Source of the DNA: a virus
Virus record (IMG/VR): IMGVR_UViG_3300042505_000752
Coordinates: 32,001-96,000 of that record
Direction: 5' to 3' (one strand)
Length of the DNA: 64,000 nucleotides
Under the pieces are notes generated by a model. The model was given only the letters and a program-made list of their open reading frames with translations. It was not told the origin of the DNA and searched no databases. Within the stretch, counting starts at the first letter, position 1. The number at the start of each line of letters is the position of its first letter. Shown piece after piece: positions 1 to 64,000 of the stretch. The position numbers and the translations under genes are program-made.

Positions 1-204
1 AGCGTAGGTTCCAGCAGATGTAACGCCGTTGATGAGCGTTTCCCAAGCCGTACCAGTGTAATACTTTACAGCATCGTCGCCCGTATGAAAAAACATACGA
101 CCTTCAAATAGGTTTGTACTAGGATCAGCGCCAAGTTTTTCAAATGTACCATTTAGAATCTGATTGTTATTCAGATCTAAATTTGTAAGAAATTTTGTTG
201 CCAT
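1..204 (-). CDS. Tail fibre-type virion protein, N-terminus only (runs off the window)
   Basis: Hand translation from ATG at 204: MATKFLTNLDLNNNQILNGTFEKLGADPSTNLFEGRMFFHTGDDAVKVYTGTAWETLING...; open to the window edge, follows other tail genes. Not in the ORF track. Confidence 0.6.
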   Translation of the reverse strand, partial: MATKFLTNLDLNNNQILNGTFEKLGADPSTNLFEGRMFFHTGDDAVKYYTGTAWETLINGVTSAGTYA

Positions 205-216
205 TGAATTTATCCT

Positions 217-702
217 TTAGGTCAAATACGCATAGCCCGAAAAAGGCGCAGTAAATGATATCCGCACCTGAGATGTACTTATATATGATACTTCCCCGAT
301 AACGGTTGTAGATGCAGTATCAACTACAGTTACGCTTGGATACCCACCTAGAATGTGATTAATGGTCCATGTGGAGGACGCTGATGCCTGAGTGTGGACA
401 TGACGAGTCGTTGCACCAGGGACGAAAAATGGGGATGCAGGCCATCCTGACTCAGTTTTTGGTCCCCATAATGAACTATTTGTAGTATTTACATATATTT
501 CACCAACTCTGCCAATGTTGGAGGTTGGGTTTGTGGTCCCAGTTAGAATTCCAAGACCTTTTGACCCCGAAATACCAACTAGCGAAACAAGAACATTGGT
601 AGTTTCTTCATTTACAGAAACAAGGTTGCGTAATTGATCTGGGGCATTTTCAATATTTAATTTTGTTACTTCTTGGACTACTGAGACATTGACATCGGTC
701 AT
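217..702 (-). CDS. Minor tail / fibre-associated structural protein
   Basis: GEIYVNTTNSSLWGPK motif and C-terminal HTQASASSTWTINHILGGYPSVTVVD beta-rich module typical of phage tail accessory proteins; tail operon context. Confidence 0.6.
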   Translation of the reverse strand: MTDVNVSVVQEVTKLNIENAPDQLRNLVSVNEETTNVLVSLVGISGSKGLGILTGTTNPTSNIGRVGEIYVNTTNSSLWGPKTESGWPASPFFVPGATTRHVHTQASASSTWTINHILGGYPSVTVVDTASTTVIGEVSYISTSQVRISFTAPFSGYAYLT

Positions 703-1046
703 CTAGTGACCTCTAATTCAAGTTTTATTTTACCTTTTAGTATACGGAATACCCTGCCTTGCGCGTCAATGATTTCAATGTCATATACGCCATCCGAGGT
801 CATGACAGCGGTATTTGCGGCAAGGATAACCAGAGTAATTGTTCCCGCAACACCACCAAGTGTAATTCCACCATTTTCAGTAGTTAACGATCTGACGACA
901 GTACTAGAGTCAATTTCTGTTCTAATTTGCATACGAGCGGTAAAACCCGTCAAATCATATATTGAATCATCAGAGTTAGTTATGGTTACAACACGCTCAA
1001 AATGAGCGCCCTGGTCAATTGTAAAGTTATAATTGCCAGCAAGCAC
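699..1046 (-). CDS. Tail/baseplate accessory protein (BppU-N / LtfC-like Ig fold)
   Basis: YNFTIDQGAHF...YDLTGFTARMQIR...GVYDIEI...RILKGKI pattern; GTG start at 1046 preferred over the track start 1064. Confidence 0.6.
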   Translation of the reverse strand: MLAGNYNFTIDQGAHFERVVTITNSDDSIYDLTGFTARMQIRTEIDSSTVVRSLTTENGGITLGGVAGTITLVILAANTAVMTSDGVYDIEIIDAQGRVFRILKGKIKLELEVTR

Positions 1047-1113
1047 ACTAAACCTCCAAAACAATGGCTACAACTAATTCTAGCCCTAAATGCGACAGTT
1101 TTATAGCATATAA

Positions 1114-1149
1114 GCAAACGGAGCGGTCAGGAGGGTACCGCTCCGTTGC
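1114..1149 (-). terminator. Stem-loop, probable terminator downstream of 1169..1435
   Basis: Perfect 11-bp inverted repeat AACGGAGCGGT (1117-1127) / ACCGCTCCGTT (1137-1147); the U-tract is weak. Confidence 0.5.
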
Positions 1150-1168
1150 TCTCCTTGTCGGGAGGACC

Positions 1169-1435
1169 CTAATCTTCGTCAGAATCTTCGTCTAGGTCAT
1201 CATTATCGCTATAAAAGAATGATGCATCTAATTCCCTAGTCATCATAATTTCCTTGGCGCAATCAAGCATCCCCGCCCCAAGCCAAGTAGTCATCCCATC
1301 GGATGTGCCAAGGTGAAGGTCGCGAGAATCATTATCAAGCACTTCGGCAATAATGATCCAGTTTGTGATCATTTGCTCTGGGAATGCCTCAGATATTAGA
1401 CCCTGTAGATCTTTATCATCGTAAGGATTTCCCAT
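1169..1435 (-). CDS. Small acidic hypothetical protein
   Basis: Clean 88-aa ORF with its own TGCTAAAAT -10-like element upstream (1442-1450). Confidence 0.6.
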   Translation of the reverse strand: MGNPYDDKDLQGLISEAFPEQMITNWIIIAEVLDNDSRDLHLGTSDGMTTWLGAGMLDCAKEIMMTRELDASFFYSDNDDLDEDSDED

Positions 1436-1523
1436 TTATATATTTTAGCAGTCAAATGAGACTCAAGACTTATGATGCCTCATGCCACATATCCCACCAC
1501 AAATATCATTTACTGTGACTAAG

Positions 1524-1748
1524 TTAAGGCATGTCTGGGAATTCAACAGTGTAGGCTGGTGTCCATGTTTCGGGGAAGTCTCGCAAGGCTTGACGATAAT
1601 TACCCCAAGCAGTCTTATTAGTTGGGGTGTCTGGAATCATCGCCCAGTCGGAGGTAACCAAAAGTGCGTCACGGCGTAGCCTCATTCGTTCTATCAACCA
1701 TTCGTCGGGTGCTTCAGTTTCGTGGGGTGCTAATAGGTTCATGTTCAT
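1524..1748 (-). CDS. Tail fibre assembly chaperone (Phage_tail_APC-like)
   Basis: RRDALLVTSDW..PDTP...W..YRQALRD.P signature; ATG at 1748 overlaps the upstream stop (ATGA). Confidence 0.8.
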   Translation of the reverse strand: MNMNLLAPHETEAPDEWLIERMRLRRDALLVTSDWAMIPDTPTNKTAWGNYRQALRDFPETWTPAYTVEFPDMP

Positions 1749-2317
1749 GCCGCCTGATAATACATTGACCAAAAAATGATGTCGGTACTTGCCCATGTAA
1801 ATGGAATTGAATTTGTGATTGGCGATGCTGAAAGATAACTACCTGTCAATGATTGAGAGGCTAACGACGCTATACCTGAAAAGCCCTCAATGTTGCGAAT
1901 CAACCCGACATAATTGACTGAGGCACTCACATCGCGCATATTAACAAAACCGCTATATGTTCCACTAGTGCTTGAAAAGGACGCGTCGCACCCAACGGGC
2001 AAAGTAACTTGTAAACCTGAAGTGTTGATTGATGTTCCTGGTCCCCATACGACACGCCCCCAATAATGCACAAAATCGTTGACACGACAATACTCGGCAG
2101 TCACTACTCCGTCACCAAGTGTCAGACCTGACGGGAAGGTTGGCGTGAACGAAAGGTAATTACCGATCACCGTATTGCCGATTCTTACTTTCGCCTCAAG
2201 TGCCTCAACTGCGTCGTTTAGGTCAGAGTGAGACAATGAATGAGACGGTGAAGTCAATAGGCTTGAAGCCGTTGGATTCGTGAAAGTATCTAAAGATGTG
2301 GGGAATGTGCTAGCCAT
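1745..2317 (-). CDS. Short tail fibre / receptor-binding-type protein
   Basis: MASTFPTSLDTFTNP..H...H..LNDAVEALEAK N-terminus, YCRVNDFVHYWGRV beta-rich C-terminus; followed by the chaperone gene. Confidence 0.6.
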   Translation of the reverse strand: MASTFPTSLDTFTNPTASSLLTSPSHSLSHSDLNDAVEALEAKVRIGNTVIGNYLSFTPTFPSGLTLGDGVVTAEYCRVNDFVHYWGRVVWGPGTSINTSGLQVTLPVGCDASFSSTSGTYSGFVNMRDVSASVNYVGLIRNIEGFSGIASLASQSLTGSYLSASPITNSIPFTWASTDIIFWSMYYQAA

Positions 2318-2356
2318 TATCTAGTCCTTTTATCCATGCTGTTTTAAAATATTATT

Positions 2357-3613
2357 TTATAGAAGTGTATCATTATAAGTGCCATCTGCATCGTCGTATA
2401 TGTTTGGCGATTCATATGTTGATACTACCGTATGGACATATGTGTAACCCATTGGTCGCGATAATTCGGCAGCACCCAAAACTGATGCGTCTGAACCTAA
2501 GCCAGTTGGAGTTTCGGAATCAAGGGTTTGAATAGTTATGACCCATGGGGAGGCAATTGGGTCTAATAGTATATTTACTGTCTTGGATGCGCTAAGTACA
2601 GTTTGTACTGAAGCAATAATTGCATCTCTAGTACCAGCATTATGCCCTGTTCTTGCAGTAGTAATCTGATTCCGTCGTCCCTGAACATAGTTACTATCTA
2701 CGGGGTTGTATAGTTCAATTTCCTGCCAGATGGTGGTGTCGTCGTTGTCTCCAGCGTCATCTATCGCATTGATAAATGTTGTCCATGTCTGGGGAAAGTT
2801 CCCCCAAGGAGTAGTTCCTCCAGTTGTTTGACTTAATTTAACTCCAACAATTTGAGCAAGCCATGGCAAAAAGTGATCTGAGGCTACTTGAGGCTCAACA
2901 AGATAACTTTTAGTAGAGTCATCATCGGGGTCATATCCAGAGGCTATGTCTAAATATGGGAAAGAATCTAATTGGTCTACCCCTTTTCCTGCATAGGCAA
3001 GACCAATATCCATAATCCTCATTAACGGGAAATTAGGGAAAGTTTGTTCAGAGTCTTTTTCTATAAAAAATGCTGGCATTCTTTGCATGCACATTCGTAA
3101 AAAAAGATTATTTCTTATTGCGTAGATGTTTGTTAATACTGGATGCCCTAAATAAATAGCAGCCTGATTATGATTAGTAATTTCTATTTTTACTGTAAAT
3201 TTAGTTGTACCTTCTGTTGGTTGTACTTTAACTTCTGGACCGCGAATAACTCCCCATGTCAAAGCATTTAAAATTGTAGTAATAGATTGACTTTCACCAT
3301 ACGATGAGGTGATTGTAACAACTACTGTAACTTTAGATTCACAGTAAATGTGACCGTAAAATGTCACATAGTCATTACTGTATACTGACGGTAAAGATAC
3401 ATTACTTCTCGTTAATGTGACAACATTGAGTGAAGAAGGGACAGTTTTTAGCGTGTGATACTGGTCAAAAAATCTAAAAGAAAAATCAACACTTGACGAA
3501 CCACCGATAGTTGTCCATGAGCCGACGCTTGTGTCAAAATAACAATCTTCTACACTCAAAAAGTTTGTACAGTTAGCACTTAGGTTTTCAATAGCCTCTA
3601 AACTTGTAGCCAT
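2357..3613 (-). CDS. Baseplate wedge protein (P2 gpI-like) with N-terminal carbohydrate-binding-like domain
   Basis: FLPWLAQIVGV motif and downstream AGTRDAIIASV; directly after the baseplate J-like gene. Confidence 0.65.
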   Translation of the reverse strand: MATSLEAIENLSANCTNFLSVEDCYFDTSVGSWTTIGGSSSVDFSFRFFDQYHTLKTVPSSLNVVTLTRSNVSLPSVYSNDYVTFYGHIYCESKVTVVVTITSSYGESQSITTILNALTWGVIRGPEVKVQPTEGTTKFTVKIEITNHNQAAIYLGHPVLTNIYAIRNNLFLRMCMQRMPAFFIEKDSEQTFPNFPLMRIMDIGLAYAGKGVDQLDSFPYLDIASGYDPDDDSTKSYLVEPQVASDHFLPWLAQIVGVKLSQTTGGTTPWGNFPQTWTTFINAIDDAGDNDDTTIWQEIELYNPVDSNYVQGRRNQITTARTGHNAGTRDAIIASVQTVLSASKTVNILLDPIASPWVITIQTLDSETPTGLGSDASVLGAAELSRPMGYTYVHTVVSTYESPNIYDDADGTYNDTLL

Positions 3614-3614
3614 A

Positions 3615-5120
3615 TTAAATACTACTTACCGTTACTGAAGATACTGGTAAAGTTCCTTTATAAACAAAAACAGCATTACCAGATCCATCAATAGATGCTA
3701 GTTCTGTACTATTTGCATTAACGGTCATTGTAAATGAGTCAACATAGTCAACGCCATCAACATTTGCAACATCTGCAATTAATTGATTTTTACGAATTTC
3801 TGTTGTAAATGGGTATTCTAGTGGTGATAAATAGTTTGTAACAAAAGCATCAACCGCAGTCCGTACATCAAGAGATGAATATCCTTCTATTACTGCAATT
3901 GAAATAGATACTGAAATGTAAGCCAAGATTACATCAGTAACATATACCGTTAATCCGCCAACGCAACGAGACCTAATATCATCAGCGACTACACCCTTTT
4001 CTTCCGCGGTCAAACTAGCGCCAGTTGAGTCAGATAAAAATACTGTAACAGCGCCAATTTGGTTAGAACTACTAAATGCAAGGGTGTCAAGAATTTCAAC
4101 TTCTGGAGAATAAGTTGGAGTAGTTAGAATTGTTGTAGCAACCCCAGAATAAACGGCATCGGCAGTAACTGTGCCACTAGTACCTGGGTCGTTGGATACT
4201 GCCCAGATTCCCTCATAGGACGCAATGTTTGTATTTGAAATTCTAATAGTGGAAGCACTGCTCATATTGGGGAGAGACGCGGTAGGGAGTGTATAAATAC
4301 TCCTACCAGTAGTTCCGTATGAAATGGCATGGTAGCCAGTTCCAGTATTAGTAAAACTTGAACGGAGTGTACCTACGCCAACAACCTTACCAAGCGAGTC
4401 TGCTTCTAATTTAATTACCCGAGTTAAGTCGTATGTAGCAACACGATAAGTATCAGAATAATTTGTCAAAATATAATCTGTTGTCTGAGATGCTGTCGCC
4501 AATGAACGACTAAGACTTCCAAGGTATGTTCGTGCACGGGAGAAGAATTCAGCATCTGTTTCGGTTGCTTTGCCTTGGGTCAAATTTCCATTAAATTCTG
4601 CATCAATTAATTTGACAATAGGACTCAAAATTGTTAAAATTGTGCCATCAGCAATAACTGGCTTCACACCCGAGGTAATTGCCTTAATTTGCGTTGAAGC
4701 AGACTGCGTATCACCAGCATCAATAGTGACTGATGCTGTGGTTTCAAAGATATGGAGAATTGACTGATCGTCAGTAATTTCTGTATACCCGACTTGAGTA
4801 CCAGCGGGAATTGTCAATCCTGAATTATCAATTGCAGAGAAAATAACAGCACCTGAAGCAAATGTTGACTCAAGGCGATAAAAGCCCATAACACGAAGCA
4901 TTCCTTCAATTAGGCTATTTGGAAGCCTATTGATTGCCCCCGTAACAACGCCTGAAACATAAGACATCGCTTGGAGCATGGCATCTTCCACTGTTCCAGT
5001 TCGTGGATTAAACTCTGGAAGCGCAATAAGAGCATATTCGCGGGCGAGGGAATATATGTCTGATGGCTGTAAGTCATTAACCGTAAGGTCAATGTATTCA
5101 CTAAAATCTGGTGATGCCAT
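3615..5120 (-). CDS. Baseplate J-like protein
   Basis: IPAGTQV, GKATETDAEFFSRARTYL, GAVTVFL, NQLIADVANVDGVDYV motifs. Confidence 0.85.
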   Translation of the reverse strand: MASPDFSEYIDLTVNDLQPSDIYSLAREYALIALPEFNPRTGTVEDAMLQAMSYVSGVVTGAINRLPNSLIEGMLRVMGFYRLESTFASGAVIFSAIDNSGLTIPAGTQVGYTEITDDQSILHIFETTASVTIDAGDTQSASTQIKAITSGVKPVIADGTILTILSPIVKLIDAEFNGNLTQGKATETDAEFFSRARTYLGSLSRSLATASQTTDYILTNYSDTYRVATYDLTRVIKLEADSLGKVVGVGTLRSSFTNTGTGYHAISYGTTGRSIYTLPTASLPNMSSASTIRISNTNIASYEGIWAVSNDPGTSGTVTADAVYSGVATTILTTPTYSPEVEILDTLAFSSSNQIGAVTVFLSDSTGASLTAEEKGVVADDIRSRCVGGLTVYVTDVILAYISVSISIAVIEGYSSLDVRTAVDAFVTNYLSPLEYPFTTEIRKNQLIADVANVDGVDYVDSFTMTVNANSTELASIDGSGNAVFVYKGTLPVSSVTVSSI

Positions 5121-5419
5121 TATGTATTCCTCTGCCTGAAGCCTAAACCGATTTCAACTACGCCTGATTCGGTTTCTGATATTTGAACATTATCAATCAT
5201 AATTTCTGGAATGAACGCTCCAGCGGTAAACGCCAAATCTCGCGTTAATGCGGCTTGAAATGTAGGGTCTTCAATTCCGTATGTTGGAGTTAATGGCAAT
5301 TCACCAGGGATAATCTGGATTGATAAAGCGAGCAATTGAGCGTAATAGTCATCTGTAAGATCTGTCAATTTTTTGACAGATCCATTATAAAATTGAATTG
5401 GAAAACGAAAAGTATCCAT
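5120..5419 (-). CDS. Baseplate wedge subunit (gp25/gpW-like)
   Basis: PGELPLTPTYGI motif, about 100 aa, upstream of baseplate J. Confidence 0.7.
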   Translation of the reverse strand: MDTFRFPIQFYNGSVKKLTDLTDDYYAQLLALSIQIIPGELPLTPTYGIEDPTFQAALTRDLAFTAGAFIPEIMIDNVQISETESGVVEIGLGFRQRNT

Positions 5420-5446
5420 ATGACTATTTTGCCATCTTTTTAGTCA

Positions 5447-5737
5447 TTAGGCAGAACCACCGTGAATTGAAGTAAAAGTATTCAATGTAATCTTACCGAT
5501 AACAACTAACTCGGATTTAGAATTATTCAAAAATGCACAGATAACGGTGTCATTTACTGACGGTATGATTCCAGCCCCAGAGACAACACAGGGACCAAAA
5601 GCGTAACCTGGCGCAACGGCACGAAGTTCAACATATACCTGCGTATCAACAACGCGCCTAACTATCCCATAATGAATCCCGCCTTGAAAAGGTACGGAAA
5701 CAGCCTTATTTCTGGCTGTAAAGTTTGGATTCTGCAT
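5447..5737 (-). CDS. Baseplate spike / gpV-like OB-fold protein
   Basis: YGIVRRVVDTQVYV...IPSVNDTVICAF...VVIG pattern and position. Confidence 0.6.
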   Translation of the reverse strand: MQNPNFTARNKAVSVPFQGGIHYGIVRRVVDTQVYVELRAVAPGYAFGPCVVSGAGIIPSVNDTVICAFLNNSKSELVVIGKITLNTFTSIHGGSA

Positions 5738-5742
5738 AGTTC

Positions 5743-7467
5743 CTACTCCTTAATGAGACCAGGGTAGTTTTGTCCAAATGATCTAGTTGAGTCATATGGT
5801 GGAATCAAAAGTTTTACAACACCTTCTTGGCGAACCGCCTTGTATATAAATGAATTCATGCCACCAGAGTAAGATTTTTTAATTTCATTGTATTTTTTTA
5901 TTTTTTCACTCTTGGTTGGCAAACCATAAATAGTACTTGCTAGTGTTTTTGCCTTGGCTTTCAAAGATTCCTTAGTTATTCCAGCAGCCTGAATCCACTG
6001 TCCATCTATGTAACTATCAATTAAAGTGTTAACCGCCGATGGATAAATCTGTTTAGGACCAAGCAAATTAGTGCCGCCACTTGCACCAGATGAATCAGTT
6101 GGACCTTTTGCTGGAGTTATAGTTGTTACACCAGAAGTAGTGGTAGAAATATACCCTTCTTTAATTTTGGCAAATGCATCAGCAGAAAGCCCTCCAGCAA
6201 CTGCGTATGTTCTCAGGGGAATACTAAACATGAATCCCCATAAAATATTCTCAGCCAAAGTCTTATCCGCGGCTGAAAGTTTTGTAGAAAAAGTTTTAAT
6301 AAGTGACTCAGCATTGGCGGGGTCGCCACCTTCAACTAAGTATTTAGCGGCTTTCATAACTGCATCTTGAATGAGATTTGCATTAGAGCCTCCGTACCTA
6401 TAATTTGCCAAAAAGTCTGTTACATACTTCTTAGAGTCGGTAGCATTAAGTTTTGAAAAATCAGTAGCAAATTTGTTTTCTTCATCAGTATCTGGACCGC
6501 CAATTCCGTTTTCGTCACCATTCCCGCCCGAGTTTGTAGTCTCTTTTTTTGTACCGTCAGTAGAGATATTTTCTTTATTTGGGTCAACTGGTGTGCGGAA
6601 CTGAACTTGGACAGGCTGAAAAGTACCCTCACTAAACTGAACATCACTAATTAAATAAAAGCCATCAAACCCATGCATCCCACCAAGAAAAATAGTCATA
6701 CCAGGCCTGAGTAAAACGCCGTTTGCCCTATCTACGGTCATTGAGCCAGAGGCAGCGCGAACATCATCATCTGAGCGACGCACTGTAGGCATGTCTAGAA
6801 GGACATATTTATCTATTGCTTCTGGAAGAAAATCAACTGTTGGTTCTGGCCAGATAAAAGGAATAAACTTTATATCGCCATAAGCAAACTTAGGGTCTCC
6901 CCATTTGCCAAGAAGCCATTTTTCCGAAGCATAAAAAAGAGTATTGTCAGATACAAAACAAACAAATTCCTGTTCGCCAGCAGCGCTTTGTAAAACACTC
7001 CAAACTGAGTCGTCAGTAGTACCGCTATTGGACTTGACCGTAGCCTGTTTTTTGGCATCTTTTTGCCCAACAAAGTTCATGTTGTATCGCAGTGCCATTC
7101 TTTGAGCAAGGTCATATCCCGAAATGCCGTTGAATGCTTCAGGTCGCTTGTCCCTTTTCATCAACTGAATAGCCTTTGAACGACAATCAAGTTGGTGCTT
7201 TGGATGTATGCCTTCACTTCTTGATGTTTCTACGGCTGCAATTTCAAAAAGCAATCCTTTATAAAAAGCATCTCGCCTAATTTGAAAATAATTAGCCTTA
7301 GCCATTCTGAAATCTGGGTCAATAACGCTTACTGAAACTTCAGATGACCCCGAAATAGTTAAAGAGATATTTAGTTCTGTTAGTGCTTGTACAATGTCCC
7401 TATTGGAAAATGTACCCAAGTCACCAAGACTGAATAAATTTATGTCAATGTTGTCAAAGTACGCCAT
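5743..7467 (-). CDS. Baseplate hub protein (gpD/XkdQ-like) with long C-terminal extension
   Basis: LLRPGMTIFLGGMHGFDGFYLISDVQF hub signature; about 270 additional residues of unknown function. Confidence 0.65.
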   Translation of the reverse strand: MAYFDNIDINLFSLGDLGTFSNRDIVQALTELNISLTISGSSEVSVSVIDPDFRMAKANYFQIRRDAFYKGLLFEIAAVETSRSEGIHPKHQLDCRSKAIQLMKRDKRPEAFNGISGYDLAQRMALRYNMNFVGQKDAKKQATVKSNSGTTDDSVWSVLQSAAGEQEFVCFVSDNTLFYASEKWLLGKWGDPKFAYGDIKFIPFIWPEPTVDFLPEAIDKYVLLDMPTVRRSDDDVRAASGSMTVDRANGVLLRPGMTIFLGGMHGFDGFYLISDVQFSEGTFQPVQVQFRTPVDPNKENISTDGTKKETTNSGGNGDENGIGGPDTDEENKFATDFSKLNATDSKKYVTDFLANYRYGGSNANLIQDAVMKAAKYLVEGGDPANAESLIKTFSTKLSAADKTLAENILWGFMFSIPLRTYAVAGGLSADAFAKIKEGYISTTTSGVTTITPAKGPTDSSGASGGTNLLGPKQIYPSAVNTLIDSYIDGQWIQAAGITKESLKAKAKTLASTIYGLPTKSEKIKKYNEIKKSYSGGMNSFIYKAVRQEGVVKLLIPPYDSTRSFGQNYPGLIKE

Positions 7468-7469
7468 TA

Positions 7470-8216
7470 TCAGGTACCAGCATCTATATTGCCTGAAATT
7501 GCCCCACCGTAACTACTACTGTCACGAACAACTGTGTAATCCAAGAAGTCAGGAACTGGGTCTGGGTTGTCTTTTTTAGGAATATTAACAGTTGTGTTGT
7601 AGGTAATTGCAGGTAAATCAGCAACAACAACACTTGGGTTGACATTCTCAACTAATGTCATATTTGCTTCAGCAGCAGTGATCTGATTCTGTTCATTTCT
7701 ACGGATAGAACTAAAATTCAAGTCAGTGATAGACCAAAAAATGTTTTTAGATGCGTCTGTCGTGCCCATCGGATTAGAAATTTGTTTATCCATGTTTGTA
7801 AAAAATACAGGACGAGCAAGGTTTGCCATGTCAAACAATAATTCCAAATCATTATCAACTGATGTAAATAAGCCATCGTTAGGAACTGCAATTAGAAACT
7901 TGATAGACAACTGTCTTGACCTAAATCTACTGAATGCAACAATCGGCATTTTACCAGGACGAGAAATTTCCTGTAACTCTGGTCCAATATTTCCATATTG
8001 AATTTGCTGTGGAGTAAAAGGGAAAGTAAATGAAAGCATTGGTTGATTTTCATTACTTCTTGTTGCATGCATGGTAACGGGAACGGCATTTGCTGTATTC
8101 GTATAAAGAGTTTCAGTTAATGAAAGTCTGTCACGAACAAACCTCTTAACAGTCGTTGAAATAAAACGACGAGAATTGCTAGGTATAATAGATCGTAGGT
8201 CACTATTGGTTGCCAT
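7470..8216 (-). CDS. Tail tube initiator / contractile-system tube-like protein
   Basis: FTFPFTPQQIQY...ISRPGKMP motif; between tape measure and hub. Confidence 0.6.
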   Translation of the reverse strand: MATNSDLRSIIPSNSRRFISTTVKRFVRDRLSLTETLYTNTANAVPVTMHATRSNENQPMLSFTFPFTPQQIQYGNIGPELQEISRPGKMPIVAFSRFRSRQLSIKFLIAVPNDGLFTSVDNDLELLFDMANLARPVFFTNMDKQISNPMGTTDASKNIFWSITDLNFSSIRRNEQNQITAAEANMTLVENVNPSVVVADLPAITYNTTVNIPKKDNPDPVPDFLDYTVVRDSSSYGGAISGNIDAGT

Positions 8217-8218
8217 AT

Positions 8219-11200
8219 TTAGTATCTTTCATTCCTTGAACGCTGAGCGCGCTCAATTTGATACATAACTTCTGAAGCCAGAGCATTGACATCCATATTT
8301 GGAGTGGCATTGATGACTAGATTAACCGTAGAGTTACTGCTTGAGGATGGAGCCATGATTGGAGCACCCATGTACGGAGTAGCCGTATCGCCAACAGGAC
8401 CATTTCCTGGTACGACATGAAGATGGCGGGCACTGCCATTGCCGTGGAATTCTGCAAATCCGCCAGCCTTATTGATTGCCTGACCGTATAGTCCAAGGTT
8501 TTGGCCAACGAGGTCATAGGCTCGTCCAGCGGCGTGATCTGAAGACATAGAGCCAAGAGCATTAGTTCTAAAGCCTGATGTCACTGTACGATTTCCTGCA
8601 ATCTGAGCATCAAATGCGGAGTGCTTACCCATTGTGTTGAGCATATTTCGGCGTGGGCTTGCTGTATCTCCGCCAAGTTCGTCAATAATCATTTGAGCGG
8701 CTGTATCAAACTTTCCTACCGCAGTAGTGAATGTGTCTCCAGAGTCGGTCCACTCAACCATGCCAAGTTGAAGTCCTTCAATTGTGCTTCGTAATTTTTC
8801 TTCATTCGTTGCTTGAAGAGTCAGAGTATTTGCAAATTCAGTATCTTTAAATGCCAATGCTACCTGTTCGTCGGCGGTTAAAGTACTCCCTGGCATAGCA
8901 CCATAAGGCGTAGCGGTTGTTGTTGGTACAAGGAATTCGCCAGAAGTTATCTTGCTAATTATTTCCATATATGCGCCCATGCCCTTTTCGGAAAGGACGC
9001 TATTCAGCATTGCTGTTATATCTTCAACACTTCCAGCCTGCATTCCAACACCAGCAAGACCAGAAACAAGGTTTTCGGCAGCGGCACCAGAAACTGCACC
9101 ACCCATTCCTCCAGTACCAAAGAAAGCATCCACGAGTGCTTGACCTTCGCCTTGGAATAATGAGCCACCAAGACCAGCCAAGACACCAGGTACTGCCTTG
9201 CCATCTTTTAAGCCTGTTGTGGTAAATTGTTTAGCACCTTCAAAACCAATATTGTTATATAAAGTCTGAAATGCCTTAAGTGGGTCTCCACCAGAAGCAA
9301 TTAGTTGTTCTTGTGCTAATGCTTCAAGAAGTGCTGCTTGATCTTCTGTTGTGACCGTACCAGCCAATGCTTTTTCACGGAAGGACCGAGTTACCTCATT
9401 GGCAACCTTGGGAGCATTAAGAATTTCTAAAGTTTTTCTAATGTTACTAACAGCCTCTGAATATGCATCTGTTAGGTAATTTTTTAAGTCATCGCCAAAA
9501 CGCATGGTTGCGATACCAGTAGCGGCAAGAACATCCTGAAGACTTAGAAGTCCATTGCCCAATGAAATCTCTGCGGAGTTTGCTAGTTTTGTAATTTCCT
9601 CGCTTGTCAAACCACTAATTTTACCCAAGTCTGCAAAGCGAGATTCCATCAACTTGAGTCCGCCCTCAAGTGATGCTCTTTGTTCATTCCACTTTTTTGT
9701 TGCTTCTTTAAGTGCGGTGCCACTCTTTATCTGTAGATCAGCCATTTTCTGAGCGTTTGAACCAAATTGATCAAATGCTTTTCGGGCTGTAGCAACATTA
9801 TTCTCGCTCAGAGCAGTATTTATGATCCCCGAATATGCTGTAACAAACTTTTGAGCGGCTTGCTTTGCTTCTTTTTTATACTTGGAATCCTTCATGAATC
9901 CAGTGTATGCACCAACAAGAGAACCAAGAACCGCACCGACTGCAGCGCCGATTGCAGTTCCAAATACTGGGACAATTGAACCAATAGCCGCACCAGTCAA
10001 TGCGCCACCAAGAGCGCCAGTAGTAGCGCCAGTTGCGGTAGCAAGATACCTATTCCCACCAGTCTTTCTGTAGGCATAATCTGATACTTCACTAGCGGCT
10101 GATTGGGTAAGTACTGCCCCACCAACACCAATAGCACCAACGGCACCCATTTTACCAGCAGACATGCCACCGATACCTTTAGGTAACATGCCTGCTAATT
10201 GCAAGCCCGCCGCGCCACCAATAATTGTTCCGCTCACTGAGTCTTTAATAATGTCAGGAGTGTCTCCCATTAAGTAGTTTGCACCAATTCCAGCACCAAT
10301 ACCTATACCGAGTTTGGAAGTAAGCATATTCTTTGCATGCTTTCCTATAAATCCTCTAGCACCTTTTGCCTTCTTTCCGTCCCCAAGTAAAAACATTGGA
10401 GCAGCGGCGGCAAGAAGTCCTAAAGATCCTCCAAACCCTCTTCCTGAAAGACCCTTAATCATAGAACTAACACCACCAACAATTGTTGAGATAATGTTTG
10501 CAAAAATCGTAAGAGTTGGAAGTGCTTCCATAAAAGCAATACGAATAGCACTGAATAACTCAAAAATCTTGGAAATTAGTTTTTCAATAGAGTCACCAAA
10601 CTTTAAAAAACTACTTTCGTTTTTTACAATACTTTCTCCAAATGTTTCAAAGTTCTTCTTAAGACCACTACCAAGCGCCTTGATAATTCCACCAAGGAAC
10701 TTATTAATAATTTTACTAGCAGCACTAAATCTTTGCAGATACGCAGTAAAAGAACCAAAGGCTGATTTTACCTTATCCCAGAATGATGAAAAGCCTTTAA
10801 AGAAACCTTGAGACTTAGGAACATAATCCTGCATCAACTGAACTAAGAATCTTGAAACTGTATCTATACCCTTGACAACATTGTCTAAAAGTCCGCCTTT
10901 TGCGTAGTCGGCAAGGAGAGGACTAATTGCGGTAAAGGTCCGAACCATGATGCGTCGGATTTCTTCAAACGCAACTTGAACGGGTTGAATAAATTGAGCA
11001 CCAAGGTCGCCAAACATGACCTGCATTTGAGTAATAAAGGATTTGAACTGACCCAAGAGTGATCCTTGGACTGCTTGAGAAGCACCAGAGATGCCAGCCT
11101 TTTGCGCAAATTCACCAGACGAGAACATCTTAATGAGTTCTGCACTTGTCATCTTTCCGCCAGCAATCATCTCCTTGTAAGTCTTTTCAAACTCAGGACC

Positions 11201-11998
11201 GATTTCTTTGGCAGCGCCAGTAACTTTTGAACTACTTAGTTCTTCACCCTTTTGGATAAGGGAAATGATGTTTGCTAGCGCACTTGCACCTTTTTCAACA
11301 TCCCCAGATGCGTAAGCGAAGTCAAGTAATCCAGCCAATGCACCACTCGTTGCGCCAGTGACTTTTGAGTTTTTTGAAGCGGCTGCAAAAGCCTGAGTAA
11401 GACCCTTCATGCCAACCTCAGCAAGACGAGCATCCCCCGTCATTCCCCGTAGGGCGGCGCTAGAGGCTTTATAGTCCCCACCATAGCGACCTGTGGCTTG
11501 AGCGGCTACGAACTGACGCTGAGCGGCGGCTACTGTTGCTAGGGCGATAGCGGCAACTGCAGCGCCCTTGGCTAGGGCAGATAATGCAACTTGGTATGAC
11601 TTAGCGGCAAATTTACCAATTGCTAACAAGCCGTTGACCGAAGATAATGCCAGCGCAAGACCAGCAGTTTCAATTGCCGCGCCAATCATGGCAAATTTGT
11701 AAGTCGTCTTTAGAATGCCTGCTAGACCTTTTCCTGCCTTGCCTGCTTTTTTAAATCCATTCCCAGCACCATCTGCGTCTTTTCCTAATTTTTGAGTGCT
11801 TTTACCCGCCTTAACAGCAGAGTCGTCAAGATCGTTTAAAGCATCTCCAAATTTTCCAGTTTTGATGCCAGCATTCTGTAATTGAGCGTTAACGAGTTTT
11901 GCCTTGGCAGCAAGTGCTAGGAGTTTGCGTTCTACCTTGTCAATGCCGCCTGTATTAGCATCGGTATCAATTTTTATAGTGACTTGCTCGCGAGCCAT
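8219..11998 (-). CDS. Tape measure protein with C-terminal M15-like peptidase motif
   Basis: 1259-aa Ala/Gly-rich helical protein after the tail chaperone; SDHAAGRAYD...HLHV near the C-terminus. Confidence 0.9.
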   Translation of the reverse strand: MAREQVTIKIDTDANTGGIDKVERKLLALAAKAKLVNAQLQNAGIKTGKFGDALNDLDDSAVKAGKSTQKLGKDADGAGNGFKKAGKAGKGLAGILKTTYKFAMIGAAIETAGLALALSSVNGLLAIGKFAAKSYQVALSALAKGAAVAAIALATVAAAQRQFVAAQATGRYGGDYKASSAALRGMTGDARLAEVGMKGLTQAFAAASKNSKVTGATSGALAGLLDFAYASGDVEKGASALANIISLIQKGEELSSSKVTGAAKEIGPEFEKTYKEMIAGGKMTSAELIKMFSSGEFAQKAGISGASQAVQGSLLGQFKSFITQMQVMFGDLGAQFIQPVQVAFEEIRRIMVRTFTAISPLLADYAKGGLLDNVVKGIDTVSRFLVQLMQDYVPKSQGFFKGFSSFWDKVKSAFGSFTAYLQRFSAASKIINKFLGGIIKALGSGLKKNFETFGESIVKNESSFLKFGDSIEKLISKIFELFSAIRIAFMEALPTLTIFANIISTIVGGVSSMIKGLSGRGFGGSLGLLAAAAPMFLLGDGKKAKGARGFIGKHAKNMLTSKLGIGIGAGIGANYLMGDTPDIIKDSVSGTIIGGAAGLQLAGMLPKGIGGMSAGKMGAVGAIGVGGAVLTQSAASEVSDYAYRKTGGNRYLATATGATTGALGGALTGAAIGSIVPVFGTAIGAAVGAVLGSLVGAYTGFMKDSKYKKEAKQAAQKFVTAYSGIINTALSENNVATARKAFDQFGSNAQKMADLQIKSGTALKEATKKWNEQRASLEGGLKLMESRFADLGKISGLTSEEITKLANSAEISLGNGLLSLQDVLAATGIATMRFGDDLKNYLTDAYSEAVSNIRKTLEILNAPKVANEVTRSFREKALAGTVTTEDQAALLEALAQEQLIASGGDPLKAFQTLYNNIGFEGAKQFTTTGLKDGKAVPGVLAGLGGSLFQGEGQALVDAFFGTGGMGGAVSGAAAENLVSGLAGVGMQAGSVEDITAMLNSVLSEKGMGAYMEIISKITSGEFLVPTTTATPYGAMPGSTLTADEQVALAFKDTEFANTLTLQATNEEKLRSTIEGLQLGMVEWTDSGDTFTTAVGKFDTAAQMIIDELGGDTASPRRNMLNTMGKHSAFDAQIAGNRTVTSGFRTNALGSMSSDHAAGRAYDLVGQNLGLYGQAINKAGGFAEFHGNGSARHLHVVPGNGPVGDTATPYMGAPIMAPSSSSNSTVNLVINATPNMDVNALASEVMYQIERAQRSRNERY

Positions 11999-12031
11999 TG
12001 GTACCTCAACTAAAGTTTGAAGGCTGTAAAA

Positions 12032-12238
12032 CTATTTGTTCTTATTCATTTTACGCTCTTGTTCAGCCCTATCAGCCTCAATAACTTTAGCACATGCATA
12101 CCTAATAACCCATTCTTCATCAGAACAGTTAAGTAATTGTATAGGGTCAGTCCCCCATAGTTCGCCAAGTCTAGCGGCTGCAACAATCCGCCCGTCCGAG
12201 ACTAGAAAGTCTAGGACATCTTCGTAGGGTCCACCGTC
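12032..12238 (-). CDS. Tail assembly chaperone gpT-like frame (no start codon; probably reached by -1 frameshift)
   Basis: Hand translation of the -1 frame: DGGPYEDVLDFLVSDGRIVAAARLGELWGTDPIQLLNCSDEEWVIRYACAKVIEADRAEQERKMNKNK*; fills the gap between the chaperone and tape measure genes. Confidence 0.65.
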   Translation of the reverse strand, partial: DGGPYEDVLDFLVSDGRIVAAARLGELWGTDPIQLLNCSDEEWVIRYACAKVIEADRAEQERKMNKNK

Positions 12239-12726
12239 TCAACGGTGTCTGAATACCCCGCCGCCTCTAGGATTGCTAGAGCCGCCCCTTCAACATGGGG
12301 GTCAATGCCGAAGAAGGCACGGACACAATCTGGAACTGGACGAGTCGTGCTAGTCATCTGGAGAATGGCTTCCGAGGCAAAAGTAAGACCAACACCATCC
12401 TCATTGACTACTTGCTCTCCATTAATGAAGATTCCCGTGCAGGTATGACCAACCACAAAAGCGGCAAAGCGAGTTGCATCCATACCATTTTTGGTATCTT
12501 CACCAGCGTTTTTACGCCATGAACGAAGTTGGTGCTGTGTAATGTTTGGCGAAACCTGAACAGTTACACCGGGGCGTTCTGGGACTTCAATAAATACTGA
12601 ATCCCGTTCAACCTTTTTGGTAATTACTTCTTTTAGTTGTTCCAAAACGCTAGGAGGCTTAACATCCTTGACGACTTGCTTTTTAGGGGTGTTATCTTCT
12701 GAAATGGTGAAAATATCGTTGCTCAT
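12211..12726 (-). CDS. Tail assembly chaperone (gpG-like)
   Basis: Position between tail tube and tape measure; 171 aa ending TVDPTKMS. Confidence 0.7.
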   Translation of the reverse strand: MSNDIFTISEDNTPKKQVVKDVKPPSVLEQLKEVITKKVERDSVFIEVPERPGVTVQVSPNITQHQLRSWRKNAGEDTKNGMDATRFAAFVVGHTCTGIFINGEQVVNEDGVGLTFASEAILQMTSTTRPVPDCVRAFFGIDPHVEGAALAILEAAGYSDTVETVDPTKMS

Positions 12727-12743
12727 GTTTTGAACCCTAGCAT

Positions 12744-12773
12744 GAAAGAAGGAGCACCTAGTGGTACTCCTTC
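12744..12773 (-). terminator. Rho-independent terminator after the tail tube gene
   Basis: GAAGGAGTACC-ACTA-GGTGCTCCTTC followed by TTTC on the minus strand. Confidence 0.7.
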
Positions 12774-12799
12774 AGTCAAAACAATTATTGAATTTTTAT

Positions 12800-13273
12800 T
12801 TAACCTGTAGTGGTTGCGCTAATCACACTCTGAATGCTGAAGGTCAAAGAATAAGTAGACGGAGCACCAGAAGCGGCATCACCATCAGGCTCGGTCAAGC
12901 CGACCAGCAACGCCTTGGAGTAGGTTCGCTGAAGTTCTGGGATGGCAACATTGCAGTTCAATTCGTCAATCTGAATGTCGTAATAAGCACGACCAACCAT
13001 CTGACGAATCCCACCAAGGAAAGATCCGTCAATGTCTGAGTCATAGTGGCGAGTTACCGTGATGTCACCAATTTCCGCAGGAGCACAAAGCACTTCGGGG
13101 AACAACTTTCCACCGATGTAAACTTTTTCAACTGAAGCGGTAATTTCACCACCAGTTACCTGTGCGTAATAAACAAGGTCACCATCTGCGCCAGGGGAAG
13201 GAGGTGTCTCAATATTTCCTGACGATGATGGGCTAATTGATGCAACAATTTGCCTCTGCGCGATTTTGCTCAT
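12800..13273 (-). CDS. Tail tube protein
   Basis: 157 aa directly after the sheath; GDITVTRHYD, PDGDAASG motifs. Confidence 0.8.
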   Translation of the reverse strand: MSKIAQRQIVASISPSSSGNIETPPSPGADGDLVYYAQVTGGEITASVEKVYIGGKLFPEVLCAPAEIGDITVTRHYDSDIDGSFLGGIRQMVGRAYYDIQIDELNCNVAIPELQRTYSKALLVGLTEPDGDAASGAPSTYSLTFSIQSVISATTTG

Positions 13274-13292
13274 AGTTGTTCCTTGCTCCTTA

Positions 13293-14750
13293 TCAGACTA
13301 CTGATGCTGTGAGATTTGACTTAGTGACATCAACCTGAATCTGGTCACCAATGCTAGAAATACGGACTCCGACCTTAGCCTTGACTAAACCGCCAGCCAA
13401 TTGCGAAAGCGGGTTAATGGCATCGCTAACAACAACAGAGTAACCGTAGTCAATGCGACGACCAGTACCATCAAATGCCTCATACAACCCACCAGCAATA
13501 CGGATGGGTTCCAACATGGCGACAAGGCGACCCTTGACACGAGTAAACAAGGCAGAACGACCATCAATTGGTGAGAAAATCAAGTCTTCCAGAACTGACT
13601 CTGATTGAACAACAATAAAGTTGAGCATTTCGCGAGCGTTCAAGAAGCGATAGTTATCTTCATCATTGGATACCGAGCGAGCGCCATAGACGCGAACACG
13701 ACCACCAATGATGCGCAAAGTGTTAACTCGCGACTCATCCAAGGTGTTGCTAATCGTCTTGGTTACCGTATCGTTCAATCCAGTCAACCAGCGCGATTCC
13801 GAAATAACACCAGCGTAAGCCGCCCAAGAACCAGTACGGTTGTGGGCAATTGAACGCTTGGCGGCTACGAAACCTTCTGGCGAAATGACAATAGCGGTGT
13901 CATCGTCACGAGTTGCCTTGACCCATGGCCAGAACAGGCCACCATATTCTGCGTAAGCAGAGGCAGAAAGTGTGCTTGTGGCATGCGTTGCCGCTTGGGT
14001 TGAAGTGTAGTTAGAAGGTGTTGACAAAATTGCCATGCGGTGATTTTCATAGCAATGGGTGAGCATTAACAAATGAACCGATCCAATATTTGCACTAGTC
14101 ACAAAACCTGGCATTGAAAGAGCGCCAGCACCAAGATCGTATCCAAAATCGGCCATAGCGTCTGTCCAGTTGGCATCCACGATGGTTGCAACTTTGTCAT
14201 CACCAGCACTGAATGCCAATGGGCTTGCTACATCAACAAATGCTCCACCATTGGCGACTGCCGTGATGTATTTTGCTGCCGTGGCGCTACTGTTGATCTT
14301 ATTTACAAGAGCAGCGGCTGTTGCCGCTTCTCCAGAAGCATAAACAAGTTCACCACTCAAATACAACTTAAGTGTTTTTCCACTACCAATACTAGTGATA
14401 GTTGCCGTGAGGTTACTTGACCATGAGCCTTCGCCAACAGCAGTGAGTGTGAGTGCGGGAGTAGAGGCTGGCAAAGCACGAACGCCAGCGGTTGCTGATG
14501 CTCCTACAACTCGCGAAACATAAACCTGTGCTCCACCTTCTTCAAAGAAGGTCTGCACTTGCTGATGCACAACTCCAGTTGAAATATAACCACCATAGAT
14601 TGATTCGTAGTCGGAAAGACTAGTTACCAGTTGCGATCCGCTAGACGAACCGCGCTCCGTGATTCCAACAACAAACCAAGTAGAGGTTGGCGATTGGTTG
14701 ATTGTACTCGGTCCTGTTCGGACTGATGTGTTGACTACGATTCCGGGCAT
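13293..14750 (-). CDS. Contractile tail sheath protein
   Basis: TSLSDYESIYG, FFEEGGAQVYVSRV, VNTLRIIGGRVRVYGARS, FLNAREMLNFI motifs; ATG at 14750. Confidence 0.92.
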   Translation of the reverse strand: MPGIVVNTSVRTGPSTINQSPTSTWFVVGITERGSSSGSQLVTSLSDYESIYGGYISTGVVHQQVQTFFEEGGAQVYVSRVVGASATAGVRALPASTPALTLTAVGEGSWSSNLTATITSIGSGKTLKLYLSGELVYASGEAATAAALVNKINSSATAAKYITAVANGGAFVDVASPLAFSAGDDKVATIVDANWTDAMADFGYDLGAGALSMPGFVTSANIGSVHLLMLTHCYENHRMAILSTPSNYTSTQAATHATSTLSASAYAEYGGLFWPWVKATRDDDTAIVISPEGFVAAKRSIAHNRTGSWAAYAGVISESRWLTGLNDTVTKTISNTLDESRVNTLRIIGGRVRVYGARSVSNDEDNYRFLNAREMLNFIVVQSESVLEDLIFSPIDGRSALFTRVKGRLVAMLEPIRIAGGLYEAFDGTGRRIDYGYSVVVSDAINPLSQLAGGLVKAKVGVRISSIGDQIQVDVTKSNLTASVV

Positions 14751-14892
14751 CGTGCCTTCCTCCGCTCCCATAACTTGGGACTAAGTTCATGACTTTATGA
14801 AGTATACCTGGTCTAATGCCTATATTTTGAACAGGTGAAACTTACCTGTAACTATTGTGACCGATTATTGCTATATCCTAGTGGAACAACTG

Positions 14893-15495
14893 TTATATAT
14901 TGTCAAAAGTTTCTTGAATAGCAACATCTACGACTTCTGTTTCTATGCTCGTTGCGCTTGGTGCGATAACTGGAATACGGCTTGTTTCTACGATTGTTAC
15001 CGTATATCCAAGATAAGCGCCAGCCATAACTCGCTCTCCCTTGATAAGTGTAAGTTCTGAATATTCTTCACGAATACTTGATTCGTCAATCATTACTTCT
15101 AAACCCTCCGAATCCCCACACTGATTGAGTGATGGACCATCAAGAATGGCAGAGCGTAAAACTGTTATCAATCGGTCTCTTTTAAGTGTTGCAAGATCAC
15201 TTTGGTCATCTTTTACCCAAATATATGTTCTCATTGTGTAGGCGACACTAAATCTAGGGTCATATAGGCGCGTATAGTCGGTTCGCTCCAAGCCATCCAT
15301 TGAAATTGCCACGGTAATTAAAGTAGGCCATGCGTCAATTGCTACAGGTTCGTAGGCTAGGTACTTTTTCGGCTCAGGAAGTTCTTCATCATCAAGGTTC
15401 CAAGCATTACGATATTTAATAAGCCTATCTGGTAAATCAGATTCTAGATATAAATTGACAAATTCTTTTGCCTTATGGGGTCCCTGCATCGTCAT
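14893..15495 (-). CDS. Tail completion / terminator protein
   Basis: Position between the gpG-like neck gene and the sheath; WPTLITV and LITVLRSAIL pattern. Confidence 0.55.
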   Translation of the reverse strand: MTMQGPHKAKEFVNLYLESDLPDRLIKYRNAWNLDDEELPEPKKYLAYEPVAIDAWPTLITVAISMDGLERTDYTRLYDPRFSVAYTMRTYIWVKDDQSDLATLKRDRLITVLRSAILDGPSLNQCGDSEGLEVMIDESSIREEYSELTLIKGERVMAGAYLGYTVTIVETSRIPVIAPSATSIETEVVDVAIQETFDNI

Positions 15496-15938
15496 TAGAG
15501 CGTCCCATTAACAATATAGTTAGCGGCTTTTCGTGACAAGTCTTCACTGAAGCCTCGGGGTTCAAAGATAATTTTTCGTGCTGGCATCTTTGTAGTCCCA
15601 TATTGATGAAACTTTGCATACTCAACATTTGTACCAAAATTTGCAAATGTTGGAGTAATAACATTAGGAGGACCAAACAAAGATGTCAAAGAACGCATCA
15701 ATTTACCAGTAGGACCTGCTAGTGGGGGGTGCGTGTATGATTCTGCATCACGCCTCGGTGCCCATCCACCCACTGGTAAACCGCCAGTAGCAAAGTTTTC
15801 TGCATTTGCTAATTCAAGCATTTTCCTTGCATACATGAAAAGAGGCGTAAAGTTCTTTGAACGCAATTTCATGGTATTTAGGCGCAGGAGGGCTTCCTTA
15901 ATATCAACATCAATATCAATATCAACACTCATACTCAT
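15495..15938 (-). CDS. Phage virion morphogenesis protein (Mu gpG-like tail completion)
   Basis: F..GG....WAP, TGKLMRSL, FGTNVEYAKFHQYGT.KMPARKI signature; ATGA overlap start at 15938. Confidence 0.8.
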   Translation of the reverse strand: MSMSVDIDIDVDIKEALLRLNTMKLRSKNFTPLFMYARKMLELANAENFATGGLPVGGWAPRRDAESYTHPPLAGPTGKLMRSLTSLFGPPNVITPTFANFGTNVEYAKFHQYGTTKMPARKIIFEPRGFSEDLSRKAANYIVNGTL

Positions 15939-16564
15939 GAGACGCGAACTCGCTTCCATCGCTTAACGGAACGAAGTTCTTCCTCGGAAAATCCCGTAGT
16001 TAAGGGGGCAGTATTTCTGGTTTCAAGGTCCTTGATACCAACAACATCATCGTGCATGTTTTGCATTTCGCGAGCCGCTGCTCGTAAAATTAATAGTCTA
16101 AATATTTTAATTTCAGAGCCAGCAAGACCTGCCGTATATTCAATTTCAATAGAATCATTGGCAAATGTTCGGTAAATATCTACGCCATAGCGCCTAACGA
16201 CATAATCAGTACCTTCAGTCAAAACTTCAGGAACGCTACCCGGAGTAGGCGATGTGACGGTAATTGTCTCAACGGAAACAATTGGCGAATTCCGTGCATA
16301 AAGCGTGTATGGAGGATGGAACCATGTCATTGGACGCTCGGTCGTATCCAGACTGACATCGTAAAAGAAAGATGAAGTTGGAACGCCAACACTATTTGAC
16401 TCAACAACATATGTTTCCGTTAATGAATTTACTTCAATTGGACGGCGAAGCCACGCCTCTAATTCACTTTGGAGACCTTCAAGGACATATTCAGCAGCAT
16501 GAAGTTGCCGATTGCTTAGTTTGATGTCCATGTAACGCTCTAATTCAACAATACTGACAAGCAT
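15935..16564 (-). CDS. Head-tail adaptor / connector (gp6/gp15-like)
   Basis: LVSIVELERYM N-terminus, PIVSVETI, IEIEYTAG motifs. Confidence 0.7.
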   Translation of the reverse strand: MLVSIVELERYMDIKLSNRQLHAAEYVLEGLQSELEAWLRRPIEVNSLTETYVVESNSVGVPTSSFFYDVSLDTTERPMTWFHPPYTLYARNSPIVSVETITVTSPTPGSVPEVLTEGTDYVVRRYGVDIYRTFANDSIEIEYTAGLAGSEIKIFRLLILRAAAREMQNMHDDVVGIKDLETRNTAPLTTGFSEEELRSVKRWKRVRVS

Positions 16565-16607
16565 TCTGCACCTTCCTTACGGATAAGTTTACTATTTAAT
16601 GCTCGGC

Positions 16608-17690
16608 TTAGAGGTAAGAGGCTAAAATCTCATCCCATTTTTTAGCCATAACTTTTACATTTAAGGCTTCAACTAGTTTTCTATTCTTTTTTGCCTCTTC
16701 AGAGCGAGCACGCACATCTGTCATTTCAGTTAGATAATTAACCCAGTCATCTTTACTTGAAGCAAGAAACCCAATCCCGTACTCATCGTGAAGTCTGCGA
16801 TATTCAGGCATGTCGGACATAACTACGGGGATGTTTGATGCTGAGTATTCAAGTGCTTTAATCCATGATTTTGCACGATTAAATGGGACATCATTCAGCG
16901 GAGCAACTCCACAGTCAAATTCAAAAGACAAACGAGCATAATCTTTTGGGTGATGCATGGGGGTTAGGGTTACATTTTTTCGTTCAACGCCAACTTTGTC
17001 AGCAAAATATTCTGATGATGAGTTATGCCCAGAATGATGCAATCGCCACAATGGATTATTCAATACTCCATCCAAAATTTCAAGGTCTCCAGAACGATGC
17101 GAAGTTGAACCAACCCATCCAACTTTCATTTTGCGCTGACGATGAAAACGCTGACGAAAATCTAATGGCGTAATACAATTCTCAATCAAATGAACATTTT
17201 TACAGCCAAATTCATTTTTAAGTTTCTCAGCAATATAAGGCGTACTAGTTGTTACGGCATGCCCAAGTTGAATGATCTGTTTATAGAAATCTATGTTTTC
17301 TGTTTTGTTAAAATCTGGGTGCGTTAGTTTATATGCTTGATTATCTTTGTGGAGTTCCCAGTACCAATCATCAATATCATTAATAAATACTTGATTTTTG
17401 TTTGGGTTTTCTGCAAGTTTTTCAGCAAGATTACTAAACATTAACCGCTGTAAGACAATAATATCGCAGTCATAGTGACTATTTGAACCCCAGTCGCCAA
17501 TACCAAATCCCTTTTGTGGGTGATAAACCAAAAGACCAGTAACAGAATGGTATTTGAGATGTTTGCGATTTTGTTGTATGCGGACCCAATTAGCACCACC
17601 AGGTACTGGATGTCCAGATTGGTCAAGCATTGACTGAGACCAATCAGTTGAAGCAAATCCTATTTTAATCATTTTGCTAGTATGAGCCAT
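16608..17690 (-). CDS. GT-B fold glycosyltransferase
   Basis: DIIVLQR, INDIDDWYW, VTTSTPY, VGWVGS..H, DCGVAPL...FNRAKSWIKALEY. Confidence 0.85.
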   Translation of the reverse strand: MAHTSKMIKIGFASTDWSQSMLDQSGHPVPGGANWVRIQQNRKHLKYHSVTGLLVYHPQKGFGIGDWGSNSHYDCDIIVLQRLMFSNLAEKLAENPNKNQVFINDIDDWYWELHKDNQAYKLTHPDFNKTENIDFYKQIIQLGHAVTTSTPYIAEKLKNEFGCKNVHLIENCITPLDFRQRFHRQRKMKVGWVGSTSHRSGDLEILDGVLNNPLWRLHHSGHNSSSEYFADKVGVERKNVTLTPMHHPKDYARLSFEFDCGVAPLNDVPFNRAKSWIKALEYSASNIPVVMSDMPEYRRLHDEYGIGFLASSKDDWVNYLTEMTDVRARSEEAKKNRKLVEALNVKVMAKKWDEILASYL

Positions 17691-17739
17691 GTATTTCCCT
17701 TATTTGTGATTCAGGGAAATCCTAGCACGCCATTTATGA

Positions 17740-17922
17740 TTACCCGTTACGGCGAAGCCTATCTGGAAGCAAATCTCGTCCAGCGCCCTGTGGGTTGCCA
17801 GCACCGCCAAGGCGCTTATTCATGCCTCGGAGAAGGAATGCAAGAGCGCGTCGCCACCACGCAGGGCGACGACCTTCACGCTCGTCAGGTTCAACATCTG
17901 GTGTACCACCGGGTATAGGCAT
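17740..17922 (-). CDS. Small basic hypothetical protein
   Basis: Good RBS (AGGAGAAGAT-ATG) and TGCTAAAAT element at 17945-17953; Arg-rich RRPAWWRRA segment. Confidence 0.55.
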   Translation of the reverse strand: MPIPGGTPDVEPDEREGRRPAWWRRALAFLLRGMNKRLGGAGNPQGAGRDLLPDRLRRNG

Positions 17923-17975
17923 ATCTTCTCCTAATCTCTAAAAGATTTTAGCACAATATAATAACCTGTTATTGA

Positions 17976-18566
17976 TTATCCGTCGGCGTTCGGTGGGCGC
18001 TCAATAACAAGAGCATCGTCTTTGGCTGATGATGGTGCCTCAATCGGAACCCATGCTGAAGAGTATTTATGTTCTGCAATATTTTTATCTTTCAGCATTG
18101 TGCCGTCAACCATTAGGTCAATTTCATCCATATGCATGACAAACATTCGTTTGATGTCTGCCTCGCTATATTTGCGTGACCGAAGAACCTGCTGAATAAT
18201 CCGCGACAACTTCTTTGCGACCACCTCGCCACGAGAACGATTAAGTCGGGCATGAAGAATCATAGCCTCAATATCATCACAGTCAACATAAATAACAGGT
18301 ACAGTATCCTCTGTAATTTTTGATAGTTTATGTAAACTTTTACTAATTTGCCACCTATACGAACCGTCAATAATTACATTTTTTGACTTCTGAACAATTA
18401 GTGGCTGAAGCCACCCATAATCCTCCATAGACCTTGCTAGTACCTGTAAGTCAGGCTTCAAGATATATGTTGTACGCCACGAAGCCAGATTCAATGTAGA
18501 GCCATCAACCCACTCCATTTGTCCATTGCCTAGCATTCCAGATTTGCCTTTTCCAAAAATTCCCAT
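17976..18566 (-). CDS. ParB/Srx-like protein (IbrB/YbdM-like)
   Basis: SMEDYGWLQPLIV...IIDGSYRW, MILHARLNRSRG; adjacent to an IbrA-like gene. Confidence 0.75.
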   Translation of the reverse strand: MGIFGKGKSGMLGNGQMEWVDGSTLNLASWRTTYILKPDLQVLARSMEDYGWLQPLIVQKSKNVIIDGSYRWQISKSLHKLSKITEDTVPVIYVDCDDIEAMILHARLNRSRGEVVAKKLSRIIQQVLRSRKYSEADIKRMFVMHMDEIDLMVDGTMLKDKNIAEHKYSSAWVPIEAPSSAKDDALVIERPPNADG

Positions 18567-18574
18567 AATTTCTC

Positions 18575-19738
18575 CTACCGTGAATCGTCTTGATAATCAA
18601 GTGCGTCTAATTCGGCTAACTCTTGAGCCTCTGCCAGACGCATAGTATGTGCTCGTGTTTTTGGTCCAATAGGGTTTACTGAACTGATATTGAATTCATT
18701 AATTAATAGATTTCTAATCAACCAGTGGACTGGGTATGAATAAGGGTCTTTGCGATGCTTCTTTCTAAATTCTGAAGCAAATGCCATTGCCCGCTGTTTC
18801 AGCCCTGGTGTAATTATATTGTCATCAATGCACAATTGCACGCCTTTCCAACCTCTGAGGGCATACATTTGGATCATGAGTTCAAGGTCAAACTGTGACC
18901 ACAAACGGCGCTGTGCATCAATGTGTGGAAAACACTCCACTAGTCTGTCGTAAAATTCTGGTTCAGTTCTAACTACATCCTTAATGCGTCGGATGGCAAC
19001 TGAGTGCAATGGAATACCAATACGGCTATTTGAGCCAGACAGAGCAGCGTGGTCGTAATATTCGCAGTATGAGGCATTGTGTTCCTCTGAAATAAATTTA
19101 AACACATCGCTTGCTGTCCAGTCATAAATAACCTTGGCAAATCGCAAAGGAATTGACTTTTTCATTTTGAATGGGATATTGATGTAATTTTCATTTAATT
19201 TCTGAACACATGCTCTATATCTGACCATTGACTCGTTGGCTCGTACACCAGTCAAGAAAGCAACACTTCCCGACTTTCCTTGCATTGTGTAATAGTCAAT
19301 TGACTCTGGAAGAATTTGATCTCGTGTAAGTCCGAAATGTTCAGCAGTAATTGCCCACGGCGGAATATCGCGGTAGAGACGACCTTCTCGTTCTCGCTTG
19401 GCGGACCAAAGTAAACAAAACTCTCGCCTACCTAGAACCCAGACTTCTTGACCCATTGGCATGCAATACCATTCCATGTCAACCCAGTCGTAATTGCGTA
19501 CTTCTTCAATATATTTAATAGTCAAAGGCGAAACCATTTCTTCGTCTCTGAAGATTACTTTTACTGGACCCAACCCTCGTTCTTCATGAATTTCTTTCGC
19601 AAGATACAAAACTGCTGTTGAGTCTTTACCCCCTGAGAATTGAACACATACCGTGTCAAAAGTGTCGTAGACATGTCGGATTCTTTCGCGAGCAGCCTCA
19701 ACACAATTGATATCTAAAAACATTCTTTGTCTGGTCAT
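18575..19738 (-). CDS. PAPS reductase-family protein (IbrA/YbdN-like)
   Basis: EAARERIRHV...VQFSGGKDSTAVL PP-loop, TGVRANESMVR, IYDW...DVF. Confidence 0.88.
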   Translation of the reverse strand: MTRQRMFLDINCVEAARERIRHVYDTFDTVCVQFSGGKDSTAVLYLAKEIHEERGLGPVKVIFRDEEMVSPLTIKYIEEVRNYDWVDMEWYCMPMGQEVWVLGRREFCLLWSAKREREGRLYRDIPPWAITAEHFGLTRDQILPESIDYYTMQGKSGSVAFLTGVRANESMVRYRACVQKLNENYINIPFKMKKSIPLRFAKVIYDWTASDVFKFISEEHNASYCEYYDHAALSGSNSRIGIPLHSVAIRRIKDVVRTEPEFYDRLVECFPHIDAQRRLWSQFDLELMIQMYALRGWKGVQLCIDDNIITPGLKQRAMAFASEFRKKHRKDPYSYPVHWLIRNLLINEFNISSVNPIGPKTRAHTMRLAEAQELAELDALDYQDDSR

Positions 19739-19746
19739 TATTTTCC

Positions 19747-20523
19747 TTAGCGATAATCTGCGTGAGCATCTAAAAAGTTAATAAGTTTTTCTGCAATTGT
19801 GTCTCCATCGGTGGAAGGATCACTTCTTAGCCATTTAACAAATGCATACCAATGACCTTGCTGGTCAGCGTTATCAAAAACCAGAGTGTATTGAACTACT
19901 GCATTTCTAGTCCCCTGAGCGCCAATGCTTGTACTTCCGTTAGCGGCAACTTTCCTATCATCCACTGATTGAGATGGAACCAGTCTTGAACCCTCATCAG
20001 TATGCTCCACGGCATATTTGGGTGAGTTTTGCATTGGGTCTATTAATACTGGAGCGGTGTAACCGATTGTATTTTCTTGAGTCCGCTCAATGCGATTAAT
20101 TTGTTCGTTAATTGATGCCATTTCAAACATATCCCAACCTAAATCCTCAAGTAGTTCGGGGTAGATTTCATCAATATCCCCAAGCAATGATTTTAGGATG
20201 GATGGGTCCGTGTACCCAAGTTCGTTCGTTCTGTTGTCGGCAAGTGCAAAAGCAATAGCCCTATTATCGTCTACCTCGTATTGCACGGCAGCAATATGCG
20301 TCCAACCTAGTTTTTGAGCGGCTTGAAACTGGTGATTACCAGCAATAACCGTCATTGTTCCGTCCTCATTCGGGCGAACAACAATTGGCTTTAGTTGACC
20401 AAATTCCCTATACGAAGCAATGATTGCGTCTAAGTTTCCCTTGCGAGGGTTATTTGGTAATGGGATTAGTTTTTCTATATCAACTAGCAAATTAGTTAGT
20501 GATGCGTCAACTTGATAATCCAT
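19747..20523 (-). CDS. ParB/Srx N-terminal domain protein
   Basis: PNNPRKGN...SYREFGQLKPIVV...VIAGNH..QAAQKLGW, ALADNRT. Confidence 0.85.
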   Translation of the reverse strand: MDYQVDASLTNLLVDIEKLIPLPNNPRKGNLDAIIASYREFGQLKPIVVRPNEDGTMTVIAGNHQFQAAQKLGWTHIAAVQYEVDDNRAIAFALADNRTNELGYTDPSILKSLLGDIDEIYPELLEDLGWDMFEMASINEQINRIERTQENTIGYTAPVLIDPMQNSPKYAVEHTDEGSRLVPSQSVDDRKVAANGSTSIGAQGTRNAVVQYTLVFDNADQQGHWYAFVKWLRSDPSTDGDTIAEKLINFLDAHADYR

Positions 20524-20537
20524 AATTTCTCCTTAGG

Positions 20538-20894
20538 TTATGGCATTGTCTGTGCACGGACATTAGCGGCTAGCGTGCGTAGGGCATCAATGCTTGTGCG
20601 TAACGAATGAAGGCGTTCTCGTTTGCTCTTCACTAATGCTTCGCTAATTTTATATTGCATTATTAAATCCTGCAATTTATAATCAGCCCATGCTTCTCGT
20701 TCTTTGATTGATCCTTTTGCGCCAAGGTATTCTTTAGCCCATGAAGACTTCATGTTTGCGTCTTTGATAGCGGCATCTTGCGCTAAGGTTTCAAAATTTT
20801 CTGTTTCATTTTCTAGTAAGCCAGTGAGCCGAAGAATTTCTTCTTCTACTTCAATCTGACTAATCGGTCTGTTTCTGTTCAATTTTTCCTCCAA
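20538..20894 (-). CDS. Coiled-coil hypothetical protein, possibly UvsY-like recombination mediator
   Basis: Helical heptads, KEREAWAD segment; next to RuvC. The family call is weak. Confidence 0.35.
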   Translation of the reverse strand: MEEKLNRNRPISQIEVEEEILRLTGLLENETENFETLAQDAAIKDANMKSSWAKEYLGAKGSIKEREAWADYKLQDLIMQYKISEALVKSKRERLHSLRTSIDALRTLAANVRAQTMP

Positions 20895-21399
20895 TAGTAG
20901 ACCAGTCTATTTTCTGTAGACTGTCAATGCTTTCCTTGCCCCATTTATATCTGGGTCGTCCTAGGACATATAAACCCATTTCTTCAAGAATCCATGCATC
21001 ACACATATCATCAGCACCCTTACCAGCCCAAACAATTCCTGTTTTTGCCGATATTGATGAGACTACTTCATTTTTTGAAGCATTGCCACGACCTGTAGCA
21101 AATTTTGCTCTACAAGTCGGAGGTACTACCGCAAATGGTATTTCTAGATTATGTAGACATAAGCGGATTGCCCCACCTAATTCACCGATTGAAAATGCCT
21201 GCCCACTACGGCTTGCAAAAGAGTATCCCTCAAGCACAACCAATGGTTCATTTATTTCAGATAACAATTTCGTGAATTCGTTTACTATATCACTCAAGCG
21301 TTGAGTGTCTTTTGATTTAACAGCAATTACTCCCTGTTTATTGTCACATGCCCATCCCGTGGATGTTAGCGAAATATCTAGACCAATTACTGATTTCAT
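20860..21399 (-). CDS. RuvC-like Holliday junction resolvase
   Basis: VIGLDISLTSTGW, VVLEGYSF, IGELGG, KFATGRGNASK, DDMCDAWIL catalytic acidic set. Confidence 0.88.
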   Translation of the reverse strand: MKSVIGLDISLTSTGWACDNKQGVIAVKSKDTQRLSDIVNEFTKLLSEINEPLVVLEGYSFASRSGQAFSIGELGGAIRLCLHNLEIPFAVVPPTCRAKFATGRGNASKNEVVSSISAKTGIVWAGKGADDMCDAWILEEMGLYVLGRPRYKWGKESIDSLQKIDWSTIGGKIEQKQTD

Positions 21400-21462
21400 T
21401 TTTTTAGTCTACTTGGTTGTGATTTTTCTAGCGGACGATAAAATAATTGTTCGGAGGGCGTA

Positions 21463-21810
21463 ATGACACTAAGCAATGAAGCAAGAAGAGAACGAAGCAA
21501 GCAAGCGCAAGTAAATCGCATGGGGTATAGAAACCTGCCAGTTATATATGGCTCAAAGACTCATATGGTTCTTGAATTTGCCAAATTTTTCAACCGACCC
21601 GTTACAAACAGGGAAGTCTTTGAGTTTTCTCCACGATTTAAGGAAATCAGAGAAGTAACAGACGGATTTAACGACCTCAGAGTAAGAGGATTGGCAGTAA
21701 GAGTTGGGGACAAGCATCAAATCACAAAACTTGGCATTGATGTCTTGTACCTATGTGCCAGAATACATGTAGAAAAAACATCTTCTTACACAAGAAGCGT
21801 TAAATATTAA
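21463..21810 (+). CDS. Hypothetical protein, possible winged helix
   Basis: LRVRGLAVRVGDKHQITKLG resembles a wHTH wing. Confidence 0.4.
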   Translation: MTLSNEARRERSKQAQVNRMGYRNLPVIYGSKTHMVLEFAKFFNRPVTNREVFEFSPRFKEIREVTDGFNDLRVRGLAVRVGDKHQITKLGIDVLYLCARIHVEKTSSYTRSVKY

Positions 21811-21874
21811 CTGGTGGCTATAAACCTATTTGCTATAATTTACTTGTCCGCCTAACACGACAAAGGAAAAAAAA

Positions 21875-22225
21875 ATGGCAACAGGAGTTTTAGCCCCATC
21901 AACAATTACCCTGACAATTCCGGGTACCCTCAGTGCTTCAAGCATTGTCACCGCAGCAATGCCCTTCAATGGCACAATCACTGGCGCTTATGTTGCAGTG
22001 ACTACCGCTCCCGCAGGTTCGGCGCTTACCGCTGACCTCAAAGTTGGTTCTGCCGTTGCCGCTGCTTTTTCAATTGCCGCTGCAGGAACTTCAGATGAAG
22101 GTACTTTGAATGCCGCGAATGTCAAGTTTGACAAGGGTGCCCTCATTAGCCTTGATGTTGCAACGGTTGGTTCAGGTACCGCTGGTTCAAACATTACGGT
22201 TGCATTCACAGTTATTGAAGGCTGA
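21875..22225 (+). CDS. Small beta-rich Ala/Thr/Gly protein, probable capsid decoration / structural protein
   Basis: TGCTATAAT at 21831-21839, strong RBS (AAAGGAAA); composition typical of decoration proteins. Confidence 0.45.
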   Translation: MATGVLAPSTITLTIPGTLSASSIVTAAMPFNGTITGAYVAVTTAPAGSALTADLKVGSAVAAAFSIAAAGTSDEGTLNAANVKFDKGALISLDVATVGSGTAGSNITVAFTVIEG

Positions 22226-22229
22226 TAAA

Positions 22230-22547
22230 TCAGTCCCAAGAATGTTTGGCTAAACCGAGGTCAAATGCTAATTGGGGATTATTCCCGATTCGTGTGTGAC
22301 ATTCACGGCATACTGCCATCAAATTAGATTCGTCAAGGATAGACCCACCTTGAGAGCGTCGGACTAGTTCGTGAATGTCTCTACTAGGGCGACGAATATA
22401 AACCATAAGATTGTCATGTTCTGCAAAAACTGGACATGCTTCACACCAACGCCGTTCCTCTAGTAATTTTTTTACTAGAGGAACTCGTTGTTTATACAGT
22501 TCTTCAGTTTTTTTAGAACGCTTTTTTATTGGTTTTCGGGGTTTCAT
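22230..22547 (-). CDS. HNH endonuclease (NinG-like)
   Basis: CEAC...DIHE...GGS..DESNLMAVCRECH. Confidence 0.8.
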   Translation of the reverse strand: MKPRKPIKKRSKKTEELYKQRVPLVKKLLEERRWCEACPVFAEHDNLMVYIRRPSRDIHELVRRSQGGSILDESNLMAVCRECHTRIGNNPQLAFDLGLAKHSWD

Positions 22548-22556
22548 GACTTAATG

Positions 22557-23066
22557 TCAGTCATCAATGACATCTTCAGCCCTAATTGTGTTGAATGTCC
22601 ACTTACCTTCAAGTGATGCCCATAAAGCCTCATCAATTGAAGTCGGTTCAATATCATATAACTCAATAAGCGCTTTATGTTTTTTGATAGCGTTTTCGTA
22701 AAGCATTACATTTTGACTTGGGTCATTCTGAATTGTTCCAGTTTTGATCATTAATTCAACTTCATCAAGCCTTCGCTCAACATGAAATTTAAATCTTTCA
22801 ATCTTGCTAGAACGAGCGGAATAGGCAGACATTGCTTCTGCAAGCAATTTTGCACCATCAGCGCCGAGTGCTTCATATCTTTTTTTGTCAGACTCAGAAT
22901 CAAAATAAATTGCATCTAATTGCTCAGATAAACTTAAACTCAAACTAATTAAAGAGCGTTTCCAACGATCCCAGTTTTCTTTTTCTGTAAGAATGCTTCT
23001 TTGTGATTTAGAAACTTTATTTTTTACTTCTTCTGCCACAAGACGCGCAAATGCATCATCGTTCAT
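22557..23066 (-). CDS. Helical hypothetical protein
   Basis: Clean 169-aa ORF in the recombination operon. Confidence 0.55.
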   Translation of the reverse strand: MNDDAFARLVAEEVKNKVSKSQRSILTEKENWDRWKRSLISLSLSLSEQLDAIYFDSESDKKRYEALGADGAKLLAEAMSAYSARSSKIERFKFHVERRLDEVELMIKTGTIQNDPSQNVMLYENAIKKHKALIELYDIEPTSIDEALWASLEGKWTFNTIRAEDVIDD

Positions 23067-23078
23067 AACTTCCCTTAT

Positions 23079-23831
23079 CTATTTAGTCCAAGACGGACAG
23101 ATTTTCTTAAAATTACACCAATTACAAAGAGGACCTGTTTTTGTTGGAAAATTTTCATCTTCGCAGTACTGGTCAATTAAGGACTTAGTTTTAACAATCT
23201 TATCAACTGTTGTTTTTACTATATCCTGAGTTACTGGAGTTGTAAGGACTTTTGGTCCAGTGAGATAAATTAAAGAAACTGTCTCAGTTTCCCCAACGCC
23301 CAACTCCTGTAACATTGCCGCATATATGAAAAGTTGCAAAAACTTATCATCCATATAGCGTTTATCAGGTATCTTGCCTGTTTTGTAATCCTCAATAATA
23401 AGCGACCCATTGTCAGACTTCTTAAATCTGTCAATAAATCCCTTGACGGTTACGCCTTCAATTGAACCATATACTTCGCGTTCAACATCAACAAGATTGG
23501 TGTCTTGTGGATCTTCAAGTTTCCACAGATTCTCTACGCACCACCATGCTTTCCAGCGAAACTCACGACCATTTAATCTTAGTTTGCTAGTTTCAGCCTC
23601 GTAATACTCTTCCCATTTCAATCGCGCTAACCCTTTAGCCATATCAATTGTTCGTTCATTTGATGGCAAAAGGTATAACGCTTCAAGAATGTCGTGGACA
23701 AAGTTTCCAAGAAGAGTATGGACTGTTGGCGGTTCCATCATTCCATCAATTTTATTAAACTTAAATTTTAATGGACATTGATGAAATGTGTTAATTGATG
23801 ATGGCGATAAGTGTGGGGGTGCTACAAGCAT
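23079..23831 (-). CDS. PD-(D/E)XK RecB/Cas4-like exonuclease with 4-Cys cluster
   Basis: LSPSSINTFHQCP, GFIDR...IEDYKTG, QLFIYA, GPLCNWCNFKKICP. Confidence 0.88.
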   Translation of the reverse strand: MLVAPPHLSPSSINTFHQCPLKFKFNKIDGMMEPPTVHTLLGNFVHDILEALYLLPSNERTIDMAKGLARLKWEEYYEAETSKLRLNGREFRWKAWWCVENLWKLEDPQDTNLVDVEREVYGSIEGVTVKGFIDRFKKSDNGSLIIEDYKTGKIPDKRYMDDKFLQLFIYAAMLQELGVGETETVSLIYLTGPKVLTTPVTQDIVKTTVDKIVKTKSLIDQYCEDENFPTKTGPLCNWCNFKKICPSWTK

Positions 23832-24502
23832 TATTCTGCGCTGTCAACAAACTCTGGAGAAATAGTCCCACCAAGATGAATGCGAAGTGCTTCTACTGTA
23901 AGAACTTCTAGTTCTTTAATAGTAAATTCGCTTGGCTTAGGGATTGCTCGTCCATCGCTCCATGTTGACCAGTAAGCGCGCAAGTCTTTAACTTGGTCCT
24001 CGGTGAGAAGGTCTCTGATTTCCTTGAAACGATTGTACTTATCAACAACTGGGTCAATTTGCACTTCTGCGTGAATTACTTCATCCATTTCAATTGCATC
24101 AGCATCACGAGCAAGGTATAGACCTACTCCAAGATGTTGGCATGCCTTTTTAAGTGCGTCAGAAACGGCACCCTTAAATTCATCACCTAGGTCAAGAATA
24201 TCGCCACTCTTAGTGCGCTTGATCTTGGTTCCACCAAATCCAGCATGGGAAGTATGGAACATAGATGTGGCACCTTCGTCATAAACATCAACACGAACAT
24301 GTGCAATTACCCATTCAGGGTCATTCTTGTCTCGTTCGCAAGATACAACAGTATGCGACCATCCACATGGTCCAAATATCCTGTTCATTCGTGTAATAAC
24401 TTCCGAAATAGGAATATAGGTAAGGCTTGCCCCACCTTTTTTGACTTGGCGTTCCATTTCTATTGGGAATGGATCAGATAGTTTTTCGTATAAGTTTTCC
24501 AT
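23831..24502 (-). CDS. Rad52/Rad22 (Sak-like) single-strand annealing protein
   Basis: LTYIPISEVITRMNRIFG..GWS, KGAVSDALKKACQHLGVGLYL. Confidence 0.85.
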   Translation of the reverse strand: MENLYEKLSDPFPIEMERQVKKGGASLTYIPISEVITRMNRIFGPCGWSHTVVSCERDKNDPEWVIAHVRVDVYDEGATSMFHTSHAGFGGTKIKRTKSGDILDLGDEFKGAVSDALKKACQHLGVGLYLARDADAIEMDEVIHAEVQIDPVVDKYNRFKEIRDLLTEDQVKDLRAYWSTWSDGRAIPKPSEFTIKELEVLTVEALRIHLGGTISPEFVDSAE

Positions 24503-24505
24503 GAT

Positions 24506-25033
24506 TTATTTACCCTTCCTTAGTGAGATACTTGGTTCTGCTTCGCCTGACTGACAGTAGTCGTCGGCATTTACTCCAATATTTGATAATGCTGTTACTC
24601 GCCAATATGACGGCTGAACATAGTCAAGCAGTGCAGTAATCATTTCTTTTGTAGAAAGTACTCGCTCGCCTGTATCCATGTCAATAGCAAGCGACTCAAT
24701 TTTTTCCGAAACTACATCTGCCAAATCTTTATGCTTCCATGCTTTTCGGTTCTTGTCCCATTTTTTTTCAATGGTGTCACCCGACGGAAGAACGACCATT
24801 TCTGTTTCGGTCATTTCTTTTAGCAAATGATGAGTCAAGGAGTTATAAATAATTGACAATTGAGTTTTAAAGTTTGAAATCTCAACAGCCATTTCACACC
24901 AATTTTCCAGTGTAATTTGGCTTTCTTCTGGGCTTTTTTCTTTTAATGACTGAATAAAATCATCAAGAAGAAGAATTGCAGATTGGAAATCACCAAAATG
25001 CGAAGCCTTGCCTGTTTCGTTAGTATCTTGCAT
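24506..25033 (-). CDS. Hypothetical protein
   Basis: Clean 175-aa ORF with RBS (AGGAGAAAA). Confidence 0.6.
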   Translation of the reverse strand: MQDTNETGKASHFGDFQSAILLLDDFIQSLKEKSPEESQITLENWCEMAVEISNFKTQLSIIYNSLTHHLLKEMTETEMVVLPSGDTIEKKWDKNRKAWKHKDLADVVSEKIESLAIDMDTGERVLSTKEMITALLDYVQPSYWRVTALSNIGVNADDYCQSGEAEPSISLRKGK

Positions 25034-25058
25034 TTTTCTCCTAGTAAATAGTTATGTA

Positions 25059-26363
25059 CTAGAGGATTATAGTCGCTCTACCCCTTTGAGGCAACCCCAA
25101 ACCTGTTAAATGCGTAAATGCTCCTACGGCAGAGTCAACTTGGTCATCGTGGTTGCAAGCCTCGGGAAAAGATGCAAATTCGTCTAGCCAGTCTGTAAGC
25201 CAAGCGCCCCTGACCAGACGGACATTGCCATTCGCTACAGCGGCGGCGAATGGGCGAGCACGCGTAACTTTGTCGCCAGTTGCCCTTATTCCCATGAAGT
25301 CGTAACCTGGTAATACATATCGGGCATATTGGTCAATTAGAGCCTTTCCTGACGAACCAGGTTCCTGCTCCATTCTGATAGTTACCGCATTACCATCTTC
25401 ATAGGCTGTTTGTGCAATTAATTGTTCTACTTTTTCGCCTTTAACTCTGGCTTTCTTTACATCTAATATGTAACTTATACCCGAATCAAATAAAATTAAT
25501 GTACCAACGGTCCAGTCGGGGTCTGGGTTGCTATGTGATGGTTCAGTCGCGGCGCAGTCCCAGAACCTAACAGCGCGAGCATTAGAGGCGATCTGAGGCA
25601 CCTCGTGGGGGTCAATAATGACAAAGTTCTCTCGGTCAAACAATGTTCCGAGTGAGGTCGTAAACCAGTCGCCCTCTTCTAGCCTGCGACGCTCAATGGG
25701 GTCCAAAGCCTGCAATGCCTGCCGATATGACTCAGCGTCAATGCCGGGGTTGTCGTGGAGTTTAGAAGGGACGAAGATCCGCCCAGTTTCCATTCCTTCA
25801 ACGATGAATCTTTGGCGAACCCAATTGGGTGCTGGGTTGGATGCTGACCTCATTCTTAGCGGAACCTGCGCCAAAGCGCCTTTTGCTGGACGGCGGAGAC
25901 GCGAGAACATATACCGATAGTCGGATTCTCGGATTTCGGTAACTTCGTCCATGCCAATAAATTGAAATTCAGCACCCTTGTAGCGAAGGTAGTCCTGCTG
26001 GTTATTTAGGTATCCAAACGATATGCGAGCGCCAGAAGGGAAAACAGCAGTATAGTTATTAGCATTCCACCTAACATTGTCATAGTTCGCCACCCAAGAT
26101 TGGAATCTGTCCATGATTGCACCAGGGAGCGCAAGGTCGGCATATGTCCTACGGAAAAGAATGGCTGAATAATTTGGGATATCAACATACTGTAGGGCAG
26201 ACATTAATAGAGCCGAACTTTTACCTCCGCCAGCCGCTCCTCCAAAAAGTGCTTCTAGAGCGTAAGTCCGAAGAAAAACCTTCTGAGTCAAGGAAGGCTC
26301 CTCAGGGCAAAACTCAGACATTTTTGGTTCTAAATATTTTAGAATTGATTCCCAGTCAGTCAT
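25059..26363 (-). CDS. Terminase large subunit
   Basis: GGAAGGGKS Walker A, FIGMDEVT Walker B, ASNP, FWDCAAT, HDDQVDS nuclease motifs; start at ATG 26363 (MTDWESIL) preferred. Confidence 0.93.
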   Translation of the reverse strand: MTDWESILKYLEPKMSEFCPEEPSLTQKVFLRTYALEALFGGAAGGGKSSALLMSALQYVDIPNYSAILFRRTYADLALPGAIMDRFQSWVANYDNVRWNANNYTAVFPSGARISFGYLNNQQDYLRYKGAEFQFIGMDEVTEIRESDYRYMFSRLRRPAKGALAQVPLRMRSASNPAPNWVRQRFIVEGMETGRIFVPSKLHDNPGIDAESYRQALQALDPIERRRLEEGDWFTTSLGTLFDRENFVIIDPHEVPQIASNARAVRFWDCAATEPSHSNPDPDWTVGTLILFDSGISYILDVKKARVKGEKVEQLIAQTAYEDGNAVTIRMEQEPGSSGKALIDQYARYVLPGYDFMGIRATGDKVTRARPFAAAVANGNVRLVRGAWLTDWLDEFASFPEACNHDDQVDSAVGAFTHLTGLGLPQRGRATIIL

Positions 26364-26394
26364 ACCGTTCCCTCGTAGATCATAAGATACATTA

Positions 26395-26601
26395 GTGTTG
26401 ACCAAAGCCTCAGAGGTACATGTGAAAAATTTTCTATTAAAATTTAAAGGCAAACCATGGCGCACAATGGCTGCGGACACTTTAATGATAACATTTATAG
26501 TGCTTACAAGTATTGGAGCATACATGATAGCACCGCCAGTTGGACTAATTACTGGCGGCGCATGTTGTGGCTTATACGGCTTTCTTTTGGGGTCTGAATA
26601 A
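26395..26601 (+). CDS. Small membrane protein upstream of portal
   Basis: Two hydrophobic segments; this position before the portal is common in HK97-type heads. Confidence 0.5.
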   Translation: MLTKASEVHVKNFLLKFKGKPWRTMAADTLMITFIVLTSIGAYMIAPPVGLITGGACCGLYGFLLGSE

Positions 26602-26603
26602 AT

Positions 26604-28874
26604 ATGGCTTGGAATTCACGAAACACCAAGGGACTAAATTCATCTGAATCAAAGGCCGCCTCGCTCGGTCCTGGCGCTCCTGTCGCACAAAACCCCTCCA
26701 TGATCGGTAGGGGTTATAAGGATTCATGGGATATTGAGCGTGCATACCGAGAGGGAATGCAAAAAGTAACTTGGGTGTCGCGTTGCATTGATGCAATTTC
26801 AGGCAACCAAGCACGACTTCCAGTTATTTTACGAAAAGATAATAGTCCTAGTGGTGAAATTTTTACAAAAAAGCATGAGATTTTAACCCTTCTTAATACA
26901 AAAGCAAATATTGGCGAAAACTCATTTATTTTTAGGTATCGTTTATCTAGCCAACTTTTAATGTCAAGCCGTGGCGTTTTCATTGAGAAAATTCGCGGGC
27001 GTGATGGACGGTTAATTGCACTCAACTTACTCCCACCGCAACACACTTCCCCGATCCCAGACGCTAAGAAGTTTGTCTCTGGGTATGAAGTATTGATGCC
27101 AAACGGTGGAAAAATAATCATTCCCCCAGACGATGTGACATGGATTCGTCGCCCCCATCCTCTTGACCCTTATTTGTCAATGACACCAATGGAATCCGCT
27201 GGTATTGCCATTGAAGTAGAAAACCTAGCAAAGTTATATAACCGAAACTTCCTGCTCAATGACGGTAGACCAGGTGGTCTTTTAGTTCTTCGTTCTGAAA
27301 TTGATGACGACGACAAGGATGAACTTAGAAGCCGTTTCCGTGGAAATATTAACAAGACGGGTTCAATTACGGTTATTTCATCAGACGATGGCGCTGACTA
27401 TATTGACACCTCGTCTAGCCCTCGCGATGCCAGTTACATTGAAATGCGTCAAATAACCAAGGAAGAAATCCTTGCCGCATTTGGTGTTCCAGAATCCGTC
27501 ATCGGAAACGCCGCTGGACGAACTTTTAATAACGCCGCCGAAGAACTTCGTGTTTTCTGGATGGAAACAATGATGCCCCACCTTGAGCAAATTGCTCGGG
27601 CATTAGATGAATTAGACGAAGAATACTACATTGACTTTGAAACTGGGAATATTCCAATCCTAATTATCGCCAAGCAAGAGCGTGAGCGATACAGCAAAGA
27701 TGAATTCCAAACTGGTCTTATCAGTATTAATGAATATCGGACCGCCACTGGACGAAAGACCGTAGAGTCAGATATTGCCGACAGTCTCCTCCTGTCCCCG
27801 AACCTTGCCCCAGTTGCAAATACAGAGAAGCCTTTTGATGCCGCTCAGGTTCAGCCTGTTGATATGGCTGGTGGTCAACCTGGTGCCCAACCTGGTGCCC
27901 CTGCTGGTCCTCCAGGCTTACCTATGCTCGGTTCTGAGCCACCGCCAGAAGGAGAGCCTATGGTTGGCGAGGCGACCCCAGTGGGCGAACCAGGTCCAAC
28001 TGACCAAATCGCACCAGGTGCCTCGCCGGGGCAAGAAATTGAAGGAATTGCACCTGTCGCCAACGCGGCACCGGGTCAACTTTCCGCTCGTCATGGAAGA
28101 TTTGAAGTCAAAACAGAGAATCAAGCACTTGATGCTTGGGATGTCAAGGCTGAGCAAACTACAGAACGATGGTCAGAAATTCTTGATCGTAACTTAGAGC
28201 GTTATTTTGAAAGACAACAAAGGGTTGTTTTAGAGAAGGCTCTAGGTGCAAAGGCGCGCAAGTTGATGAGTTCTCGTGAATTGAAAACAGAGGATGTTTT
28301 TGATACTCCTGTCTGGAATAGGCAAATTGCCGACGACCTTGGTCCTGTCTATTTAGCAATTCTCCAAGATGCTTCTGAAATTTCACTAGGTGACTCTCAA
28401 AGTAGTAAAGAATTAGATGAGCAACTTGTTAAAGAGTACATTGCACAGCAAGTTGAGCGAACACAAAAGGTCAACGACACGACCAAAGAGGAAATTGCGG
28501 CTGCTTTACTAGTTGCCATGGCAATTGCCAACGAGGACGAATCTGACAGAATGAGCCTATTACGGGCAGCGTTAGCCGCTATTTTCGCTAACTTACTTGG
28601 CAAGCGTCGTCGCGTAATTGCCGAGCATGAGGCTTCTTCGGCTTTTAACGCTGGTACTTACTTTGCTGGTAAGCAGTTAGGTAAGTCTTCAAAGACTTGG
28701 ATTACTCGCCGTGACCAGAAGGTTAGGTCTGAGCACACAATTCTTCATGGCAAGAGTATTCCCCTTGGTGAAGGTTTTATGGAAGATGGCGCTTTATTGA
28801 GGTTCCCTGGTGACCCTACCGCTCCGCTTCATTTGACTATCAACTGCCGATGCAGACTGAAATTCAATAACTGA
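26604..28874 (+). CDS. HK97-family portal protein fused through a Pro/Gly linker to a MuF (gpF) minor head domain
   Basis: VSRCIDAIS, GMTP-like SMTPMES, NDGRPGGLL, AFGVPES; C-terminal KTWITRRDQKVRSEH...FPGDP...INCRC MuF signature. Confidence 0.9.
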   Translation: MAWNSRNTKGLNSSESKAASLGPGAPVAQNPSMIGRGYKDSWDIERAYREGMQKVTWVSRCIDAISGNQARLPVILRKDNSPSGEIFTKKHEILTLLNTKANIGENSFIFRYRLSSQLLMSSRGVFIEKIRGRDGRLIALNLLPPQHTSPIPDAKKFVSGYEVLMPNGGKIIIPPDDVTWIRRPHPLDPYLSMTPMESAGIAIEVENLAKLYNRNFLLNDGRPGGLLVLRSEIDDDDKDELRSRFRGNINKTGSITVISSDDGADYIDTSSSPRDASYIEMRQITKEEILAAFGVPESVIGNAAGRTFNNAAEELRVFWMETMMPHLEQIARALDELDEEYYIDFETGNIPILIIAKQERERYSKDEFQTGLISINEYRTATGRKTVESDIADSLLLSPNLAPVANTEKPFDAAQVQPVDMAGGQPGAQPGAPAGPPGLPMLGSEPPPEGEPMVGEATPVGEPGPTDQIAPGASPGQEIEGIAPVANAAPGQLSARHGRFEVKTENQALDAWDVKAEQTTERWSEILDRNLERYFERQQRVVLEKALGAKARKLMSSRELKTEDVFDTPVWNRQIADDLGPVYLAILQDASEISLGDSQSSKELDEQLVKEYIAQQVERTQKVNDTTKEEIAAALLVAMAIANEDESDRMSLLRAALAAIFANLLGKRRRVIAEHEASSAFNAGTYFAGKQLGKSSKTWITRRDQKVRSEHTILHGKSIPLGEGFMEDGALLRFPGDPTAPLHLTINCRCRLKFNN

Positions 28875-28904
28875 CTTTACTGAAAGTCGTACTTTACTGA
28901 AAGT
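28875..28904. repeat. Direct repeat of the quasi-palindrome CTTTACTGAAAGT (2 copies, 17-bp period)
   Basis: Copies at 28875-28887 and 28892-28904; a third at 29105-29117; TTTACTGAAAG at 62758-62768. Confidence 0.6.
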
Positions 28905-28967
28905 ACCTTCCACTAGCAGTACCCCTATTGCGTTTATGATTAGTGTGTTAGTTACATGAGGTGAAAA

Positions 28968-30653
28968 ATGCCTGTACAAGAAGCAATAGAATTCAAAGCA
29001 ATGCCTGGTCAAATTGGTATTGACGAGGCTAAAGGCATCGTTGAATGCTTCGTTGCTGGTGTTGGCAACAAGGACAGCGTTGGCGATATTGTTCTTTCTG
29101 GTGCCTTTACTGAAAGTCTGAAGCGACGCAAGCCACGAGTCGTTTGGGGTCACGACTGGAATCACCCAATTGGCAAAGTTCTAGAAATTTACGAAGTACC
29201 TGCTAATGACCCTCGTTTGCCCGCAAAAATGAAGCGCGCTGGAATTGGTGGTCTTTATGCTCGCGTTCAGTTTAATTTAAAGGCAGATAAAGGTCGCGAG
29301 GCGTTTGCCAATGTCGCGTTCTATGGCGAGGACCAAGAATGGTCAATCGGCTACAAAACTTTAGATGCTATTTACGATAATGGTCGCCAAGCAAATCTAC
29401 TTCGTGAAGTAGAACTATATGAAGTAAGCCCTGTATTGCACGGAGCAAACCAACTGACGGGCACTATTTCTATTAAAGCAGCAAAAAAAGACGAGCCAGT
29501 AAACTCTTTTGGAAAATCAAAATGGGTGATGTTTGATCGTGAGTTTGCAAGTCGCCTAAAAAAGGATTATCCACAAATTTGGGCGCTCGGTGGAAACATC
29601 AAGGGCAATGACCAATATCGCATATTGACACAGATTGCCGAAGCGGGCGGAGTTGCTAAAAATCAGGCACAGACAAATGCATTAGAATTGCGTGAAGCAT
29701 GGGTGGCGCGCCATGCAGGAGATTTCCGACTACCTGGCGTAATTGCTCAAATCAAGTGGTTAGCAGTGGGTAGTCGCGGTGAAGACCACATGAAAAATGT
29801 AGTCCGTGAAGCCATGCAAAAACAAGATGCCAAAATGAAGGAAAAGACATTCCCAGCAGGGGAAATGGACGAAGAAGAAATGCCAAAAGGCATGGTAGGT
29901 CGTCAAATGGGGATGGCTCGTGCTTTGGCGATGGAACTTGGAAATAGGTTTGGTGGTCCTGCCAAAATTCGCCATGCTGATTCAAATATGGTTGTTTTTG
30001 ACCACATTATGGATGGCGTTCCAAGCACTATGCGTGTTGCTTTCCATTTTGACGGTGAACGGTTTATGTTCGGTAAACCAGACCGCGTAAAGCCTACTGT
30101 CGTGTATATGCCAGAAAATGAAGATGAGGAATACTCCAAGCCTTCAAAGCCAATGATGAAACCAACTAATGCTGGCAATGTTTACGACGATCAGTACGAA
30201 GATGAGGATAAGCCCGTCTGGATGAAGCCTAAGGCTTGCGGTTGTGGCGGGAAAACTAATGCGTCTTCGGAAATTGATGATGCATTTGACAGTTTCAAAT
30301 CTCTTTTTTCTGAAGAGGTCAAGGCTGGTCGTGCTATCAGTTCTGGCAATCTTGAAAAATTGATGCAGGCTATTGAATTAATTCGTGGTGTTGTAGCAGG
30401 TGGCGGGCGAGCCGAAATTGAAATGAAAGATCCAAGCGCCAACATCTCAACTAACATTGAAGACCTATTTGGAGTTAAGCAATTACTTGACCCAGTTTTT
30501 GAATACCATAATTTAAAAACACTTGCAACCGAGAATGGTATTGAAATAAAGGGTATAGTTTCAAGTAGTGCAATGAGCGCCATCAACACGGCGCTTAGTG
30601 TTTCTGATTATGATGCTGAATTGGTAGTGGAAAATAATTACACCGATAACTGA
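28968..30653 (+). CDS. HK97-type prohead protease with C-terminal extra domains
   Basis: DSVGDIVLSGAF, WGHDW..PIG, WSIGY, LYEVSPV.HGAN; later KAGRAISSGNLEKL segment. Confidence 0.92.
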   Translation: MPVQEAIEFKAMPGQIGIDEAKGIVECFVAGVGNKDSVGDIVLSGAFTESLKRRKPRVVWGHDWNHPIGKVLEIYEVPANDPRLPAKMKRAGIGGLYARVQFNLKADKGREAFANVAFYGEDQEWSIGYKTLDAIYDNGRQANLLREVELYEVSPVLHGANQLTGTISIKAAKKDEPVNSFGKSKWVMFDREFASRLKKDYPQIWALGGNIKGNDQYRILTQIAEAGGVAKNQAQTNALELREAWVARHAGDFRLPGVIAQIKWLAVGSRGEDHMKNVVREAMQKQDAKMKEKTFPAGEMDEEEMPKGMVGRQMGMARALAMELGNRFGGPAKIRHADSNMVVFDHIMDGVPSTMRVAFHFDGERFMFGKPDRVKPTVVYMPENEDEEYSKPSKPMMKPTNAGNVYDDQYEDEDKPVWMKPKACGCGGKTNASSEIDDAFDSFKSLFSEEVKAGRAISSGNLEKLMQAIELIRGVVAGGGRAEIEMKDPSANISTNIEDLFGVKQLLDPVFEYHNLKTLATENGIEIKGIVSSSAMSAINTALSVSDYDAELVVENNYTDN

Positions 30654-30667
30654 TTCAGGAAAGTAAT

Positions 30668-32233
30668 ATGGACACAGAAAAATCTTTAGTAAAAATAACA
30701 ACCAAGTATCACTGCATGGTTTCTGGAAAGAAACAAATGGAACCATGCGACGGATGCACAAACCCACAAGGCTGTCTTTCAAAAGCCATGCAATACAAGG
30801 AGAATGAAGAAATGGACGAACTCAACGAAAAGGCTATCGTCAAACTAGATGCAGACGGTGCTGTCGTAAAGTGCGCCAAGGGTCTTGGGGCTGCTGAATG
30901 TGGCTACAAGGCTGGAGCAAAAGTTTGTGGTGCTTGTGGTGCAATGGCATCAATGACCAAGGCTGGCATGATGCCAGATGCCGAAGAAGACGAAGAAGAA
31001 GAAATGTCGGATGACGACACTTCAATGATGCCCGATAAGAAGAAAAAGGGTGGCATGGGTGGCTACGCAATGGGCGAAGATGACGAGGAAGAAATGATGC
31101 CCGTCAAGAAGCGCGGTATGCCGATGGTGGATGTGGAAATGGCTGACGACGAAGAAATGATGCCTGCTCCAAAAAAGAAGAAGCCAATGATGATGGTTGA
31201 AGACGAAGAGGAAATGCCCGAAGACGAAGAAATGGGCAAGACTTGGATGATGAAGCCGAGCAAGCGTTCGCGCATGATGGCAATGAAGTCACTTGAAGTG
31301 AAGTCTGAAAATGACGATGTTTACATGTGTCAGTTGGAGCGCAAGTCGTACCCATCGGCAAGTCAAATTTGCGAAAACTGTCCTGGTGGATGCCAGACAG
31401 AAGGAGGCATGCCTGGCTTGTTAGATGTTGAAGGCGTTGGTCTTGGCATTATTGGCGGAAAAGTACTTGACTCTGGTTACTCATTTGACGACGATCTTTT
31501 TGTTGTTCAACTTCAGGCAAAAGATGGCAATACATGGGAAATGATTGCCGATGGTCAAAGTGGTGAAATGTTGCGCATGGAGCGCATTAAGACACCAGAC
31601 TTTGGCATTGAAGGCAAGTCGGCATTTGATGAAGAAACCGCTTCAGACTTTGGAATCGTTTCAGCATCAGAAGCAGTTGAGATTGCATTGAAGTCGCTTG
31701 AAGCAGAATTTGATGTAATTGGCGATGTTGTTTCAACTGACTCGGATGTATTCCTCGGTCATGATGTTTACTCAATTGAAGTAGACGCAATGAATGGCAA
31801 GTCATACGATGTCTATGTTTCGCTTGATGGACAGTTTGTCGGTCTTGATGAGTGGACTGCTGATGAAGCAGAAGAGATTGAAGCAGAGGCTGCTGAAATT
31901 GCATTGAAGCGTGCATACGACGAAGAGTCACGCACAGACATGGCTAAGGGCGGTATGGCAATGCCTGACGGCTCATACCCAATCAAGGATGTTGCTGACC
32001 TTCGTAATGCAATTCAGGCATACGGACGAGCCAAGGACAAGGAAGCAACCAAGGCGCACATCATCAAGCGTGCAATGGCTTTGGGTTCAGAAGATTTGAT
32101 TCCTGAGAATTGGGTTCCGAAAGACATCAAAGACAAGTTCTCTAGTGAAAAATCTGAAGACAGTCAATTTATGGCTTCCTTGATGGAGTTTGAACTTCTT
32201 GCACAAGAAGAGAATCTTAAAGACATTCTTTAG
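30668..32233 (+). CDS. Head-associated acidic protein with Cys clusters, PepSY-like domains and C-terminal AMPDGSYPI domain
   Basis: VSASEAVEIALKS...VYSIEV..MNGKSYDVYVS PepSY pattern; AMPDGSYPIKDVADLRNAIQAYGRAK module. Confidence 0.6.
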   Translation: MDTEKSLVKITTKYHCMVSGKKQMEPCDGCTNPQGCLSKAMQYKENEEMDELNEKAIVKLDADGAVVKCAKGLGAAECGYKAGAKVCGACGAMASMTKAGMMPDAEEDEEEEMSDDDTSMMPDKKKKGGMGGYAMGEDDEEEMMPVKKRGMPMVDVEMADDEEMMPAPKKKKPMMMVEDEEEMPEDEEMGKTWMMKPSKRSRMMAMKSLEVKSENDDVYMCQLERKSYPSASQICENCPGGCQTEGGMPGLLDVEGVGLGIIGGKVLDSGYSFDDDLFVVQLQAKDGNTWEMIADGQSGEMLRMERIKTPDFGIEGKSAFDEETASDFGIVSASEAVEIALKSLEAEFDVIGDVVSTDSDVFLGHDVYSIEVDAMNGKSYDVYVSLDGQFVGLDEWTADEAEEIEAEAAEIALKRAYDEESRTDMAKGGMAMPDGSYPIKDVADLRNAIQAYGRAKDKEATKAHIIKRAMALGSEDLIPENWVPKDIKDKFSSEKSEDSQFMASLMEFELLAQEENLKDIL

Positions 32234-32265
32234 TCTCAAACTCAAATCAACGAAAGGAATCATTC

Positions 32266-32889
32266 ATGTCGTTTGATTTTTCACAAGTTAACGGTGTCCA
32301 TGTAAAATTGGCAGTATCCCCTGATGCTATTCCTCAAGAACGCATCACTGGGGACATTCTCAAGGGGCGTGGACCGCGCCGAGGTAACTTGGAAAGATTA
32401 CTGCGATACTGGCGACCCATTATGCGTAAGCCAGGTGGATTTCGCCGTTGCAAAGTCATTCTTGCAGATCACCCCGAATTATTCCCATTGAATAATATTT
32501 GTGCGTGGCTTCATCATGAGACTACTGGCTTATGGCCAAACGAGGGATGTCATCACCCTGGTATGAAAAATTGCCGTAAGAAAATTCAAGGTGTCGTTAG
32601 GGGTTCAGTTATTAGCGATAATGAATTTGCTCAGCGTCTTTCACGGCTTCGTGGCGATGGAAAGTCTCTTGACTCCATGGATGGTTACGATTCTGAAGTT
32701 GTAACCGAATCAGACTTTAATCACGCAAAGAGCGTCCTTGATGATTTTATTGAAATGGAAAATAAATTCATTATCTTTATCAATGATGACAATAATTGGC
32801 TTCACGAAGGTCAAGACGAAGATGGAAATTGGTCTCCGCATGATTGGATGAAGCCAGAAGGTCACGAAAAAGACTGCGGATGCGGGTGA
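32266..32889 (+). CDS. Head-module hypothetical protein
   Basis: GNLERLLRYW...GGFRRC...CAWLHHETTGLWP motif; position in the head operon. Confidence 0.6.
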   Translation: MSFDFSQVNGVHVKLAVSPDAIPQERITGDILKGRGPRRGNLERLLRYWRPIMRKPGGFRRCKVILADHPELFPLNNICAWLHHETTGLWPNEGCHHPGMKNCRKKIQGVVRGSVISDNEFAQRLSRLRGDGKSLDSMDGYDSEVVTESDFNHAKSVLDDFIEMENKFIIFINDDNNWLHEGQDEDGNWSPHDWMKPEGHEKDCGCG

Positions 32890-32894
32890 TTTAA

Positions 32895-34832
32895 TTGGAA
32901 GATAGTAGCCGCAGGGAAAATCATCCTGACTGGGTTCAGGCAAGGGTTAAATCATTCATTCAGGACACAAAAGTTGGCACTGTCAGTTCTGGTTCTGGCG
33001 TAGGACAGGCACTACAAGGTGCAGTTTCGTATGTAACTCCTGGTGATGTTAGTGGTGTAACTAGTCCTGTTCGCTCTCGTCTTTACTCTGCCATCACTCC
33101 TGGTGGTCGCGGCTTGCGTCCTCGTGTCAATAGACCAAATGAGCGCGGATATCGTTGCCCTGAGGGATATCAGTTTGGTGGTCGTTTTACTGACTCTAAG
33201 TGGTCTACATGCGGACGACAGTTATTTGATATTCCATCACTATCACGGACTTTGCTCCAAATTGCTGATAACGCTATTCGTGCAGGGCGTGGTATTGGAT
33301 ATCAAAATCCCGACACAAATCCACTTGGCGGAGCAGAAGTTACTGGCGTTTCATTGATCCAAAGCCGTATGGCAAATGTTCCTCGTGTTGGTGCTTATGA
33401 TAAAAAGAAGCGTGACGATGGCTTAAAGGCGGCAATTGACGAGTTAGTCAATCCATTGGCTCCAGCGTCAATGATGATTCGGCGCGATGGTTTCCCAATG
33501 CAACCAGTCGTTTCTGCTGGAGAATTACGGAAAGTTCCAGACAATCGCAATATGGAAGGCGCAGTCTTTCTATTGTCTGCATCCAATATTGATTCTTTTG
33601 GTGGCGATGAATTGGGTTTATTGTCAAATACTGGCGTGAGCACTTTGATTTATGTTCTACCTAATGGTTCTACTGTTCGTATGGACAAAACCCGTGCGTT
33701 AACCGTAGGCGAACGGCGCAAGTTGGGCAAGACTGTCAGTTCGGCATCCAAGATTGACAATAGTAATGATCCATTGGCTCGTCTAAAAATGGTCATTTCA
33801 GACTCTGGTGGCGGAATTTCTATCAACAAAGATTTTTCTAAAATTCGCAATGCTGAAGAAGTTGTTGATTCAGGCAAATTTAAAGGAAAGCCTCGCTGGG
33901 TTGCTGAAGCGTTTCGCAATAGTGGCAAAAAGCGTACTGTTTCTCCCCAGTCAATTGTTGATGATTCCAAGTTGGATTCCGAAACAGAAACTCAGGCAAG
34001 TAAAAATATCAATGATGTAGAAACCGCTATTGAACATATAAACAACGGTGGAAATCTTTCTGATATTAATCCTGCTATTTTGCCTCAGGCTATTCGTCGT
34101 GCAAAAGTTTATCGTCAAAAGAATATTGGATCTGGTCGTATTCTTTTTGAGCGTACTGACGGCGGTGTTTCTTTTATAGAGGTTTCCAATGGAAAGCGCC
34201 TTGAGCATCTTGGTGCCCATTTTTCTGCCGCTATCGCTGAACATCTTGAATTGCCTACTCCTAAAATCCGCATCATGGGTGAAGGAGACAATCGTCCTTA
34301 CCTCGTTCAGAATATTGATACTGTCGTGCCAAATGGCAAATTACAATCTATGAAGTTGACAGATATGCCAGCCAAAGACCTTGCTGGTATTTTTGTTTCT
34401 GATTACTTGACAGATGTTCGCAAACGAAATCCTTCTACTGTTTCGGCTGTTTCTGCTGATGGTAAAGTTCGCGCAATTGCAACGATGAATGCCCCCTCAT
34501 CATTGGCTGGTTTATCTGCTGAAGAAATGATTAAGCGTCGTTCCATTGTTATTGGCGATTGGGCAAAATCAGATGGAAATAATATCCTAAAAGCCATCCA
34601 AAATCGCAATGAAGAAGTTCGTCGTCAAATTCTGGCTGTTTATGAAGATTTAATTCAACGAGCACGCGCTTTTAAATGGGATTCTTACATTAAGCAACTA
34701 CGGTTAGACGGTAAACTTTCTAGTGCAGAACAAAAGCATATGGATATTGTGAAATCTCTATATGACCAAAGACTAGACAATTTAGCCAAGTCTAAGGAAT
34801 CTTTTGCTAATATTTTGGAGTTAGGCAAATGA
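32895..34832 (+). CDS. Leader-motif protein with degenerate HipA/PI4K-like (pseudo)kinase domain
   Basis: YRCPEGYQFGGRFTD..WSTCG leader; AIAEHLELPTPKIR and DYLTDVRKRNPS align with the kinase motifs of the next two genes, but DRH and DxG are lost. Confidence 0.55.
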   Translation: MEDSSRRENHPDWVQARVKSFIQDTKVGTVSSGSGVGQALQGAVSYVTPGDVSGVTSPVRSRLYSAITPGGRGLRPRVNRPNERGYRCPEGYQFGGRFTDSKWSTCGRQLFDIPSLSRTLLQIADNAIRAGRGIGYQNPDTNPLGGAEVTGVSLIQSRMANVPRVGAYDKKKRDDGLKAAIDELVNPLAPASMMIRRDGFPMQPVVSAGELRKVPDNRNMEGAVFLLSASNIDSFGGDELGLLSNTGVSTLIYVLPNGSTVRMDKTRALTVGERRKLGKTVSSASKIDNSNDPLARLKMVISDSGGGISINKDFSKIRNAEEVVDSGKFKGKPRWVAEAFRNSGKKRTVSPQSIVDDSKLDSETETQASKNINDVETAIEHINNGGNLSDINPAILPQAIRRAKVYRQKNIGSGRILFERTDGGVSFIEVSNGKRLEHLGAHFSAAIAEHLELPTPKIRIMGEGDNRPYLVQNIDTVVPNGKLQSMKLTDMPAKDLAGIFVSDYLTDVRKRNPSTVSAVSADGKVRAIATMNAPSSLAGLSAEEMIKRRSIVIGDWAKSDGNNILKAIQNRNEEVRRQILAVYEDLIQRARAFKWDSYIKQLRLDGKLSSAEQKHMDIVKSLYDQRLDNLAKSKESFANILELGK

Positions 34833-37800
34833 GTAAAATAGTTCTTATTAAAGACGCAATCAAGGATGAGCCATACGCTCTTGTGTCTTACGACTCCATG
34901 GAGGTTAAGGCATTTGCGCTAACCGACGATGCCGAAGAATGGTCCGAATGGGCTAATCAGTCATGTAAAACAATTGACGAGATTCGTGAAAGTCTTACCT
35001 ATTCACTTCAGACAGAACTCCCACGACCAGCAACTGAAATTGAATTAGATGGAATTAAACAATTCACTACATCTGAGCGTTTTATTCAAATTAAGTCTGC
35101 AATTAGTGAATCAAAACTTGAAATGGTTGGCACATTTAGCCGTCAGAGTCGTCGCTTTGCCGTAAAGACATTGAAAGATTCGGAACTTCCAGAAAGTCCA
35201 TCTTCATTGCCTTTGACTTCTTTTAGTGCTCAAAGTCGGCAGGCAATCATTGAGTACAAGGCATTGTCTTTTAGGGCTGACAATAAGTTTTCGGCTACAG
35301 CATTTGAAGCAAAGGGTGCGCGAGCATTATGGGACCCCGCCCTTGGACCGTCTGGTGGATGGCGATGCCCTCAAGGTTCTCAGTTTGGTGGATACATCAC
35401 TGACCGCTTCGGTCGTGGATGCGGTGGAGGGGTTCTCCGTCGTGTTGGGCGAGCATTAGTTGATGCAGGTCGTGGAATTGACAAATTGGGCGAGGCACGA
35501 GGCGCTCGTCGTCTTGGTCGTGCCGCTGATAAACTCAATGATAAGCCTGGTGGCGGACGCGCTCAGCGTGCCGTTGGTAATGCGGCTAACGCTCTTGAGC
35601 GTGGCGCGCAGGGTCTGGTTGGAGACTACAAGCCTGGTGATGCTGTTTCGCGTCGTCGTGGCGTGTCTGCCCCAGATATTGCTCCCGAGCGTAAGAAGGA
35701 AATTGATGACCGCCTGATGGCTATTCAGGCAGAACTTGATGATCTGGTTGATCAGCCCCCGACTGGCGATATTGAGAAGCGCATTACAGAACTTACCAAT
35801 GAAAATAAGAAATTGCGTCGCGAGCGAGATGGCGCAATGCCAAAGCGTGTTTCTGCCGTCAAGCCCGCTCCATCAAAGCGCCGTGTTGTTAAGCCTGAGG
35901 CTGGACGCAATGAGCGAGTTCAAGGCAAGCGCCCTGTAAAGAAGCCAGTTACGCAAGGTCGTCGTCAGGGCGTTCTAGATCGTGCCGCTCAACGACTCGT
36001 TGGGGAATATGACCCATCAGAGTATAAGCCTGGTGACAAAAAGCGCATTAAAGACCGCGAAAATCGTTACGCAAAAGTTTCTGATGAAGCATTGATTAAT
36101 GCGCTAAAGATGAACTCGCCCAAGGCTATTAAGCCGGGTCAGAATCGTGACATTGAGGCAAACAAGCGTCAAGAGCGACTTGAAGTTCTTCAGGAAATGC
36201 TCAATCGTGGCATTGATATTCCAGAACAATTTAAGAAAGAAGTCAAGCAGTATCGCTTAAAGCCCCAGCGTAAAAAGCGTGGTGCTAAGGCTGGTAGTCT
36301 CCGTAGTCGTGCCGCCAACGCCCTAGAGCGCGCCGCTCAGCGAGTTCTTGCTGGAGACAAGAATAAGAAGCGTCGTGACCGTAGTCGTCGTAAGCGTGCC
36401 GCTGATGCTTTTGAGCGTGGCGCACAGCGAATTCTTGATGGCAAGAAAAAGCCCAAAAAACAAGATAATCGCAAAAAGCCACAACCAAACGGTGGGCTTA
36501 ACCTACCTGGCGGTGGTCGTGGGATTATTGAACCGCGAGATACTGAAGGTTTGCCAAAACCAGGCATGGGGGGTATGCGAAAGCCTGGTGAAGGTCAAAT
36601 TACTCCTGAAGAACTTCAAGATTTAATAGATAGTAATTTAGGTATTACTGGTCTTTCCGAATTACGCAAACAGTTCAAAGATTATGACGATGCCCAGATT
36701 GACAATTTTTTAAGTCGTTTTGTTAAAGCACGCGAAAAAATGAATAATGATAATCCAGAAAGATTAAAACTTGACAAGTGGATCATCAATCTTGAAATGG
36801 AAAAAACCGCTCGTGAACTTGATCGCCTAAAGAATGGCAAGAGAGAACGAGACAATCAGCGTGTCCGTGCCCGTCGTGCCGTTACCGCTCAAAGCGCATT
36901 TACTCCCATTCGTCGTCCACGCCCAAAGAAAATGAAAGGCGACAAGATTGCTTGGGATGATATGGATGCCCAGCAAAAAGCACGGATGCGTAATCGTGCT
37001 ATCGCTGAACTTGACGACCTTGATGCAAGTTGGCGCAAGCGTCTTGGCTTAAAGAGTAATGAAAAACTCACTGACAAGATGATTCGTGACTACATTAAAG
37101 AACGCGAGAACAACAAGCCTGGTGCTTACATCGGAGTTCTTAAGGCTAACGCCAATGACTGGGGCGTTCTCAAGGACTATGCAAATGACCTTGAAAATGG
37201 GGATATTCTTAATAATCTTGGTCCCAAGCGACGCAAGACACTCGTTGACGACTTGAACAATGCTTCTACCCCCAAGCGTGTCAAGACACCAAGTTCACCA
37301 CGCCCCAAGTCTGCCCCAAGTGCAAAAAAGCGTGATGGTCTAAACGATAATGAAAAGAACCGTCTCAAAGAACTTGACGGACCTGAATTTGATAACCAAG
37401 TAGAAGCATTTGACGAAGCAGAGCGTTTGGCTAAAGCAAATAATGAATCTATGGTTGCGTTTGAACAAGATGGAAAATTCCGTGTTGTTAAGGCGCAAGA
37501 CTTTAACGATCTACTAGATGGTATTGATGATGATAGTCGTATGCAAAATGCGATTGGTAGTGTTCGCCATTTTGATGCCAATGGCAACGAGAGCAAGATT
37601 GATGTTTCCGAGTCTGCTCGCGTTAAGCAATCAATTAAAGAATCACTTGGCATTGATGCTCCAGAATCGCTTGGTGGCTCAATACCCGATGATCGGTCAC
37701 GACGAAATGTGCGTAATCGGTTCCCGAATAATGGACTCCCCGATAAGGCATTCTGGCGAGATAAAGACTGGAAGCCTCGTACTGGTGGAGATGATGCAGA

Positions 37801-40800
37801 AAAGCATGAGCGTAGGTTTGGTCGCTACTTTGATTCCGACGGAAACATCAATGCTCGTGGTCGCTTTGTTAATGGTCAGTTAGAACAAGAGCGAGCAGAA
37901 AAGGCAAAGCCTAGGTTTAGCAAGACACCAGAATCTGTGATTCCAGAATCTGGTCGTAGAAAAACATCTACTTATAGTTTTGGTAAACTTCAAGTTTTTG
38001 GCGAGGATAATAACGGAAGAGTTCTTTGGAAGGACAAAGATGGCTTTGTTATCCCTGACAACATCGTAAATGATGAAGCCGTACGACAACGCTACATGCG
38101 TTATGCAAAAGAGGGGCGAGATGCCTATCTAAATGCAGAATTTGCACGAAATCTTGGCAAAAAAATTGATGACCTTTTAGTTAATAACGACCCTGAGAAG
38201 CGTCGTGAATTAAGGAATAATCTTCAAAATCTTATTGAAGATCGGCGTTTGTTGATTTCACGAGAAAACCCTGTTGCGGTTCGTGGTTCGTGGGCTGGGG
38301 AATTAGTTGCATTGCAAAATATGCTTAATGAGTTGGATTCTCATCCAAACGCAGTAGATATTTCTCCAATGAAAAATGAAGGACTTGATTCCTTACCCAA
38401 GGCTTCTATTAAGCGTCGCGATTCATCCCTTATTAAATTGCCTGAATTTAAAAAAGAAAAAGAAGTATTCGTTCAATATTATGACCTTCGTAATGACAGG
38501 TTTAAAGCACATCTTGAAAACGACAGGCTTGATGATGCAAATATCATGATTGAAGGACTTGCTAACGAAATTGATGGGCATAACAGGATGCTGGCTGACC
38601 CTGCAATGCCTGAAGAAGACAGGGTTAAAATTTTAGCGCGCCGTTCAGCCGCTCTTGAAAAAGTAGGTAAGTTTAACCAAGATTTGCAACTTCGTATGGA
38701 TGAAATTAATAAACGAATTGGCGCAGAAAACGCTGCACGATGGGGAATCCCAAGACTTATGACCAACCCCGAAGGTAACGCAACTCCAGATAGTGCTGAG
38801 GCACGACTTGCAATCCTTGGAAATAATTACCAGATTAAATTTGCAAAAAACATTCGTCTTGAAGGAGCAAAAGACCGCGCTGCGGAACTTGCAAAAGAAA
38901 AAAATGATGGCGAAGGAATCTATGTTACAAAAGATATAAAGAGTGGTAAATTCTTTTTATTAACTCGGGCTGATTTTGAAGAAGCAGTTAAAAACGATGC
39001 TTTTTCTGAAAATTATGTTGTTGATGCTGTCGTCTATGCCGCAAAGACCCCAGCGCCACCAAAGCCTCCTAGCGTTGCAAGAATTCCTGATTTGAATGAT
39101 CCGTTTGATGGATTTAAATCGCGTTTTAGTCCTATGGATTTTGATGCGGATGATAAAGATAATCCAATCAAGGCAGCAAGAAAATATGCTGTTGAATTTG
39201 ATAGTGATTTTGTAGTTGCACAACGCTTGAATGATGGTAAGCAATTTGTTCTTGATGCCCGTGACTGGAACGACTTTGTAAACTCTCCAAAAATAAATAG
39301 TGATGATTTTGTCGCCGTAGGTATTTTTGGTGGGTATGGCAAAGATACCGATGGAATGCCCAAGTTAAATGATGGCAAAAAACGACTTATTGACGAAATG
39401 CAAAGTAGAGATTTAGGTCGCGTTTTCCCCAAGGGAAATCGTGTTTTTGGTAGTGGTGATAAAAAGGCAAGAGAACGCGCTCAAAAATTTGCCAAGCAGG
39501 GAGCAGATGATGATGGGCGCAATCGTTATGTTATTGATACGGGCAAACAATACATGGTCGTCAGTGAAAAAGAATATCAAGAACTACTAGCGGAATTTAA
39601 CAATAATGAACAACGCTTAAACGCGACGCTTTCTCCCGAGAAGTTTATTAGAGAACGAAAAGGCAACAATGCAGTAGGTAGGGATGCCCTTCTTGGTCCT
39701 CAACAAATGCCAATTGATGCCGACGAGTACAAGGATGCTGTCATTGCGGTGCATGACGGCAATGGTGCTATTGACCAAATACCTGATGCACTATTTGCTG
39801 CTGTTATATTTGACGAGAATCTTGAAGATACTATTCGTCCCGGAAATAGGGTGGCTCCGCAACCATTAATAAATGATGACGGCAGTCAAGCCACATTTGA
39901 GGATATTTTTAGTGGACGAATGAAACCAGGCTACGGCGCTGAATTTGAAAACAAACGATTTAAATTTAAAAACTTTAAAGATGCGGGCGATTCATACGGT
40001 GGAATTTGGTCAGTATATAGAGTTGAGGACAAGCAGACTGGAGAAATTTGGTTTATTAAATCTTCCACATATGGTGCCAATGACGCAATGCTGGAAGATA
40101 TCGGCATGGAGGCTGCTGGTATTTTTAATTTTGCCGCCAAGAATGATGCAAAGCAAATAAGAATTTCCGCTCCGATTGCTGTTGAAAAAAATGGCAGGCA
40201 AGTCAGATGGACTGCCATGCGCGATATTGATCAATGGGATGCTCCAAATGGTGAGGCTTTAACTTGGGTAGATGCTGGCGATGGTGGAAATATTCAAGGG
40301 CGAAGTGTCAGCCTTGAAGATATGGCTGCCGTTTTAGTTCTTGACTATGTTCTAGATAACCAAGATAGGCATGCAGGAAACTTTAAAATTGCGACTGATT
40401 CAAATGGCGTTCAGCGTCTAGGTGTCATTGACAATGGGCTAATGTTTGGCGGACGGGCATATGACATGCTTCCACTAAGTCACGATGATGAAGTCACTCC
40501 AATGGGTCTTAATGAACTTGCCGAACAAAGAAAAGCCTTAGACCTTGAGGGTTACAAAAAAGGTACTGGCCATATCTTATTACGGAGTCTACCAAGTACA
40601 TTTATTGATCGTCTTCGTCAGAGTCAATTTGATAGAGATGAATTTAATCTTCAGGTAAAATACTCAATTGAAACAATGCGAGAAAGTATTGACAGAATTC
40701 TTGATGAGCAAAGACTAAAGGGTAAGGGCATTTCACTTAGCGGTACAGAACTAGCACATTTAAAGGCAATGAAATTAGTTGCTGACGCTCGCTTGAAATA

Positions 40801-40948
40801 TCTTGAATCAAACCCAGATGCATTCCTTGAGGTTTTTAACATAACTGGTTCAATACCTAGTCCAATAAATGCCCCAATGTCGCCAATTCGTCGTCCTAGG
40901 GGATTAACTGGTCGTCAGGTTGGTTTGCCATCGGGTGGAGGATTATAA
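34829..40948 (+). CDS. 2039-aa leader-motif protein with C-terminal HipA/PI3K-PI4K-like kinase domain
   Basis: WRCPQGSQFGGYITDRFGRGCGGG leader; WFIK (beta3 Lys), LEDIG, DYVLDNQDRHAGN (40364-40381), VIDNG (40430-40438). Confidence 0.75.
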   Translation: MSKIVLIKDAIKDEPYALVSYDSMEVKAFALTDDAEEWSEWANQSCKTIDEIRESLTYSLQTELPRPATEIELDGIKQFTTSERFIQIKSAISESKLEMVGTFSRQSRRFAVKTLKDSELPESPSSLPLTSFSAQSRQAIIEYKALSFRADNKFSATAFEAKGARALWDPALGPSGGWRCPQGSQFGGYITDRFGRGCGGGVLRRVGRALVDAGRGIDKLGEARGARRLGRAADKLNDKPGGGRAQRAVGNAANALERGAQGLVGDYKPGDAVSRRRGVSAPDIAPERKKEIDDRLMAIQAELDDLVDQPPTGDIEKRITELTNENKKLRRERDGAMPKRVSAVKPAPSKRRVVKPEAGRNERVQGKRPVKKPVTQGRRQGVLDRAAQRLVGEYDPSEYKPGDKKRIKDRENRYAKVSDEALINALKMNSPKAIKPGQNRDIEANKRQERLEVLQEMLNRGIDIPEQFKKEVKQYRLKPQRKKRGAKAGSLRSRAANALERAAQRVLAGDKNKKRRDRSRRKRAADAFERGAQRILDGKKKPKKQDNRKKPQPNGGLNLPGGGRGIIEPRDTEGLPKPGMGGMRKPGEGQITPEELQDLIDSNLGITGLSELRKQFKDYDDAQIDNFLSRFVKAREKMNNDNPERLKLDKWIINLEMEKTARELDRLKNGKRERDNQRVRARRAVTAQSAFTPIRRPRPKKMKGDKIAWDDMDAQQKARMRNRAIAELDDLDASWRKRLGLKSNEKLTDKMIRDYIKERENNKPGAYIGVLKANANDWGVLKDYANDLENGDILNNLGPKRRKTLVDDLNNASTPKRVKTPSSPRPKSAPSAKKRDGLNDNEKNRLKELDGPEFDNQVEAFDEAERLAKANNESMVAFEQDGKFRVVKAQDFNDLLDGIDDDSRMQNAIGSVRHFDANGNESKIDVSESARVKQSIKESLGIDAPESLGGSIPDDRSRRNVRNRFPNNGLPDKAFWRDKDWKPRTGGDDAEKHERRFGRYFDSDGNINARGRFVNGQLEQERAEKAKPRFSKTPESVIPESGRRKTSTYSFGKLQVFGEDNNGRVLWKDKDGFVIPDNIVNDEAVRQRYMRYAKEGRDAYLNAEFARNLGKKIDDLLVNNDPEKRRELRNNLQNLIEDRRLLISRENPVAVRGSWAGELVALQNMLNELDSHPNAVDISPMKNEGLDSLPKASIKRRDSSLIKLPEFKKEKEVFVQYYDLRNDRFKAHLENDRLDDANIMIEGLANEIDGHNRMLADPAMPEEDRVKILARRSAALEKVGKFNQDLQLRMDEINKRIGAENAARWGIPRLMTNPEGNATPDSAEARLAILGNNYQIKFAKNIRLEGAKDRAAELAKEKNDGEGIYVTKDIKSGKFFLLTRADFEEAVKNDAFSENYVVDAVVYAAKTPAPPKPPSVARIPDLNDPFDGFKSRFSPMDFDADDKDNPIKAARKYAVEFDSDFVVAQRLNDGKQFVLDARDWNDFVNSPKINSDDFVAVGIFGGYGKDTDGMPKLNDGKKRLIDEMQSRDLGRVFPKGNRVFGSGDKKARERAQKFAKQGADDDGRNRYVIDTGKQYMVVSEKEYQELLAEFNNNEQRLNATLSPEKFIRERKGNNAVGRDALLGPQQMPIDADEYKDAVIAVHDGNGAIDQIPDALFAAVIFDENLEDTIRPGNRVAPQPLINDDGSQATFEDIFSGRMKPGYGAEFENKRFKFKNFKDAGDSYGGIWSVYRVEDKQTGEIWFIKSSTYGANDAMLEDIGMEAAGIFNFAAKNDAKQIRISAPIAVEKNGRQVRWTAMRDIDQWDAPNGEALTWVDAGDGGNIQGRSVSLEDMAAVLVLDYVLDNQDRHAGNFKIATDSNGVQRLGVIDNGLMFGGRAYDMLPLSHDDEVTPMGLNELAEQRKALDLEGYKKGTGHILLRSLPSTFIDRLRQSQFDRDEFNLQVKYSIETMRESIDRILDEQRLKGKGISLSGTELAHLKAMKLVADARLKYLESNPDAFLEVFNITGSIPSPINAPMSPIRRPRGLTGRQVGLPSGGGL

Positions 40949-40949
40949 A

Positions 40950-41291
40950 ATGGAACAAGATATTCAAAGAACAGAAAAATCGTTAAAAGATTTAAAAAAG
41001 GAAATTACATATCCTGCCGTTATTTACCATGAATCAGAAGCGGGAAATATTGCTCCAATTTTAGTACTTGAACGAAAAGGCAGAATTACTCATTATTTTT
41101 GGGATGATGTAAATCGCTATGATTCTGATATGTACAATGTTGTTGGCGATATTGTAAAACTATCTACAAATTCACAGTCAACGGCAAAGCAATTCTTTAT
41201 TGACAATGCCACTCCTGTAGATATTAATAGAGTTATAGATCAGGCTAAGAAAAATAAGATAGTCAAACCAGAACCTAAAGGCAAAAAATAA
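40950..41291 (+). CDS. Small protein, candidate immunity/antitoxin of the upstream kinase
   Basis: ATG one base after the kinase stop; RBS GGAGG; start 40950 preferred over 40920. Confidence 0.5.
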   Translation: MEQDIQRTEKSLKDLKKEITYPAVIYHESEAGNIAPILVLERKGRITHYFWDDVNRYDSDMYNVVGDIVKLSTNSQSTAKQFFIDNATPVDINRVIDQAKKNKIVKPEPKGKK

Positions 41292-41293
41292 AA

Positions 41294-44200
41294 ATGACTA
41301 CCGATTGCGAAACTTGTCGTCCTCTTGTAAAGGTCATGAACCCCCAGATGTCTACTGACCGCAGGCGGTTTATGATTGAGAGCAAGGCTGCCGAATATCG
41401 CAAACACATGGGTCAGCCGAGCGGTTTGTTGCAAAAGGGTGCTCGGGCAATATTTGACCCTAAACTTGGTCCGTCTGGTGGATATCGCTGTCCTGAAGGG
41501 AGCCAGTTTGGTGGTTACATTACCGACCGCTTCGGCAGAGGCTGTGGTGGGGGTATTATTCGCCGTGTCGGGCGAGCCTTTGGAAAACTAGGTCGTGGAT
41601 TAGATAACATTGCAGACAGGCGTGACCGTAGTCGTTTGGGTCGTGCCGTCAATCGCCGTAGCAAGCCCAATCGCGTTACTCGCGCCGCTGGTGCTCTAGA
41701 GCGTGGAGCACAAAGACTTGTTGGCGAATACAAGCCTGGTGACTACAAACCAGGTGACGGCGGTCGTCGTAATAGGCGCAACCTACCTGGTGGATCATCC
41801 CTGAGGCGTTCTGCTGTTCCACGCAAACCTAAGCGTGAACGCAAACTGCCCAAAGACGGGGACAAGAAGCCTCGCACCCAAGGGGCAACTCCCAAAAAGC
41901 GCCCCATTGTTGAACGCGCTGCTGAAGGTCTAGAACGCGCTGCTCAGCGTGTTCTAGATGAAGATCGCAAGAAAAGAACACAAGGCGCTAAGCCTGCCAA
42001 ACCCAAGAAGCCTGTTGCTCCTAAGGTTCCTTCGCTGAAGCCAAATCTCTCAGAAGATAAAAAACCAAACATCACTGACATCAATGATATTGACTGGGAT
42101 AATTTAACTCCCGAACAGCGTGACGAAATTCAAGGCATCCGTTGGGATGCTTTTAGTGAACTTGAAGCCGAAATGTCCAAGTACATGGGTGTTCCAGCGG
42201 CTCGTATGGACCCTGATGGGTTTGTAAAACGAAATGAAAAAAATAAAAATGTTGAAAAATATGCAGGGGATGCTCGTAAGTGGAGACAATTACAAAACGA
42301 CTTTGAAGATATGCCAGCAGAAGCAATTAAAGAGATTGACTGGACCGACGAAGAACGCAAGAAAATTCTTGATGTCGTTAATGGGAATGCAAAGCCCAAG
42401 AAGCCCAAGACCCGTGGTGCTGACTTCTGGGAACGACGCAAGAATAACAAGCCGATTAAGCCTGAAGAATTAGATGTTGAAGATGCCCCAGAGATTTTTT
42501 CAAGCAAGCCAGACGGCGTACCCGAAAGTGCTCGTAATGTTAAGGCTTGGGAGCAGGCGTTTAAGGATGAAATAGATAAGTATTTTGCTGAAAAAAATGT
42601 AGATCGCCTTGAAAAATTAAAAAAGACAATAGATTTGATTCTTAACAAAGATGTCATGAATCTATCTTCTGCTATGCGTCGGATGCTTCAGGAAAAAATT
42701 AATGACATAGAGAAAAAGACTGTTGCCCTTCGTGCACGAAAAGCACGAGGTGCACGCACTGCCACACCAAAACCAAAACTTCCTAGTCTTGTAGGTAAGC
42801 CAGTAAAGCGTAATCCAAAAATTAATCGTATTAAAGATAATGTTATTGATGCTTTGCGTATCAACAATATGCGTGACAATGCCATGGGCGACTTTGCACG
42901 CGACGCAATTGGCGATGGCTTAATTGCTTTTCCTGAGAATATTTTTAATGATGACATCAAAAATGTGACAGATGCAGTGAAGTGGCTTGATGATGGAAAA
43001 TCATTATACGAAATTCCACAACATTATTGGGCTGAAGCAATAAATGAACATGTAGACAGTCGTAATCCTGGTCCAAAGCAATATAAAAGAATTGATATCA
43101 ATAATCCAGGTGCTATGAAATCTATTAACATGTATGAAAAATTAAATCAAGATGGCAGTGGTAGTGGGACTGGTGTTGTTTTTGCTCGTGCTCCAGGTAA
43201 TGCACGGGATGGCATGGGCGAAGTTTTAGGTCAGCAAGTCCTCAATGCCCTTGGCATGAATGTTGCTCCAGCGCGGTTTGATGGAATTGTAAGAGAACAA
43301 AATAATGGCAGAGATGTACCAGTTGCTGTAATGCCATTTGCTTGGAACAGGGCTGCTGCTGGAAAAATAGACCGAGGTAAGGCTGGTTATAACTTTGACA
43401 GGTCTGTCTTTGACCAATTTGAAGATAAAGCGTTACCTATGCGGTTAGCAAATTTATTAGGTAATTATTTTATGGGAATTAGCGACAGGCACCACAATAA
43501 TGGGATGGCAGGGGTTATTGATGGTCAGCCTTATATTGTCCCTATTGACCTTGGGTGGAACGGCATAAAAAGAAAATTTTACGAGTATCAAGGCGATGAT
43601 TGGCTTCATGGATTTTCAATGGACCCCGACTTGGTTGGCGTTATTAAGTCTCATTTAGCAAAACTTGAACCCAAAGAGGCTGAAAAACAACGCAATAAAA
43701 TAATTGAAGTTTTTGATGGCATGATCTTACGAGGCGATGCAATACTTGCTCAAGGAAAAGATAAATTTATTGAGGATGCCATAGGAATGATGCATCTTGG
43801 TGCTGATGCAGTGCCAAATATGCAAATGCGTAATGGAGTTGACAGAAAAGAACTTGAATCTATGATGAAAGAAAAAGCATTAGGCATATTTACTGCTATG
43901 GAATCCAATATTGCATCATTGAAAAAAGAAAGAACAGATTTATTTGCTAAATGGGGATTAAAAAATGCTCCCCCATTAGGAGTTCTTGAAGTAGTTAGCA
44001 AACCAAAGCCAAAAAACCCCAAGGCACCTAAGCCAAAAGCGCCCGCCCCTGCAAAGATTACCAATAATGTGGCTTCAAAGGGTAAGAAAATTGGACCGCT
44101 CCCAGCACTTGTTGTAGCAGAACCACAAAAACGATACAACAAGGTTCCTGTACTTGGTAAAGCATCTGGAGACAATCCCCTACCAATTCCAGATGACATT

Positions 44201-45274
44201 GTTAATTCTGAAATTACAAACTTGGATGACGCAGTTAGATGGCTTGATGAGGGTAATCGTATTTCTCAAGTTCCTCAAAAGTTTTGGGCGCAAGCCATAA
44301 ACGGTCATGTTGATGGAAATGCACCCAATAAACAATTTACTCGCCTTGCACAACAAGGTGGAATTATAAAAATGACGCAAATTTTTGGTGCTCTTGATAA
44401 CGATGGTAATTTTGTAAATCAGGGATTCTTATTGCAATACGATGGTGATGACCCCAAAAACGCTGTTGAGGTTTTTGCTCTTAACATTATGCATGGGCTT
44501 GGATTAAATGTTGAGCCTGCACGCTTTGACGGAGTTTTTAGACCTGACGAAGTTCCAGTTGCAGTTATGCCATTTGCTTGGAACAACGCACCAGAAGGTG
44601 ATGTTGTTCTTCCAAAAGATTTACCCCAGTGGGATGTAAATCGTTCTGATATTTATGTTGATGAAGACTATATTCCAAATTTTGAACATCAACAATTTGA
44701 CAATTTGCCAGACAAGGCATACCCGCAAAGAATTGCCGCAATGATAGGTAACTTCATTTTGCAAATTCCAGATAGACATAATCAAAACGGCATGGGGGGA
44801 ATGTTTGGTGGCAAGCCCCATGTTGTTCCAATTGACTTAGGTTGGGCTGGAAAAAATGGATATATTGGAAATATGAACATGTTCTTTTCACAACAATTCA
44901 AAATTGATAGGACTTTTGATGCGGACAACGGAGACATGGAGCCAGATTTCCGTAAAAATATTTCAAATCATTGGTCATCAATAAGTGATGATGCCGAAAG
45001 AGTTAGACAACAAAAAGTTATTGTTGATCTTTATGATGACATGATCGCTCGTGGAAAAGCAATGACTCAAGATAAAGATAAATTCATTAATGACCTGTTA
45101 ATTGGACTTCACGATGCAGGAAATAACGCAATAATTAGAAACAAAGCAGAACAAGAAGCAAGAAATATGCTCAAGATGATGATGAGGTCAATTGCTAATA
45201 TGGAAAGCGAAAGAGATAATTACCTTAAAAGTATTTTTAGTATTGATGAAGCCGTTATAAAAGGTGGTGCATGA
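41294..45274 (+). CDS. 1326-aa leader-motif protein with two tandem HipA/PI4K-like kinase domains
   Basis: YRCPEGSQFGGYITDRFGRGCGGG leader; GISDRHHNN..PIDLGW (43484-43558) and QIPDRHNQN..PIDLGW (44771-44845). Confidence 0.75.
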   Translation: MTTDCETCRPLVKVMNPQMSTDRRRFMIESKAAEYRKHMGQPSGLLQKGARAIFDPKLGPSGGYRCPEGSQFGGYITDRFGRGCGGGIIRRVGRAFGKLGRGLDNIADRRDRSRLGRAVNRRSKPNRVTRAAGALERGAQRLVGEYKPGDYKPGDGGRRNRRNLPGGSSLRRSAVPRKPKRERKLPKDGDKKPRTQGATPKKRPIVERAAEGLERAAQRVLDEDRKKRTQGAKPAKPKKPVAPKVPSLKPNLSEDKKPNITDINDIDWDNLTPEQRDEIQGIRWDAFSELEAEMSKYMGVPAARMDPDGFVKRNEKNKNVEKYAGDARKWRQLQNDFEDMPAEAIKEIDWTDEERKKILDVVNGNAKPKKPKTRGADFWERRKNNKPIKPEELDVEDAPEIFSSKPDGVPESARNVKAWEQAFKDEIDKYFAEKNVDRLEKLKKTIDLILNKDVMNLSSAMRRMLQEKINDIEKKTVALRARKARGARTATPKPKLPSLVGKPVKRNPKINRIKDNVIDALRINNMRDNAMGDFARDAIGDGLIAFPENIFNDDIKNVTDAVKWLDDGKSLYEIPQHYWAEAINEHVDSRNPGPKQYKRIDINNPGAMKSINMYEKLNQDGSGSGTGVVFARAPGNARDGMGEVLGQQVLNALGMNVAPARFDGIVREQNNGRDVPVAVMPFAWNRAAAGKIDRGKAGYNFDRSVFDQFEDKALPMRLANLLGNYFMGISDRHHNNGMAGVIDGQPYIVPIDLGWNGIKRKFYEYQGDDWLHGFSMDPDLVGVIKSHLAKLEPKEAEKQRNKIIEVFDGMILRGDAILAQGKDKFIEDAIGMMHLGADAVPNMQMRNGVDRKELESMMKEKALGIFTAMESNIASLKKERTDLFAKWGLKNAPPLGVLEVVSKPKPKNPKAPKPKAPAPAKITNNVASKGKKIGPLPALVVAEPQKRYNKVPVLGKASGDNPLPIPDDIVNSEITNLDDAVRWLDEGNRISQVPQKFWAQAINGHVDGNAPNKQFTRLAQQGGIIKMTQIFGALDNDGNFVNQGFLLQYDGDDPKNAVEVFALNIMHGLGLNVEPARFDGVFRPDEVPVAVMPFAWNNAPEGDVVLPKDLPQWDVNRSDIYVDEDYIPNFEHQQFDNLPDKAYPQRIAAMIGNFILQIPDRHNQNGMGGMFGGKPHVVPIDLGWAGKNGYIGNMNMFFSQQFKIDRTFDADNGDMEPDFRKNISNHWSSISDDAERVRQQKVIVDLYDDMIARGKAMTQDKDKFINDLLIGLHDAGNNAIIRNKAEQEARNMLKMMMRSIANMESERDNYLKSIFSIDEAVIKGGA

Positions 45275-45666
45275 TGGCTCAATATTTAATTATTTTTGGA
45301 CCTTTTGGAACACCACAGAATAATTCTAAAAATGCTGTTGCTTTTAAAACTTCTGGTTCAAATATTCAAATTACCTGTTCTAAAAACAAAATGAATTATT
45401 GGAAAAATCGCATTAATGAATCTTTAGTTTTGGCAAGTTCATTTAAAGGTAATGAAGTTCAATTAGACAATTTTGCAAAAAACAGTAGTTATGTATCTTC
45501 TATATTTTTTGATGATTCTAATTATGATGAGTACAAAAAACTTTTTGAATCAGTTAATGGTGTTAAAAGTGTAGTAAAAATTGACAGAGTACCAACTTAT
45601 GACGAACCAGATTTTGACCCTAAAAAAGTTGAAAATTTCTATAAAAAGTTTGAGAAGAAAAAATAA
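45271..45666 (+). CDS. Small protein, candidate immunity protein 1 (paralogue of 45666..45995)
   Basis: ATGA overlap with the double-kinase gene; clear similarity to the next ORF. Confidence 0.55.
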   Translation: MMAQYLIIFGPFGTPQNNSKNAVAFKTSGSNIQITCSKNKMNYWKNRINESLVLASSFKGNEVQLDNFAKNSSYVSSIFFDDSNYDEYKKLFESVNGVKSVVKIDRVPTYDEPDFDPKKVENFYKKFEKKK

Positions 45667-45995
45667 TGGCTGAGTATCTTATTTATCATGGCGACTTTGG
45701 TTCCAGTATTGACGACCCCGGTCTTATGTCTATTAAGGCTGATGGGGTTAAGTTAACCATTCGTGCATCTCGCAACATGATGGAAGAGTGGAAGGGTCGT
45801 ATTGAAAATTCTAGAGTTTTGCAGGGTTCGGTAAATGACGGTCAAGTAGACCTTGAAAGATATATTTTTGCTAACAAGTATTCCACATGGACATTCTTTA
45901 CTCAAGAAGAATTTGATGACTATAAAAAAGTGTATAATTCTGTAAAAGGTTCAACTGTAGTTGTGACTATCAAGCCAGAGAAAAAGGGCGACTGA
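45666..45995 (+). CDS. Small protein, candidate immunity protein 2 (paralogue of 45271..45666)
   Basis: MAEYLIYHGDFG...WKGRIENSRVL...FDDYKKVYNSVKG versus MAQYLIIFGPFG...WKNRINESLVL...YDEYKKLFESVNG. Confidence 0.55.
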   Translation: MAEYLIYHGDFGSSIDDPGLMSIKADGVKLTIRASRNMMEEWKGRIENSRVLQGSVNDGQVDLERYIFANKYSTWTFFTQEEFDDYKKVYNSVKGSTVVVTIKPEKKGD

Positions 45996-45996
45996 A

Positions 45997-48900
45997 ATGG
46001 CAAAGATGCGCGCGTCATCCAAAGAAGATGCAATGAAGATTGCACGCTATGTTGGATGTTCTGGCGCACACCAAGATAAGAAGGGGAATTGGATACCTTG
46101 TGCCAATCCCGAAGATCTTGTAGAGATTCTAGATAAATCTGCAAGAAACTCTACTGAAAAATTAACTAAAAAGAAGCGTCGTCGGTTTGTTAATGGTCAA
46201 TGGGAAAGACTCGGAGAACGAGGTCCTATCAGTATTGACACAATTGACGGCGGTGGACTTGTGTCTGGTATGGGCAAGTCCTTGACTCAATGGTTTAAAG
46301 AAGAATGGGTTGATATTTCAAGACCCAAAAAAGGTGGCGGTTTTGAGCCGTGCGGACGAGATGATGCAGACAAGGGCAAATACCCCAAGTGCGTTCCAGC
46401 ATCACGAGCCAGCAATATGTCAGAAGAAGAAATTCGCTCTGCTGTTTCACGGAAAAGAAGAGCAGAATCTACACAGAGTAGAGATGACAAAAAGCCTATT
46501 TATGTTCCTACTGATAAAAAGAACGACCCATTCGTTTTGGATGAAAAATCAGCAACACCCACAAATCCAGAACTTTATGCACGGGTTAAGGCTGAAGCAA
46601 AAAAGAAGTTTGATGTTTACCCCTCTGCCTATGCAAACGCTTGGTTAGTAAGGGAATACAAAAAACGAGGTGGTGGATATCGTTCTGAAAAAGCAGACGA
46701 TGGCGATTATGAAGAATCTGTTGAAGATCTTACCGAAATGCAATTATCCGATTTTATTGATTGGGTAGATCAAAAAGAAAAAGCAGAAAAAGTATGCCCT
46801 CCAGCAACTTCTGACATTGGCTTAAATATCAAGAATCGTCAGAATGCCATCAATACTGCTGGTTATGGTCCCCTAAACCCGAAAGAACCCAATGTGGACT
46901 TTTGGGAAAAGAAGGCAAAACGCTGGTCCGTAACGATTGAAGAATCCAAGAAACAAAAGTGCGGAAACTGTGCTGTCTTTATTAAGACTCCTCGGATTCT
47001 TGAATGCATTGAGTCAGGTCTTGGTAATGAGGCTGGAGACACTGCTTGGGATGCAATCAATGCTGGCGACCTTGGATATTGCGAGGCATTTGACTTCAAG
47101 TGTGCTTCTGCCCGTACCTGTGATGCATGGGTCGGTGGAGGTCCAGTAACTGTTGAAAAGGGCAAGCAAGAGGAGAAGGCAGAAACTTCCACGATTATCA
47201 TTGGTCGTGCCAAGCCTCGCATTGGCGATCCTGATGTTTACACCGACCCCAACTCTGCTCGTCTGCGTTCTCGTAAACTTGGTTGCATTGGTATCGCTCG
47301 TAGAGAAACGCCAGATGGAGAAGTTGTCTGGACACCCTGCACAAATATCTCAGATCAACGCAGATACCAAGGCGAAACACCATTAGGTCAGCGAGATGAG
47401 GCTCGGCGTTTTGCTGACAGACTTGCTGAAGTTGGCGGTCCTGATCGTAAGCGCCGACGCATGCGTAAGTATAAGAGCCTTGAATTTGCAACAGACATTA
47501 AGGCATTTCGGACCTTAGGTTCAAGTATGAATAGTCGCGGCATTAGCGGTAATTGTCGCCAATTTACTGGCATTGATGGTGACGGAGATGGATTCGTATG
47601 TAATCCCGCAACTCGCGAGGACGACTTGCCCCTTACGGACACTCGGAAAATTTTTAAGCGTGGCGGTAAAATGCTGTCAAGGGAAGAATTGGTAGAGCAA
47701 GACGAAACAATGCTTAATATGTTTGCCAAAGGTGAACCTTTATCGCGAATTGCTGAAGAAGTAGGTCTTGACAAAAGAGAAGTTGAATTTTTAATTAAAA
47801 ATTTCCGTAAACAACAACCAAAAGTTGCATTTACAATATTCAACAATCGCGATATCAATATTCAAAAAAAACGCGAAGAGCGCAGAAAATTAGCGCTTGA
47901 GAATGTTAGGCGAGAGGCAAATGCCAACCGCAAATTAAATGCAAGAGGCGAAGACCCTACGCCAGAATCTGATGATGATCTTGATTTTACTCTTGACCCA
48001 GATAAGGTTCCGCAATATCTTAAAAAGAATTTTGCTAAATATATGCAACGCTTAAAAGACCCTGAATTTGCTGATGAAATAAAAAAAATTGCTGATGATT
48101 TGCGTGCTGGTCTTGGTTTGGCTGGAACGGCAAAAAAATACAAACGAGACTCAGCATTTATAGAAATTGTTCGTAGAAATGAAAAAATTACAAAAACAAA
48201 AAAACTACAAAGAGAACTCCTAGGCGTTCCTGATTTTAACAATGATACCGATGACCCCGATTTCACTCTTGACCCCGACAAAGTTCCAAAATTTTTACAA
48301 AGGAATTTGCTTAACAATATTAGGATAGCAAGAAGTCCTGAGTTTGCGGAAGAAAGAAAGAAAATTGCTGACGACTTACGCCTTGGTCTTGGAATTGCTT
48401 CCGTAAGATTGAAATACAAACGAGACTCGGCATTTGTAGACATAGTTCGCAGGCTTGAAAAAATTCCAAAATCAAGAGAAAACAAAAAAGTTGATCCTAA
48501 AATTAGACAGGATGTTGTTGACCTTGTAGATAAATTGATTAAAGATGATAATCCATTCATGTCGGTTGCCGAAATCGCAAAAGAATTTAAAATTACTGGA
48601 ATAGATGCGCGTCGGATTATTAATGCTGCAAAATTGGAAAAATATTTTGATTTGCACAATAAATATACAGACGCAAAAAGAAAAAAACTTTTTGCTGAAG
48701 TTGCTGAACTTCATAAACTTGATCTTACATATGATGAAATTGGCAAGCGTTTAGGAATTAGTGAAAACTCAGTAAATCACATTGCGAAAAAAATGAAACT
48801 ACCTAAAAGAAAGTTTGTGACAAAACGGAATGTTCCTCAAGTAATAAGGAGGGGTGGTGATGTAATTCCTCGTTCTTTAGCAATGAAACAAAATAAAGAA

Positions 48901-49239
48901 ATGCTTGATCTATATGAGCGAGGCTGGTCTATTACGGATATTGCTAAAAAAATGGGAATTGGTGTTGCTACTGTAAAACAAATTCTTATAAAATTTGAAA
49001 AAGATAACAAAGTTCGCCTTCGTGGAAATAATGTTATTGAAAAAGAAAATCAAATAAGAAAACTTCTAAAAGAAGGTTTGCATCCTCGCGAGATTATGCG
49101 AGACATTATTGGCAATATTCCGTATGGCAGAATTTTAGAAATTGCAAAAGAAGAGGATATTGAAATCCCATCTATGCGTAAATTTAAATCCGACAATCAA
49201 AACTTCAATTCATTTGAGAACGATGATTATTTTTACTAA
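45997..49239 (+). CDS. 1080-aa multi-module head-associated protein with C-terminal array of HTH motifs
   Basis: Two GC.G....W.PC modules, LTQWFKEEWVD module, PTNPELYARVK..YKKRGGGY module, Cys-rich CGNC..C..C module, DGDGDG motif, several sigma-r4/LuxR-like HTHs. Confidence 0.65.
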   Translation: MAKMRASSKEDAMKIARYVGCSGAHQDKKGNWIPCANPEDLVEILDKSARNSTEKLTKKKRRRFVNGQWERLGERGPISIDTIDGGGLVSGMGKSLTQWFKEEWVDISRPKKGGGFEPCGRDDADKGKYPKCVPASRASNMSEEEIRSAVSRKRRAESTQSRDDKKPIYVPTDKKNDPFVLDEKSATPTNPELYARVKAEAKKKFDVYPSAYANAWLVREYKKRGGGYRSEKADDGDYEESVEDLTEMQLSDFIDWVDQKEKAEKVCPPATSDIGLNIKNRQNAINTAGYGPLNPKEPNVDFWEKKAKRWSVTIEESKKQKCGNCAVFIKTPRILECIESGLGNEAGDTAWDAINAGDLGYCEAFDFKCASARTCDAWVGGGPVTVEKGKQEEKAETSTIIIGRAKPRIGDPDVYTDPNSARLRSRKLGCIGIARRETPDGEVVWTPCTNISDQRRYQGETPLGQRDEARRFADRLAEVGGPDRKRRRMRKYKSLEFATDIKAFRTLGSSMNSRGISGNCRQFTGIDGDGDGFVCNPATREDDLPLTDTRKIFKRGGKMLSREELVEQDETMLNMFAKGEPLSRIAEEVGLDKREVEFLIKNFRKQQPKVAFTIFNNRDINIQKKREERRKLALENVRREANANRKLNARGEDPTPESDDDLDFTLDPDKVPQYLKKNFAKYMQRLKDPEFADEIKKIADDLRAGLGLAGTAKKYKRDSAFIEIVRRNEKITKTKKLQRELLGVPDFNNDTDDPDFTLDPDKVPKFLQRNLLNNIRIARSPEFAEERKKIADDLRLGLGIASVRLKYKRDSAFVDIVRRLEKIPKSRENKKVDPKIRQDVVDLVDKLIKDDNPFMSVAEIAKEFKITGIDARRIINAAKLEKYFDLHNKYTDAKRKKLFAEVAELHKLDLTYDEIGKRLGISENSVNHIAKKMKLPKRKFVTKRNVPQVIRRGGDVIPRSLAMKQNKEMLDLYERGWSITDIAKKMGIGVATVKQILIKFEKDNKVRLRGNNVIEKENQIRKLLKEGLHPREIMRDIIGNIPYGRILEIAKEEDIEIPSMRKFKSDNQNFNSFENDDYFY
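47960..48480 (+). repeat. Internal tandem duplication (~83 aa unit) in 45997..49239
   Basis: DFTLDPDKVP...EF.(D/E)E.KKIADDLR.GLG.A....KYKRDSAF..IVRR.EKI occurs twice, also visible in the DNA. Confidence 0.85.
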
Positions 49240-49401
49240 TATTTAACAATTTTTGTAATATAACTGTCAAAAAGTGCGGTGTTACACTAGAAGCACTTAC
49301 ATATCTGTTATTGTAAATTGAGACGCGGTAACTGGGTGCTTACCTGAGCATTACTGGTCAGAACAACCAAACCAAATCAACATTCTCAAGGAGAGAAAAT
49401 T

Positions 49402-50700
49402 ATGTCAGTAGACGAAGGTCGCCTCACAGAATTGCAGTCTGCACTGCGTTCAAAAATGGCTGATAACAAGGCTATCGCTGATTCGTTCAGCATTGAAGAT
49501 GGCGTTGTACAGGTCACCACCCAGCAAAAGTCAGCGTTTGACAAGAACATGTCAGACATCAAGGAAATCAAGAGCCTCATTGAGGGTCTTGAGTCCATGC
49601 GTCAGGTTGAGCAGTGGGGTTCCGCCCCTATCAGCGATTCAATCGCTGCTACTGCCGCTGCTGCAGGATTCCACATTCCCCGTGGCGCTAAGAGCCTCGG
49701 TGAATTGTTCATTGATTCGCCTGAATTCAAGTCGCTTGCTGGCGGTAAGAATGGCGCAAACATGCCCAGCCCGTTCCAGTTGAACAGTAGCGTCGCAGGA
49801 CTCGGTTCATTCAGCCAGAAGGACTTGTACTCGTCATTGCCGAGCGGTACTCCTGGTGCATTCGGTAGCGTTCAGCGCGACCCGATTGTTGTGCCCCCAA
49901 TGCGTACCAAGCGCGTTCGTGACTTGTTCCCGACCCGTACCACCACTGCCGCCGTTATTGAATACTTCCGTATGACTGGCTTCACCAATGCCGCTTCAAC
50001 CGTTGCCGAGCGCAATGGTGGAAACACCTCATTCGGTGCAAAGCCACAGTCGGGCTTCACTTTCGCTGGCGCTCAAGCACCCGTTCGTACCTTGGCTCAC
50101 TGGGAAGCCGCTCACCGCAATGTTCTTGCCGATGAACCGCAATTGCGTTCAATCATTGACAACGAATTGATGTACGGTCTGCGTCTTGCCGAAGATGACC
50201 AAATCCTCAACGGTGACGGAACTGGCGAAAACCTTGAAGGTGTTCTCCAGACCTCGGGCATTCAGGCATACGCAAAGGGCGACAGTGGCGTTGCTTCTGA
50301 CAACTATGCTGACGCGATTCGTCGTGCGGCTACCTTGTCGTTCCTCGCTTACTACGAGCCAACGGGCGTTGTTATGCACCCGAATGACTGGGAGCAGATT
50401 GAATTGTCCAAGGACGACAATGGTCAGTACCTCGTTGCTGTCAGCGTCGCCCTCGGTGGCGAACCCCGCTTGTGGCGCATCCCCGTTGTGGAAACTCCAG
50501 CAATTGCTGAAGGAACCGCTTTGGTTGGTGCATTCGGCACTGGCGCACAGTTGTACGACCGTGAGCAGGCTTCAATTCGCATCAGCGAACAGCATGCTGA
50601 CTTCTTCGTGCGTAACGCCATCGTGATTCTTGCCGAACAGCGCCTTGCGCTCGCCGTCAAGCGTCCTGAGGCATTCGTTGCCGTGGACTTCACTTCCTGA
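49402..50700 (+). CDS. HK97-fold major capsid protein
   Basis: N-terminal delta domain, RVRDLF, AHWEAAHRNVLAD, EDDQILNGDG, VMHPNDW, FVRNAIVILAEQR..VKRPEAF; RBS AAGGAG. Confidence 0.96.
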   Translation: MSVDEGRLTELQSALRSKMADNKAIADSFSIEDGVVQVTTQQKSAFDKNMSDIKEIKSLIEGLESMRQVEQWGSAPISDSIAATAAAAGFHIPRGAKSLGELFIDSPEFKSLAGGKNGANMPSPFQLNSSVAGLGSFSQKDLYSSLPSGTPGAFGSVQRDPIVVPPMRTKRVRDLFPTRTTTAAVIEYFRMTGFTNAASTVAERNGGNTSFGAKPQSGFTFAGAQAPVRTLAHWEAAHRNVLADEPQLRSIIDNELMYGLRLAEDDQILNGDGTGENLEGVLQTSGIQAYAKGDSGVASDNYADAIRRAATLSFLAYYEPTGVVMHPNDWEQIELSKDDNGQYLVAVSVALGGEPRLWRIPVVETPAIAEGTALVGAFGTGAQLYDREQASIRISEQHADFFVRNAIVILAEQRLALAVKRPEAFVAVDFTS

Positions 50701-50722
50701 TTCTAGAACGAATCAAGTGATT

Positions 50723-50747
50723 AGCCCCCCAGCAATGGGGGGCTTTT
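50723..50747 (+). terminator. Rho-independent terminator after the capsid gene
   Basis: AGCCCCCC-AGCAAT-GGGGGGCT-TTT. Confidence 0.88.
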
Positions 50748-50802
50748 CGCCGTTCTGGGACAAGTTTAGGTTGTATAATTAGGTAGTCGTTTTAGGGAGA
50801 GT

Positions 50803-51675
50803 TTGATGACGGTTTCTCAAAGTACTCGTTTGCAGGTATACAGATGGACTGAGGATACAGATGCATTTACTCGTGCACAAATGGACCTCAGCCATTCAAA
50901 TATTGAGTCATATGCTGCCAAGTTGACTACTGGCACTAGTTTGCCTGCTGTTTCTTCCGCATATGCCCGTTCTTTCTTTTTTAATACATCTACGGATAAA
51001 CTTTATTTTTACGATGTTGGCGATGATACTGGAACATGGCGCGAAATTACATTAGATGCGTCAATTAATAAGTCAATTTTTACAACTGCTGGGCAAATTA
51101 TTTATTCAACTGCTTCTGGCACTCCAGCAATCCTTGCTGCTGGGACTAGTGGTCAGTTTTTAACTACTTCAGGAACTGCTGTAAGTTGGGCAGAAGCAGT
51201 AACTCCAACTGGAACTCAGACATTAACGAATAAGACACTTACTTCGCCAAACTTAAATACTCCAACAGTTGTTCAGCCAGTATTGAGCCGAGCAATTGAG
51301 TCATGGACATATGCAACTACTGCACCAAGTGGCACCCTTACACTTGACCTTGCTGTATCCACTTCGTATTTCTATAACAATGCCACTGGCTCCAGTACAA
51401 CATGGACTCCAACTTTTTCCAACATTACATCACTCCTTGATGTTAATAATGAGGCATTGACTGTTGCTGTTATTAATAAAGTAAGTTCTACCGCAGCGTT
51501 TGCTGCCAGTATCACAATTACTGGAGCAACAACAACAACACTTCTTTGGCAAGGAGGAGTTACGCCAAGTGCTTCAAATACTAGTGCTGGAACGGATGCT
51601 TATATCTATACAATAGTTCGTACTGCATCTAATACTTATACGGTATTTGCTTCCCGTACACGATTCGCATTATAA
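50803..51675 (+). CDS. Fibre-like virion protein
   Basis: TGTQTLTNKTLTSP motif and C-terminal WQGG.TP......DAYIYTIVRTA..TYTVFAS domain typical of phage fibres. Confidence 0.7.
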   Translation: MMTVSQSTRLQVYRWTEDTDAFTRAQMDLSHSNIESYAAKLTTGTSLPAVSSAYARSFFFNTSTDKLYFYDVGDDTGTWREITLDASINKSIFTTAGQIIYSTASGTPAILAAGTSGQFLTTSGTAVSWAEAVTPTGTQTLTNKTLTSPNLNTPTVVQPVLSRAIESWTYATTAPSGTLTLDLAVSTSYFYNNATGSSTTWTPTFSNITSLLDVNNEALTVAVINKVSSTAAFAASITITGATTTTLLWQGGVTPSASNTSAGTDAYIYTIVRTASNTYTVFASRTRFAL

Positions 51676-51680
51676 ATAAT

Positions 51681-53405
51681 ATGCCCCTATTTACAAGTTT
51701 TTCAGCAATATCAGCCAGGTCACTTGGTATGACTAGTGGTATTGGTCCAGGGAAGCCGACTATGGGTTCCCCATCTGGCGTAACGGCAACAACAATAACA
51801 ATTAACTTTACTATTGTTTTAGGTTCGTTTGCACTTTCAAAATTTGAATATAGCCTCAACGGTGGGGCATACACTGGAAGTATTTCTGGCGTTGCTACTT
51901 CTTTTCAATTTACTGGGCTAACACCCAGTACTTCATATACATTTAGAATTCGCGCAGTTGATGTATCTGGTCAAATTAGTGAACCTTCTGATCTTGTAAC
52001 GCAAAGCACCTCAAGCGAAGTTGCGCCATCTGCGCCAACTGTTACCGTTACTCAAAAAGAGTCCACGGGAACACCAATTAACGCAACACGACTTGATGTT
52101 TCATTTGGAGCCGCCGCTGCTGGAACTTATCCAGTTGTTTATTATCAGTACTCCGTTTATCGTGGGGCGACATTAGTTACTGATTGGACGACGACACCAG
52201 TAGGTACGGGTACAACATTCACTTTGCTTAATTTGCTTCATAATGCTTCACATACTGTTTATGTTCGCGGTGTTGCTACAGCAAACGGAACAACCTTCGG
52301 AACTCAAGGTTCTGGCACTGCCTCTACGGATGCGGAAATTATCAATAGTGCCCCAACCGTAACTATTGATAGTGAAACAACTACAAATGTGACTTTTACT
52401 CGTGGTTCTTCATCTGGCGGAACTTACGGGGTTTCTCTTTATCGTTATCAAATTAAAAATGGTAGTGGTACTGTAGTTACTGGTCCTTTTGATTTGTCAA
52501 ATGCATCAACACAGTTTACTGTTGCTGCTGGTGTCGGCGTTAATGCTACTTTTTCTGTTGAAGTTTTCGCTATTTCCAGTACTTCGGGAACAAGTGGCTC
52601 TGTTGGTAGTGCTAGTGGTCAACTTGATCCAAGTACGCCAGACGCTCCTACGCTAAGTTTTGCCTCCACTGGCGCTAGCGAACGAGGAAGTGCATTTCTT
52701 TCTTGGAATGCACCAACTTATGCAACGCAATATAAAGTATTTAAAAATGGCGTTGAATACTCAACTACAACTTCAACATCAATGACTGTCGCAGTTTCTG
52801 CTGGTGCTGATTTTAACTTTACTGTCAAGGCGGGAAATAGGCTGGACGCTTTTTCTGGTAATTCCAATACCAAGTATATGACTACGGGCGCTCAGGTTGA
52901 TTGGGACCAAACGGTTTCAACAGCAAAATATATCCAGAACTATGGTTCTTGCGTTCAAGGTGACTCAATTAGTAGTCTTATTATTCAAGCACCAGTTTCT
53001 GCCTCTTCTTCAAGTGATGCTGGATATTATTATATTAATACAATAAAATTTGAGGCGTTAAAAAGCAGCGCAAGTGCCTTTGGATTTAGTGTTGGAGATA
53101 GTAATAGTCGTCCTCTTTATTTCCACAAAACATCAGGTTCACTACCCGGTGGATGGGGCGCTGGAGGGTATCACTCAATACCAAAATTCGCGCTCAGTAC
53201 AACAACTGGGTACTATTATGAATATGGTGTCTATCAAGGGGGTGCCGATATTTCAAATGTAGTTTTTAAATTAACTACAACTGTAGCATTTGGCAACAAC
53301 TGGGGTGCCTATAGTAGTGGTTGTGTCGCTGACATTCCCAATTCTATTACTGGCAGAAACTTTACATTAACTGGTTTTAGAATAACCTCAACAATATATG
53401 CTTAA
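51681..53405 (+). CDS. Fibronectin type III repeat virion protein
   Basis: GLTPSTSYTFRIRAVD, LLHNASHTVYVRGV, SWNAPTYATQYKVFKNG, FNFTVKAGN Fn3 patterns. Confidence 0.8.
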   Translation: MPLFTSFSAISARSLGMTSGIGPGKPTMGSPSGVTATTITINFTIVLGSFALSKFEYSLNGGAYTGSISGVATSFQFTGLTPSTSYTFRIRAVDVSGQISEPSDLVTQSTSSEVAPSAPTVTVTQKESTGTPINATRLDVSFGAAAAGTYPVVYYQYSVYRGATLVTDWTTTPVGTGTTFTLLNLLHNASHTVYVRGVATANGTTFGTQGSGTASTDAEIINSAPTVTIDSETTTNVTFTRGSSSGGTYGVSLYRYQIKNGSGTVVTGPFDLSNASTQFTVAAGVGVNATFSVEVFAISSTSGTSGSVGSASGQLDPSTPDAPTLSFASTGASERGSAFLSWNAPTYATQYKVFKNGVEYSTTTSTSMTVAVSAGADFNFTVKAGNRLDAFSGNSNTKYMTTGAQVDWDQTVSTAKYIQNYGSCVQGDSISSLIIQAPVSASSSSDAGYYYINTIKFEALKSSASAFGFSVGDSNSRPLYFHKTSGSLPGGWGAGGYHSIPKFALSTTTGYYYEYGVYQGGADISNVVFKLTTTVAFGNNWGAYSSGCVADIPNSITGRNFTLTGFRITSTIYA

Positions 53406-53447
53406 TAACTATCACTATAAAGTAAACACCTATGTCATAATATAGTT

Positions 53448-53678
53448 GTGAAAACAATCCTTCTTCGCATCCTTGCAACATTTGCTGCTTCTGGTCTTGG
53501 CGTTATTGGAGCAGGAGCGATTGCTAATGTCCCCATTTGGAAAGCCATGATTATGGCTGGAATTGGTGGAGTTGCACTAGTTATAGAAGGTCTTTCACGG
53601 GCATATCTGGATGACGGCAAACTTAGTAAAGAAGAAATTAACGCCGTTTTCAGTAAGGTAGACAAGAAGGCCAAGTGA
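53448..53678 (+). CDS. Holin-like membrane protein
   Basis: Two TM segments followed by DDGKLSKEEINAVF tail; upstream of the endolysin. Confidence 0.55.
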   Translation: MKTILLRILATFAASGLGVIGAGAIANVPIWKAMIMAGIGGVALVIEGLSRAYLDDGKLSKEEINAVFSKVDKKAK

Positions 53679-53679
53679 C

Positions 53680-55497
53680 ATGACGGGCTTTTTTGACCGT
53701 CTTAAAAATATAGCGAAAACGCTATTTCGTTATGGTGGGCTTATTTATACTCCTATTGCAATTCTTGCCTTTTTTGCCCCATCTACTGTACGGGCTACAT
53801 CCGATCCTTTGCCTTTTACTCCCGCAAACAATGGTTGCGGTCCATATCAAGCATCTACTGTCACGGGATCTTCTGGCGGTGCGATATGGGGTTCTAATCC
53901 CTACACTGATGACTCAACATTCTCCTCGGCGGCTGTTCACGCGGGTTTAATTGCCATCGGTGAGACCGCAATCATTGAGCCATACATGGTAGACAACTAC
54001 CCGTCCTACAAGGGTAGTGCCGCAAATGGTGTATCAACCTACGACTGGGGAGGGTCTTGGTGCGGCTATTACATTCGTATTTTTGGTACTACAGGAGAGA
54101 TTCCCACTACCACGGAACCAAACACCATTTGTCCTCCTCTGAATTTAAATGTCATAGATAACGGCTCGTCAGTATTCTTGGATTGGGATGCGCCAAATTG
54201 TGGAAATGTGCAACCAGAACGCTATGCAATTTCTTGGAATGTCCCCCCTAACAATGGAGTTGGTATAGCAACAGGGAATAGCGGTGATGAAGAATCTTTA
54301 AAAACTTTCATGAACATTCCATACGAGACCGTAAATGATGCTGGAGCAATGCCTGCTGATTACAGATTTTCTGTTCGTTCAGATAATGATACTTTGCGTT
54401 TATACTCGGAATGGTCTAATGAGGTCACTTTAAGTCTTGCCGAATATCCAACTACAACCTCGTCAACTACGACAACGATTCCAGAAACGACAACAACATG
54501 GGTTCCAACTACAACATCCACAGTCCCTCCGACGACGAGTATTACTACTGCCCCAATAGAGACTGTCCCTGTAACGACGGAAGCACCGACGGAAACGACA
54601 ATTACGGAAGAACCAGAGACCACACCGACAACTGAAGCGGAGGTTGCAGTTGAAACCAGTGCCCCAGAACCAGAACAAGAAGGACCCGACTCAACGGTTC
54701 CTGAATCAACAGAACCACCCGAAACAACGCCAACGACGAGCGAAGCGCCGATAGAAGTACCAGAAGATGTTCAAGACGAGGCTGACGCTGCTGTAGATGA
54801 AATTCTAGCATCATCTGAAAATATTGAAGAACTATCCGATGCCGTTGATGAATTAGTTGCTGAGGCTGATACACCAGAAGAACTAGTGGCAGTTATTGAC
54901 GCTCTTCTTGGAACCGATCTAACAGATGAGCAGTTTGATGCGGTTATTGATTCGGTATTCTCCGAGCCATTAACAGACGAGAACTTCTCCGCCGCTCTTG
55001 ATGCCGTCTTTGATGAACCTCTTTCGGATGAACAGTTTGATTCTGTAATCACTGCAATTTTAGATGAACCTATCTCGGATGAACAATTTGAGGAACTAGT
55101 TAGTGTCCTTGAGTCTGATTCCGTCTCCGAGGAACAAGTCTCTGATGCTGTTGATGAAATTATCGCTAATGACATTTCAGGAGAGCAGGCTGTTGATCTT
55201 GCAACTAGCGCAAAAGTTTTGGAAAGTGTTAACGGGGATCAGGCAACTGAAATATTTGATGCTGTTGACATTTCTGCCGTCACATCAGAAGAAGCCGCTG
55301 AACTAATTTCTGCCGTTCAAGACGCTCCAACGGAAGTAAAAGAAGCATTTGAAACTGAAATCAATGTTTTCCAAGGGGCTATTGATACATATGTTCCTCT
55401 CGGCTCAAGTATTTCAGTTGGCGAACGGCGCGTAGTAGTTGCAGTTAGTGCCGTAATTGTTGTTGCCCCAGCCCCAATTATTTCTAGGAGACGCTAG
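53680..55497 (+). CDS. Secreted, membrane-anchored protein: LCCL + Fn3 + Thr/Pro/Glu linker + acidic repeats
   Basis: Signal-like N-terminus, IWGSNPYTDDS.FSSAAVHAG LCCL signature, poly-T linker, D/E-rich repeats, C-terminal hydrophobic VVVAVSAVIVVAPA then RRR. Confidence 0.7.
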   Translation: MTGFFDRLKNIAKTLFRYGGLIYTPIAILAFFAPSTVRATSDPLPFTPANNGCGPYQASTVTGSSGGAIWGSNPYTDDSTFSSAAVHAGLIAIGETAIIEPYMVDNYPSYKGSAANGVSTYDWGGSWCGYYIRIFGTTGEIPTTTEPNTICPPLNLNVIDNGSSVFLDWDAPNCGNVQPERYAISWNVPPNNGVGIATGNSGDEESLKTFMNIPYETVNDAGAMPADYRFSVRSDNDTLRLYSEWSNEVTLSLAEYPTTTSSTTTTIPETTTTWVPTTTSTVPPTTSITTAPIETVPVTTEAPTETTITEEPETTPTTEAEVAVETSAPEPEQEGPDSTVPESTEPPETTPTTSEAPIEVPEDVQDEADAAVDEILASSENIEELSDAVDELVAEADTPEELVAVIDALLGTDLTDEQFDAVIDSVFSEPLTDENFSAALDAVFDEPLSDEQFDSVITAILDEPISDEQFEELVSVLESDSVSEEQVSDAVDEIIANDISGEQAVDLATSAKVLESVNGDQATEIFDAVDISAVTSEEAAELISAVQDAPTEVKEAFETEINVFQGAIDTYVPLGSSISVGERRVVVAVSAVIVVAPAPIISRRR

Positions 55498-55706
55498 TGG
55501 AAAGTCCAAAGAAGGGAATAGTAAAGAAAATGTTTAAAAAATTCCGCAAAGAAATTTTTGCACTTTCGTGGACTCTTGGCGGAACCGCAATGGTTCTTAT
55601 TACGCTAAGTGGACAAACCTTAAATCAAGGTTTGTGGATTGTGCTTTTTTCATTTATTTTACACATGATTGGCGTATTGTTTACCAAAGATGACAACGCT
55701 AAATAA
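55497..55706 (+). CDS. Small two-TM membrane protein
   Basis: Basic N-terminus plus two hydrophobic helices; GTG start overlapping the previous stop. Confidence 0.55.
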   Translation: MESPKKGIVKKMFKKFRKEIFALSWTLGGTAMVLITLSGQTLNQGLWIVLFSFILHMIGVLFTKDDNAK

Positions 55707-55738
55707 TGTATAATATATAAACCACTTCTGGAGAAAAA

Positions 55739-56542
55739 ATGACACTTCCTTTCATTAAACTCGTCGTACCAACCGCTCTTAAGCAATATAAGAATGGTCA
55801 GTTGGCAGAGAGTGTGCTTGCGCCAGTTAAGACTGGCGGAAAAATGTATGCACCTGTCGCCTCTCAATTTAATAAGATGTATGACGCGGCGCTCGCTGCT
55901 GGGTTTAAACTGAAGAATGTTGGCGACTACCGCTCTTTTCAAGGTCAGTTGTCAATGTTTATGGATCGTTATGTAACGACAGACACTGGCACGGGTGTAA
56001 CTCGCCAATACGAAGGTAAGACTTGGTATCTCAAAAAGGGCAAGGCTCCTTCAGCCGCCCCAGACCCAACTGGTCTAAAGGGTTCTAATCATGGCTGGGG
56101 ACTAGCAATTGACCTCGGTTACGATGTCAACGGTAAACTCACCTCAATGGGTGGTGCTTGCTTTGATTGGATGTGCGCCAACGCCCCCAAGTATGGTTTC
56201 TACCTTCAGGGCAACAACAAGGCATCCAAGGAATTTGAAGCGTGGCACTGGCAGTACGCTCTTGGTGATGCTTCTCCAGACGGTTCAGTTCAAGCCGCTC
56301 CTACATCCGCCCCTGCACCTGCCCCCGCTGGCGGTGGAATGAAGTTTGATTACCCTGGCGCGCCAGTTAAATTAGGTTCAAAGGGAACTGCCGCCTCCCT
56401 TGTTCAAGCAATCATTGGTGCAAAAGCAGATGGAGACTTTGGTCCGAAGTCTGTCGCCTCACTAAAGGCTTGGCAAACTGCACATGGCTTAACTGCCGAT
56501 GGTTCAGTCGGACCAGTCACATGGAAAAAGATGTTTGGCTGA
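55739..56542 (+). CDS. Endolysin: M15B (VanY-like) peptidase + peptidoglycan-binding domain
   Basis: YRSFQGQ, SNHGWGLAID, EAWHW; C-terminal ADGDFGPKSVASLKAWQTAHGLTADGSVGPVTW PG_binding_1. Confidence 0.9.
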   Translation: MTLPFIKLVVPTALKQYKNGQLAESVLAPVKTGGKMYAPVASQFNKMYDAALAAGFKLKNVGDYRSFQGQLSMFMDRYVTTDTGTGVTRQYEGKTWYLKKGKAPSAAPDPTGLKGSNHGWGLAIDLGYDVNGKLTSMGGACFDWMCANAPKYGFYLQGNNKASKEFEAWHWQYALGDASPDGSVQAAPTSAPAPAPAGGGMKFDYPGAPVKLGSKGTAASLVQAIIGAKADGDFGPKSVASLKAWQTAHGLTADGSVGPVTWKKMFG

Positions 56543-56548
56543 TAGTCA

Positions 56549-56896
56549 ATGGAACCATCTAAAATTGCACTAATTCAAGCACTGCTTAGTGGAGCGCAAC
56601 TTAATGTTGTCCAAGAAGGTCCTCGGCTAAATCCAGCAGAAAAAGATTTAGCATCTGCACTTCTTGGTATTGCTCAAAAGCACGGAACATTTGATCATTC
56701 TGGTTGCGGAATCTATGCTTCCTATGAAGCAGGAGCGGTAAACGAGACGCAGAACATTGGCGTAAAGTGCGAAAACTGCGTTTTATTTGCTGGTGGGAAT
56801 CGTTGTAAAATTGTTTCGTTCCCCGTTGAAGCAACTGGCAAGTGCAGATTCGCAGTTATCCCTGACGGCGTAGTCAAGGGATACGGAAAACTGTGA
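56549..56896 (+). CDS. Small Cys-motif protein (HiPIP-like CxxC..C..C spacing)
   Basis: KCENCVLFAGGNRCKIVSFPVEATGKCRFA. Confidence 0.45.
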   Translation: MEPSKIALIQALLSGAQLNVVQEGPRLNPAEKDLASALLGIAQKHGTFDHSGCGIYASYEAGAVNETQNIGVKCENCVLFAGGNRCKIVSFPVEATGKCRFAVIPDGVVKGYGKL

Positions 56897-57273
56897 GTAA
56901 CAGATTCTTCTACGAAGCGAAGGTTTTAAATGTTGTTGACGGTGATACTTTGGACCTCTTGGTGGACCTTGGTTTCAGCGTACATCACAATATCCGCGTT
57001 CGTTTGCATGGCATCAATACGCCTGAATCAAAAACGACGGACATCAAAGAAAAAGAACTTGGATTAAAGGCAAAAGATTATACAAAGGACTGGATTAACA
57101 GACACCCTCAAGTTTTTGTTAGCACGGTTAAAGATAAAAAAGAAAAGTTTGGTCGCATTCTTGCAAATATTTATAGCGACGAAACAAAAACAGTATCGTT
57201 AAACGAGTCCTTAGTTGACGCAGGGTACGCTCGCGTCTATAACGGCGAAAAAAGAACTGGGTGGTTTGATTGA
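56893..57273 (+). CDS. Thermonuclease (SNase family)
   Basis: VVDGDTLD, VRLHGINTPE, EKFGRILA, LVDAGYA. Confidence 0.92.
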   Translation: MSNRFFYEAKVLNVVDGDTLDLLVDLGFSVHHNIRVRLHGINTPESKTTDIKEKELGLKAKDYTKDWINRHPQVFVSTVKDKKEKFGRILANIYSDETKTVSLNESLVDAGYARVYNGEKRTGWFD

Positions 57274-57313
57274 TATGGGACTCCAAAACCTACAGAAACA
57301 GTGGTATTAAATC

Positions 57314-57832
57314 ATGGCAGATAGAAATGGTGACCTTATTGTTTATCATCGCTCAGACTGCGGTTCTGGCTATGTAAGAATGTATGGCTTCGGCGGAGAT
57401 GGCACAGGTCAATCTTGCGGAAAATGGGGATTAGAAGATTGGCAAATAGACATCATTCATCAATATGACTGGAACTTCAAAGCGGAAGACCTGAACCAAT
57501 TGAAAATCTATCGCGATGGTGATTTATTTGGCAACGGGAAGTTATCCCCAGAGCAATTTCAGTTGGCAGTGAATTATGTATCAGGATGCCATACGGATGC
57601 ATATGGTCACCTACTCAACGACGATGGGAGTAGGCAGGATGGACAAAATCCTCAAGATTCCCAAGGTTTCTATTTGGCATTTAATGTAAACAATAGATGT
57701 CCAGATAGCACAAGAAGGGAATGCCCTGAGAATCACGCCCGTTGGAAAAGTTTAGAGGCATCAATGGGAGGGGACATGAGCGCTTTTGGCGGTGGACCCG
57801 AGACTTGGAAATTAATTCCGTACAACGGATAA
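57314..57832 (+). CDS. Hypothetical protein
   Basis: Clean 172-aa ORF, no recognised motif. Confidence 0.5.
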   Translation: MADRNGDLIVYHRSDCGSGYVRMYGFGGDGTGQSCGKWGLEDWQIDIIHQYDWNFKAEDLNQLKIYRDGDLFGNGKLSPEQFQLAVNYVSGCHTDAYGHLLNDDGSRQDGQNPQDSQGFYLAFNVNNRCPDSTRRECPENHARWKSLEASMGGDMSAFGGGPETWKLIPYNG

Positions 57833-57849
57833 TAAAAGTTTGGATTGAT

Positions 57850-58050
57850 ATGGGACTACATGAAGCACTTATTGGTTTTGCCGTAGCAATTATTGGTTTG
57901 CTGACTGCTTTAATTGAGAAAAGTCGTCGTGAAAATGTTCGTGACCATGGGATGGTTCGTGACAGATTAGACGACATCAAGCAAGATGTTCGTGAAGTTC
58001 GTTCGGTTTTGACGGACCACTTAGAGGCTCACGCACAAGAAAAAAAGTAA
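57850..58050 (+). CDS. Small membrane protein (one TM + coiled coil, XhlA/holin-like)
   Basis: LIGFAVAIIGLLTALI TM then RDRLDDIKQDVREVR; ATG at 57850. Confidence 0.55.
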   Translation: MGLHEALIGFAVAIIGLLTALIEKSRRENVRDHGMVRDRLDDIKQDVREVRSVLTDHLEAHAQEKK

Positions 58051-58272
58051 TTACTTTTTAGTTTTTTTCTTTTTCTTCTTAGCAAACTCAGCATCCTGTT
58101 GGCGTTTCCACACTATGTAATCTGGTGGATACTTGCGCTTATCTGGATGCATCATATACTCATGCATGTCAAATGAGTTGACCATTTTTTTGCCACAATG
58201 CGGACATATCTCAATGTTGGCAGGGTAGTCGCTAGTTTGCCAAGTCACTGGTACTCCCCGCAGGATGGGCAT
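58051..58272 (-). CDS. Small Zn-finger-like basic protein
   Basis: CPHC...H..H spacing, poly-Lys tail. Confidence 0.45.
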   Translation of the reverse strand: MPILRGVPVTWQTSDYPANIEICPHCGKKMVNSFDMHEYMMHPDKRKYPPDYIVWKRQQDAEFAKKKKKKTKK

Positions 58273-58474
58273 TTATCATCGCCCCATTTTAGCGGTTGTC
58301 CGCAGTCATAGCAATACAGGATTTCTTCTTCTTCGTTACTATTTTCTTTACTTTCCACAGTTGGATTGTACCCCATGATAAGTTTTACCTAGGTGAATGC
58401 ATACTATGTAATAATAGTTATGCACGCCGAATTACGCAAGATAAGCCTGTATTTTCTAATTTATATGGAGTAAA

Positions 58475-58807
58475 ATGAATGATGTAATTAGTAATGATAT
58501 TTTTTGGCACAAAGACAACCATGTCATTCATTTACAATTAAACAAGAGCGAAGTATCCATTGTCCATATCCACTGCCCTAACAACGAGGACAGGGAATGT
58601 CGTGTTGGAAAATTTGAATGCATTGTTTCTTGGTTTCTAGATCGCTACGGGCTTGAGTGCAATGTTGGCATTTGTGATATTTCTTCTGAGATTGAAATAG
58701 CATGGTCTGCTGTTGGCGAAGATTTTGACGATCCAGAACTATGTCAAGTTTGGGTTATCCCAGTAAACGATGAAGCGTTCTCCGCTTGGCTTATTACTCA
58801 GGAGTAA
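58475..58807 (+). CDS. Hypothetical Cys-containing protein
   Basis: Clean 110-aa ORF with RBS GGAG. Confidence 0.5.
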   Translation: MNDVISNDIFWHKDNHVIHLQLNKSEVSIVHIHCPNNEDRECRVGKFECIVSWFLDRYGLECNVGICDISSEIEIAWSAVGEDFDDPELCQVWVIPVNDEAFSAWLITQE

Positions 58808-59279
58808 CCACTTCTGGGGCTGTATATCTTTCGGTCTCTTCAACATACTTCTTAACCTCGGGCATCAGCGTGTCTAGGAAACGACTGATATCAGGGTGAT
58901 TTAAGCCTTCTTTGAAATTAAAAGAATAAGTGTTTCTGTTTCTGACTTTTGTCTTTGTTATGAGTTTACTTTTCAAAAGCAGTTTTACCGAGTGATTAAT
59001 ATTTGATTCTGAAACTCCGATGTATTTTGATAATGCTCGTTGAGTAATACCAGAATCCTCAATGATTGCTATAAGAACTCGCCCATGACTATTGAGTAGT
59101 TGTACCTGATTAGGTTTGGCGTATGTAACAAGATGATGCCTGTCAAGCAAGTGCATGATTTTGTCAGTGACTGCTTCAGCAGATTCACCTTTATCCATTG
59201 CAATTTGGATAGTTATCTTGAGTGGTTCAAAAATTTCAAGTTTACTATTAATTGACACTGTTTCAGCAGAATTAATCAT
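58794..59279 (-). CDS. MarR-like winged-helix regulator
   Basis: GITQRALSKYIGVSESNINHSVKLLLKSKLITKTKVRNRNTY. Confidence 0.75.
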   Translation of the reverse strand: MINSAETVSINSKLEIFEPLKITIQIAMDKGESAEAVTDKIMHLLDRHHLVTYAKPNQVQLLNSHGRVLIAIIEDSGITQRALSKYIGVSESNINHSVKLLLKSKLITKTKVRNRNTYSFNFKEGLNHPDISRFLDTLMPEVKKYVEETERYTAPEVVTPE

Positions 59280-59347
59280 ACAAATGAACTATAGTACACT
59301 GGACAACCACGGCACGCCCATTAAGCCTCAATTTATGGAGACAGTAA

Positions 59348-59590
59348 ATGAGCCTTGAAAACAAACTGAATAGCCTGAAACAAATCAGGGATTTTAACAA
59401 TGTGTGTACTGTTGGCGGCATTATCAATGAGTTACCAGAAGTAGAGAAAAAGGCGCTAGTCAGTGCCCTAAGTTCCAAAGCCTCAACACGAGGAATCTAC
59501 GATGCTCTCAAATCTGAAGGTTTCAAGATTGATAGACAAACAATAACTCTTCACCGCAAGGGCTATTGCCGATGTAAGGAGCAAGAATGA
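59348..59590 (+). CDS. Small hypothetical protein (HTH-like, HxxGxCxC tail)
   Basis: STRGIYDALKSEGFKIDRQTITLHRKGYCRC; coupled to the phosphoesterase gene. Confidence 0.5.
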   Translation: MSLENKLNSLKQIRDFNNVCTVGGIINELPEVEKKALVSALSSKASTRGIYDALKSEGFKIDRQTITLHRKGYCRCKEQE

Positions 59591-60810
59591 CCAATCTATC
59601 CAAGCGTCTCGCTGCTGTAGAAAATCAAGCAGAACTTGAAGACGCAGTAAAGAAGAAGAAGTCACCCCAAGGATGGGAACCTGGTGTTGTCTGGGAAGGC
59701 GCAAAAGGAACCATTACCACAAGCGCGGTATACGAACCGCCGAAGGAATGGTCATCACTCCTTAAAGAACGAGGGCTAGACCCCGACATGTACGAGATTG
59801 TTGGGGACACAATTCGCTGGACATCTTTTGACGGATGGAAGCGAGATGCACCAGGTGACGAGGCATATAGCACTATTTGCTACTCATACAAGGCTGATAT
59901 ACGCCTGAAGTCCCCAGAACGACCCAATTTAGACGAGATATATCAGGCTGTTAAGAAGGCAAAAAAGCCCTCTAAAGAAGCACCCTCTGGAGACACTACT
60001 TTTGTCATTGCTCTGTCGGATTGGCAGACGGGAAACCGTGATGGTGGCGGAGTGCAAAAGCAAGTAGAAGAAATCGCTGCACTTCCAGATAAATTAGTTA
60101 AAAGAGTTCGTGACCTGCGCAAATGCGGTACGAAAATCAACCATATCCTGATTGTTGGCTTAGGCGACCTAGTAGAAGGAACTTGCGGACACTACCCAGC
60201 CCAGCAATTCCGCATTGAAGTAGACCGCCGAGAGCAGATGAAGATCGTCCGAAGGGGAATCCGAGACATCATTATGGCTCTTGCTCCCCTAGTAGAGCGC
60301 GTAACAATCACTGCTGTTGGTGGAAACCACGGCGAAAACAGAGGATTGAGCGGAAAAGCCTTCACGACCACTGGGGACAACGACGATGTTGCCATCTTTG
60401 AGCAGATTGCCGAAGCCTTCCAGATGAATAAAGAAGCCTTCCCTAATGTGAGTTGGCGCATTCCGCTAGAACGACTGACCACTTCTGTTGAGATCAACGG
60501 CAAAATCATCGCCTTTACCCACGGACACCTCAGTAAGCCTTCTGGTAACGCCGCCCAATCTGTATGGAATTGGTGGAAAGACCAAGCCCACGGACGCGCT
60601 CACCCAGGTGTGGCAGATGCTGACATTCTCGTAACAGGGCATTATCACCACTTCAATGCCAAAGAACAGGAAGGGCGAGCACTATTCGTCTGCCCAAGCA
60701 TCGTATCTGTTGGTGAATACTTCCAAGATACCTATGGAGTCAAGACTCGTGCAGGCACTTTGACCTTCTGTGTCAATAGCGTCGGCTGGACAGAAATGTC
60801 AATCGTCTAA
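59587..60810 (+). CDS. Calcineurin-like metallophosphoesterase
   Basis: All five motifs: SDWQ, GDLVEG, GNHGE, FTHGH, GHYHH. Confidence 0.88.
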   Translation: MTNLSKRLAAVENQAELEDAVKKKKSPQGWEPGVVWEGAKGTITTSAVYEPPKEWSSLLKERGLDPDMYEIVGDTIRWTSFDGWKRDAPGDEAYSTICYSYKADIRLKSPERPNLDEIYQAVKKAKKPSKEAPSGDTTFVIALSDWQTGNRDGGGVQKQVEEIAALPDKLVKRVRDLRKCGTKINHILIVGLGDLVEGTCGHYPAQQFRIEVDRREQMKIVRRGIRDIIMALAPLVERVTITAVGGNHGENRGLSGKAFTTTGDNDDVAIFEQIAEAFQMNKEAFPNVSWRIPLERLTTSVEINGKIIAFTHGHLSKPSGNAAQSVWNWWKDQAHGRAHPGVADADILVTGHYHHFNAKEQEGRALFVCPSIVSVGEYFQDTYGVKTRAGTLTFCVNSVGWTEMSIV

Positions 60811-60846
60811 GAAGTTCATATAAATCTAACGGGAAATTAGGGAAGT

Positions 60847-61458
60847 ATGACAACTATCATCGGATTACAAGGCGACGACTGGTGCGTTATTGGCGCAGAT
60901 AGCCGTATTACCTCTATGGACGAGAGCGGGTTCATCTCTAGTCAGCAAGTGCTTCCCCCAACCTCATCTAAACTTATCTCAAAGAGGGGTTACATCATAG
61001 GAGCGGCAGGAGACATGCGCGCAATCAACATCCTGCATCATGTCTACGAACCCCCAGTTTCTCCTAAATCTAACCTAGTAGAGAAGATAGATCAGTTCAT
61101 TACCAAGTCAGTAGTACCAAGCATACGAGAGTGCTTTGACAACCAAGGCTACAGTCCGCCAGATAAATCTGACCGAGAACACCAAGCCCAACAAGACTCC
61201 ACAATCCTCATAGCAATCAAAGCCCGTATCTACATTATTGACAACGACTACTCATGGGCACAGGACGAAACAGGCATTTATACCATAGGCACAGGAAGCC
61301 AGTATGCCCGAGCAGTACTACATCTCCTAACGAACAATACAACTAAGAACCTCACCCTAGAGAAGGCAACTCTACATATCAAGAAAGCCCTGACTATCGC
61401 GTCTCACCACGACCCGTACACAGGACCGCCACATCACATCCACACTCAAACCACATGA
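60847..61458 (+). CDS. Ntn-hydrolase, proteasome-beta/HslV-like
   Basis: MTTIIG N-terminal Thr, GADSR, SK, GAAGD, TIGTGSQYA, DPYTG. Confidence 0.8.
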   Translation: MTTIIGLQGDDWCVIGADSRITSMDESGFISSQQVLPPTSSKLISKRGYIIGAAGDMRAINILHHVYEPPVSPKSNLVEKIDQFITKSVVPSIRECFDNQGYSPPDKSDREHQAQQDSTILIAIKARIYIIDNDYSWAQDETGIYTIGTGSQYARAVLHLLTNNTTKNLTLEKATLHIKKALTIASHHDPYTGPPHHIHTQTT

Positions 61459-61476
61459 AAGCCACGCTCCTTCCAC

Positions 61477-61767
61477 ATGTTTCCCACAAGCCAACCAGTG
61501 TTCTTCAAGAAGGCTAACTGCCTAGGACAGACACACTTAATGTTCCCCCAGCACCATAAGGACATTACTTACATCCAACAAGCACGAGAACTCTGTAGTA
61601 CTTGCAGTGTGAGCAAACAATGCCTAGAATATGCTCTTGAATTTCCAGCAGCAGACATGCACGGAGTATGGGCAGGTCTGACAAGTAGGCAGTTATCTGC
61701 GGAACAAAAGCGCAGGGGAATCAAGGCTACACGACCCACATTGGCTCAAATGTGGGGGGATAAGTAA
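61477..61767 (+). CDS. whiB: WhiB-family transcription factor
   Basis: Four Cys (ANC...CSTCSVSKQC), EYAL, HGVWAGL turn. Confidence 0.9.
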   Translation: MFPTSQPVFFKKANCLGQTHLMFPQHHKDITYIQQARELCSTCSVSKQCLEYALEFPAADMHGVWAGLTSRQLSAEQKRRGIKATRPTLAQMWGDK

Positions 61768-61851
61768 GGCTTGCAGTATCTAACATAGATTTTACACAAA
61801 ACACTACAAATTCATGTAATTTACCACTATACAAACAATAGAAGGATAGTT

Positions 61852-62082
61852 ATGTCTACAACCCTCACCTACAACCAGTGGATAGCAATCGGAATAGATC
61901 AAGGATGGTGCGGACCAGCAGTCTGCTACACCCATGATGGACTACCGACTACGGCTGATGAGGACGAAGAGTTTCAATGGGGTGACCCGTGCATCCATAT
62001 CGTAAGACTGTATGAGGATCACGAGACGAGACTGGCGATAGAGAACAACCATTCGGCTAGCAACTGGCGCAAACCTCTATGA
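61852..62082 (+). CDS. Hypothetical protein
   Basis: Clean ORF with RBS AGGA; GWCGPAVCYTHDG. Confidence 0.55.
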   Translation: MSTTLTYNQWIAIGIDQGWCGPAVCYTHDGLPTTADEDEEFQWGDPCIHIVRLYEDHETRLAIENNHSASNWRKPL

Positions 62083-62285
62083 GCATCCTTGACGACCTCA
62101 AGGCGAGGATAGATCAACTCATGAAGGACACTGAGGCTCTTGATGAGGAGTTGGATGAGTGGCAGATCACCAACAACAAGAACTGCATTGCAGAGTTGAA
62201 GAGTGACCTAGTGAGGTTACAGAAACTGATTGACGGGCACTTGAGTACTAAGCAACCCGAATCCGACACTCAGGGCAAAAACTAG
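62079..62285 (+). CDS. Small coiled-coil hypothetical protein
   Basis: ATGA-type overlap with the previous gene; heptad pattern. Confidence 0.45.
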   Translation: MSILDDLKARIDQLMKDTEALDEELDEWQITNNKNCIAELKSDLVRLQKLIDGHLSTKQPESDTQGKN

Positions 62286-62601
62286 CACCGCCGAAACGCT
62301 CAGGGGAATCTGTGCCAGCACACCCCACGCCCTCGCGTCCGCACGGAAGCAGAATTTTGTCGCCAGTGAGGTAGGCGTGAATCATGTCGGTCTGAGTTGG
62401 GATCGGCACTCGCGCTGGCGGAGGCTCTGGTAATCCCAGTTCCTCGTCCAGTGCGCGCATCAGCATCTGGATGCACCAGTTCGTGTAGGCTACACCTAAC
62501 TTCTCTGCGTGCTCAACCAGTCGGTTCTTCTGTTTGCCCGGTAAGCGGAGAACGATTGTTGCTGGCTGGGTCTCGTTAGACTTGCGGGGTTTGGCGGGCA
62601 T
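62248..62601 (-). CDS. Ribbon-helix-helix (Arc/CopG-like) protein with C-terminal Cys cluster
   Basis: TIVLRLPGKQKNRLVEHAEKLGVAYTNWCIQML; C...C...CPEC. Confidence 0.6.
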   Translation of the reverse strand: MPAKPRKSNETQPATIVLRLPGKQKNRLVEHAEKLGVAYTNWCIQMLMRALDEELGLPEPPPARVPIPTQTDMIHAYLTGDKILLPCGREGVGCAGTDSPERFGGASFCPECRIRVA

Positions 62602-62749
62602 CGCGCTCCACTAGCGTCAGCAGGTATTCGGTGATCGTCATGTCGTATCCTTCGGCTAGGGCGAGGATCTGGTTCTTCGTTTTGCCAGCGATCTTGAGAG
62701 TGATAGTCGTCTTAGGGGAGGCGGTTGGTTTTGGGGGTCGTCCGATCAT
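62576..62749 (-). CDS. Small ribbon-helix-helix protein (missed by the ORF track)
   Basis: Hand translation MIGRPPKPTASPKTTITLKIAGKTKNQILALAEGYDMTITEYLLTLVERDARQTPQV*. Confidence 0.65.
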   Translation of the reverse strand: MIGRPPKPTASPKTTITLKIAGKTKNQILALAEGYDMTITEYLLTLVERDARQTPQV

Positions 62750-62849
62750 GTTGGTAGTTTACTGAAAGGAGGTTGCTTTTTGGGGATGGGTCCTGTATAA
62801 TAGTGTTATACCGAAAAGTATTCGGTTTAAATTACTAAGGAGTACTACT

Positions 62850-63404
62850 ATGAACCGTTTAGATTTAGGCGACTTCAAGTTCGCAAAAAGTCTTGAACGA
62901 CTTGTCACTCGCCCAAAGACATTGAATGGCATTGCCCTTCCGACTGTCCGTAACCTAGCCGAGTCTCGCATTATCAATGCCGACTTTGACGCAGTGATTA
63001 CATCAGGACCAGCAGAGCGCGAAGTTAACTGGGATCACCCCAACCATCGCGTCTGGGAGTTTGATGACTCAGAAGACAAGTATGGTCCTAAGTTGGAGCA
63101 AGTAGAAGAGATGATCTTTTGGGGTGCACAGCACGACGATGTTCTTGTCCACTGTCACGCAGGGATGAGTCGCTCTACTGCTACGGCTTGGGGTATCTGT
63201 ATCGCTAAGGGCTTGGATGCCAAGGAGAGTCTTGTGGCTCTACTGGACGCTCACCCTACTGATGATGGATACGACGAGAAGCGTTGGTTCTGCCCGAACG
63301 GACTTCTTGTCCAGCACATGCAGACCATCTTCAATGATCCGACTCTCATGGACATCCGTGAAGAAGTGTTACGCGACGATAAGCGCATCAGCCACTGGCT
63401 CTGA
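62850..63404 (+). CDS. Cys-based (PTP/dual-specificity) phosphatase
   Basis: HCHAGMSRS CX5R loop, upstream FDD acid, PN motif. Confidence 0.85.
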   Translation: MNRLDLGDFKFAKSLERLVTRPKTLNGIALPTVRNLAESRIINADFDAVITSGPAEREVNWDHPNHRVWEFDDSEDKYGPKLEQVEEMIFWGAQHDDVLVHCHAGMSRSTATAWGICIAKGLDAKESLVALLDAHPTDDGYDEKRWFCPNGLLVQHMQTIFNDPTLMDIREEVLRDDKRISHWL

Positions 63405-63857
63405 GAGTGCGTATAACTGTTTCTCGTATTCCTTGACAATCTTGTCGTAGGTAGAGAGGAACATCTCTCGGTCCCCATTCGTGTGGAGGTTGTAGGAACT
63501 AACTCCTCCTAGAGCCTTCACCGTTTGGGAGACTAGAGCGTGGATAGATTCAGATGAATAGTTGCCAGAGTGTGCCGCATCAGCAGCACGCCTGAACTGC
63601 TGCCATGCTTCTCCGCCAGTAGGTACTGATTCGCCGTGGATCAAATCAACAGTTCTACGCCGCACTTCGCCTACGCGAGGCATGTAACCGTTTTCTATAA
63701 CAAGGTCGTCAAGCACGAGGTCAACATCATCCTTGTTTAAATCTTTGAGAATGCGCCACCATGCTTCATACGCCTGCTTCTGATAGACAGGGTTAATCTG
63801 CTGGTTCCAACTCAAATAAATTCTGTCAACAATTTGACACAGTTCTGTTTTAGTCAT
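63369..63857 (-). CDS. Replicative helicase loader/inhibitor G39P-like protein
   Basis: MTKTE...AWWRILKDL..DDV...L......YMPRVGEVR N-terminal pattern. Confidence 0.6.
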   Translation of the reverse strand: MTKTELCQIVDRIYLSWNQQINPVYQKQAYEAWWRILKDLNKDDVDLVLDDLVIENGYMPRVGEVRRRTVDLIHGESVPTGGEAWQQFRRAADAAHSGNYSSESIHALVSQTVKALGGVSSYNLHTNGDREMFLSTYDKIVKEYEKQLYALSEPVADALIVA

Positions 63858-63999
63858 CTAAGAAGCCACCCTTGCTGTCATCCGCCACCGTGAGATTAGA
63901 GAACCGCTCAATATGAGACGAGTCCCGCAGGATTAATTCTAGCGAGTTGTAAACCGTTCCGCTTGGGTTCTGTCCCATATGCCAAGGAGATAGGGCACA
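63850..63999 (-). CDS. C-terminus of an upstream (replication-associated?) protein, truncated by the window edge
   Basis: Open frame CALSPWHMGQNPSGTVYNSLELILRDSSHIERF...GGFLDD* overlapping the G39P-like start. Confidence 0.5.
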   Translation of the reverse strand, partial: CALSPWHMGQNPSGTVYNSLELILRDSSHIERFSNLTVADDSKGGFLDD

Positions 64000-64000
64000 G

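Follow-up and report, generated by a model that had tools for sequence, protein, structure and literature searches.

An array of two-cysteine-tagged, kinase-like proteins and paired small genes in the head module of an uncultured phage

Jamet et al. (2017, PMC5576092) described the MuF polymorphic toxins of temperate phages. These toxins are encoded in the head gene region, a conserved N-terminal part presumably directs them into the capsid, and their variable C-terminal enzymatic domain is followed by a small gene that is taken as an immunity gene. The text of Jamet et al. nowhere uses the word "kinase". Iyer et al. (2017, PMC5512222) described the polyvalent proteins of phages and conjugative elements. 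In the part of their paper used here, these are large proteins encoded among virion genes, and packaging and injection along with the DNA are predicted for them. They show cassette-like variation and include protein kinases in their repertoire; precedents for capsid-packed, injected phage enzymes are also given. One chain holds several different effector domains, and the kinase, from phages of Verrucomicrobia, Chlamydia and Bacteroidetes, is a truncated Ser/Thr/Tyr kinase without a C-lobe. The same part describes neither a dedicated N-terminal tag nor a one-to-one small partner gene. Benler et al. (2021, PMC8008677) found that the "Gratiaviridae", uncultured tailed gut phages with Bacteroidetes hosts, encode an atypical HipA-like kinase in the interval from the portal to the major capsid gene. 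This kinase is single and stands beside an AAA ATPase and a glycosyltransferase; the relevant section of the paper reads it as superinfection exclusion and mentions no shared tag, array or partner gene.

An atypical kinase fold is also found in HipA/HipB, HipBST, CotH, CtkA, PI4KIIα and MavQ, and the HipA kinases are toxins restrained by a small protein. T4 Alt, the T4 internal proteins and the N4 virion RNA polymerase are enzymes packed in the capsid and injected. T7 gp0.7 is a phage kinase for host takeover that is made after infection and is absent from the virion. These four have no sequence relationship to the proteins reported here, and they lack a cognate small partner and cassette exchange.

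We analysed a window of 64,000 nt from the 128,966-bp record of an uncultured phage, a ~129-kb myovirus that carries WhiB genes and whose host is probably an actinobacterium. All features given below are on the plus strand, with positions counted in the window. The portal gene (26604..28874; Pfam Phage_portal, E = 5e-49; phrog_2662, E = 2.3e-100) opens the head module, and its product has a C-terminal MuF domain (Phage_Mu_F, E = 7.5e-7). The next gene encodes an S78 prohead serine protease with a long C-terminal extension (28968..30653; Peptidase_S78, E = 2.8e-11; phrog_80, E = 5e-31). The major capsid protein has the HK97 fold (49402..50700; Phage_capsid, E = 4e-48) and shares 50% identity with its counterparts in Brevibacterium and Gordonia myoviruses; its gene is preceded by a 160-nt gap and served by a ribosome-binding site of its own. 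A sequence-only reading had placed three large ORFs (645, 2039 and 1326 aa) between protease and capsid gene, and coordinates and Pfam matches agree with it. The interval also holds conserved ORFs of 521 and 207 aa (30668..32889) and a 1080-aa multi-HTH protein (45997..49239; Pfam DUF5872, DUF3721, HTH_7 and Sigma70_r4), all three of which that reading had missed. The first two stand ahead of the tagged proteins in related phages and are syntenic in most of 62 related loci. The multi-HTH gene ends the coupled array, and in related loci its homologue lies directly 5' of the capsid gene.

The three large proteins have in common an N-terminal module of about 60 residues with two cysteines (RCPxGxxFGGxxTD..CG), here called the tag. 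The leader RCPxGxQFGG..TD..CG had been noticed in all three, and we found it once in each (aa 87, 179 and 65; profile E = 3e-27 to 4e-26). A six-frame scan of the window and of the whole 128,966-bp record found no further copies. P0001 (645 aa, 32895..34832) carries a type-A tag (nt 33093-33272); its N-terminal domain spans aa 22-340 (nt 32958-33914), and a pseudokinase (nt 33984-34829) forms its C-terminal domain. In other phages the P0001-type N-domain is fused 5' of a second tag and a kinase in a single polypeptide. P0002 (2039 aa, 34829..40948) has a type-B tag (nt 35303-35482) and, at its C-terminal end, the kinase domain K2 (nt 39647-40945; DRHAGN at aa 1846, IDNG at aa 1867); its region from aa ~200 to ~700 is strongly basic. 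In P0003 (1326 aa, 41294..45274), a type-B tag (nt 41426-41605) and a basic region are joined to a tandem pair of kinase domains, K3 (nt 42896-44005; DRHHNN and IDLG) and K4 (nt 44153-45271; DRHNQN and IDLG). The region after the tag is a low-complexity stretch, its net charge ranging from +9 to +21 per 100 aa. Since the portal protein bears the MuF domain and none of the tagged proteins gives a MuF match, the carrier is a non-MuF one, as had been proposed. Unlike the MuF toxins, which are likewise phage-encoded in the head gene region, the tagged proteins have a 60-residue two-cysteine module with a basic region as carrier and form arrays with as many as four members in one phage.

The helical caps quoted in the sequence-only reading are present in four homologous C-terminal domains, and the most divergent of these, that of the 645-aa protein, is linked to the kinase family by HHalign (probability 99.2%, E = 2.9e-19). 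The same reading had assigned DRHxxN and DxG to all four. This assignment held for K2, K3 and K4 and failed for the 645-aa protein, which reads D-V-R-K-R-N-P-S-T and T-M-N-A at the catalytic-loop and metal sites. Since the catalytic D, H and N and the metal-binding D are all substituted, the P0001 domain is a conserved pseudokinase and, judged from its sequence, catalytically dead. In 56 diverse domains of the family, the D, R, H and N of DRHxxN and the D of IDxG were invariant (56/56), the alphaC Glu was retained in 55 and the beta3 Lys in 50. The beta3 position is Arg in K3 and Gln in K4, so their activity is less certain than that of K2.

Pfam PI3_PI4_kinase (PF00454) matched 31 of these 56 domains and HipA_2 matched 8, and K2 alone reached 29.6 bits with PF00454 (cut-off, 27.1 bits). 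The K2 structure was predicted with a pLDDT of 86.5 and a pTM of 0.87. A Foldseek search of the PDB with this model gave 56 matches at E ≤ 1e-3, of which the best 50 were all kinase or kinase-fold; PI4KIIα (1.7e-5), CotH (7e-5) and CtkA (7.8e-5) came first. The VIA fold search gave CotH (Z = 15.9, rmsd 3.7 Å over 271 residues), CtkA (Z = 12.6), HipA (12.5), PI4KIIα (12.3) and MavQ (11.7), and among the matches listed (at least 50 chains) all were kinases. The model, both fold searches and Pfam therefore agree with the HipA/CtkA/PI3K-PI4K fold suggested earlier. Our results show that the C-terminal domains are atypical protein-kinase-like domains, three with intact catalytic loops and one a pseudokinase.

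The HipA, HipBST, CotH, CtkA, PI4KIIα and MavQ kinases have this fold in common with the present domains (VIA Z = 10.7-15.9), along with the DxHxxN-type catalytic loop and the metal-binding Asp. However, sequence identity is just 8-17%, and, unlike these, the kinase here is the C-terminal domain of a phage head-module protein of 1300-2000 aa. The loci have no HipB-like HTH antitoxin and, by Pfam, no HipA N-terminal domain, and the partner gene is downstream, whereas it is upstream in HipA/HipB systems. Set against the polyvalent proteins as outlined in the part of PMC5512222 used above, the tagged proteins hold a single type of enzyme in each chain, and their kinase is a full PI3/4K-HipA-CotH-like domain with helical cap and tail.

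A search with the 60-residue tag profile found 316 cluster representatives (clustered at 50% identity, members uncultured) at E ≤ 1e-3 and 203 at E ≤ 1e-10. Alternative C-termini, a search for which had been proposed, were indeed found: the kinase was present in 79 of the 147 tagged representatives examined, and tagged proteins with a non-kinase C-terminus occurred as well. Tag and kinase were both absent from every cultured phage in INPHARED. In 62 viral loci of IMG/VR, the tagged proteins were in the same head-module slot, in the order portal, protease, 521-aa homologue, type-A tag protein, one to four units of a tagged protein with a small ORF, HTH protein and capsid. The cultured relative DalanDe, a Gordonia phage, also has genes unrelated to the head in the interval from portal to capsid gene, among them those for lysin B, an RNA ligase and "minor tail proteins", so position alone is a weak argument for a virion location. 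The kinases could be late cytoplasmic enzymes that are never packaged and remodel the infected cell late, for instance by superinfection block, envelope modification or lysis timing, with the small proteins as regulators. The proposal for the "Gratiaviridae" kinase, as given in the relevant section of PMC8008677, points the same way. However, this would leave unexplained the two-cysteine N-terminal module of all the large proteins, their long basic regions and the fixed slot in 62 loci. Moreover, the BFVD matches include proteins of other phages in which a kinase-like fold is joined to a portal, MuF or ADP-ribosyltransferase protein. We consider late, unpackaged enzymes unlikely.

The small genes are tightly packed behind the kinases. 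P0004, the K2 partner (113 aa from ATG, 40950..41291), starts 1 nt after the P0002 stop codon, and P0005 (131 aa, 45271-45666) and P0006 (109 aa, 45666-45995) overlap their preceding neighbours by 4 nt and 1 nt; the junctions are ATGA and TAATG overlaps or gaps of 1-2 nt. P0005 and P0006 are paralogues (36% identity, E = 1e-20) of a family confined to phages with K3/K4-type kinases. P0004 has seven homologues (71-100% identity), none of which, like P0004 itself, has a Pfam match, and the small proteins belong to no recognisable family. The pairing of one coupled small gene per kinase, first suggested from the sequence, was borne out: one gene follows the one-kinase P0002 and two follow the two-kinase P0003. 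In the wider family, small ORFs were directly 3' of 69 of 70 kinase proteins, one behind single-kinase proteins and two behind the double-kinase protein. These ORFs diverge fast. Each intact kinase domain is therefore paired one-to-one with a fast-evolving small gene directly downstream, and the P0001 pseudokinase is followed by no small gene.

A small ORF also lies directly 3' of tagged proteins whose C-terminus is of another, non-kinase type. This fits an inhibitor and equally a dedicated folding or loading chaperone. Chaperones or loading adaptors of the C-terminal domains would account for a small ORF behind every long tagged protein and for its co-variation with the C-terminal domain, as in effector-specific chaperones of secretion systems. 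However, the P0001 pseudokinase must fold and load too, yet has no partner, and the number of small genes follows the catalytically intact domains. Immunity genes of polymorphic toxin loci typically lie downstream (PMC3482391, PMC5576092). A chaperone role is possible, though we regard it as rather doubtful.

Comparison of near-identical phages showed how these units move. The DNA of loci L042 and L046 is 93.7% identical up to the middle of an effector gene; the similarity is then lost over its C-terminal half and the small ORF, and returns at 81% from the next gene. The N-terminal 471 aa of the two proteins are 88.7% identical and their small ORFs are unrelated. Across 204 pairs of effectors whose N-termini shared at least 75% identity, small-ORF identity tracked C-terminal identity; where the latter was below 30% (102 pairs), the small ORFs were 13-26% identical. 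These results show that kinase domain and small gene are swapped as a single cassette behind a conserved N-terminus, and the polymorphic-toxin-like layout recognised earlier extends to this joint exchange. K3 and K4 are 35% identical (E = 8e-65), and in the sister lineage L003 one kinase equidistant from both is accompanied by one small ORF of the P0005/P0006 family. The two-kinase P0003 and its two paralogous small genes thus arose when kinase domain and small gene were duplicated together in this lineage.

The exchange also bears on an assembly role, in which the kinases would phosphorylate phage structural or scaffold proteins during head morphogenesis, as CotH does with spore-coat proteins. 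Bacillus CotH is the best structural match of K2, well above the next, and the kinase genes are embedded in the head operon. However, no CotH Pfam match was found in the 56 domains, and several divergent kinases per phage, cassette exchange between near-identical phages and rapid divergence of the small ORFs indicate conflict rather than a housekeeping assembly step. An assembly role is therefore improbable.

From gene position and by analogy, we infer that the tagged proteins may be packaged in the capsid, injected and toxic, and that the small ORFs may neutralise them. The array would then be a head-module cargo of tag-loaded, injected host-modifying kinases, each held by its own small protein, an interpretation to which we give about an even chance. 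The N-terminal module would load the proteins into the procapsid. After leaving the capsid along with the DNA, they would act as soon as infection begins and phosphorylate proteins of the actinobacterial host or, possibly, its phosphatidylinositol lipids. In the producing cell, the small protein would bind and silence its own kinase until assembly, as an inhibitor or immunity protein. Alternatively, toxins could be released at lysis or act in a grazer of the infected cell, with the small proteins shielding the producer. Such a "Trojan horse" has been proposed for ADP-ribosyltransferase toxins of freshwater phages, some predicted on Actinobacteria (bioRxiv 10.1101/670067). Here it is very improbable: no signal peptide or translocation domain was recognised, the present results hold no link to eukaryotic targets, and the nearest structures are the bacterial intracellular HipA and CotH as much as the eukaryote-directed CtkA and MavQ.

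The statement that no such arrangement had been described was too strong, given the precedents in the sections of PMC8008677 and PMC5512222 used above. Even so, the family looks like an undescribed one of swappable, probably virion-carried host-modifying enzymes. Tight coupling spans the entire array, beyond the small genes for which the sequence-only reading had noted it. In addition, the 521-aa protein matches, over its residues 414-482, the C-terminus of the giant "capsid maturation protease" of Gordonia phages.

The source record of the window, which covers its bases 32001-96000, is 128,966 bp in length (CheckV completeness, 87%) and belongs to a myovirus with a tail sheath gene at 13293-14771 (minus strand). 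WhiB-family genes are typical of actinobacterial phages. Two WhiB proteins are encoded in this genome (window 61507-61692, plus strand; virus record 10596-10796, minus strand), both above the Pfam cut-off, and the capsid protein is 50% identical to the capsid proteins of Brevibacterium and Gordonia myoviruses. Taken together, these features make an actinobacterial host likely.

The head module lies on the plus strand in the order portal, S78 protease, two ORFs, P0001, P0002, P0004, P0003, P0005, P0006, HTH protein and capsid. Here P0001 (645 aa), P0002 (2039 aa) and P0003 (1326 aa) are large proteins bearing a two-cysteine tag, and P0004 (113-123 aa), P0005 (131 aa) and P0006 (109 aa) are their small partners. 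The C-terminal kinase domain of P0002 is called K2, and the tandem domains of P0003 are called K3 and K4. The portal gene (26604-28874) carries a C-terminal MuF (head morphogenesis) domain according to Pfam. It is followed by the S78 prohead protease gene (28968-30653) and by two conserved ORFs of 521 and 207 aa that precede P0001. From P0001 through the HTH protein, all junctions are overlaps (ATGA, TAATG) or gaps of 1-2 nt. The small genes are coupled behind the two large proteins, one per kinase domain, as the sequence-only reading had noted. The major capsid gene (49402-50700) is preceded by a 160-nt gap, and the large terminase gene (25059-26525, minus strand) adjoins the portal. The tagged genes thus sit among virion genes, with portal and protease on one side and capsid on the other.

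We found that the RCPxGxQFGG..TD..CG leader, described earlier as shared by the three large proteins, occurs once in each of them, at residue 87 (P0001), 179 (P0002) and 65 (P0003). No further copy of the tag was detected in the window (six frames) or in the whole virus record. The tag has two flavours, type A in P0001 (ERGYRCPxGxxFGGRFTDS..STCG) and type B in P0002 and P0003 (GG[WY]RCPxGxxxGGxITDRFGRxCG), and both are conserved across phages. A very basic stretch follows the tag. An A-L-E-R-G-A-Q-like repeat behind the tag was considered as a general prohead-protease site or as part of the tag, and was rejected because only 19 of 147 representatives have it.

The tag profile (60 positions) was searched against 1.84 billion proteins, and it retrieved 316 representatives, that is, clusters at 50% identity, at E ≤ 1 × 10−3 and 203 at E ≤ 1 × 10−10. 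A simple HMM detected a kinase in 79 of the 147 representatives examined, almost always at the C-terminus, and some of the remainder are divergent kinases. Six tagged proteins that were first scored as non-kinase proved to be of this type (HHalign 100%, E = 2.5 × 10−42). The search for alternative C-termini with a leader profile, which had been suggested from the sequence, did yield one: 45 of the 147 representatives (17 unique loci) share a different, non-kinase C-terminal domain in which neither kinase similarity nor a Pfam match was found. A few representatives are singletons by their C-terminus, and Pfam gave no further domains in seven non-kinase tagged proteins. Elsewhere among phages, the first 340 residues of P0001 form one polypeptide with a second tag and a kinase that come after them, which links P0001 functionally to its neighbours. 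No match to K3+K4, the tag region, P0001 or K2 was found by tblastn among 50,697 deposited phage genomes. Among PHROGs, K2 matches one family only, the unnamed phrog_3162, and P0006 weakly matches the unnamed phrog_24917 (E = 0.0037); neither P0006 nor the N-terminal part of P0001 gave a usable result in the ESM Atlas.

The four C-terminal domains can be aligned with one another, helical cap included, which agrees with the earlier description of four homologous domains. The same description assigned DRHxxN and DNG/DLG motifs to each domain. This is correct for K2 (DRHAGN/IDNG), K3 (DRHHNN/IDLG) and K4 (DRHNQN/IDLG), but wrong for one of the four, because the P0001 domain is a predicted pseudokinase. 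That domain aligns with the kinase family at 99.2% by HHalign (E = 2.9 × 10−19, 272 columns), and in it the catalytic Asp is replaced by Lys, the His by Asn, the Asn by Thr and the metal-binding Asp by Thr. Because these replacements are kept in its orthologues, we consider it, on its sequence, to be a conserved pseudokinase. In the 56 aligned kinase domains, K2-K4 included, the D, R, H and N of DRHxxN and the metal-binding Asp of IDxG (the DFG equivalent) show no variation; 55 of the domains have the alphaC Glu, and 50 have the ATP-anchoring beta3 Lys that pairs with it. K2 has both of the latter residues, and K3 and K4 keep the Glu. Since the beta3 Lys column holds Arg in K3 and Gln in K4, K2 is the kinase of this phage for which activity can be proposed most safely. 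K3 and K4 (42896-45271, plus strand) have a conserved Lys one strand before beta3 (A-M-K-S and I-I-K-M, placed by alignment only), which may recall kinases that supply their lysine from another strand.

PF00454 (PI3_PI4_kinase; gathering cut-off, 27.1 bits) was matched by 31 of the 56 non-redundant family domains (E ≤ 0.01; best, 9.1 × 10−9) and HipA_2 by eight. The K2 domain alone scored 29.6 bits, the full-length P0002 remained sub-threshold at 25.6 bits (E = 1.3 × 10−5), and the full-length P0003 had no PF00454 match. A model of K2 was built from the 56 trimmed domains with pLDDT 86.5 and pTM 0.87; it replaced a first model of K4, built from 16 sequences, which had pLDDT 59.5 and weak Foldseek matches, although kinases were among the best 32 VIA matches listed for it. 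Against the PDB, Foldseek returned 56 matches to the K2 model at E ≤ 1 × 10−3, and the best 50 of the 56 are all kinases or kinase folds, led by PI4KIIα, CotH and CtkA. In the exhaustive VIA comparison, the best 50 chains are all kinases, with CotH first (Z 15.9, rmsd 3.7 Å over 271 residues), followed by CtkA (12.6), HipA (12.5), PI4KIIα (12.3) and MavQ (11.7). Based on the Pfam matches, the invariant catalytic residues, the confident K2 model and its structural matches, we regard the predicted kinase fold as established. The proposed HipA/CtkA/PI3K-PI4K fold is thereby borne out, and the family is placed among the atypical kinases.

Some K2-type kinases (490-840 aa) have no tag. Among the database proteins P0029-P0034, those that were read (P0029, P0030 and P0032) start instead with another conserved N-terminus, E-P-Y-D-P-D-A-I-D-A-D-x-D-G-I-V-Q-E-G-T. 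At the related viral loci L030, L037, L073 and L074, tag-less kinases precede the gene of the type-A tag protein, and every one of them has a small ORF of its own. By eye, residues ~855-1607 of P0002 (window 37391-39650, plus strand) contain four copies of a ~45-residue module, an A/K/E-rich helix followed by a hydrophobic strand-turn-strand ending in D/E-F/W/Y; BLAST self-comparison of P0002 did not detect this repeat. One copy of the module also stands just before the kinase in tag-less relatives. K2-type proteins end in a conserved G-G-L, in the forms P-S-G-G-G-L, S-G-G-L and T-G-G-L (P0002, window ~40920-40945; P0030, P0032).

We then compared the window with 62 IMG/VR loci retrieved with the tag, not all of which are independent; a metagenome scan added three loci only. 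The common order is portal, protease, a homologue of the 521-aa ORF, variable ORFs, a type-A tag protein, one to four units, an HTH protein and capsid. Each unit consists of a tagged protein (850-2100 aa) and, behind it, a small ORF (77-144 aa). A small ORF follows 69 of 70 kinase-bearing proteins, and in the single-kinase cases there is exactly one in 66 of 68. The double-kinase protein has two small ORFs (n = 2, the window and its close relative L014, a single lineage). Short type-A proteins, the pseudokinase P0001 included, have no small ORF, and long tagged proteins with a non-kinase C-terminus have one too.

Two related loci, L042 and L046, share 93.7% DNA identity over an 11-kb stretch that ends midway through the second effector gene. 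Across the C-terminal half of the effector and the small ORF the similarity vanishes, and it returns at 81% from the exact start of the next gene. Residues 1-471 of the two effectors are 88.7% identical, whereas the small ORFs are unrelated and the C-terminal halves are two kinase subtypes with ~30% identity over 137 residues. An exchange of kinase for non-kinase was rejected for this pair, because the presumed non-kinase proteins proved by HHalign to be divergent kinases; the swap is between kinase subtypes. We also examined 204 effector pairs, the two members coming from different loci and sharing at least 75% identity in their first 300 residues; the pairs are non-independent and some occupy paralogous slots. 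Small-ORF identity was found to track the identity of the C-terminal 330 residues, being 13-26% where the latter is below 30% (102 pairs), 50-79% at 50-70% and 95-100% above 90%. The direction of this co-variation is unambiguous. In the window, identity is 35% between K3 and K4 and 36% between P0005 and P0006. Sister lineage L003 carries just one kinase, equidistant from the two (36.8% to K3, 36.6% to K4), and just one small ORF of the P0005/P0006 family. Together, cassette exchange, co-variation and co-duplication strongly support the view that the small gene is cognate to the C-terminal domain, with which it is exchanged and duplicated. The small ORFs are fast-evolving; in iterated searches among 248 of them, P0004 joined its orthologue only and P0005/P0006 five others only. 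Neither a Pfam match nor an HTH was found in P0004-P0006.

In the window phage, the usual MuF protein is fused to the portal, being neither free nor on a toxin. MuF toxins carry an N-terminal MuF domain (PF04233), whereas P0001-P0003 have no MuF match and the domain is on the portal C-terminus; they are therefore not MuF toxins, and the carrier is non-MuF, as had been supposed. They share with MuF toxins a variable C-terminal domain and a cognate downstream small gene that are swapped as a cassette, and the layout works like polymorphic toxin systems (Zhang et al. 2012, PMC3482391), which upholds the reading of the locus as such a layout. The polyvalent proteins (Iyer et al. 2017, PMC5512222) are alike in context and presumed delivery. 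They combine several different effector domains per chain, whereas the window proteins have one enzyme type per chain, and the window system differs further in its kinase family, dedicated tag and partner gene. In P0002 and P0003, and also in three giant relatives that reach 4528 aa, Pfam recognised no type of domain other than kinase. HipA systems have an HTH antitoxin (HipB/HipS) in the operon, whereas the partners here are downstream and without HTH; despite the structural likeness of HipA to K2, the small share of domains that match HipA_2 also speaks against membership. CotH is the best structural match, yet its identity is 8% and it is absent from the Pfam families of the 56 domains. In the open-access literature, we found neither the tag nor the partner genes described, nor any account that places this kinase family in phage heads. 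The arrangement is not wholly without parallel, however, because a kinase of the HipA family, encoded between portal and capsid, was reported for 'Gratiaviridae' and given another interpretation (PMC8008677).

It is plausible that the tagged proteins are loaded in the capsid and injected. This reading is favoured by their operon position, by the tag with its very basic stretch, by precedents and by kinase-like folds on head proteins. The precedents are T4 Alt, MuF toxins and polyvalent proteins (PMC5576092, PMC5512222). In BFVD, the K2 model matched predicted kinase-like folds fused to head proteins from other phages, of portal, MuF and ADP-ribosyltransferase type (E from 1 × 10−6 to 1 × 10−3). 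Such folds are seen in a 1340-aa 'ADP-ribosyltransferase' of Mycobacterium phage Onyinye and a 1479-aa protein of Gordonia phage GodonK, which are possible cultured entry points, and also in portal- or MuF-annotated proteins of uncultured phages. Counting against packaging, clearly non-head genes lie between portal and capsid in cultured relatives.

We infer that the kinases do harm, or that they at least have to be silenced, and the small proteins could plausibly be their silencers. In favour of an inhibitor role, there are as many partners as domains with intact catalytic residues, and no partner accompanies the pseudokinase. The small proteins might instead be chaperones, which would fit most of the same data and counts against an inhibitor role. 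On the most far-reaching reading, the two-cysteine RCPxG module would be a capsid-loading tag of a previously unknown kind in lytic phages of freshwater actinobacteria. These phages would use it to package and deliver a variable kinase repertoire, which co-evolving small inhibitors would keep inactive in the producer cell, and within seconds of the start of infection at least some of the kinases would target phosphatidylinositol lipids of the actinobacterial host or defence proteins. We advance this combination of tag, injected kinases, inhibitors and targets tentatively, and put its chances somewhat below even. If true, it would be a phage equivalent of the effector-immunity arsenals of secretion systems.

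A few enzymes are already known to travel in phage capsids, and the same route is presumed for MuF toxins and polyvalent proteins. The feature found here is real and non-random and belongs with the phage-borne polymorphic effector systems. It adds a large family, with at least 316 sequence clusters and ~60 viral contigs, that has its own carrier module. Besides this new module, the analysis shows atypical kinases whose catalytic residues are conserved, a pseudokinase that is itself conserved, and a fixed place in the head operon. The kinase family has not earlier been tied to virions, and it strictly combines one small partner gene per enzyme domain, with cassette exchange. If injected, the proteins would be a source of new kinase-inhibitor pairs and a means of studying host takeover by phages of the most abundant freshwater bacteria, and the tag could serve as a tool for loading capsid cargo. 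The partner-less pseudokinase and the co-duplicated pair of kinases and small genes lead to clean, testable predictions.

The final gene of the translationally coupled array encodes a 1080-aa multi-HTH protein (45997-49239, plus strand) with HTH_7, sigma-70 region 4, GerE, DUF5872 and DUF3721. At most of the related loci, a homologue lies immediately 5' of the capsid gene, and the protein may be additional cargo or a late regulator. Residues 414-482 of the 521-aa ORF (window 31907-32113, plus strand) form a ~70-residue motif that is 53-61% identical to the C-terminal end of a giant Gordonia 'capsid maturation protease', ORFs of Microbacterium jumbo phages and an ORF of Bacteroides phage BS162P1; in two Microbacterium phages, 45% identity extends across a longer stretch. 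The BS162P1 copy is a stand-alone small ORF amid unannotated genes and is uninformative. The motif is a mobile domain of wide distribution. A glycosyltransferase gene (16608-17690, minus strand) and a PAPS-reductase-like gene (18575-19738, minus strand), which separate the tail genes from the packaging genes, look like auxiliary metabolic genes.

Follow-up and report, generated by a model that had tools for sequence, protein, structure and literature searches.

Virion-associated multidomain proteins with variable effectors, predicted to be delivered with the DNA, have been described as MuF polymorphic toxins and as phage 'polyvalent' proteins; both have downstream immunity-like genes and recombining cassettes (PMC5576092, PMC5512222). 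The kinase class reported here is not listed among them, the MuF toxins being described without a kinase and the polyvalent proteins with a truncated Ser/Thr kinase (PMC5576092, PMC5512222). Two further comparators come from kinases themselves. The PI3K/PI4K family (PF00454, including type II PI4K and, among bacterial effectors, the kinases CtkA and LepB) combines a bilobal atypical fold with a DRHxxN catalytic loop and the metal-binding sequence ID(F/L)G, all common to the phage domains below. HipA and HipT, of related kinase fold, belong to chromosomal toxin–antitoxin modules with HipB or HipS; as there, the phage locus encodes a protein of about 100 aa beside the kinase, a candidate neutraliser in the way that HipS is for HipT. 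We did not find the combination of a phage-head effector kinase with a cognate partner described in the literature searched.

The window analysed (64,000 nucleotides, positions 32,001 to 96,000 of IMG/VR record IMGVR_UViG_3300042505_000752) contains a block of head genes from a 129-kb myovirus that also encodes WhiB, ordered as portal, protease, ..., giant proteins and capsid; the giants are encoded after the prohead protease and before the major capsid gene. Judging from the WhiB genes and contig identifiers, the hosts are probably aquatic actinobacteria. All giant-protein and partner features below are on the plus strand. The protein of interest, a 1326-aa giant (41294..45274), comprises an N-terminal Cys motif, a strongly basic 550-aa region and two kinase domains; its N-terminal 550 aa have a pI of 10.1 and a net charge of +44. 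Its Cys motif (GPSGGYRCP...GRGCGGG, 41468..41554) is common to a neighbouring 2039-aa protein (35345–35431) and is present in weaker form in a 645-aa protein (33144–33215). Across loci, proteins of 840–3450 aa with differing C-termini have the GPSGG(Y/W)RCP module in common; the motif recurs in a protein class of unrelated length, and it may act as a capsid-targeting or processing signal. This architecture agrees with that of polymorphic toxins, in which a conserved N-terminal module precedes variable C-termini, but differs from MuF and polyvalent proteins in that the conserved module is a new Cys motif rather than MuF. We looked for a MuF domain in the kinase protein and did not find it there; the MuF/head-morphogenesis similarity at this locus is the C-terminus of the portal protein (portal 26604–28874). 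Cargo at this site has a precedent: in related cultured phages, the interval from portal to capsid contains genes for an ADP-ribosyltransferase toxin and an HTH protein.

Kinase domain 1 (aa 540–891, 42911..43966; domain HMM i-E 2e-137) and kinase domain 2 (aa 959–1317, 44168..45244, placed by the domain HMM) are separated in the translation by a Pro/Lys-rich linker (43967..44167). An earlier note on this DNA had proposed that the two are tandem paralogues, and BLASTP of the translated halves (42950–44200 against 44201–45271) bears this out, with 35% identity over 362 columns (E 2e-60). The motifs that it quoted for both domains are all present in both: PARFDG, VPVAVMPFAWN, DRH..N (as DRHHNN at 43484–43501 in domain 1 and DRHNQN at 44771–44788 in domain 2) and IDLGW (43544 and 44831). 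A helix-C Glu sits in GEVLG in domain 1, with its counterpart in VEVFA in domain 2; the catalytic Asp residues are aa 731 and aa 1160. Two DRHxxN motifs occur in all 16 of 16 homologue clusters of the 1326-aa protein, and a profile search expands the kinase family to 194 clusters at 50% identity, none with annotation.

Both domains have the atypical kinase fold shared by PI3K/PI4K, HipA, CotH and CtkA, an assignment to fold class and not to subfamily. The AF2 model of domain 2 (pLDDT 75.6, pTM 0.79) matches PI3K/PI4K structures in Foldseek at E 1e-4 to 1e-3 with probability about 1. VIA-align gives Z scores of 12.0 for CotH, 11.3 for PI4KII (rmsd 4.5 over 235 residues), 10.6 for HipA, 10.5 for CtkA and 10.1 for both HipT and Vps34; PI4KII and Vps34 are thus tied with CotH, HipA and CtkA, and HipA/HipT are not separated from other atypical kinases. 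A profile search of the PDB retrieved PI4KIIIbeta (E 0.0023), whose DRHxxN and IDxG motifs align residue for residue with those of the phage domains. Despite these common features, the phage domains fall below the Pfam cut-off, with only about 10–13% identity to PI3K/PI4K: the 1326-aa protein has no PF00454 (PI3_PI4_kinase) match in Pfam at E<=0.1, and PF00454 matches one of nine domain sequences (E 0.0033). They further differ from PI3K/PI4K in having their own N-terminal helical cap, in a replaced and relocated beta3 lysine and in forming the C-termini of phage head-module proteins.

The earlier note had remarked that the beta3 lysine appears replaced, and correctly so: this column is Ala in domain 1 (VVFAR, 43175–43189) and Gln, aa 1048, in domain 2 (FLLQY, 44426–44440), whereas single-domain relatives carry V-x-K there. 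Each domain has an invariant lysine nearby, aa 609 in GAMK (43109–43123) and aa 1026 in GIIK (44360–44374). We first read this G(A/I)xK residue as the beta3 lysine itself; alignment with the single-domain relatives puts it in the Gly-rich loop, where it replaces the third glycine, and in the domain 2 model it lies at the beta1–beta2 turn. Among 156 related domain instances, the lysine is at beta3 only in 100, in the loop only in 48, at both positions in 0 and at neither in 8, with the Glu, D-R-H-x-x-N and D-x-G residues retained in nearly all. On this alignment, the putative ATP-binding lysine no longer sits on beta3 but takes the place of the third glycine in the Gly-rich loop. The relocated lysine settles the note's caveat that these might be atypical kinases or use another chemistry, the beta3 loss being genuine but accounted for. 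WNK kinases have made the same move: the catalytic Lys233 of WNK1 stands in for the third Gly of GxGxxG, and its beta3 carries Cys. The patterns contrasted here are GGxxG/VxK and GGxxK with VxQ, VxA or VxN. Because WNKs are not of the same kinase lineage, the two relocations are convergent, and the domain tree suggests that within the phage family the change was made or undone repeatedly. An independent WNK-type relocation with a cleanly mutually exclusive pattern would help to explain how far the active sites of kinases can be rewired.

Directly after the giant ORF lie two small genes encoding proteins of 131 aa (45271..45666, pI 9.2) and 109 aa (45666..45995, pI 5.4), which were also claimed to be paralogous and prove to share 36% identity (E 1e-20). 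An ATGA overlap joins the kinase stop to the 131-aa start and a TAATG overlap joins the two small genes; through these overlaps they are translationally coupled. Neither small protein has a match in Pfam, PHROG function, NCBIfam or PADLOC, and the Atlas yielded no match for the small protein searched. The 131-aa protein is confidently modelled (AF2 pLDDT 89.4) and has no relative in the PDB or BFVD (best PDB Z 2.9, Foldseek E 0.35), making the partner a predicted fold lacking a solved relative. HipS and HipB are not among the structural matches listed for this model, though the PDB contains HipS–HipT entries. The locus departs from HipA/HipT on several counts: the partner gene is downstream instead of upstream, no HTH partner is apparent, HipS is not among the fold matches listed, and the setting is a phage head operon instead of a chromosomal module. 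The partner family is likewise new relative to the MuF and polyvalent systems.

Partners and kinases are found together. A partner HMM matches 26 of 1688 candidate ORFs, and all of those from the loci adjoin a kinase, directly downstream of it; further groups of downstream ORFs join the partner family through profile links (E 6e-5 and 8e-16). In a set of 24 related viral contigs, some of them almost the same in sequence, ORFs that end in a kinase are without exception followed directly 3' by one ORF of about 100–145 aa wherever the downstream DNA is available. Kinase domains and partner genes number 2:2 in the window and its close relative L003 and 1:1 in L004 and L005, the tandem count coming from only two loci with downstream DNA, both of one lineage. 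In L011, L013, L016, L017 and L025–L040, each kinase domain is matched by a single ORF of partner size, which begins no more than 45 nt from the stop of the kinase ORF. A longer fused form or kinase–partner fusion was also sought and not found, a null result of little weight.

L004 indicates which partner goes with which domain. Its single kinase is sister to domain 2 in the domain tree and is followed directly by an orthologue of the 131-aa protein, this partner being closer to the 131-aa protein (E 7e-21) than to the 109-aa protein (E 1e-9). Domain 2 probably pairs with the 131-aa protein and domain 1 with the 109-aa protein.

Comparison with L003 locates an exchanged cassette (44050..45665) of linker, domain 2 and the first partner gene. 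To its left, DNA identity is 81–99% up to about 43.0 kb and then 66–86% across domain 1; at about 44050, within the linker, it falls from about 70% to 42%. Identity within the cassette is 42–60%, reaching 67% in the last interval (45551–45700), which spans the 131-aa/109-aa junction, and from 45,701 on it is 86–99%. At the protein level, the 131-aa protein and domain 2 have diverged jointly from their L003 copies (36% and 40% identity), while domain 1 and the 109-aa protein are 70% and 92% identical to theirs. Judged by these identities, the linker, domain 2 and first small gene have been replaced as one block, with domain 1 and the second small gene conserved. Exchange of a downstream small gene together with a C-terminal domain is a further trait of polymorphic toxins, although adjacency alone would co-inherit domain 2 and the first small gene, so that the pattern demonstrates linkage and not interaction. 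The two domains and their two partners form a natural 2x2 set, one conserved pair and one exchanged pair, which makes specificity directly testable.

A tblastn search with the whole protein and two kinase domains gave no match in 50,697 GenBank phages, and hence no cultured phage with these kinase domains; no copy of the kinase domains, prophage or bacterial, was found in 185,579 prokaryote species genomes. A metagenome contig scan added one 5.2-kb contig that ends at the gene. Viral scans gave nothing new, whether run with the single domain, with the 109-aa family or with the second tandem lineage.

We propose, with confidence that we would put near the midpoint, that these are virion-delivered atypical kinases, each with a cognate partner that either inhibits it or keeps it packaging-competent. 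On this view, the uncultured actinobacterial myovirus would make several giant cargo proteins, the 1326-aa protein among them, which combine the common N-terminal Cys motif, a very basic region and variable C-terminal effector domains. The C-terminus of the 1326-aa protein would contribute two atypical kinase domains, predicted to be catalytically competent from their conserved residues, each provided with its own translationally coupled downstream partner. Inside the producing cell, each partner would bind the kinase domain that it belongs to and hold it inactive or packaging-competent until the head is loaded; the kinases would then enter the next host with the DNA and phosphorylate host targets. 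Speaking against this explanation, it is not obvious why a lytic phage should protect a host that is soon to lyse. T4 Alt typifies virion-delivered host-modifying enzymes, a class that a large unannotated kinase family would join if the proposal holds. Phage-head cargo would then follow the same scheme as polymorphic toxins: a conserved delivery module, swappable effectors and one small cognate protein per domain.

The small proteins could be cognate chaperones or assembly adaptors instead of inhibitors, holding the kinase domain competent for loading and ejection or docking it in the procapsid, much as type III secretion chaperones serve their effectors. Strict one-to-one adjacency and coupling are equally expected for such proteins, and docking between consecutive cargo proteins would fit a partner-like segment with which the giant protein after a degenerate kinase-like 645-aa protein may begin, as an N-terminal fusion; that similarity, however, is weak (probability 12–14%), and the partner fold is unlike known chaperones. 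Nor are partners uniformly acidic: their pI spans 4.2 to 9.5 across the family, leaving no uniform chaperone-like or inhibitor-like signature. We regard the chaperone or adaptor reading as possible but doubtful. Phosphatidylinositol lipids, which actinobacteria make in quantity, unusually among bacteria, might be the substrate. The domains might be lipid kinases and not protein kinases, delivered by the phage to phosphorylate these host lipids and remodel the membrane as infection begins; up to delivery, the partners, with their new fold, would cover the lipid-binding face. This we consider a long shot.

The earlier note had interpreted the locus as a co-duplicated toxin–immunity pair. Co-duplication and cognate pairing are supported by the 1:1 ratio in single-domain and 2:2 ratio in tandem relatives, by the specificity of the partner HMM and by the cassette exchange; with regard to function, the phage head module setting favours a virion-delivered effector and a cognate inhibitor or chaperone over a toxin–immunity pair of the classical bacterial type. 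In the classical scheme, a growth-arresting kinase of the HipA kind would act on rival bacteria or superinfecting phages and the small proteins would immunise the carrier. Architecture (common N-terminus, variable C-terminus, small downstream gene, joint exchange), HipA and HipT as structural neighbours (Z 10.1–10.6) and the precedent of MuF-linked polymorphic phage toxins (PMC5576092) all agree with it. Yet no carrier cell that would need immunity is apparent, given the absence of prophage or bacterial copies from the species genomes searched and of any integrase seen in the window; moreover, the MuF-like region is on the portal protein, not the kinase protein, and HipS is not among the matches listed for the partner model. 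On balance we find the classical scheme unlikely. Alternatively, the small ORFs could encode accessory head proteins that have no relation to the kinases, their 2:2 match a coincidence of two separate duplications. This is compatible with the missing functional annotation of both but highly improbable: many independent lineages obey the one-to-one rule, the partner family occurs only downstream of kinase domains among the 1688 candidate ORFs, and the conservation patterns of domain and partner mirror each other.

Two neighbouring proteins end in kinase or kinase-like domains. In the 645-aa protein (32895..34832), conserved across loci, the C-terminal half resembles a kinase but is degenerate (DVRKRN, ATMN); the domain HMM matches it in two pieces at E 7.2e-7. 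The 2039-aa protein ends in a canonical kinase domain (GGIWSVY, WFIK, DRHAGN, IDNG; 39800..40945) that matches PF00454 at E 1.3e-5 (25.6 bits, below the cut-off of 27.1). The domain profile matches a 2039-aa cluster representative, which is not letter-identical to the protein in the window, at E 5.6e-13; with a locally built HMM, the copy in the window scores no better than E 0.11. About 45 residues at the start of the 2039-aa protein are possibly partner-like (hhalign E 0.002, probability 12–14%; hmmsearch E 0.013, one lineage). Directly after its kinase, a 113-aa ORF (40950..41291) is the positional equivalent of the partners; it has no significant similarity to the 131-aa and 109-aa proteins and was left out of the partner family. 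It is retained alongside its kinase in L003, at 85% identity.

The 1326-aa ORF (41294–45274, + strand) ends in two homologous units that form its last 790 residues, delimited by a domain HMM to residues 540–891 (domain 1) and 959–1317 (domain 2). Regions 42950–44200 and 44201–45271 share 35% identity (BLASTP, E 2e-60), confirming the paralogy that the earlier note had proposed; its parallel claim for the two + strand small genes that follow (131 aa, 45271–45666; 109 aa, 45666–45995) also holds, at 36% identity (E 1e-20). Junctions here either overlap or leave a 1 nt gap (three sequences: GCATGATGG, TAATG and TGAAATG), and these genes therefore form one translation unit with the surrounding head genes.

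The one-to-one arrangement recurs in relatives. Two pattern scans yielded 36 related loci (19 + 17; one second-scan locus shares a contig with L003, a close relative with tandem domains), and the pairing count rests on the 24 of 36 with a kinase domain and downstream sequence, several being near-identical copies. As here, L003 combines two domains with two small genes (tandem loci with downstream sequence number only two, from one lineage); L004 and L005 have a single domain and a single small gene of 144 aa; and in L011, L013, L016 and L017 one domain each is directly followed by one ORF of 106–115 aa. Across L025–L040, an ORF of 97–117 aa lies ≤45 nt after every kinase-ending ORF with downstream sequence, a rule that extends to multi-kinase arrays within one locus: L030 and L036–L040 encode three or four kinase-ending proteins consecutively, with a separate ORF of about 100 aa after each, and several of these giant proteins begin anew with the same Cys motif. 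A small-protein HMM gave 26 matches among 1688 small ORFs and N-termini (all loci, both strands). Those deriving from the loci all lie directly downstream of a kinase, the next-best scores going to further downstream ORFs, first giant protein N-termini and homologues of a 113-aa ORF, itself without significant similarity to the small partners. Profile comparison joins the 103–105-aa and 116–117-aa groups to the partner family (E 6e-5 and 8e-16); small-ORF groups after weaker kinase-like domains match one another (E 9.5e-9) and make up a second family, which these comparisons do not securely connect to the first.

Protein identity to L003 is about 98% at the N-terminus, 70% in domain 1, 40% in domain 2, 36% in the 131-aa protein, 92% in the 109-aa protein and 90% in the next gene product (1080 aa). 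At the DNA level, identity is 42–60% across about 44,050 to about 45,660, returning to 86–97% past the small-gene junction. This drop and return mark the linker, domain 2 and the first small gene as a single unit of exchange, with domain 1 on one side and the second small gene on the other. In the domain tree (FastTree, unbootstrapped), the lone L004 kinase is the sister of domain 2, and its partner is nearer the 131-aa protein (E 7e-21 versus 1e-9 for the 109-aa protein), with which it has a C-terminal extension in common. These sequence relationships assign the 131-aa protein to domain 2 and the 109-aa protein to domain 1 as their probable partners. Since the exchanged genes are adjacent, the pattern proves co-inheritance and not contact.

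The 131-aa protein gives a confident AF2 model (pLDDT 89.4, pTM 0.81) of three N-terminal strands, helices, two more strands and a C-terminal helix. We found no relative of this model in the PDB (best Foldseek E 0.35; best Z 2.9 in an exhaustive VIA-align search) or BFVD, no name for the partner in any family library searched and, on looking for one, no fused form.

The domain 2 model (pLDDT 75.6, pTM 0.79) matches PI3K-gamma, PI4KIIIbeta, Vps34 and CtkA (Foldseek; probability about 1, E about 1e-4). VIA-align Z values are tied (CotH 12.0, PI4KII 11.3, HipA 10.6, CtkA 10.5, HipT 10.1, Vps34 10.1), so the modelling establishes only the atypical-kinase fold class, not the subfamily. A nine-domain profile reaches PI4KIIIbeta in the PDB (E 0.0023, the alignment covering DRHxxN and IDFG); the Pfam PF00454 cut-off is not reached. 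Profile searching of the whole library matched 194 clusters (87 at E≤1e-30), nearly all of them C-terminal domains in proteins of 600–3000 aa.

As the earlier note had observed, the β3 lysine is replaced, by Ala in VVFAR (domain 1) and Gln in FLLQY (domain 2), where single-domain relatives have V-x-K. Tandem proteins instead carry an invariant Lys at the β1–β2 turn, within a G-(A/I)-x-K sequence that takes the place of G-G-x-x-G in other relatives. WNK kinases have a lysine in place of the third glycine of GxGxxG, and the loop Lys here likewise occupies the third-glycine position. Among 156 domain instances, 100 have only the β3 Lys, 48 only the loop Lys, none both and eight neither; the Glu, D-R-H-x-x-N and D-x-G are retained in almost all. 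We read the mutually exclusive lysine positions and conserved catalytic residues as good evidence of enzymatic activity in both domains. In the unbootstrapped tree the β3-Lys group (L004 type) nests within the loop-Lys clade, so the lysine shift may have happened or reverted more than once.

The source record is a 128,966-bp IMG/VR virus (estimated 87% complete). On the + strand, the portal protein (26604–28874) and prohead protease (28968–30653) are followed by proteins of 521, 207, 645 and 2039 aa, the 113-aa ORF, the 1326-aa protein, the two small ORFs, a 1080-aa multi-HTH protein (45997–49239) and the HK97-type capsid protein (49402–50700). The MuF-like portal C-terminus (residues about 505–755) matches MuF/head-morphogenesis PHROGs, a portal–MuF fusion. 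The opposite strand carries terminase, tail sheath and tape measure, which identifies a myovirus. An actinobacterium is the most likely host, judged from two WhiB-family genes (61477–61767, + strand, and genome 10596–10796, outside the window; E 6e-17 and 2e-13), which are a marker for such hosts, and from 50% capsid protein identity to Brevibacterium and Gordonia myoviruses. In Gordonia phage Gray, the portal–capsid interval encodes an ADP-ribosyltransferase toxin and a 971-aa HTH protein; cargo genes in the head module therefore have precedent within the lineage. The 1080-aa protein, immediately upstream of the capsid gene, combines several motifs resembling HTH/sigma-70 region 4 with DUF3721 and DUF5872. 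Every related locus has a shorter relative in this position, and the protein may be cargo that binds DNA and is injected.

Related loci retain the head module, and their giant proteins have in common only an N-terminal GPSGG(Y/W)RCP...GRGCGGG module, their lengths and C-termini differing. In three successive head-module proteins, conservation starts with a two-cysteine motif, (G)GYRCP...GG..TDRFGR.CG.G (33144–33215, 35345–35431, 41468–41554), which is kept in distant phage lineages whose proteins otherwise differ. Repeated A-x-ALERGAQRLVG(E/D)YKPGD units follow within a very basic region; the N-terminal 550 residues of the 1326-aa protein have a pI of 10.1. Relative to 42251–42400, L003 carries a 115-aa (345-nt) insertion ahead of domain 1, among 'IDW..(E/Q)R' repeat units. 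The C-terminal half of the 645-aa protein (32895–34832) is kinase-like but degenerate (DVRKRN, ATMN), and the protein has no free partner in this lineage; the initial segment of the next protein (34829–35000) shows weak similarity to the small partners (E 0.002). L030 and L036, from another lineage, have a free 104–105-aa ORF after the equivalent protein.

The basic N-terminus, the shared N-terminal module and the position between protease and capsid argue for loading of the giant proteins into the phage head. Analogy with T4 Alt, and with the MuF and polyvalent proteins (PMC5512222, PMC5576092), points to delivery of the kinases along with the DNA. The simplest reading makes the partner a cognate binder coproduced with its kinase. 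An inhibitory role holds a modest lead over chaperone or docking roles, because catalytic residues are strongly constrained, the exchange takes in kinase and partner together, a pattern shared with polymorphic toxins, and the degenerate 645-aa protein lacks a free partner here.

No paper on either family, kinase or partner, or on their pairing came up in the literature search. Kinases are absent from the MuF toxins (PMC5576092), and the polyvalent-protein kinase, a truncated Ser/Thr kinase (PMC5512222), differs from this family, which is absent from the cultured phages and sequenced prokaryote genomes searched. The overall logic is already known; the parts are new.

The 2039-aa protein has a canonical kinase domain (39800–40945, + strand). 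Against our locally built domain HMM it reaches only E 0.11; a 2039-aa representative, not letter-identical to it, is among the 194 clusters. This domain weakly matches the PADLOC candidate defence family PDC-M03A (E 3e-4) and PHROG 3162 (E 9e-6; function unassigned there).
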